From: Macrostomum lignano
Taxonomy: Eukaryota
Length of the DNA stretch: 64,000 nucleotides
Assembly (NCBI GenBank): GCA_002269645.1
Contig: NIVC01000307.1
Location: 1-64,000, forward strand
Direction of reading: 5' to 3'
In this document: one piece after another, positions 1 to 64,000 of the stretch
How the letters are laid out: the number at the start of each line of letters is the position of its first letter
Numbering within the stretch: the first letter of the stretch is position 1
Position numbers and translations under genes: made by a program
The notes under the pieces: generated by a model
Databases searched by the model: none
What the model was told of the DNA's origin: nothing
What the model saw: the letters and a program-made list of their open reading frames with translations, nothing else

Positions 1-275
1 CTGCTGCATTTTCTGAAACGTCAACAAAGGGTTCGTCTCCACTGCATCGAGTAGCAGTTGGACCTGAGGCTCTCGAGCAACTTTCCTTGGCGATTGCCAC
101 CCTTTCGCAGGCAATCTCTGCCGGCAGAGTTTCAAGGCGCTCCTGGATGCTGTAAACCACCTTTTCTTTTACATTCAGCAACCTTGCAATGTCCTTTGGG
201 TGTTCACCTCCGTCGAGTGCTTCGATCACAAGCCAATGACATTTGTTCAACAGCCTAGCATATGGTCCACAACTG
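1..275 (-). mobile_element. Degenerate Tc1/IS630-like transposase N-terminal fragment (frameshifted, runs off window edge)
   Basis: Manual - strand translation gives GPYARL..WLVIEALDGGEHPKDIARLLNVKEKVVYSIQER (HTH-like). Other frames then give KGGNRQGK and QLLLDAVETNPLLTFQKMQQ. This matches the HTH / RGG.R..K / VE.NP..T pattern of Tc1/IS630-type transposases and needs frameshifts to join. Confidence 0.5.
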
Positions 276-1039
276 AGCTGAGCTGCTAAATAAATTGATG
301 CTTGTTGGACCAAATTAAATGCAGCTGTGCCAGCCTTGCTACCATAGACAAAGCTCCGTTACATTGGCAAACATATCTTGGATTAAATTCAATGCGCGTA
401 AGCCCAAATGGGCTGCAAAAGCTATATTATTAGTTAGCTATCTGTTGTTTATTTTGCAAATATGTCAGTTGCTATGCACTTGCTTGCACTCTTACTGTTC
501 TTCGTTCATAATTGTTTATTTCAGTGAAGTATTTTTGTGGTAGCAAATTTAATCAAACTTTGTGTGTTGCGTGCATTTTTTCATTTTTTATTGTTGCAGC
601 TTATACTTATTAGTCGTCATCTTAATGTATCAATTTTAATGTACTCTCGTCGTCATCTACTAATTAACATTAAGATAAATAAAATTTACAATATCCTCAT
701 GAACAAATATCAGCTTTTTGTTTGAATTAATATTTATTTTTTTAGTTTTTACACCCCTTAGTAGGTCCTAAGTTCGAATACCTTCGACTTAACACATAAA
801 CTAAATGCATAAACTCTAATGCTGATTTTTTCATGAACGGTTCCATGTTGTAATGAAATTCTATGTCTGTAGCCAGGCTGCCGCAGTCTTTCAGTCTTGG
901 TGAGTTTGCCTTCTTTAATGACTAATTTGTAGTATTTATCTTTGCTATCTTAATAATTTAAATTATTTCATATTTGCCAAGCTTATCTATTCTTCCTAAA
1001 TTTCCCTAAAATTGTCACAGAGTCTAGGGATTTTTCATA

Positions 1040-1510
1040 TTAAATTAGCTGTGGTATTCTCGGGATTTACCTTAGATAAAGATTCTGGGGATTTACCTTA
1101 GTAGATGAAGATTCTTGGGATTTACCTTAGACTGGGATTCTTGGGATTGGGATTCTTGGATTTTCCCTTAGATGTAATAGATTCTTGGGATTTACCTATA
1201 TTTATGGGGATTCTCGGGATTCCCCCTATATGGGGATTTTTGGTATTTACCTTAGATAGGAATTCTTGGGATGTGCCTTAGATGAGGATTCTGAGGATTT
1301 CCCCTGAGATTTAATAGGATTCTCGGGATTTTCCTATATTTATGGGGATTCTCGGGATTCCCCTTAGATGGGGATTCTTGGGATGTGTTGGGATTTGTTG
1401 GAATTCACGAAATTTCTCCTAAGATTTATGTGGATTCTCGGGAGTCCTCTAAATTTATACGATTCCGGGAATTTTACTTTGATTTATTGGGATTCTCAGG
1501 ATTTCCCTCT
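1040..1510. repeat. Degenerate ~20-bp tandem repeat (GGGATTCTTGGGATTTACCTTA-like)
   Basis: Repeated gggattct(t/c)gggatt motif visible throughout. Confidence 0.7.
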
Positions 1511-1701
1511 GAGTAGCTAGGGTTTACTCTTGTATCTGCCGTTTCCACGGATACATCCACATGGCTTTTCCAATTGTGGAATTCCTGCAGACGCCACAGG
1601 GGATTTAGTTAGGCAGGTACCCCCTCTGTGCCATGGGTTGGGGTTTATGTACTTTAAGCTATCCTAGTGTACTTTTATCTTCGTTACTTTATTCACTACA
1701 G

Positions 1702-7407
<5,706 letters not shown>

Positions 7408-7464
7408 TTGAGCAGTGCCAAGCTTCATTTTAAAGATTCAATGCTTTTGAAATTCAGGAGTGGA

Positions 7465-8455
7465 GATGCGGATTCAAGGATGCTGAGAAGGGGGCGGAAA
7501 GGCGGATTCAAGGATACTGAGAAGGGGCGGAGAGGCGGATTCAAGGATACTGAGAAGGGGGCGGAGAGGCGGATTCAAGGATACTGAGAAGGGGCGGAGA
7601 GGCAGATTCAAGGATACTGAGAAGGGGGCGGAGAGGCGGATTCAAGGATACTGAGAAGGGGGCGGAGAGGCGGATTCAAGGATACTGAGAAGGGGCGGAG
7701 AGGCGGATTCAAGGATACTGAGAAGGGGGCGGAGAGGCGGATTCAAGGATACTGAGAAGGGGCGGAGAGGCAGATTCAAGGATACTGAGAAGGGGGCGGA
7801 GAGGCGGATTCAAGGATGCTGAGAAGGGGGCGGAGAGGCGGATTCAAGGATACTGAGAAGGGGCGGAGAGGCGGATTCAAGGATACTGAGAAGGGGGCGG
7901 AGAGGCGGATTCAAGGATGCTGAGAAGAGGGCGGAGAGGCGGATAGGCGGATTCAATGATACTGAGAAGGGGCGGAGAGGCGGAAAGGCGGATTCAATGA
8001 TACTGAGAAGGGGCGGAGAGGCGGATTCAAGGATGCTGAGAAGGGGCGGAAAGGTGGATTCAATGATACTGAGAAGGGGGCGGAGAGGCGGATTCAATGA
8101 TACTGAGAAGGGGGCGGAGAGGCGGATTCAAGGATGCTGAGAAGGGGGCGGAGAGGCGGATTCAAGGATGCTGAGAAGGGGCGGAGAGGCGGATTCAATG
8201 ATACTGAGAAGGGGGTGGAGAGGCGGATTCAATGATACTGAGAAGGGGGCGGAGAGGCGGATTCAAGGATACTGAGAAGGGGCGGAGAGGCGGATTCAAT
8301 GATACTGAGAAGGGGGCGGAGAGGCGGATTCAAGGATGCTGAGAAGAGGGCGGAGAGGCGGATTCAAGGATACTGAGAAGGGGCGGAGAGGCGGATTCAA
8401 GGATGCTGAGAAGAGGGCGGATAGGCGGATTCAAGGATACTGAGAAGAGGGCGGG
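7465..8455. repeat. 33/34-bp minisatellite GAAGGGGCGGAGAGGCGGATTCAAGGATACTGA downstream of AKAP10
   Basis: ~30 tandem copies. Confidence 0.95.
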
Positions 8456-9687
8456 GATGCGGATTCCAGGACTACAAGAGATTTATGGCCAGTTAATGCT
8501 TGCAGGTGCGCTTTTGTATTACATAAAGTACAAAATGTTTGACAGTAAAAACTATTTTCTATCGACTTTTTCTTTCCATTTTTTTCCCTGCAATCCGTCT
8601 TCCTATCAATGTTTTGATTAATGAAGTTGTTAAATCTTTAATAAATTTGATAATCATTTCTAAATTGAAATAATGCCTCACTTGCACGCAAACTTTTTTT
8701 CGGTTTAAGTTTAATCATTTCACTTTATCGCTGTGACAAGAATTGCATGAGTTAATTATTTTCTGGCAATAAAAATTTAAATGTTCTTGGAATGTAGAGT
8801 TAGTATGAACTCGATTGGTTCATTCCCTGGCTAATTTTTTTGTGTTTCTTGCCTGAAATTATTGGCAATCGCTACATGTCGGTAGACTTTGGTGTGCATG
8901 TATTCCTACTAATAAAGCGGAGAGCTGAAAAATGAAAAAATCTCGATTAGTTCAAGAAGTGGTTTGATCTTCTCTCCCTTCTTCCTCTCCCCCTATTATC
9001 CCTTTCTCTATGTCAGTCTCTTTGCTCTTCCATTCTTTCCAATCGCTTTATGTTAAACTTGTACTTTAATTCCAGAAGTTAAATGACAATTAGCTCGTAT
9101 TTTGAATCTGTTTAAATACTTATCTAAAGTTCAATTAATCTTATCGCTTATTCAATTGGTAGATTTCGAATAATAAGTTGATCCTGTTATTTGGCGTGCC
9201 TTAATTGCATAATTTGATTTTTTGTAATAATCTAACATACAAATTTCATATGATAATACGATTATAAAGGCTATTCATAATTCATAAACCAAACGTGTAT
9301 TGTAAAACTACTATAGTGCCAGTGGACTGTCCTTGTCGTGTTAATTGTCTAGACCGGTATTTTTGCATATATTATGTATAATTAATTATAATTTACCTAA
9401 TAATAATTACTATATTAACAGATGACGCTTGTGTAGTAATTGTAAATAAATATAAAATGCTTTAAAACTGATTGATTTTGATTTTCTTGTTTCATGTTTT
9501 TTGTCTTTGCTTATATTCATTTATAGATTTTTTCCTGTAGCAGTAGTATAGTACTTTAAAAAGTTTGTTCCCTAGATGACTTTGAGCACTGCTCAAACCC
9601 TCACATCTAGCGAAGAAGGAACAAGTCATTCCCATTCCAAGGCTGTGTACACTGTGTCTTGGGGAAGGTTATATTTAGGATTCGGGT

Positions 9688-9902
9688 CGACAGTCAAATG
9701 TCACTGACAGTCAAAAGTTACTGGAAGTCAAATGTCACTGACAGTCAAAAGTCACTGACAGTCAAATGTCACTGACAGTCAAATGTCGCTGACAGTCAAA
9801 TGTCACTGGAAATCAAATGTCACTGGAAATCAAATGTCACTGACAATCAAATATCACTGACAGTCAAATGTCGCTGACAGTCAAATGTCACTGACAGTCA
9901 AT
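9688..9902. repeat. 17-bp satellite GTCAAATGTCACTGACA, copy 1
   Basis: Tandem copies; same unit as 16338-17192. Confidence 0.9.
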
Positions 9903-10248
9903 TTTCGTGAGCAATAATCGGGTACTTTAACGCGATAGGCCATTATGTTAGCTCGTATCAGAAATGTGTGATAATGTGAAAAAACCTGTGTTGTTTTGCT
10001 GTTATGCTACGGCATGGTCTGTCAGGAACACCGAACGGTTTCAACACGTTTGCTTTGCCCAGCTGGTGTGACGGACACAGATTGGCAACGCAATTTCCAC
10101 GTGTGTTTTCTGCGATTGATAAAGCTGAGAAAATGCTACTGAGAAAGAATTGCCATATACTGAGTTGTATAAAAACGTGATTTGGTATTCCTTCGACTTA
10201 TTTTATGCCTATCGAATTCGGCGAATAAACAAAGAACAGCAAGTTAAC

Positions 10249-10680
10249 ATGTCTTCAAGTGTCGCTCCTTTTGTCTGTGCGTTCTGCGCGATTCTTGCCA
10301 TAGTAAGCTGTACTTTTGCTTCGCCAAACCTGTGCGCTGAAGAATATCGTCCAGTTTGCGGGGTCGATGACAACACTTATCCGAATTCTTGCTATGCAGA
10401 ACTAGCCGGAGTTGAAATTCGTCACAATGGTCCTTGCATTTCATTGTGCTTGAATATCTATCGGCCCGTATGCGGATCGGACGGCAAAACGTATCCAAAT
10501 GATTGCTTTGCTAAGTCAGCCGGAGTTGAAATTCAACATGTTGGCGAGTGTGCCGTTGAACAGTGCCCGGACGTCTATCAGCCAGTGTGCGGTGTCGATG
10601 AAAGTACTTACTCAAATGAATGCTACGCTAGACTTGCCGGGGTTGAGGTTAAGCATGAGGGCGAGTGTCCGAAGATCTGA
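10249..10680 (+). CDS. Secreted three-domain Kazal-type serine protease inhibitor (atypical 4-Cys domains), intronless
   Basis: ATG 10249, hydrophobic signal peptide, three C-x7-C-G-x-D-x2-TY-x-N-x-C-x14-C repeats (PVCGxDxxTYxNxC). AATAAA follows at ~10695. Confidence 0.9.
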   Translation: MSSSVAPFVCAFCAILAIVSCTFASPNLCAEEYRPVCGVDDNTYPNSCYAELAGVEIRHNGPCISLCLNIYRPVCGSDGKTYPNDCFAKSAGVEIQHVGECAVEQCPDVYQPVCGVDESTYSNECYARLAGVEVKHEGECPKI

Positions 10681-10789
10681 TCAACTATTAAGGAAAATAA
10701 ACGCTTCTATAAAAAACAAAAAGTGTTTTGTGCGATTTTAATCGGAATATCCTAAAAAGTTTAACAGTTTTCTTGAGCTTCGACATCAC

Positions 10790-11415
10790 CCTGTGTGAGC
10801 GTGTGTATGAGTGCGGGAGTCAGCGAAATGGGCAGAATCGCCTCACCTATCGCTGGTTGTGGGATGATGTCACCAGTGGCCCCACAGTACAATCTCCTGT
10901 CATTGTTTTATTAGAAATCATTGATGATGATGCTTTCAAGTTTCAAATACTACTAAATGTTTTTAGTAGTCAACGGTGGCTTTCAAAAGTGCCTAATACA
11001 TGCTTTCGGATTTACAGCATTTCGACCAAAAATCTCATCATGTCATCAGGTTTTGGAAAATAATGTTTCGAAGAATTGAAACCATGGAAAAAATGGCAAA
11101 AATGCCAATAGGGCCAACATTTTTAGTAAGCTAAAAACAAAAGTTGAATTTTACTAACCTAATTTGATGCAGTTTAAAGCTAATACAATTGGATGCACGC
11201 ACTGTACTGCGTGGTCATAAGACTTTCTCCTACTTTTTTGTCTACAGGCAGGCATATTCATCGGGTTTCGGGTACCCTGGCGCAACACCTTCAGCGACAT
11301 GGTCCCGCAACCAGCACTGAGGCAATTCTTGCCCATTCCACTGACTCCCGGGCACAGACAAGCGCGCCAATACACAAGCTCACACAGCGTGTACAGCGAC
11401 TCTCTGACTTTCTAA
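10790..11415. repeat. Imperfect inverted pair of a dispersed repeat (10790-10880 vs 11295-11395)
   Basis: ctgtgtgagc..cgggagtcag..aatgggc.agaat.gcctca..gctggttg.ggga..atgtc aligns with the reverse complement of 11295-11395. An internally deleted third copy lies at 18861-18910. Confidence 0.7.
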
Positions 11416-12021
11416 TGTACAATTCTAATGTGGGGTTCTAATGTACACACCGTTGAAAACGATACCGTGACAAAAATCGCTAAAGAGTAGGGTTTTGGCA
11501 CCGAGTTCGTGGTAGGCGTTCGGGTAGGGTTTTGGCACCGAGTTCGTGGTAGGCGTTCGGGTTGGGTTTTGGCACCGGATTCGGGGTTTTCGAGTTTTTT
11601 ATATTTCGGCCGCGCACCGAATTAAACCAGTGATCGTAGCGCAGGAGTCGGACGCTATTCGGCTTTTTTGTCTTACTTGATTTGTGCAGGGTGGTCCGTA
11701 GACACAGCGGGAGGCGAGGGTCGCTCATTTCGCTAGCCCTGAAGGCCCGCAGACAGGCAGAGGCGTGCGGCCGGTCAGGGTGGTCCGTCCTGCAGCGTGA
11801 TCTTCCGTGGGGAAGACAGTGGCTGGTCTTGTCGCCCGAAGGAACTGGATGAAGTGTCTTATTGTCACTCTATACTACCTTCGATATACTCTGGGTACAA
11901 CATAAGTGGGTATTCTTTTGGGCAAATTCAATCACAGCTTTGTTTTGAAAATTTCAGCTAGCAAACTAAAACTAAAAATTAATCAAAATATTGACTTTCT
12001 AAAGATTGAATAACAAAAACA

Positions 12022-12969
12022 ATGGACGAGCATCTTGCCGCCGCTCGCGACCGAAGGCAGCGAGCTTTGGGTCAGTTGAAACGGCCGCTAAGAAATTTTG
12101 GCTCCGCTCATTTGGTCTGCGGATTGTTGCTTGGCGCCTGCGAGATCGCCATCTTTGCTAAGCTGTCTGGGCCTGAGCAGGTGATGAAGCTGTTATTTTT
12201 AGCGCATGTTCGCTTTAGTTATTTGAATGGGTTACTGGCGAGCTGCGTATTGATGTCTAAGTGACACCCAAATAGGCATACAAGTAAACATTTCAGTAAA
12301 CAGCTAATTAGACAGCTAAGAAGGCTTCTAATTAGACTTTTAAGTAGACAGCTAAGTACGAGCGCTAATCTCCATTAAATAAGCCATCAACATTGCAACA
12401 ATGAACACGCGCAGGTACCATCTCGCCAGTTGCATCAATTAGTAATATTCCTATCGCCAGTCTTCATCCTAACTGGCCTACTGTCGCTAGCGGTTTATTT
12501 TACTCCGCCAAAATCGCTGCGCCGTCTCGGCATACTCAGCGTTGTAGCCGCCGCTGCCGCTCTATGCTGTTCAATTATTGGCATCTCGGTTGTCTCTAAC
12601 AGTCTGCAAGGCCATGCCAATGTTATCAGTACTAAATCGTCTAGCGTTACGGCCAGTCAATCGCTGCAGGATTCGAATGATAATTTCTCTGTCACTATGC
12701 ACGCTATTGAAGCCGCACTGTTAGCTGTTGAGACACTGGCTAGCATTGGCCATCTGACTCTTGGCTGTCGCCAGTTCTGCTGTCGGGAACTGCACCCGAT
12801 TGGCAAGGCTGACATGGAACCGGCTGAAGACGGGGCTGAGACAGCTCTGGCGATGGGAGTCGCTCGCAGTGCCAGTCGGGACAGTCGCCTATCGCCCTAC
12901 TATGAGCAGTCTAATCAGAGTTTTCGCGACATGGCTAGGGAGATAGAAGCTGGCCCGGATCGCGTGTGA
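12022..12969 (+). CDS. CD20/MS4A-like four-pass membrane protein
   Basis: Two exons, 12022-12180 (CAG|GTGATG) and 12415-12969 (GCAG|), both phase 0. Four hydrophobic segments; TM4 is followed by CRQFCC, as in CD20-like proteins. Confidence 0.6.
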
Positions 12970-12979
12970 TTCGATTGTT

Positions 12980-13305
12980 GTCTGTCTGTCTAAGTGTCTG
13001 TCTGTCTGTCTGCCTTAGTGTCTGTCTGTCTGTCTGCCTTAGTGTCCGTCTGTCTGTCTGTCTTAGTGTCTGTATGTCTGTCTGTCTGTCTGTCTGTCTT
13101 AGTGTCTGTATGTCTGTCTGTCTGTCTGTCTTAGTGTCTGTCTTAGTGTCTGTCTGTCTTAGTGTCTGTCTGTCTTAGTGTCTGTCTGTCTTAGTGTCTG
13201 TCTGTCTTAGTGTCTGTCTGTCTGTCTGTCTGTCGGTCTTAGTGTCTGTCTTAGTGTCTGTCTGTCTGTCTGTCTTAGTGTCTGTCTGTCTTCATGTCAG
13301 TATGT
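12980..13305. repeat. (TCTG)n microsatellite with TCTTAGTG interruptions
   Basis: Starts directly after the CD20-like stop codon. Confidence 0.95.
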
Positions 13306-13614
13306 CTGCCTCTTGGAGTTAGAGTCGGCGGACTGTGTGCATCCTGGCGCACTTTGAGCAGAGTGAGAGAGATAGAGAGAAGAAACTTTTAAAAAATTAA
13401 CTATAATTTCTTAATTGCTTTCTCGTAAAAGCCAGGCTTTTTATTATTTCTGTTCTTCTCCACGCGTTTCTCTTTGTTTTGCTGGGCAGCTGGGCGTTTG
13501 TTTTTTCGTAACACTTTTTTTCGCGTTTTGTTGAGCATTGTGTCTAATTTCATTGTATTTTTGTGTCTGTCGGTTTGGTGGTATTTGGGCTGAATTTATG
13601 TGTTTGTCCCTGGC

Positions 13615-13856
13615 TGTTTCTGGCTGTCTCTTGACTGTGTCTGTTTTGTCTCTTGACTGTCTGTTTTGTCTCTTGACTGTGTCTGTTTTGTCTCTTGACT
13701 GTGTCTGTTTTGTCTCTTGACTGTGTCTGTTTTGTCTCTTGACTGTGTCTGTTTTGTCTCTTGACTGTGTCTGTTTTGTCTCTTGGCTGTGTCTGTTTTG
13801 TCTCTTGACTGTGTCTGTTTTGTCTCTTGACTGTGTCTGTTTTGTCTCTTGGCTGA
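13615..13856. repeat. 22-bp minisatellite TGTCTCTTGACTGTGTCTGTTT
   Basis: Tandem copies. Confidence 0.93.
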
Positions 13857-14621
13857 TAATGCATAATTTTCTGTAATATTTTTCATGCTTATTGCAGCTA
13901 GCGTTTATTTTATTCATTGCTGTTTTTATAGAGGCTTTTTTTTCAAAAACTTCCTAATATTGCTTTGCCCTGCTTTAGCAGTTGTTAAGCTTCAGTCTTA
14001 TAGCACTCGCATTTAATAAATATGTCTATTTATATTAATGACTTTACCGCGATAGCACTGTTAATTTTGTTGCTATTTAATCTCTTCTTTTATCGAATTT
14101 CACTAGAAGTTTATTTCAACGTTTTTTTCTGTCTTAATGTTATATAATATATTACTTAAAGTAGGTCTGGCCTATAAACGTGTTTTTTCAGCTGAGCAGT
14201 GGTCACTATTTTATTGTTTTATTACCTGCCATCTCAAAGTATTATTAGCTTGATTAGCGCGTGCCAGTATTAATTATATTTATCAGCGTTATTCACAATT
14301 TTAATTGACATTTTATGACATTTGAATTTTTCAAGTGCGTATTGTACTTTTCAAACGCTTTACACTTGCTTCTTTATCCGCAGGTTATCATGCATTATAA
14401 ATATTGTCCAACTATTATCATTTTACAGCTTATAAACATACAACTTTTTGCATTAATTCTTTTCATTTTTGGATAATTTTAAAGTTTAGAATAATCTTCA
14501 ATATCATAGATATTCATAAATTTGTCTTTTAAACATACGCTCGTAATAATTTGTCTGTTATGATAATTTAAAAACTAAAGCGTCATGCTGAGGTTTTTAG
14601 ATTTTGGTGTCTATGTGTCTG

Positions 14622-14676
14622 TCGTTCTGTCTGTCTGTCTGTCTGTCTGTCTGCCTGTCTGTCTGTCTGTCTGTCC

Positions 14677-14716
<40 letters not shown>

Positions 14717-14733
14717 GTCTGTCTGTCTGTCTA

Positions 14734-14812
<79 letters not shown>

Positions 14813-14827
14813 GTCTGTCTGTCCATC

Positions 14828-14866
<39 letters not shown>

Positions 14867-14867
14867 C

Positions 14868-14924
<57 letters not shown>
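14622..14924. repeat. (TCTG)n microsatellite
   Basis: Visible array. Confidence 0.96.
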
Positions 14925-15127
14925 GGCATATAAAAGATTTACAGCATCATCAAAACATACTTGCTTTATTTCTTCATTGCAATCTTCAAAAGTAAGGTAA
15001 TAATAGCTGGAAAATTCCTTTCTGCCTGATGCATTTTTTGAAAAAAAACTGCTTGTTATTAACGAAGTATGGTAAAACCAAAATAATTTTGTGTTAATTG
15101 ATTTTCAGTTAATCCTACTCTGCCGCA

Positions 15128-15979
15128 ATGGAACTATCGGTGCAAACAAAGACCTACTTAGTTCTTGGCATCATGGTCTGCTGTTTTGCTGTACTTTACC
15201 CGAAAATATTTCACCCCATGATCATGGCCGGTCTTGGTTTACGACAGTCGCAATCCTCTGGTAGCGGCGGCGACTGGCCTGACGGGGTCCACCCGAAACT
15301 TCGGCGCCCGATGCCGGGCGGCCCAGGCGGCGGCCCGGGTCCTCGGATGGCGGCCGAGCATGCGGCATCTGTGCAAGCCAGACAGCAGAGTGGCTTCGGC
15401 GGCAGAGGCAACGTGGTTGGCCTGATTCTGCCGGTGTACGCTATAGGCATTGTGCTGTATCTGGTGTACACCCTGGTCAAAGTGATGGGCGGCTTCAAAT
15501 CCAATAGCAATGCTACTAATAGTAGAAACTCTAGCGCTCGACGCGGCAATTCCGGCGAGGCTATTAACGATTATTATCGCAACTTTCATTTCGATCCGTT
15601 GAGCGGATAATTTGTTGATAATCATAATTCCACACGGTCGGCTAGTAGCGGCGTCAGATGCCGTCGTGATGATGATGGAGATAATGGAGATTTCGTTGAG
15701 CAGAATCGGTACGAACGGATGCACAGAGATCTGGAGAAGCTGCTCCGTCGCGTTGACGATCAGGACATCTCGGAGAATGAATTAGTGCAGTTGCGAAGCC
15801 GACTTGAGGAAACGGAGCGACAGATGACTAGCATTCTTGGCGCTATGCAGAACTTGCAGCAGAAACAGGCTGCTCAGAATGCTGATGCTGATGCTCCGGC
15901 TGATGCTGATGCTCAGCCAACCGAATCAACTGAGACGCGACAGAGAAGGCCGTACAGTCTTGATGCTACTGATAACTGA
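15128..15979 (+). CDS. RIC3: RIC-3 nicotinic acetylcholine receptor chaperone; reading frame interrupted by one in-frame TAA at 15608-15610
   Basis: CFAVLYPKIFHPM, P/G-rich linker, ILPVYAIGIVLYLVYTLVK (second hydrophobic segment), then in the same frame after the TAA the coiled coil ELVQLRSRLEETERQMTSIL. Confidence 0.85.
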
Positions 15980-16337
15980 CAATAAGTCACCGAAGTTTTA
16001 TATATTACTACTACTACTACTTTGAGTAGCTAGTAAATGTTTTGTTGAATGAAAAAGTGAGACAGCCTTTTCTAGCTCCTAAAAAAGTATTGCCATTAGA
16101 TAGTACTTAAATTCAATACAATAAGGCTGCTTTAATGGAGTTATCAGATGACGCCCAACGCAGAGCAATAGGCATTTTATACCATAAAAATTTGTACCAT
16201 GGTCACAGCACTGCCAGGAATAACAAGGGCAAAGCTCCAAGCTAGAGTTAGGCTTAAGGTTTGGGCTAGATTGGCAACTCAAATTGGCAGTTGCTGTTGC
16301 TGACAGGCAAATGCGCAGATACTATATAACAGTATAA

Positions 16338-17192
16338 ATGTCAAATGTCACTGAGAGTCAAATATCACTGGCAGTCAAATGTCACTGAGAGTCAAATATC
16401 ACTGGCAGTTAAATGTCACTAACAGTCAAATGTCACTGAGGGTCAAATGTCACTGACAGTCAAATGTCACTGAGAGTCAATTATCACTGGCAGTCAAATG
16501 TCACTGACAGTCAAATGTCACTGAGAATCAAATGTCACTGAGAATCAATTGTCACTGAGACTCAAATGTCACTGAGAGTCAAATATCACTGGCAGTCAAA
16601 TGTCACTGACAGTCAAATGTCACTGAGAATCAATTGTCACTGAGACTCAAATGTCACTGAGAGTCAAATATCACTGGCAGTCAAATGTCACTGACAGTCA
16701 AATGTCACTGAGAATCAATTGTCACTGAGAGTCAAATGTCACTGACAATCAATTGTCATTGAGAATCAATTGTCACTGAGAGTCAAATGTCACTGACAAT
16801 CAATTGTCATTGAGAATCAAATGTCACTGACAGTCGAATGTCACTGAGAGTCAAATGTCACCGACTAGTCAAATGTCACTGAGAGTCAAATATCACTGGC
16901 AGTCAAATGTCACTGACAGTCAAATGTCACTGAGAATCAATTGTCACTGAGAGTCAAATGTCACTGACAATCAATTGTCACTGACAATCAATTGTCACTG
17001 AGAATCAAATGTCACTGACAGTCAAATGTCACTGAGAGTCAAATGTCACTGACTAGTCAAATGTCACTGACAATCAATTGTCACTGAGAATCAAATGTCA
17101 CTTGCAGTCAAATGTCACCGACAGTCAAGTGTCACTGGCAGTCAAATGTGACTGACAGTCAAATGTCACTAACCGTCAAATGTCACTGACTG
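16338..17192. repeat. 17-bp satellite GTCAAATGTCACTGACA, copy 2
   Basis: ~50 tandem units; each holds the short palindrome TGTCA-C-TGACA. Confidence 0.93.
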
Positions 17193-18244
17193 ACAAATAT
17201 CATAGACCCGTATCTATGGCCATTAATCAGGCATGAAATGCTACCCTGTCGGGGCAAAAAAAGTCACCGCTTCGCACTAATATTGGATCCGATCGATTGG
17301 TCAGACGAAATTTGGTTTTAACAAACTAATGATTAAAATATGCTATCTCTACTACTAATATCAGTGATAAAATATGACGATTATCGATATATTAAAAATA
17401 CATCAGTTAATACACATGTACATCTACGCTTTATGCACTACTTGTAGTAGGTAAAAACTTTATCAATAATTTGCACCCACTTTTAAATGCTGTTAGAAAA
17501 AGTTATATATTAAACGACAGTTTTCTCTTCATAAATTTATTAAATTTTAACTTTCCCTATTAACACAAATTTATCATAACCGTGTTGCTGGATTAAGGTT
17601 TTGTTTTGCTGCACATAATTTCTTATTTCTTTTTGAGTTTCTAACTGATTTATAATCTATATAATCATCTAGATACTGCTTTTACACGCTACTCATATAA
17701 GTAGTTTACAGTTGTTCCTATCGTTAAGTTCTTACTGTCTTCAAAGTAGCTTGTATCATGTATGTTCTGCATTACATTACTATGAGTAGGAAAAAAGAAT
17801 CTGTCAATATTATGTTATTAGCTAGAATTTAGCTCTGTCTAGTCAATGATTTCATTTTTATGCATGGAAAATTTTAAACACAGCTCTTCTTCACATTGTT
17901 ATAATATGCGCTATATACTACTGACATTTTCTATATAATTCAGTTGAGTAAATAAACACTCAATTTCTTGTGTTATTATTTCTATTAATGAAAAATACAA
18001 GTCGAACATCCAAAAAAATTATTGTGTAAGTGTCTGATTGTTTGTTATTTTGCTGTGTTTTTTAACTTGCAGTCTGTTAGCTCGTGATGCAGAGTGTTTA
18101 TTAATTTTACCGATAATTTGGTACACCTTTGCAGTGGCGTTCATGCTTCTGTTCATGAACTGCAAAAAATAACTTTACTTAATTCCAAACACCAATAAAA
18201 CCGAAGCCCAAATTAGGTAGGGTTGATGTAGAAATGTTTCTTTC

Positions 18245-18697
18245 TAGTTAGGTAATTAGTTAGTCAGTCAGTTAGTCAGTTAGTCAGTCAGTTAGTTAGT
18301 CAGTCAGTTAGTCAGTTAGTCAGTTAGTTAGTCAGTCAGTCAGTCAGTCAGTTAGTTAGTCAGTCAGTTAGCTAGTCAGTTAGTTAGTTAGTTAGTCAGT
18401 TAGTTAGTCAGTCAGTCAGTCAGTTAGTTAGTCAGTCAGTTAGCTAGTCAGTTAGTTAGTTAGTTAGTTAGTCAGTTAGTTAGTTAGTTAGTCAGTTAGT
18501 TAGTTAGTTAGTCAGTCAGTTAGCTAGTCAGTTAGTTAGTTAGTCAGTCAGTCAGTCAGTCAGTTAGCTAGTCAGTTAGTTATTCAGTTAGTTAGTCAGT
18601 CAGTCAGTCAGTTAGTTAGTCAGTCAGTTAGTTAGTCAGTTAGTTTGTTAGTTAGTTAGTTAGTTAGTCAGTCAGTTAGCTAGTCAGTTAGCTAGTC

Positions 18698-18746
<49 letters not shown>

Positions 18747-18832
18747 TTTAGTTAGTTAGTTAGTCAGTTAGTTAGTCTGTCAGTTAGTCAGTCAGTCAGT
18801 CAGTTAGTCAGTCAGTTTGTTTGTTGGTTAGA
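18245..18832. repeat. (TTAG/TCAG)n microsatellite
   Basis: Visible array. Confidence 0.96.
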
Positions 18833-18993
18833 TAACTACTACAGTAGGGTTTAGATTCGTTACACCCTGACGCAACACCTTCGGCGACATCGTCCCACAG
18901 ACTTTCTAATCGTTAGGCATGTACACCCTCTGTGAAATGAAGCAAACTCAAATGAAACGAACTAACAAATCTTTAACTTCTCATTCATGCCAA

Positions 18994-20149
18994 ATGTCAA
19001 GCAGCAGCGATGGTATCAAGAAGGATCATAACCAGCTGCTTCTGCGGTGCATCGGAGAACAGCTGGCCGAGCTGGACCTCCTGCTCAGCATGTATCCGGA
19101 CGAGGCCGAACTGAAAATCGAAGATTTTGTCGCTGTCGACGAACTTCGACGATTAGTTAGCGAAGCTGACGTCGACGCGATGTCTGAGTGTCAGTTTCGG
19201 ATCGGGTTCACTTTTCGAATTATTGGAACTTCCAATCTGGTAGTTCTGGAGTGCATTTGCCGGTTGTCGGGCGCATATCCTATTGAGAAACCACCCGGAC
19301 TGTTCCTGCGATCTGATTGGCTGAGCCGCGATCGGCTCCGATTGGCTAGCGAAGCATTGGCCAATCAGCTTGAAGAGATGTTTAAACCGGGCGAACCGGT
19401 GCTTTATCAGGTATAGCTGTAATCACTTTTTCTATAGTTTTAGTTATTTTCGTTACGTATCGGTGGATTTGTGATTAATTTAGTTTTTTAAGTATCGAAT
19501 AGAATAGTATTATACGCTACATATCGGTATGTTACAGTTATTTTAGTTTTCGGTGTGTCTAAAGTTATTATTTACGCAACATATCGGTAGATATATTAAA
19601 AATTTCAAAACCACAATTCAGATGCTTAGCTGGCTAACGGAGTTCGTTTCAACCAACATTCCTACTGACGAAGATGCTTCAGCTTCCACAGCAACGGAAG
19701 CAGGAGCAGCAGAAACGGAAGCAACAACTGACCAGCGTCTCAGCCGCCTGTGGATTCACAGTCATCACATCTATAACAGCTTGAAACGGCGCGACATTCT
19801 CAACTGGAGCGCTGAATTGCGTTTAACCGGCTTCTCAATAGTTGGCAAACCCGGCATTGTCTGCGTTGAAGGACCCGAATCCGCGGTTGAAGAATTCTGG
19901 CAACGATTGCGCCGATTGAATTGGAAGAAACTCACCATGAAGGAGAAAGATGTTTGTCCGCCAGATGCTACTGAAGCTGTCCGGCGGCAGTTTAAAAAAT
20001 TTGACGACTTTCGCGAGCTGTCATTCAATGCCAGACCAGGGAGAGGCCGCGAGGTGCTGCAAGACTGGGGTCTGGTGATTCGGTTTCTAGAAGATAAAGG
20101 ACTGGGTCGCGTGATTCCGGTGTACTTTGGCAATTTGACTTCTAGGTAA
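18994..20149 (+). CDS. RWDD2B: RWD domain-containing protein 2A/2B-like (RWD + DUF1115)
   Basis: Exons 18994 (or 18919)-19410 and 19622-20149, phase 0. Motifs EQLAELDLLLSMYP, AYP..KPP, RLWIHSHHIYNSLKRRDIL, LTGFSIVGKPGIVCVEG, FWQRLRRLNWK. The 2A vs 2B paralog assignment is uncertain. Confidence 0.88.
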
Positions 20150-20164
20150 TTTGTAGCTATTTGA

Positions 20165-20840
20165 TGAAAACTGGGTCACGTGCTCTAACGGTGTACTTTT
20201 AGTCCGTCTGAACTTAATTCTTTGCTAAACAATAAAAAGTAGGCCACGTGAGCTCTCGATGTACTTTCATGCGGTCTGAACTTGATTCTTAGCTGAACAA
20301 TAAAAAGTAGGTCACGTAAGCTCTCGATGTACTTTCATGCTGTCTGAACTTGATTCTTAGCTGAACAAAAAGTAGGTCACGTGAGCTCTCGGTGTACTTT
20401 CAGGCCGTCTAAACTTTCTAAAAGATTTGATTCTGAGCTGGACAATAAAACTTGGTCACGTGACCCATTTATAATTGACTGGTGTACTTTTAGGTTGTGT
20501 GAACTTTCTTATATATTTTATTTGTAGCTAAATAATGAAAACTGGGTCACTTGATCTAAGGTGCACTTTTAATTCGTCTGAACGTTGTGACTATTCGATT
20601 CTCGGCTGGACAAAAACTAGGTCACGTGATCTGGTAGGTGTACTTTTTAGCCGTCTGAACTTTCCAAAATATTTTATTCTTGTCTGGTCAATAAAAACAA
20701 AGTCACGTGATCTCTTGGCGTACTTTTCGATAATTTTAGGCTGTTAATACTAAAAAATTCAATGTACACTCGTACTTAGGAAAATAAAACTATTTATTAT
20801 TCTCCAAGTTAAAAGTACAGTATTAGGTCACGTGATCACC
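20165..20840. repeat. Degenerate ~65-120 bp tandem repeat carrying (G)GTCACGTGA E-box motifs
   Basis: Nine units; 7 intact CACGTG. Confidence 0.8.
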
Positions 20841-21289
20841 TTAGTAGAATTTGTAGGTATTATAAAGATTACAGATACGTAAATGCATATCAGTAAATTT
20901 AAAAGTCAATGATAAGTTGATGTATTTTTTGTTTGATTTTACCAAATTTTCTGAGAAATATTTGGTGGTGCATCAATTTGCTGATTTTAATTTTAATTTC
21001 TAATATATCTTGATATATTGGTTGAGTTATTTTCTTTGTTTGCTTGCTACATGTATTTATTACAGTAGAATTTTTGTTGTTGTTGCTTTTAAAACAGTGT
21101 CAGTTAAAAAAAAACTCATTGAATCATCGCATAAGTTGGTAATCATGGTGGTTTAGGTTGTGTTGATACTATTTATAAATCCATTATTTCTTAAGTGATA
21201 TATAATCACAGATGTTAATATTTAATCTCTTAATCCTCGGATGAAATATCAATGCAGATGATAATCCTCATACCCTTAAGTCTCAGGTG

Positions 21290-21520
21290 GATTATCATGA
21301 CGGATGTTAATCCCTAATCTCTTTATCCTCAAGTGGAATATCATGACTGACGATAATTGCTAATCTCTTAATCCTCAGGTGGAATATCATTACCGATGAT
21401 AATCGTTAATCTCTTAATCCTCAATTGGAATATCATGACTGACGATAATTGCTAATCTCTTAATCCTCAGGTGGAATATCATTACCGATGATAATCGTTA
21501 ATCCCTCAATCCCAGGTGGA
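21290..21520. repeat. Degenerate ~45-bp tandem repeat (AATCTCTTAATCCTCAGGTGGAATATCAT...)
   Basis: About five copies visible. Confidence 0.75.
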
Positions 21521-21687
21521 TCATCAATAAAATCATAATCACAGATCATCAACTATTCGAATGTATTTTGCAACTCCTTAAGTTTGTCGCAAATTTCAAA
21601 AGTTTGGCATATCATCAAAATTTCTAATAACCCGCGCGGAAAACAATCATTTTCAGCCAGTGAAACATTCATTGCAAGGAAACTGAA

Positions 21688-23388
21688 ATGCGCAGACACG
21701 GGCCATCGTCTCCAACGTCTGACAGAGCGCCTAGCAGCAGTTCGAATGCTAACAACAACAGTAATCTAGCAGCCAATAGAAACCTACTAGCTGGAGAGTA
21801 CATTAGTCTGTTCAATGCCGCCTTTGGTCACGTGACCTGCGGCCTTGTATTCATACTGTGCATGAGCCAGTGCGGCATATTCGATGTTGTGCAGACAGAC
21901 ACAGATTTGAGTCGGTACGCTGAGCGGCATAGCTTAGCCTGGCTGCCAACCTGGCTGCCGATGCCGCTGAATACTGCGGTGAACTTTGGTTACAGCTTCT
22001 GCGGTATCTATTGGTTGCTTAGGGTGAAGCGGCTGTTTCTAACTGGTGAGTGAAGGCATGCACTATTGTTGATCTGTGTCCCCCAGAGTCGCAGACAATA
22101 AAGCGCCTCAAATTGACTCTTCTTTCACTTCTTTCCCATTTTACCTGTGTTACCTGGGATACAGCTTCAGGTAAAGTGGATACAGCTTCAGGTAAAGGGG
22201 GATACAGCTTCAGGTAAAGGGGGTTACAGCTTCAGGTAAAGGGGGATACAGCTTCAGGTAAAGGGGGATACAGCTTCAGGTAAAGGGGGTTACAGCTTCA
22301 GGTAAAAGAGATACAGCTTCAGGTAAAGGGGGATACAGCTTCAGATAAAAGTGTTACAGCTTCAGGTAAAGGGGGTTACAGCTTCAGGTAAAGGGTTTAC
22401 AGCTTCAGGTAAAGGGGATACAGCTTCAGGTAAAGGGGATACAGCTTCAGGTAAAGGGGTTTACAGCTTCAGGTAAAGGGGTTTACAGCTTCAGGTAAAG
22501 GGGTTTACAGCTTCAGGTAAATGGGATACAGCTTCAGGTAAAGTGGGTTACAGCTTCAGGTAAAGGGGATACAGCTTCAGGTAAAGGGGGTTACAGCTTC
22601 AGGTAAAGGGGGTTACAGCTTCAGGTAAAGGGGGTTACAGCTTCAGGTAAAGGGTTTACAGCTTCAGGTAAAGGGGATACAGCTTCAGGTAAAGGGGTTT
22701 ACAGCTTCAGGTAAAGGGGTTTACAGCTTCAGGTAAAGGGGATACAGCTTCAGGTAAAGGGGATGCAGATTAACGAAGTCCGCACGTTCCCGCATTATCC
22801 CAATCCGCAGGCAGTTTATCACGCGATGCGGCCTATTTATTCAGCGTATTCGCCGTCATGGCAACAGCCTACGGGCCGGTGCAATTAGCCCGGATTGTAC
22901 GAATGTCGCACAACCTGGCAGTTGTTGACCAATGGGTAACTCTGCCATTCTTTGCCTGGGTTCCAATCTGGGTGATCTCCACCGTAACTGGTCATTTATC
23001 AGCTGGTCCTATTTTAATTACAATGGTTGCATCGCTGCTTAGCTACCTACTAGCAGTAGTAACCGATGTTGGTTTCGAATTGGCGCTGACTTTGCACGTG
23101 TCTGCCGCGATGGGATCAGGGATTTTCCTGTGCCTTTATCCTGAGCTGTCCTCTGCGACTGGTCTGATTAAGAATGTGGCTTTGGCTGCTCTCAGCTGTG
23201 TCGGCTTTGTCGGATTAAAACTGTTGGATCACAAACTGGCTAATCTGTGCCCCGCAGTGTTTCGGATTGTGTCCGGTCATTTTCTGTCTAAACTGGCCGA
23301 TGTCATGCAGATTCACTACGTCTGTAGGGCGTTTGAATGCGTTGCCTTGATTGCGGCTGGCAATGATGACGGACGGAAGCTGGCCTGA
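21688..23388 (+). CDS. TMEM187: Transmembrane protein 187-like
   Basis: Exons 21688-22045 and 22811-23388 (phase 1). Motifs YAE..LPTWLPMPLNTAVNFGY, YGPVQ, DQWVTLPFFAW, GFELAL, LSCVGFVGLKLLDH and SGHFLSKLADVMQIH parallel human TMEM187. Confidence 0.9.
22158..22765. repeat. 20-22-bp minisatellite TACAGCTTCAGGTAAAGGGG(G/T) in the TMEM187 intron
   Basis: About 27 copies of CTTCAGGTAAA counted. Confidence 0.95.
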
Positions 23389-23459
23389 TAATCTTTTTGT
23401 TATGTTTTTGAATCTCTGTTTACAGTTTGTTGTTTCATAGTTTTGAACTGTCATGGAGG

Positions 23460-24275
23460 TGGGTAGCTACATTTAGCAGCCAGCTGATGGGTCATAGAGG
23501 GGGTTAGCTACATTTAGCAGCTAGCTTAAGGGTCATAGAGGGGGTTAGCTACATTTAGCAGCCAGCTGAAGGGTCATAGAGGGGGTAAGCTACATTTAGC
23601 AGCCAGCTGAAGGGTCATAGAGGGGGTAGCTACATTTAGCAGCCAGCTGAAGGGTCATAGAGGGGGTTGCTATATTTAGCAGCCAGCTGAAGGGTCATAG
23701 AGGGGGTAGCTACATTTAGCAGCCAGCTGAAGGGTCATAGAGGGGGTAGCTATATTTAGCAGCCAGCTGAAGGGTCATAGAGGGGGTTGCTATATTTAGC
23801 AGCCAGCTGAAGGGTCATAGAGGGGGTTAGCTACATTTAGCAGCCAGCTGAAGGGTCATAGAGGGGGTTGCTATATTTAGCAGCCAGCTGAAGGGTCATA
23901 GAGGGGGTTGCTATATTTAGCAGCCAGCTGAAGGGTCATAGAGGGGGTTGCTATATTTAGCAGCCAGCTGAAGGGTCATAGATGGGGTTGCTATATTTAG
24001 CAGCCAGCTGAAGGGTCATAGAGGGGGTTAGCTACATTTAGCAGCCAGCTGAAGGGTCATAGAGGGAGTTGCTATATTTAGCAGCCAGCTGAAGGGTCAT
24101 AGAGGGGGTTAGCTACATTTAGCAGCCAGCTGAAGGGTCATAGAGGGGGTTGCTATATTTAGCAGCCAGCTGAAGGGTCATAGAGGGGGTTGCTATATTT
24201 AGCAGCCAGTTGAAGGGTCATAGAGGGGGTTGCTATATTTAGCAGCCAGCTGAAGGGTCATAGATGGGTCATAGA
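23460..24275. repeat. 40/41-bp minisatellite AGCTACATTTAGCAGCCAGCTGAAGGGTCATAGAGGGGGT
   Basis: ~20 tandem copies. Confidence 0.95.
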
Positions 24276-24677
24276 GGCTTTTACTTCTACTTCATGATGA
24301 TTACGTTTACATCATTATTACTTGTATAAATCCTGCAATGAAGTCAAAAACTGCATATCGATTGTATTTGTAGCTTCGTTTATTTTTTAAATGTGTTATT
24401 CTTTAGTTTAGTTGAATTTGCTAGTTTATTTCCTAAAAATTTTCTTAGACTTCTCTCTGCGAATTGAATGAAACGTAGATGTGTATAGCAATTAAATAAA
24501 TGTACACTTGTTAATGTCGAGGTGTGATCTGTTTTTCATCTCTTCGATTTTGCCTAACGCTTCGAAATTGTTCTTAACAAATGAGGAAGTTACCAGTAAA
24601 TATTGATTTTTTATCAAAGTTCTAACTTGTCTGACGCAATTGGCTTGAATAGGGCGCTGAGCTTGTAAAACCATTCC

Positions 24678-25430
24678 AACTTGTTAGACACCAAACCATT
24701 CTGTTAGACACCAAACCATTCTGTTAGACACCAAACCACCCTGTTAGACACCAAACCATTCTGTTAGACACCAAACCACCCTGTTAGACACCAAACCATC
24801 TTGTTAGACACCAAACCATCCTGTTAGACACCAAACCATCCTGTTAGACACCAAACCATCTTGTTAGACACCAAACCATTCTGTTAGACACCAAACCATT
24901 CTGTTAGACACCAAACCATTCTGTTAGACACCAAACCACCCTGTTAGACACCAAACCATCTTGTTAGACACCAAACCATCCTGTTAGACACCAAACCATC
25001 CTGTTAGACACAAAACCATCCTGTTAGACACCAAACCATCCTATCAGACACCAAACCATCCTGTTAGACACCAAACCATCTTGTTAGACACCAAACCATT
25101 CTGTTAGACACCAAACCATTCTGTTAGACACCAAACCACCCTGTTAGACACCAAACCATCCTGTTAGACACCAAACCATCCTGTTAGACACCAAACCATC
25201 CTGTTAGACACCAAACCATCTTGTTAGACACCAAACCATTCTGTTAGACACCAAACCATTCTGTTAGACACCAAACCACCCTGTTAGACACCAAACCATC
25301 TTGTTAGACACCAAACCATCCTGTTAGACACCAAACCATCCTGTTAGACACAAAACCATCCTGTTAGACACAAAACCATCCTGTTAGACACCAAACCATC
25401 CTGTTAGACACAAACATCCTGTTAGACCCA
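24678..25430. repeat. 20-bp minisatellite CTGTTAGACACCAAACCATC
   Basis: Tandem copies. Confidence 0.96.
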
Positions 25431-25724
25431 GAATAAAGTCTGCTCGGCAGCAACATCCTATCCAGTTCCGATTAAGACACAAGAAAGAAAAAATCGAGTA
25501 AAAAATGTCATCAAAATAGCACTAAGTTTTATTTCGGAAACCGTTCGTGCATCTCTTGTCTCCTGTTTGTACTATTAAAAAAACGTAAAAAAATATTACT
25601 TCCACCTCCCGTCGAGCGAAGATCCAGTTTTGAATTGGGAAAAAATTATTCGCATCGTTTTTCTGTTTCTACAAAGACGGAGAGAGAAAAAGAGACAATT
25701 AAGGTCAAACGTCAAAAGTTGGCG

Positions 25725-27095
25725 TCAAATCTGAAAGCTTCTCTGGCCGCCGCAGGCCCACCAGCTGCCAACAAAGAGCGGCACAAATGCGTTGGCTTTG
25801 TCAGCAGAGTCTGTTGTGGCGCCGTCCACCCGGTCCCTGTTCAGATAGTAGGAATCGGTGTCCAGGTCGCTGTAGAAGGTTCCGATTCTCGGCGCCTCGG
25901 CAGCCGCAAACGAGTTACTCTGGAACAGCTGCACCTCATGGACCATCTCCGACGCCTCTAGCGAGGCCGCTCCGTCGTCCTCGTCCTCCTCGTTTACATC
26001 GTCGGCGAAGCCGAGGATCTCTCGCCGACTCGTAGCCGAATAGGATCGGGCGGTGGCGCCCGCCGGGGTCACGTGAGCCAGCACCGGCGGCAGGACTGTC
26101 GCAGGCGGCGGCGGCGGCGGCTGTGTGGCGTCTGTCGCGAAACGCGCCCGACTCCCGGAACTTCCGCCGCGCCAATCCAGTACGCCTTCCAGCGGTTGGA
26201 TTCGGCGCAGAAAGTTCGACAGCTCGCCGCCGCCGCCGCTGCCACCACCGCTGGCGATTCCGTAGCGACGAGGCAGAGGCAGCTGCTGTTGAAGACCTTC
26301 GTTGAAGCCTCGAGACCGCCGCTGCGGCGGCTGTTGCTGTAGCTGCTTCGGTTTCTGCTGCTGCTGCTCCTGATGCTGCTTTGACGCTGATGGAAGAAGT
26401 CTCGGTCTTGTTGCCGTTGCCGGCTTCCGCTGCTGTTGCTGCTGCTGCTGTTGCGTTCTGCTTTTAGTGCTCCGTTGCTGCAGCGCTCGCCTGGCGTTGC
26501 TGCGGTTTGCTGCCCGCATCGCGTTGTTTTCGTTGCCTTCGCCCTCGCCCTCGCCGCCGCCACCGCCGCCTCCATCGCCTTCGCTTTCGCCTTCGGGTCT
26601 CTCAGAGCCTCTTCTAAAACCTTCGCCGCTCTCTTCCACCCTCTCTTCCGTCTTCTCCTCGTAATTCTCCTCGTATTTCTCTTCCGTCTTCTCCTCGTAC
26701 TTCTCCTCCATCTTCTCTTCAGACTTCTCCTCCATCTTTTCCTCAGAATTCTCTTCCGCCTTTTCCTCCGACTTTTCTTCTGACTTTTCTTCTTTCTTCT
26801 TCTGTTCCACTTTGCTTTCCTTTCTTTTTTCCTTGCTCTTGCCGCTATCGCCGCTGCCGTCTCCGTTGCCTTTCTCGTTGCCTTTCTCGCTGCCTTTCTC
26901 GCTGCCTTTCTCGTTGTCGTCTTTCTCATCCTTCCAGTTAGACTGCTCTTGCAGCACCCTATTGCAGATGGTGTTCCACAGGTCCTGCTGAAAGCGTCGT
27001 TTGCACTGCAGTATCTCCGGCTGCATTGCTTTCAAATCGATGCCCAGATCCACTGGGAATAAGTCGCGAGCTCGGCAGGGAAAATTGAACGGCAT
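25725..27095 (-). CDS. Hypothetical protein with E/K-rich, Q-rich and P-rich low-complexity segments
   Basis: 456-codon open frame, GC-rich like the other exons, with non-repetitive N- and C-terminal parts. No family recognised; the true 5' end is unknown. Confidence 0.5.
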   Translation of the reverse strand: MPFNFPCRARDLFPVDLGIDLKAMQPEILQCKRRFQQDLWNTICNRVLQEQSNWKDEKDDNEKGSEKGSEKGNEKGNGDGSGDSGKSKEKRKESKVEQKKKEEKSEEKSEEKAEENSEEKMEEKSEEKMEEKYEEKTEEKYEENYEEKTEERVEESGEGFRRGSERPEGESEGDGGGGGGGEGEGEGNENNAMRAANRSNARRALQQRSTKSRTQQQQQQQQRKPATATRPRLLPSASKQHQEQQQQKPKQLQQQPPQRRSRGFNEGLQQQLPLPRRYGIASGGGSGGGGELSNFLRRIQPLEGVLDWRGGSSGSRARFATDATQPPPPPPATVLPPVLAHVTPAGATARSYSATSRREILGFADDVNEEDEDDGAASLEASEMVHEVQLFQSNSFAAAEAPRIGTFYSDLDTDSYYLNRDRVDGATTDSADKANAFVPLFVGSWWACGGQRSFQI

Positions 27096-28721
27096 TATTG
27101 CTTTTAGATTGATCTCTTGCGGTAGTCCGCGGTTAGCGGCTGAGGATTTGTGCCACCCGATTCAGATCATATACGACCTCACTGTTCGTACTCTAATCTG
27201 CCAGAGGTAGCCGAGCTGACATAGACAATAATTTGCTATCTGTTTCGCTGCCTTGCTGTCTATGGCTTATTTTGGTTTAAAATCTCTTTTAAGCTAATAA
27301 TTTGCTTCGCTTTGCTAATGGGAATTGCAATCTCATCTCGAATAATTTTGTCTTATTTTTATTTCTCGAGTCACACGGGAGCTTGAAGTGTGTAATTTAA
27401 CTTATATGATGCGTAACTCCAGCTGTACGTAGCTTGTCAAAAAAAGAGTTTAAATAAAGGTAAAAATTAATTGAGTTCAGTATAACAAAACAGTATTAAA
27501 AATTAGTATACTTTTGTCAGTTTTGATAAATTTCATATCGGCAATCCAACACAGCAGAAGACATAATTGAGTTAATAATTAAGTATGTATATATAGTTCG
27601 ATTTTTTCTCATAGCTCAACAATTAACGAATTCTCAGGCGCCAATTCAATTTTATTGTGCGCAGACAGAATGACAAACAAGATGAAAATCAAAACAAACA
27701 TGCAAAACAAAATATTTTTATATATCTTATTGAAGCAGTGCTGATATGTTCTCATCTTAACAACATTTACCATTGGAGAAATTATTACAATTCTTATCAA
27801 AGAATTTTCTACGATGCATAAATATTTAATTTACAACTGTAAAAGGTACATTTGAAGTACAGTATACAACAGAACGCTGTAGACTTTAATTAATAATTGG
27901 TAGTAAAATTAGATTAGTCATTTGAACTTTGTTTGGTAATTTAAATTTGTTTTAATTAGTTACTAAAGAAAAGTTATAAATTTATAATAGAAAGGCATAT
28001 ACGTGTGGATGAAGCATAACCAGCCATGCTTAATAATTTCAATACTGATTGTATATGAACAATATGCGTACTGTACTAATTACCATCAATTATTATACTG
28101 TGAAATTAATTTTTGTATTGTGACATCAATAGCTTTTAAGTCAATCTATAACTGTAAAATGCCCTCTATAGCTATCAATACCATCAATATAGATGGTACA
28201 AAGTTTTTGTACCTTGTTTTTTCAAAACACGGAAATACATGTAATTTGTAACAAAAACTCGCAGAAGTACCTTATGGTACAGAGTGGGTACAAGAAGGTG
28301 TATTCGGAAGTCAATATTTTATAATTTTATTATTGTTATTTCTCGGATAAATTTGTCGTAACTACTTCATTGCATTAAAATTGTTTGTTAGTTTTAATTT
28401 AAATATTTAAATAACTTAATGTTGAGTTTACTAATATTTAAAACAAAAGGTATTTTAAACCTTATGAAAGTTAAAAATCAATTTCCGTGTGTTAATTAAA
28501 AAAATGCAAATATGTCAAACTTAAATACCCTCAATTGCCATGCATGAATCTCAAGGATTTTTAACCTCGGATTTTTTAATCCGATTCCCAAAATATGCAA
28601 AATTTCGTAGCTCATGATAAAAGACAACAACAACGAAGGAAAATAACTTGTAATACTAAATTTATTGTCTGCCGATCATCCGCTGGAATTTGAGTAATCG
28701 GGCAGCTATTGGCTCTGCCAA

Positions 28722-58222
<29,501 letters not shown>

Positions 58223-58574
58223 AGCGACGAAAAACTGAAACGGGGGGGGGGGTGCGGTTGGATGGGGTGTGATGTGATGGGATGCAGGATTATGAATGAG
58301 CTTTTCCGTGAAAAGAAACCTATCCCCAAAGCAATCCAACTTGGCTTGTCATCAACTTCAAGCTTCAAGTGAAGAGTAGGAGCTGAGTCTTTTGCTAATG
58401 ATGCCTAACAGTCGTTGAGTAGCCAAGATGAGACTGCAGCTAGAGCCTGTAGGCACCTGTTGTAAGAGTATTTAGCTTGCCCGAACTAGCTTGCTAGTTA
58501 GTTACATAAACTAGCATTGTAAAGGACTATAACTTTTAGTGGCATTTAAGGGTTAATTAAGGGTCCACTTACCG

Positions 58575-60540
58575 CCCTAGAGTAGCACCCCTGACACCTA
58601 GAGTAGAACCCCCTGACACCTAGAGTAGCACCCCATGACACCTAGAGTAGCACCCCATGACACAGAGTGGCACCCCTGACACCTGGAGTAGCACCCCATG
58701 ACATAGAGTAGCACCTCTGACACCTAAAGTAGCACCCCATGACACCTAGAGTAGCACCCCATGACACAGAGCAGTACCCCTGACACCTAGAGTAGCACCC
58801 CCTGACACCTTAAGTAGCACCCAATGGCACAGAGCAGCACCCCTGACACCTAGAGTAGCACCCCTGACACCTAGAGTAGCACCCCTGACACCTAGAGTAG
58901 CACCCCCTGACACCTAGAGTAGCAGCACCCCATGACACAGAGTAGCACCCCTGACACTTAGAGTAGCACCCCCTGACACCTAGAGTAGCACCCCCTGACA
59001 CCTAGAGTAGCACCCCCTGACACCTAGAGTAGCACCCCCTGACACCTAGAGTAGCACCCCATGACACCTTAAGTAGCACCCAATGGCACAGAGCAGCACC
59101 CCTGACACCTAGAGTAGCACCCCTGACACCTAGAGTAGCACCCCCTGACACCTAGAGTAGCAGCACCCCATGACACAGAGTAGCACCCCTGACACTTAGA
59201 GTAGCACCCCCTGACACCTAGAGTAGCCCCCCCCCCTGACACCTAGAGTAGCACCCCTGACACCTAGAGTAGCACCCCCTGACACCTAGAGTAGCACCCC
59301 ATGACACCTTAAGTAGCACCCAATGGCACAGAGCAGCACCCCTGACACCTAGAGTAGCACCCCTGACACCTAGAGTAGCACCCCTGACACCTAGAGTAGC
59401 ACCCCCTGACACCTAGAGTAGCAGCACCCCATGACACAGAGTAGCACCCCTGACACTTAGAGTAGCACCCCGTGAAACCTAGAGTAGCACCCCCTGACAC
59501 CTAGAGTAGCACCCCCTAACACCTAGAGTAGCACCCCATGACACAGAGTGGCACCCCTGACACCTAGAGTAGCACCCCATGACATAGAGTAGCACCTCTG
59601 ACACCTAAAGTAGCACCCCATGACACCTAAAGTAGCACCCCATGACACAGAGCAGTACCCCTGACACCTAGAGTAGCACCCCCTGACACCTTAAGTAGCA
59701 CCCAATGGCACAGAGCAGCACCCCTGACACCTAGAGTAGCACCCCTGACACCTAGAGTAGCACCCCTGACACCTAGAGTAGCACCCCCTGACACCTAGAG
59801 TAGCAGCACCCCATGACACAGAGTAGCACCCCTGACACTTAGAGTAGCACCCCCTGACACCTAGAGTAGCACCCCCTGACACCTAGAGTAGCACCCCCTG
59901 ACACCTAGAGTAGCACCCCCTGACACCTAGAGTAGCACCCCCTGACACCTAGAGTAGCACCCCATGACATAGAGTAGCACCTCTGACACCTAAAGTAGCA
60001 CCCCATGACACCTAGAGTAGCACCTCTGACACCTAGAGTAGCACCCCATGACACAGAGCAGTACCCCTGACACCTAGAGTAGCACCCCATGACACAGAGT
60101 AGCACCCCATGACACAGAGTAGCACCCCATGACACAGAGTAGCACCCCATGACACAGAGTAGCACCCCATGACACAGAGCAGCACCCCTGACACCTAGAG
60201 TAGCACCTCATGACACATAGAGTAACACCCCATGACACAGAGTAGCACCCCATGACACAGAGTAGCACCCCTGACACCTAGAGTAGCACCCCTGACACCT
60301 AAAGTAGCACCCCTGACACCTAAAGTAGCACCCCTGACACCTAGAGTAGCACCCCTGACATCTAGAGTAGCACCCCTGACATCTAGAGTAGCACCCCTGA
60401 CATCTAGAGTAGCACCCCCTGACATCTAGAGTAGCACCCCTGACATCTAGAGTAGCACCCCTGACATCTAGAGTAGCACCCCCTGACTCCTAGAGTAGCA
60501 CTCCATGACACAGAGTAGCACCCCCTGACACCTAGGGTAG
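58575..60540. repeat. 19-22-bp minisatellite GAGTAGCACCCCTGACACCTA with higher-order blocks
   Basis: Near-identical translated blocks recur at 58810, 59309 and 59691. Confidence 0.96.
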
Positions 60541-61124
60541 CTCTACTGGCACCCGAGTCCATTGTTCGCGCCAATTTGCTACAAAACCCGCTAAAGCCAA
60601 AGAGATGAAACGATAACTCAGCTAAAAGCAATCTAGCTAATTGCTACATTAAAACGTGGCAGCAAACGGTGATTAAAAGTCTTTGACTTTCTTCTTTCAG
60701 TCAGCAGAAAGATTAGATAATGATCAAGCAAAACACATGCCCACAAGCATAGCAGTAGTGAAGTAAAAGCTTCGCTACTAACCCTCTTAGACAAAACAGC
60801 TTTGCGCGGCCTGCTTAGCAACTGTCTGCGCTAGCGGTTCTGAGGTCAGCTAAGCTGGCCTGTATGGGAAAATCTGCTCAAAGAAAAAAGTAGAAACTAA
60901 ACAGCAAAGGGTATTTTTAGGATCATGGAACCTCTTAACTGTTAAAGTAGCGGGGGTAGAAAGTTAAATAAATCGATCTGTTCTTCATGGGCAACTAGGT
61001 GAGAGAGAGAGGTGAACCTGCATTGTGTTCCATTGTCAGGGACTGCATTGAGCCACACATCTGTTCTTGCGACCGCTGTCTTCAGGCCAGAAATGAGACT
61101 CACAATGGAGCAGTAATAGTGTGC

Positions 61125-62400
<1,276 letters not shown>

Positions 62401-63219
62401 TGGGAGGCCAACCTGTCACGCACCTCGTCAAGCAGGGGGATCGCCGCTAGCTCCGAAGTCCTCCCAGCTGCTCAGCTGCTGCTGTTTCCAATCGGCAAAA
62501 ATCGGTCCCAGCAGAAGAAGCAAAAATTCGAGAATCTTCTTCAACACGCGAAATCTTTAACAACGCGCCAGCCGTCTTATCGCCTCAGTAGCAGTGGGGA
62601 TGGGTCTCGGCGCCCCCACGAGACCCCAAGCGCGGGAGACCAGCCAAGGCAACCAGCTGCGAGCACCGCCGCCAAGAGCCCGCTACTCTGCAGGCCTCCG
62701 CTGTTCCATTGGCCGACGGGGGAGCAGGCAGGGCCTCGCCGTTCAAAGAAGAGGGGAAGAAGAGAGAAAGAGGAGGCCAAATCTTTCCCTAGCCAACAGC
62801 TAAGGACGCAGTTCTGCAGCAAGGGCGTAAGGGAAGAAATATCCTTTACCCTGTGCGCCCTGTGCGCAGTTCAAGGGGAGGGGATCCGCGACACCCCCCC
62901 CCCCGCCAGCCCCATACACTCTCTTCCAGCCAAACAGCCTGCGGGTATGGCAACTAAAACTAGTATAGTCTAAGTCACAGTTGGGAATATCGTATAGGCG
63001 TACTCATAGAGGGATAGAAAACTAGGATTCTTCTCTTCCCCTCCTATCGTCATCATCCATATTCTTTCCATAACCAACCGCACACTCCCCCCCAGTGATC
63101 CTACACTCATTAAACACGACCGCCCACGACCGCCCAGTCTCCCCACCCACAGCGTTGGTCAGTTTGATGGGGAAATCCGAAATCCAATCGCGGTTTGGGC
63201 GGCGACAAGAAAATATAAC

Positions 63220-63221
<2 letters not shown>

Positions 63222-63308
<87 letters not shown>

Positions 63309-63439
63309 CTCTCTTGCTGAGAAAGCAAAAACGATTCTGTGGATTTAGAATGAGTTTATGGTCAATAGTGTGTGCTTGGGAAAACTCCCACAGCTGATGA
63401 CCTTTAAGCTATCACGCGAATGTGTAGGTCAGCATGCAT

Positions 63440-63480
<41 letters not shown>

Positions 63481-63760
63481 ACAGAGACACACAGACGCTA
63501 GGACACTACCTAGGACACTAGGAAACTACCAAAACACTAGGGACAATAGGACATTAGGACACAGGACACTAGGACACTAGGAAACGAAGACACTAGGACA
63601 CTATAGGACACTAGGACACGAAGACACTAAGACATTAGGACACGAAGACACTAGGACACTAGGACACGAAGACACTAGGACACTAGGACACTAGGACACG
63701 AAGACACGAAGACACTAGGACACTAGGACACTAGGACACTAGGACACTAGGACACTAGAC
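63222..63760. repeat. (CT)n, (CAGA)n and 8-bp AGGACACT repeats
   Basis: 63222-63312 CT; 63440-63480 CAGA; 63495-63760 AGGACACT/GAAGACAC. Confidence 0.9.
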
Positions 63761-64000
63761 AGATAATGTCTCTATTTGGAGGGCCACAAACCGACACTGA
63801 TTCTGGCATGAAACTCAATTAGCTCACCAAAAGTCTATGCCTCCCCAGATCGCTCATGTCGGGTTTCATTAGGCTTCGTTCGCCATCGGATATTAGACGC
63901 TGCGTCTATACATTTGCATATGCGGATGATGGTTCTCATGTTCTGTCCCTGCGCCACGTAACTTAGCAAAAAATGGCATTCCCGAACGCCAAAGTAACAA

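What the first reader, a model, noticed from the sequence alone, without database searches (positions are those of the whole stretch)
15128..15979. RIC-3 frame split by a single in-frame TAA just before the coiled-coil domain
Seen: one continuous frame from ATG 15128 to TGA 15977-15979, broken only by GGA-TAA-TTT at 15608-15610. The 122 codons after the stop stay open and encode the RIC-3 coiled coil (ELVQLRSRLEETERQM). Known: RIC-3 is an ER chaperone for nAChRs, and isoforms lacking the coiled coil are described in other animals. Inference, four options: (1) stop-codon readthrough giving two proteoforms; (2) an atypical 48- or 51-nt intron (GTTGAG at 15598 to AG at 15645 or 15648, both frame-preserving but without a pyrimidine tract); (3) a recent nonsense allele or pseudogenised copy; (4) a base-call error. 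The context is not a classic leaky UGA-CUAG.
Basis: partly seen in the sequence, partly recalled or inferred. Interest (0 to 1): 0.7.

Follow-up and report, generated by a model that had tools for sequence, protein, structure and literature searches.

The report
Nonsense mutation in one RIC-3 copy
One of the three duplicated copies of the receptor-chaperone gene RIC-3 in the polyploid flatworm Macrostomum lignano carries a recent GAA-to-TAA stop mutation that cuts off its coiled-coil tail; this is ordinary decay of a redundant gene copy, not a recoding signal.

Summary
The frame ATG 15128 to TGA 15979 is broken only by TAA at 15608-15610. Pfam RIC3 (PF15361) spans both halves.

The window is the first 64 kb of scaffold NIVC01000307.1 of the Macrostomum lignano Mlig_3_7 assembly. 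That assembly holds three diverged subgenomes (S, L1, L2). Two syntenic copies of the gene lie on other scaffolds: PAA76112.1 (279 aa) and PAA56868.1 (290 aa, 5' partial). Both are uninterrupted and read GAA (Glu) where the window reads TAA. Other flatworm RIC-3 proteins have Lys there. So the stop is a derived G>T change specific to this copy.

The gene call on record for the window locus already ends at the TAA (165 aa). The post-stop frame is open because this copy's own branch is short, with 5 substitutions in 846 nt.

- Readthrough: no conserved stop, no leaky context, no downstream RNA structure.
- Mini-intron: the segment is coding and unspliced in both sister copies, and frame-preserving GT..AG pairs are common by chance.
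- Base-call error: cannot be excluded without reads, but the assembly was Illumina-polished and neither sister copy has a T to be mis-mapped.

Best reading: a young nonsense allele or nascent pseudogene that would give a transmembrane-only RIC-3. Interest is low.

The parts
15128..15610 (+). Truncated RIC-3 ORF: 160 codons plus TAA. It encodes TM1 (codons 10-28, 15155-15211), a Pro/Gly-rich spacer (codons 56-73, 15293-15346), TM2 (codons 96-119, 15413-15484) and 41 residues of linker.
   Evidence: Pfam RIC3, E 1.8e-18; hydropathy and coordinates. The gene call on record for this locus is P0021, 165 aa, starting 15 nt upstream at 15113 and ending at this TAA.
15608..15610 (+). Premature stop TAA, derived from GAA (Glu) by a G>T change at 15608. 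It is specific to this copy.
   Evidence: both homeologues (L001 = NIVC01000841.1, L002 = NIVC01002564.1) read GAA; the two other flatworm-like RIC-3 proteins have Lys at this column, followed by a conserved Phe.
15611..15979 (+). Post-stop remainder of the ancestral RIC-3 CDS: 122 codons plus TGA. It comprises a variable acidic linker (15611-15691), the coiled coil (15710-15868), an Ala-Asp repeat (15881-15913) and a C-terminal RQRR motif (15938-15949).
   Evidence: It differs from the inferred ancestor only by three G>A missense changes (15644, 15647, 15683) and in-frame repeat-length changes.
15598..15648 (+). A third frame-preserving AG ends at 15657. I judge this not to be an intron.
   Evidence: 3 frame-preserving GT..AG pairs here, against a median of 3 and mean of 5 around other codons of this CDS; both AGs arose from copy-specific G>A changes; the homologous segment is contiguous coding sequence in both sister copies.
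14608..14924 (.). (TGTC)n microsatellite about 200 nt upstream of the ATG, present in all three copies. It is context only and marks the edge of alignable unique sequence.
16340..17202 (.). 17-nt tandem array (about 50 copies) about 360 nt downstream of the TGA. It is context only and marks the limit of reliable three-way alignment.

Best explanation
The window is Macrostomum lignano DNA (scaffold NIVC01000307.1, bases 1-64000). This neopolyploid carries three homeologous subgenomes, and RIC-3 is present once in each, in conserved gene order. In the window's copy a single G>T substitution turned Glu-161 (GAA) into TAA.

Shown: the change is derived and private to this copy, and the other two copies are intact.

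Inferred: translation stops at the TAA. The product is a 160-residue protein with both transmembrane helices and the proline-rich spacer, but without the cytoplasmic coiled coil. The coding region is a single exon, so no exon junction lies downstream of the stop within the CDS. The mRNA may therefore escape junction-dependent decay and the truncated protein may be made.

The downstream 122 codons are still open only because very little time has passed. The whole copy-specific branch holds 5 substitutions in 846 nt. The copy is thus a young nonsense allele of a redundant homeologue, that is, a nascent pseudogene. At best it is a gene-encoded equivalent of the transmembrane-only RIC-3 isoform that mammals make by alternative splicing.
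For: Identity of the sequence: L003, fetched from NIVC01000307.1:5113-25610, equals window 5113-25610 exactly.

Family: Pfam RIC3 spans both halves. The best database hit is M. lignano PAA76112.1, at 96% identity over 100% of the query.

Three syntenic copies: the flanks align and the neighbouring genes recur (a 237-aa gene, RWD/Prp3_C, TMEM187).

Codon 161: TAA in the window, GAA in L001 and L002. Both sister ORFs are uninterrupted, at 279 and 287 codons.

Polarised changes:
- The window-specific changes are C>T 15361 (synonymous), G>T 15608 (nonsense), G>A at 15644, 15647 and 15683 (missense), and one in-frame 3-nt deletion.
- Across all three copies the pre-stop half shows 7 synonymous and 0 missense changes, so these are real evolutionary differences and not sequencing noise.

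Chance of a nonsense hit: 3.5% of all single-base changes in this CDS create a stop, so 5 neutral hits give one with probability about 0.16.

Literature:
- The DV1 genome consists of subgenomes S, L1 and L2, 1.4-2.4% diverged, all represented in Mlig_3_7 (PMC10733133).
- The assembly is Canu PacBio polished with Pilon using Illumina DNA and RNA-seq reads (PMC5730564).
- A transmembrane-only RIC-3 isoform lacking the coiled coil is conserved in mammals and changes nAChR expression (PMC4850696).
Against: No sequencing reads or transcripts could be examined, so neither the T at 15608 nor expression of this copy has been verified directly.

The substitution counts are too small to show relaxed constraint after the stop. 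There are 3 missense and 0 synonymous changes in the window branch. The intact copy L001 also has 3 missense and 0 synonymous changes in the same linker.

The coiled-coil DNA (about 190 nt) is identical in all three copies. This is compatible with continued selection or gene conversion as well as with recency.

The scaffolds are mosaics of near-identical and diverged blocks, and 36% of the assembly length is reported as chimeric. The haplotype assignment of this block is therefore uncertain.
Confidence: 0.8

Rival explanations
1. Assembly or base-call error: the real sequence of this homeologue is GAA, and the T at 15608 is a consensus or polishing artefact.
For: The assembly derives from noisy PacBio reads of a genome with three near-identical copies. 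It contains many chimeric scaffolds, and the locus shows mosaic identity to the other two scaffolds. No reads could be inspected.
Against: The assembly was polished with Illumina DNA and RNA-seq reads. PacBio consensus errors are mostly 1-nt indels (general knowledge), and this CDS has no frameshift; all its indels are multiples of 3. Neither sister copy has T at this site, so cross-mapped reads cannot have introduced it. Four other copy-specific substitutions lie within the same 850 nt, so the copy is genuinely distinct.
Confidence: 0.09
2. Nascent microintron (intronization): 48, 51 or 60 nt from GT 15598 to AG 15645, 15648 or 15657 are spliced out, removing the stop and restoring a full-length RIC-3 that lacks 16-20 linker residues.
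For: All three intervals preserve the frame. Both proximal AGs were created by copy-specific G>A changes within 40 nt of the new stop. Introns under 75 nt occur in flatworms including M. lignano, and often lack a pyrimidine tract (PMC6530080). The removed residues lie in a poorly conserved linker.
Against: The gene call for this locus is unspliced and ends at the TAA. The same segment is contiguous coding sequence in both sister copies. Frame-preserving GT..AG pairs are just as frequent around 65% of the other codons. Flatworm microintrons are reported to have near-consensus splice sites, whereas GTTGAG has T at +3 and the exon side is CC and not AG. A confirmed intron next door uses GTATAG...TTCAG in AT-rich sequence. 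A G>A change in a GG context necessarily makes AG, and the linker is just as variable in L001.
Confidence: 0.04
3. Programmed stop-codon readthrough yields two proteoforms from this copy, one transmembrane-only and one full-length.
For: The 122 post-stop codons are open and encode an intact coiled coil with all invariant residues.
Against: The stop is not conserved: both homeologues have GAA and the flatworm orthologues have Lys. UAA-U is an efficient termination context, and it matches neither UGA-CUAG nor UAG-CARYYA (sequence; general knowledge). The 100 nt downstream fold less stably than shuffles, with z = +1.4. There is no Rfam element. The open frame is fully explained by only 3 substitutions since the copies diverged.
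Confidence: 0.03
4. The truncation is functional and retained by selection (subfunctionalisation). One homeologue is dedicated to the transmembrane-only RIC-3 isoform, which modulates nAChR assembly differently from the full-length copies.
For: The truncated product keeps a Pfam-significant RIC3 domain with both TM helices. [quoted passage not shown] The pre-stop half shows no missense change in any copy.
Against: Only one synonymous change lies on the window branch before the stop, so there is no power to show constraint after the mutation. The event is very recent. Nothing distinguishes it from a neutral loss in a triplicated gene.
Confidence: 0.15

Closest known systems
RIC-3 (resistance to inhibitors of cholinesterase 3; Pfam PF15361), ER chaperone of nicotinic and 5-HT3 receptors
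   Same: It has two hydrophobic helices separated by a Pro/Gly-rich spacer, followed in the DNA by a coiled coil with the conserved L..R..LEETE.QM..IL.AM motif. The Pfam match is above the curated cut-off.
   Different: In this copy the coiled coil lies beyond a premature TAA. The coding region is a single exon, and the protein is short (283 codons against 320-410 in molluscs). No function has been tested in any flatworm.
Mammalian RIC-3 TM isoform (isoform d), made by alternative splicing and lacking the coiled coil (PMC4850696)
   Same: The predicted 160-aa product has the same architecture: TM1, spacer and TM2, with no coiled coil.
   Different: Here the truncation is hard-wired by a nonsense mutation in one gene copy and is not regulated by splicing. 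There is no evidence that it is expressed or selected.
Homeologue decay (fractionation or non-functionalisation) after whole-genome duplication, as expected in neopolyploids such as M. lignano (PMC10733133)
   Same: One of three syntenic copies carries a disabling mutation while the others stay intact. Divergence between the copies (about 1-2%) matches the published subgenome divergence.
   Different: It is at the earliest possible stage: one nonsense change, no frameshift and no further stops. It may still be a segregating allele and not a fixed loss.
Programmed stop-codon readthrough genes of animals (for example Drosophila kelch and headcase; UGA-CUAG contexts in mammals)
   Same: A long open, protein-like frame follows an in-frame stop.
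   Different: The stop is not conserved, it is UAA-U, there is no downstream structure, and the sister copies have a sense codon.

Membership tests
RIC-3 family (Pfam PF15361) | Significant match to the RIC3 profile above the curated cut-off | tested here: met
   67.8 bits for the 160-aa product and 88.2 bits for the joined frame, against a cut-off of 28.9.
RIC-3 family (Pfam PF15361) | Two transmembrane segments separated by a proline-rich spacer | tested here: met
   hydropathy peaks at residues 10-28 and 96-119. The spacer is PKLRRPMPGGPGGGPGPR at residues 56-73. Both are aligned with orthologues.
RIC-3 family (Pfam PF15361) | C-terminal cytoplasmic coiled coil in the encoded protein | tested here: not met
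   The coiled coil (codons 195-247) is present in the DNA but lies after the TAA at codon 161. It is present in the products of both homeologues.
RIC-3 family (Pfam PF15361) | Chaperone activity on nicotinic or 5-HT3 receptors | not testable with these tools
   Needs co-expression assays.
Programmed stop-codon readthrough | Stop codon conserved in paralogues and orthologues | tested here: not met
   GAA in both homeologues, and Lys in the other flatworm sequences.
Programmed stop-codon readthrough | Leaky stop context or a stimulatory downstream RNA structure | tested here: not met
   the context is GGA-UAA-UUU; minimum free energy -18.4 against a shuffle mean of -22.7, z = +1.4; no Rfam match.
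Programmed stop-codon readthrough | Purifying selection on the post-stop frame after the stop arose | tested here: inconclusive
   only 3 copy-specific changes, all missense and all in a linker that is equally variable in an intact copy.
Spliceosomal (micro)intron | GT...AG boundaries with near-consensus splice sites | tested here: inconclusive
   GT and AG are present, but no more often than around other codons. The donor GTTGAG has T at +3. Flatworm microintrons are said to have near-consensus sites.
Spliceosomal (micro)intron | Segment absent from mature mRNA or from annotated CDS | tested here: not met
   the gene calls of all three copies are contiguous across the segment, and the window's ends at the TAA. 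Direct RNA-seq was not available.
Processed (retro)pseudogene | Loss of flanking synteny, poly(A) tract and target-site duplications | tested here: not met
   the flanks are colinear with both other copies for more than 15 kb. There is no poly(A) after the 3' end. The intact copies are also single-exon.
Duplicated (non-processed) pseudogene or nonsense allele | Disabling mutation in one copy with intact syntenic paralogue(s) | tested here: met
Duplicated (non-processed) pseudogene or nonsense allele | Neutral evolution or loss of expression of the disabled copy | tested here: inconclusive
   Too few substitutions. Expression is not testable here.

The most novel reading that the evidence does not exclude
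The new stop and the two new AG dinucleotides 36-40 nt downstream all arose in this one copy. They might together represent intronization caught in the act: a premature stop bypassed by a nascent 48/51-nt microintron in a flatworm lineage that uses microintrons. A more modest version is that this homeologue has been converted into a dedicated gene for the coiled-coil-less RIC-3 isoform. The probability and interest given here are for the intronization reading.
Probability: 0.04. Interest if true: 0.7.

Novelty: new member of a known kind. Interest (0 to 1): 0.15.

Why it matters
The finding matters little on its own. It is a clean example of the first step of homeologue loss in a very young animal polyploid, and the public gene call for the locus already ends at this TAA (165-aa product).

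It has two practical uses:
- Anyone doing RIC-3 or nAChR work, RNAi or knock-outs in M. lignano should know that there are three copies, one of them truncated.
- The copy-specific variants around 15608-15683 are convenient markers for phasing the three subgenomes at this locus.

If the truncated copy proved to be expressed and active, it would be a gene-level parallel to the spliced TM-only isoform of mammals.

Tried and rejected
- Exact look-up of the 160-aa product found nothing. The record holds a 165-aa form that starts 15 nt upstream.
- The protein database holds only three M. lignano RIC-3 sequences, all from the one assembly. There were no transcript-derived or other-assembly copies, so the TAA could not be cross-checked.
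- The first blastn of the loci was swamped by microsatellite hits. It was replaced by filtered megablast and segment-wise MAFFT.
- I tried to date the stop by comparing post-stop divergence with the flanks. The flank rate in the window branch is too uneven (0.5% on the 5' side, about 3% on the 3' side) and the counts too small, so I dropped the argument.
- Retrocopy was rejected because synteny is conserved.
- A-to-I editing of UAA to a sense codon would need two edits to reach UGG, and no structure is present. It was rejected by inference.
- An alternative genetic code, with TAA as a sense codon as in some flatworm mitochondria, was rejected. This is a nuclear locus, and the gene call on record treats the TAA as the stop.
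- Literature searches for the locus tags and for RIC-3 in flatworms returned nothing specific.
- The one supplementary file held as text for PMC10733133 is a short PDF (about 11,000 characters). I did not open it, so none of the three scaffolds was assigned to S, L1 or L2.

Full report
**Observation**

The sequence is as described. One frame runs from ATG 15128 to TGA 15977-15979, 284 codons in all, with a single internal stop: TAA at 15608-15610 in the context GGA-TAA-TTT.

The 160 codons before the stop match Pfam RIC3 (PF15361) at E 1.8e-18. The 122 codons after it match the end of the same profile (positions 115-145). The joined frame matches profile positions 1-145 of 146 at E 9.7e-25.

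Hydropathy places two transmembrane helices at residues 10-28 and 96-119. The coiled coil is at residues 195-247, which is 15710-15868.

**Where the window comes from**

The best database hit is a Macrostomum lignano protein, PAA76112.1 (BOX15_Mlig010549g1, 279 aa), at 96% identity over the full query. Its 90% cluster holds two more proteins from the same assembly, GCA_002269645.1 (Mlig_3_7):
- PAA56868.1 (290 aa, 5' partial);
- a 165-aa product that ends ...DPLSG, exactly at the window's TAA.

The 165-aa product is encoded on NIVC01000307.1 at 15113-15610. The 20.5 kb fetched around it is identical to window 5113-25610. So the window is bases 1-64000 of that scaffold, and the gene call on record for the locus already ends at the TAA.

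**Three syntenic copies**

The other two genes lie on NIVC01000841.1 (locus L001) and NIVC01002564.1 (locus L002). Around all three, the same neighbours recur: a 237-aa gene upstream, and RWD/Prp3_C and TMEM187 downstream. The flanks align over more than 15 kb.

This fits the published genome structure. The sequenced DV1 line carries three homeologous subgenomes: S on the small chromosomes, and L1 and L2 on the two versions of the large chromosome. They are 1.4-2.4% diverged and all are represented in Mlig_3_7 (PMC10733133). The assembly has about 180 Mb of duplicated non-repetitive blocks (PMC5730564).

**The stop is derived and private**

In a codon alignment of the three copies, codon 161 is TAA in the window and GAA (Glu) in both others. 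Both sister ORFs are uninterrupted, at 279 and 287 codons. In a 14-protein alignment, the two other flatworm-like RIC-3 sequences have Lys in that column, followed by a conserved Phe.

Polarising by the two-against-one rule gives these changes:

| Branch | Changes |
|---|---|
| Window | C>T 15361 (synonymous); G>T 15608 (nonsense); G>A at 15644, 15647 and 15683 (missense, all after the stop); one in-frame 3-nt deletion in a Gly run; repeat-length change in the Ala-Asp repeat |
| L001 | six synonymous changes before the stop position; three missense changes in the linker just after it |
| L002 | one missense change |

Across all branches, the half of the gene before the stop shows 7 synonymous and 0 missense changes. 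That is the signature of real evolution under purifying selection, not of sequencing noise.

**Why the downstream frame is still open**

The window branch holds only five substitutions in 846 aligned coding bases. Three neutral hits in 366 nt would rarely create another stop, because only 3.5% of all possible single-base changes in this CDS are nonsense. So the open 122 codons carry no information about selection for readthrough.

By the same figure, a lineage with five hits has roughly a 16% chance of acquiring a stop. One broken copy among three is therefore unremarkable.

The data cannot show relaxed constraint after the stop. The window has 3 missense and 0 synonymous changes there. The intact L001 copy shows the same 3:0 pattern in the same poorly conserved linker. 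The coiled-coil DNA is identical in all three copies.

I tried to date the stop against flank divergence and dropped the attempt. In the window branch the flank rate ranges from 0.5% on the 5' side to about 3% on the 3' side.

**Readthrough**

- The stop is not conserved.
- The context UAA-U matches neither known leaky motif (sequence, plus general knowledge of UGA-CUAG and UAG-CARYYA).
- The 100 nt downstream fold less stably than shuffled controls, with z = +1.4 and 189 of 200 shuffles folding at least as well.
- Rfam finds nothing in 14900-16400.

I put this reading at about 3%.

**Mini-intron**

Three points favour it.
- The 48-, 51- and 60-nt GT..AG intervals all preserve the frame.
- Flatworms, M. 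lignano included, have microintrons under 75 nt that often lack a pyrimidine tract (PMC6530080).
- Both proximal AGs were created by the copy-specific G>A changes at 15644 and 15647. I had not expected this.

More points count against it.
- The homologous segment is contiguous, in-frame coding sequence in both sister gene calls, and the window's own gene call is unspliced and stops at the TAA.
- Frame-preserving GT..AG pairs are just as common around other codons of this gene: median 3, mean 5, and 65% of codons have at least 3.
- Microintrons are reported to have near-consensus splice sites, whereas GTTGAG has T at +3 after a CC exon end.
- The confirmed intron in the neighbouring RWD gene uses GTATAG...TTCAG in AT-rich sequence.
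- A G>A change in a GG run necessarily yields AG, and the linker is just as mutable in L001.

I keep this as the most novel reading that the evidence does not exclude, at about 4%.

**Base-call error**

This cannot be excluded without reads. Several points make it unlikely.
- The assembly was Pilon-polished with Illumina DNA and RNA-seq reads.
- The CDS has no frameshift.
- Neither sister copy carries a T that mis-mapped reads could have donated.
- The T sits among four other copy-specific substitutions.

One caveat applies. The scaffolds are mosaics:
- The window is nearly identical to L001 at 7.5-11.5 kb and 19-24 kb.
- It is nearly identical to L002 at 10.5-14 kb.
- All three are distinct across the RIC-3 block, 14-18 kb.

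Also, 36% of the assembly length is reported as chimeric. I put the error reading at about 9%.

**Mechanism**

Shown: a derived nonsense mutation in one of three syntenic RIC-3 homeologues.

Inferred: translation ends at codon 160, giving a protein with TM1, spacer and TM2 but no coiled coil. The CDS is one exon, so the stop has no downstream exon junction within the coding region. The message may therefore be stable and the truncated protein may be made.

In mammals a spliced isoform with this same architecture exists. It behaves differently from full-length RIC-3 on alpha7 and alpha4beta2 receptors, and the coiled coil is needed for the positive effect on alpha7 (PMC4850696). The truncated copy could thus be weakly active or even modulatory. 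With two intact copies present, simple neutral loss is the default reading.

**Verdict**

Options 1 and 2 are disfavoured. Option 4 is unlikely but untested.
- This is an ordinary, very young homeologue-disabling mutation in a neopolyploid, and the public gene call for the locus already ends at the TAA.
- Interest is low.

Noticed in passing
window 7500-26000 versus L001 (NIVC01000841.1) and L002 (NIVC01002564.1): The three homeologous scaffolds are mosaics. Window versus L001 shows 0-2 mismatches per 500 bp at 7.5-11.5 kb and 19-24 kb, but 8-10 per 500 bp at 11.5-18 kb. Window versus L002 shows 0-2 per 500 bp at 10.5-14 kb and 10-60 per 500 bp in most other intervals. The cause is either homoeologous exchange or gene conversion between subgenomes, or haplotype switching in the assembly.
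   Followed up: partly
They lie 36-40 nt downstream of the copy-specific nonsense change.
   Followed up: partly
window 16020-16130: In the first ~110 nt after the TGA, the presumed 3' UTR, the window carries about 10 substitutions and 4 small indels against L001 and L002, which are nearly identical to each other there. This is far more diverged than the adjacent CDS.
   Followed up: no
window 12979-13307, 13625-13855, 14608-14924, 16340-17202, 18245-18831: Dense tandem arrays bracket the RIC-3 gene: (TGTC)n and variants, a 22-nt unit with 10.6 copies, a 17-nt unit (GTCAAATGTCACTGACA) with 50.6 copies, and (TAGT)n with 147 copies. Copy numbers differ between the homeologues.
   Followed up: no
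window 15881-15913: The GCTGAT (Ala-Asp) repeat near the RIC-3 C-terminus varies in length among the three copies, always in frame: 5 codons fewer in L001 and 3 codons more in L002.
   Followed up: no
window 10150-10680 (+): A single-exon ORF of 176 aa with a hydrophobic N-terminus and three Kazal-type protease-inhibitor domains (Pfam Kazal_2, E 1.1e-20).
   Followed up: no
window 19003-21663 and from 21688 (+): Downstream neighbours are an RWD plus Prp3_C domain gene and a TMEM187 homologue. The RWD gene has a roughly 210-nt AT-rich intron, GTATAG...TTCAG, at about 19412-19621. The RWD gene is not called in L001 although the DNA there is virtually identical to the window, so its absence is an annotation artefact and not a gene loss.
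   Followed up: partly
window 15102-15127: TTTTCAG ends at 15108, 19 nt upstream of the ATG. It looks like a splice or spliced-leader acceptor, and an in-frame TAA lies at 15110-15112. The annotated 5'-partial CDS starts at 15113.
   Followed up: no
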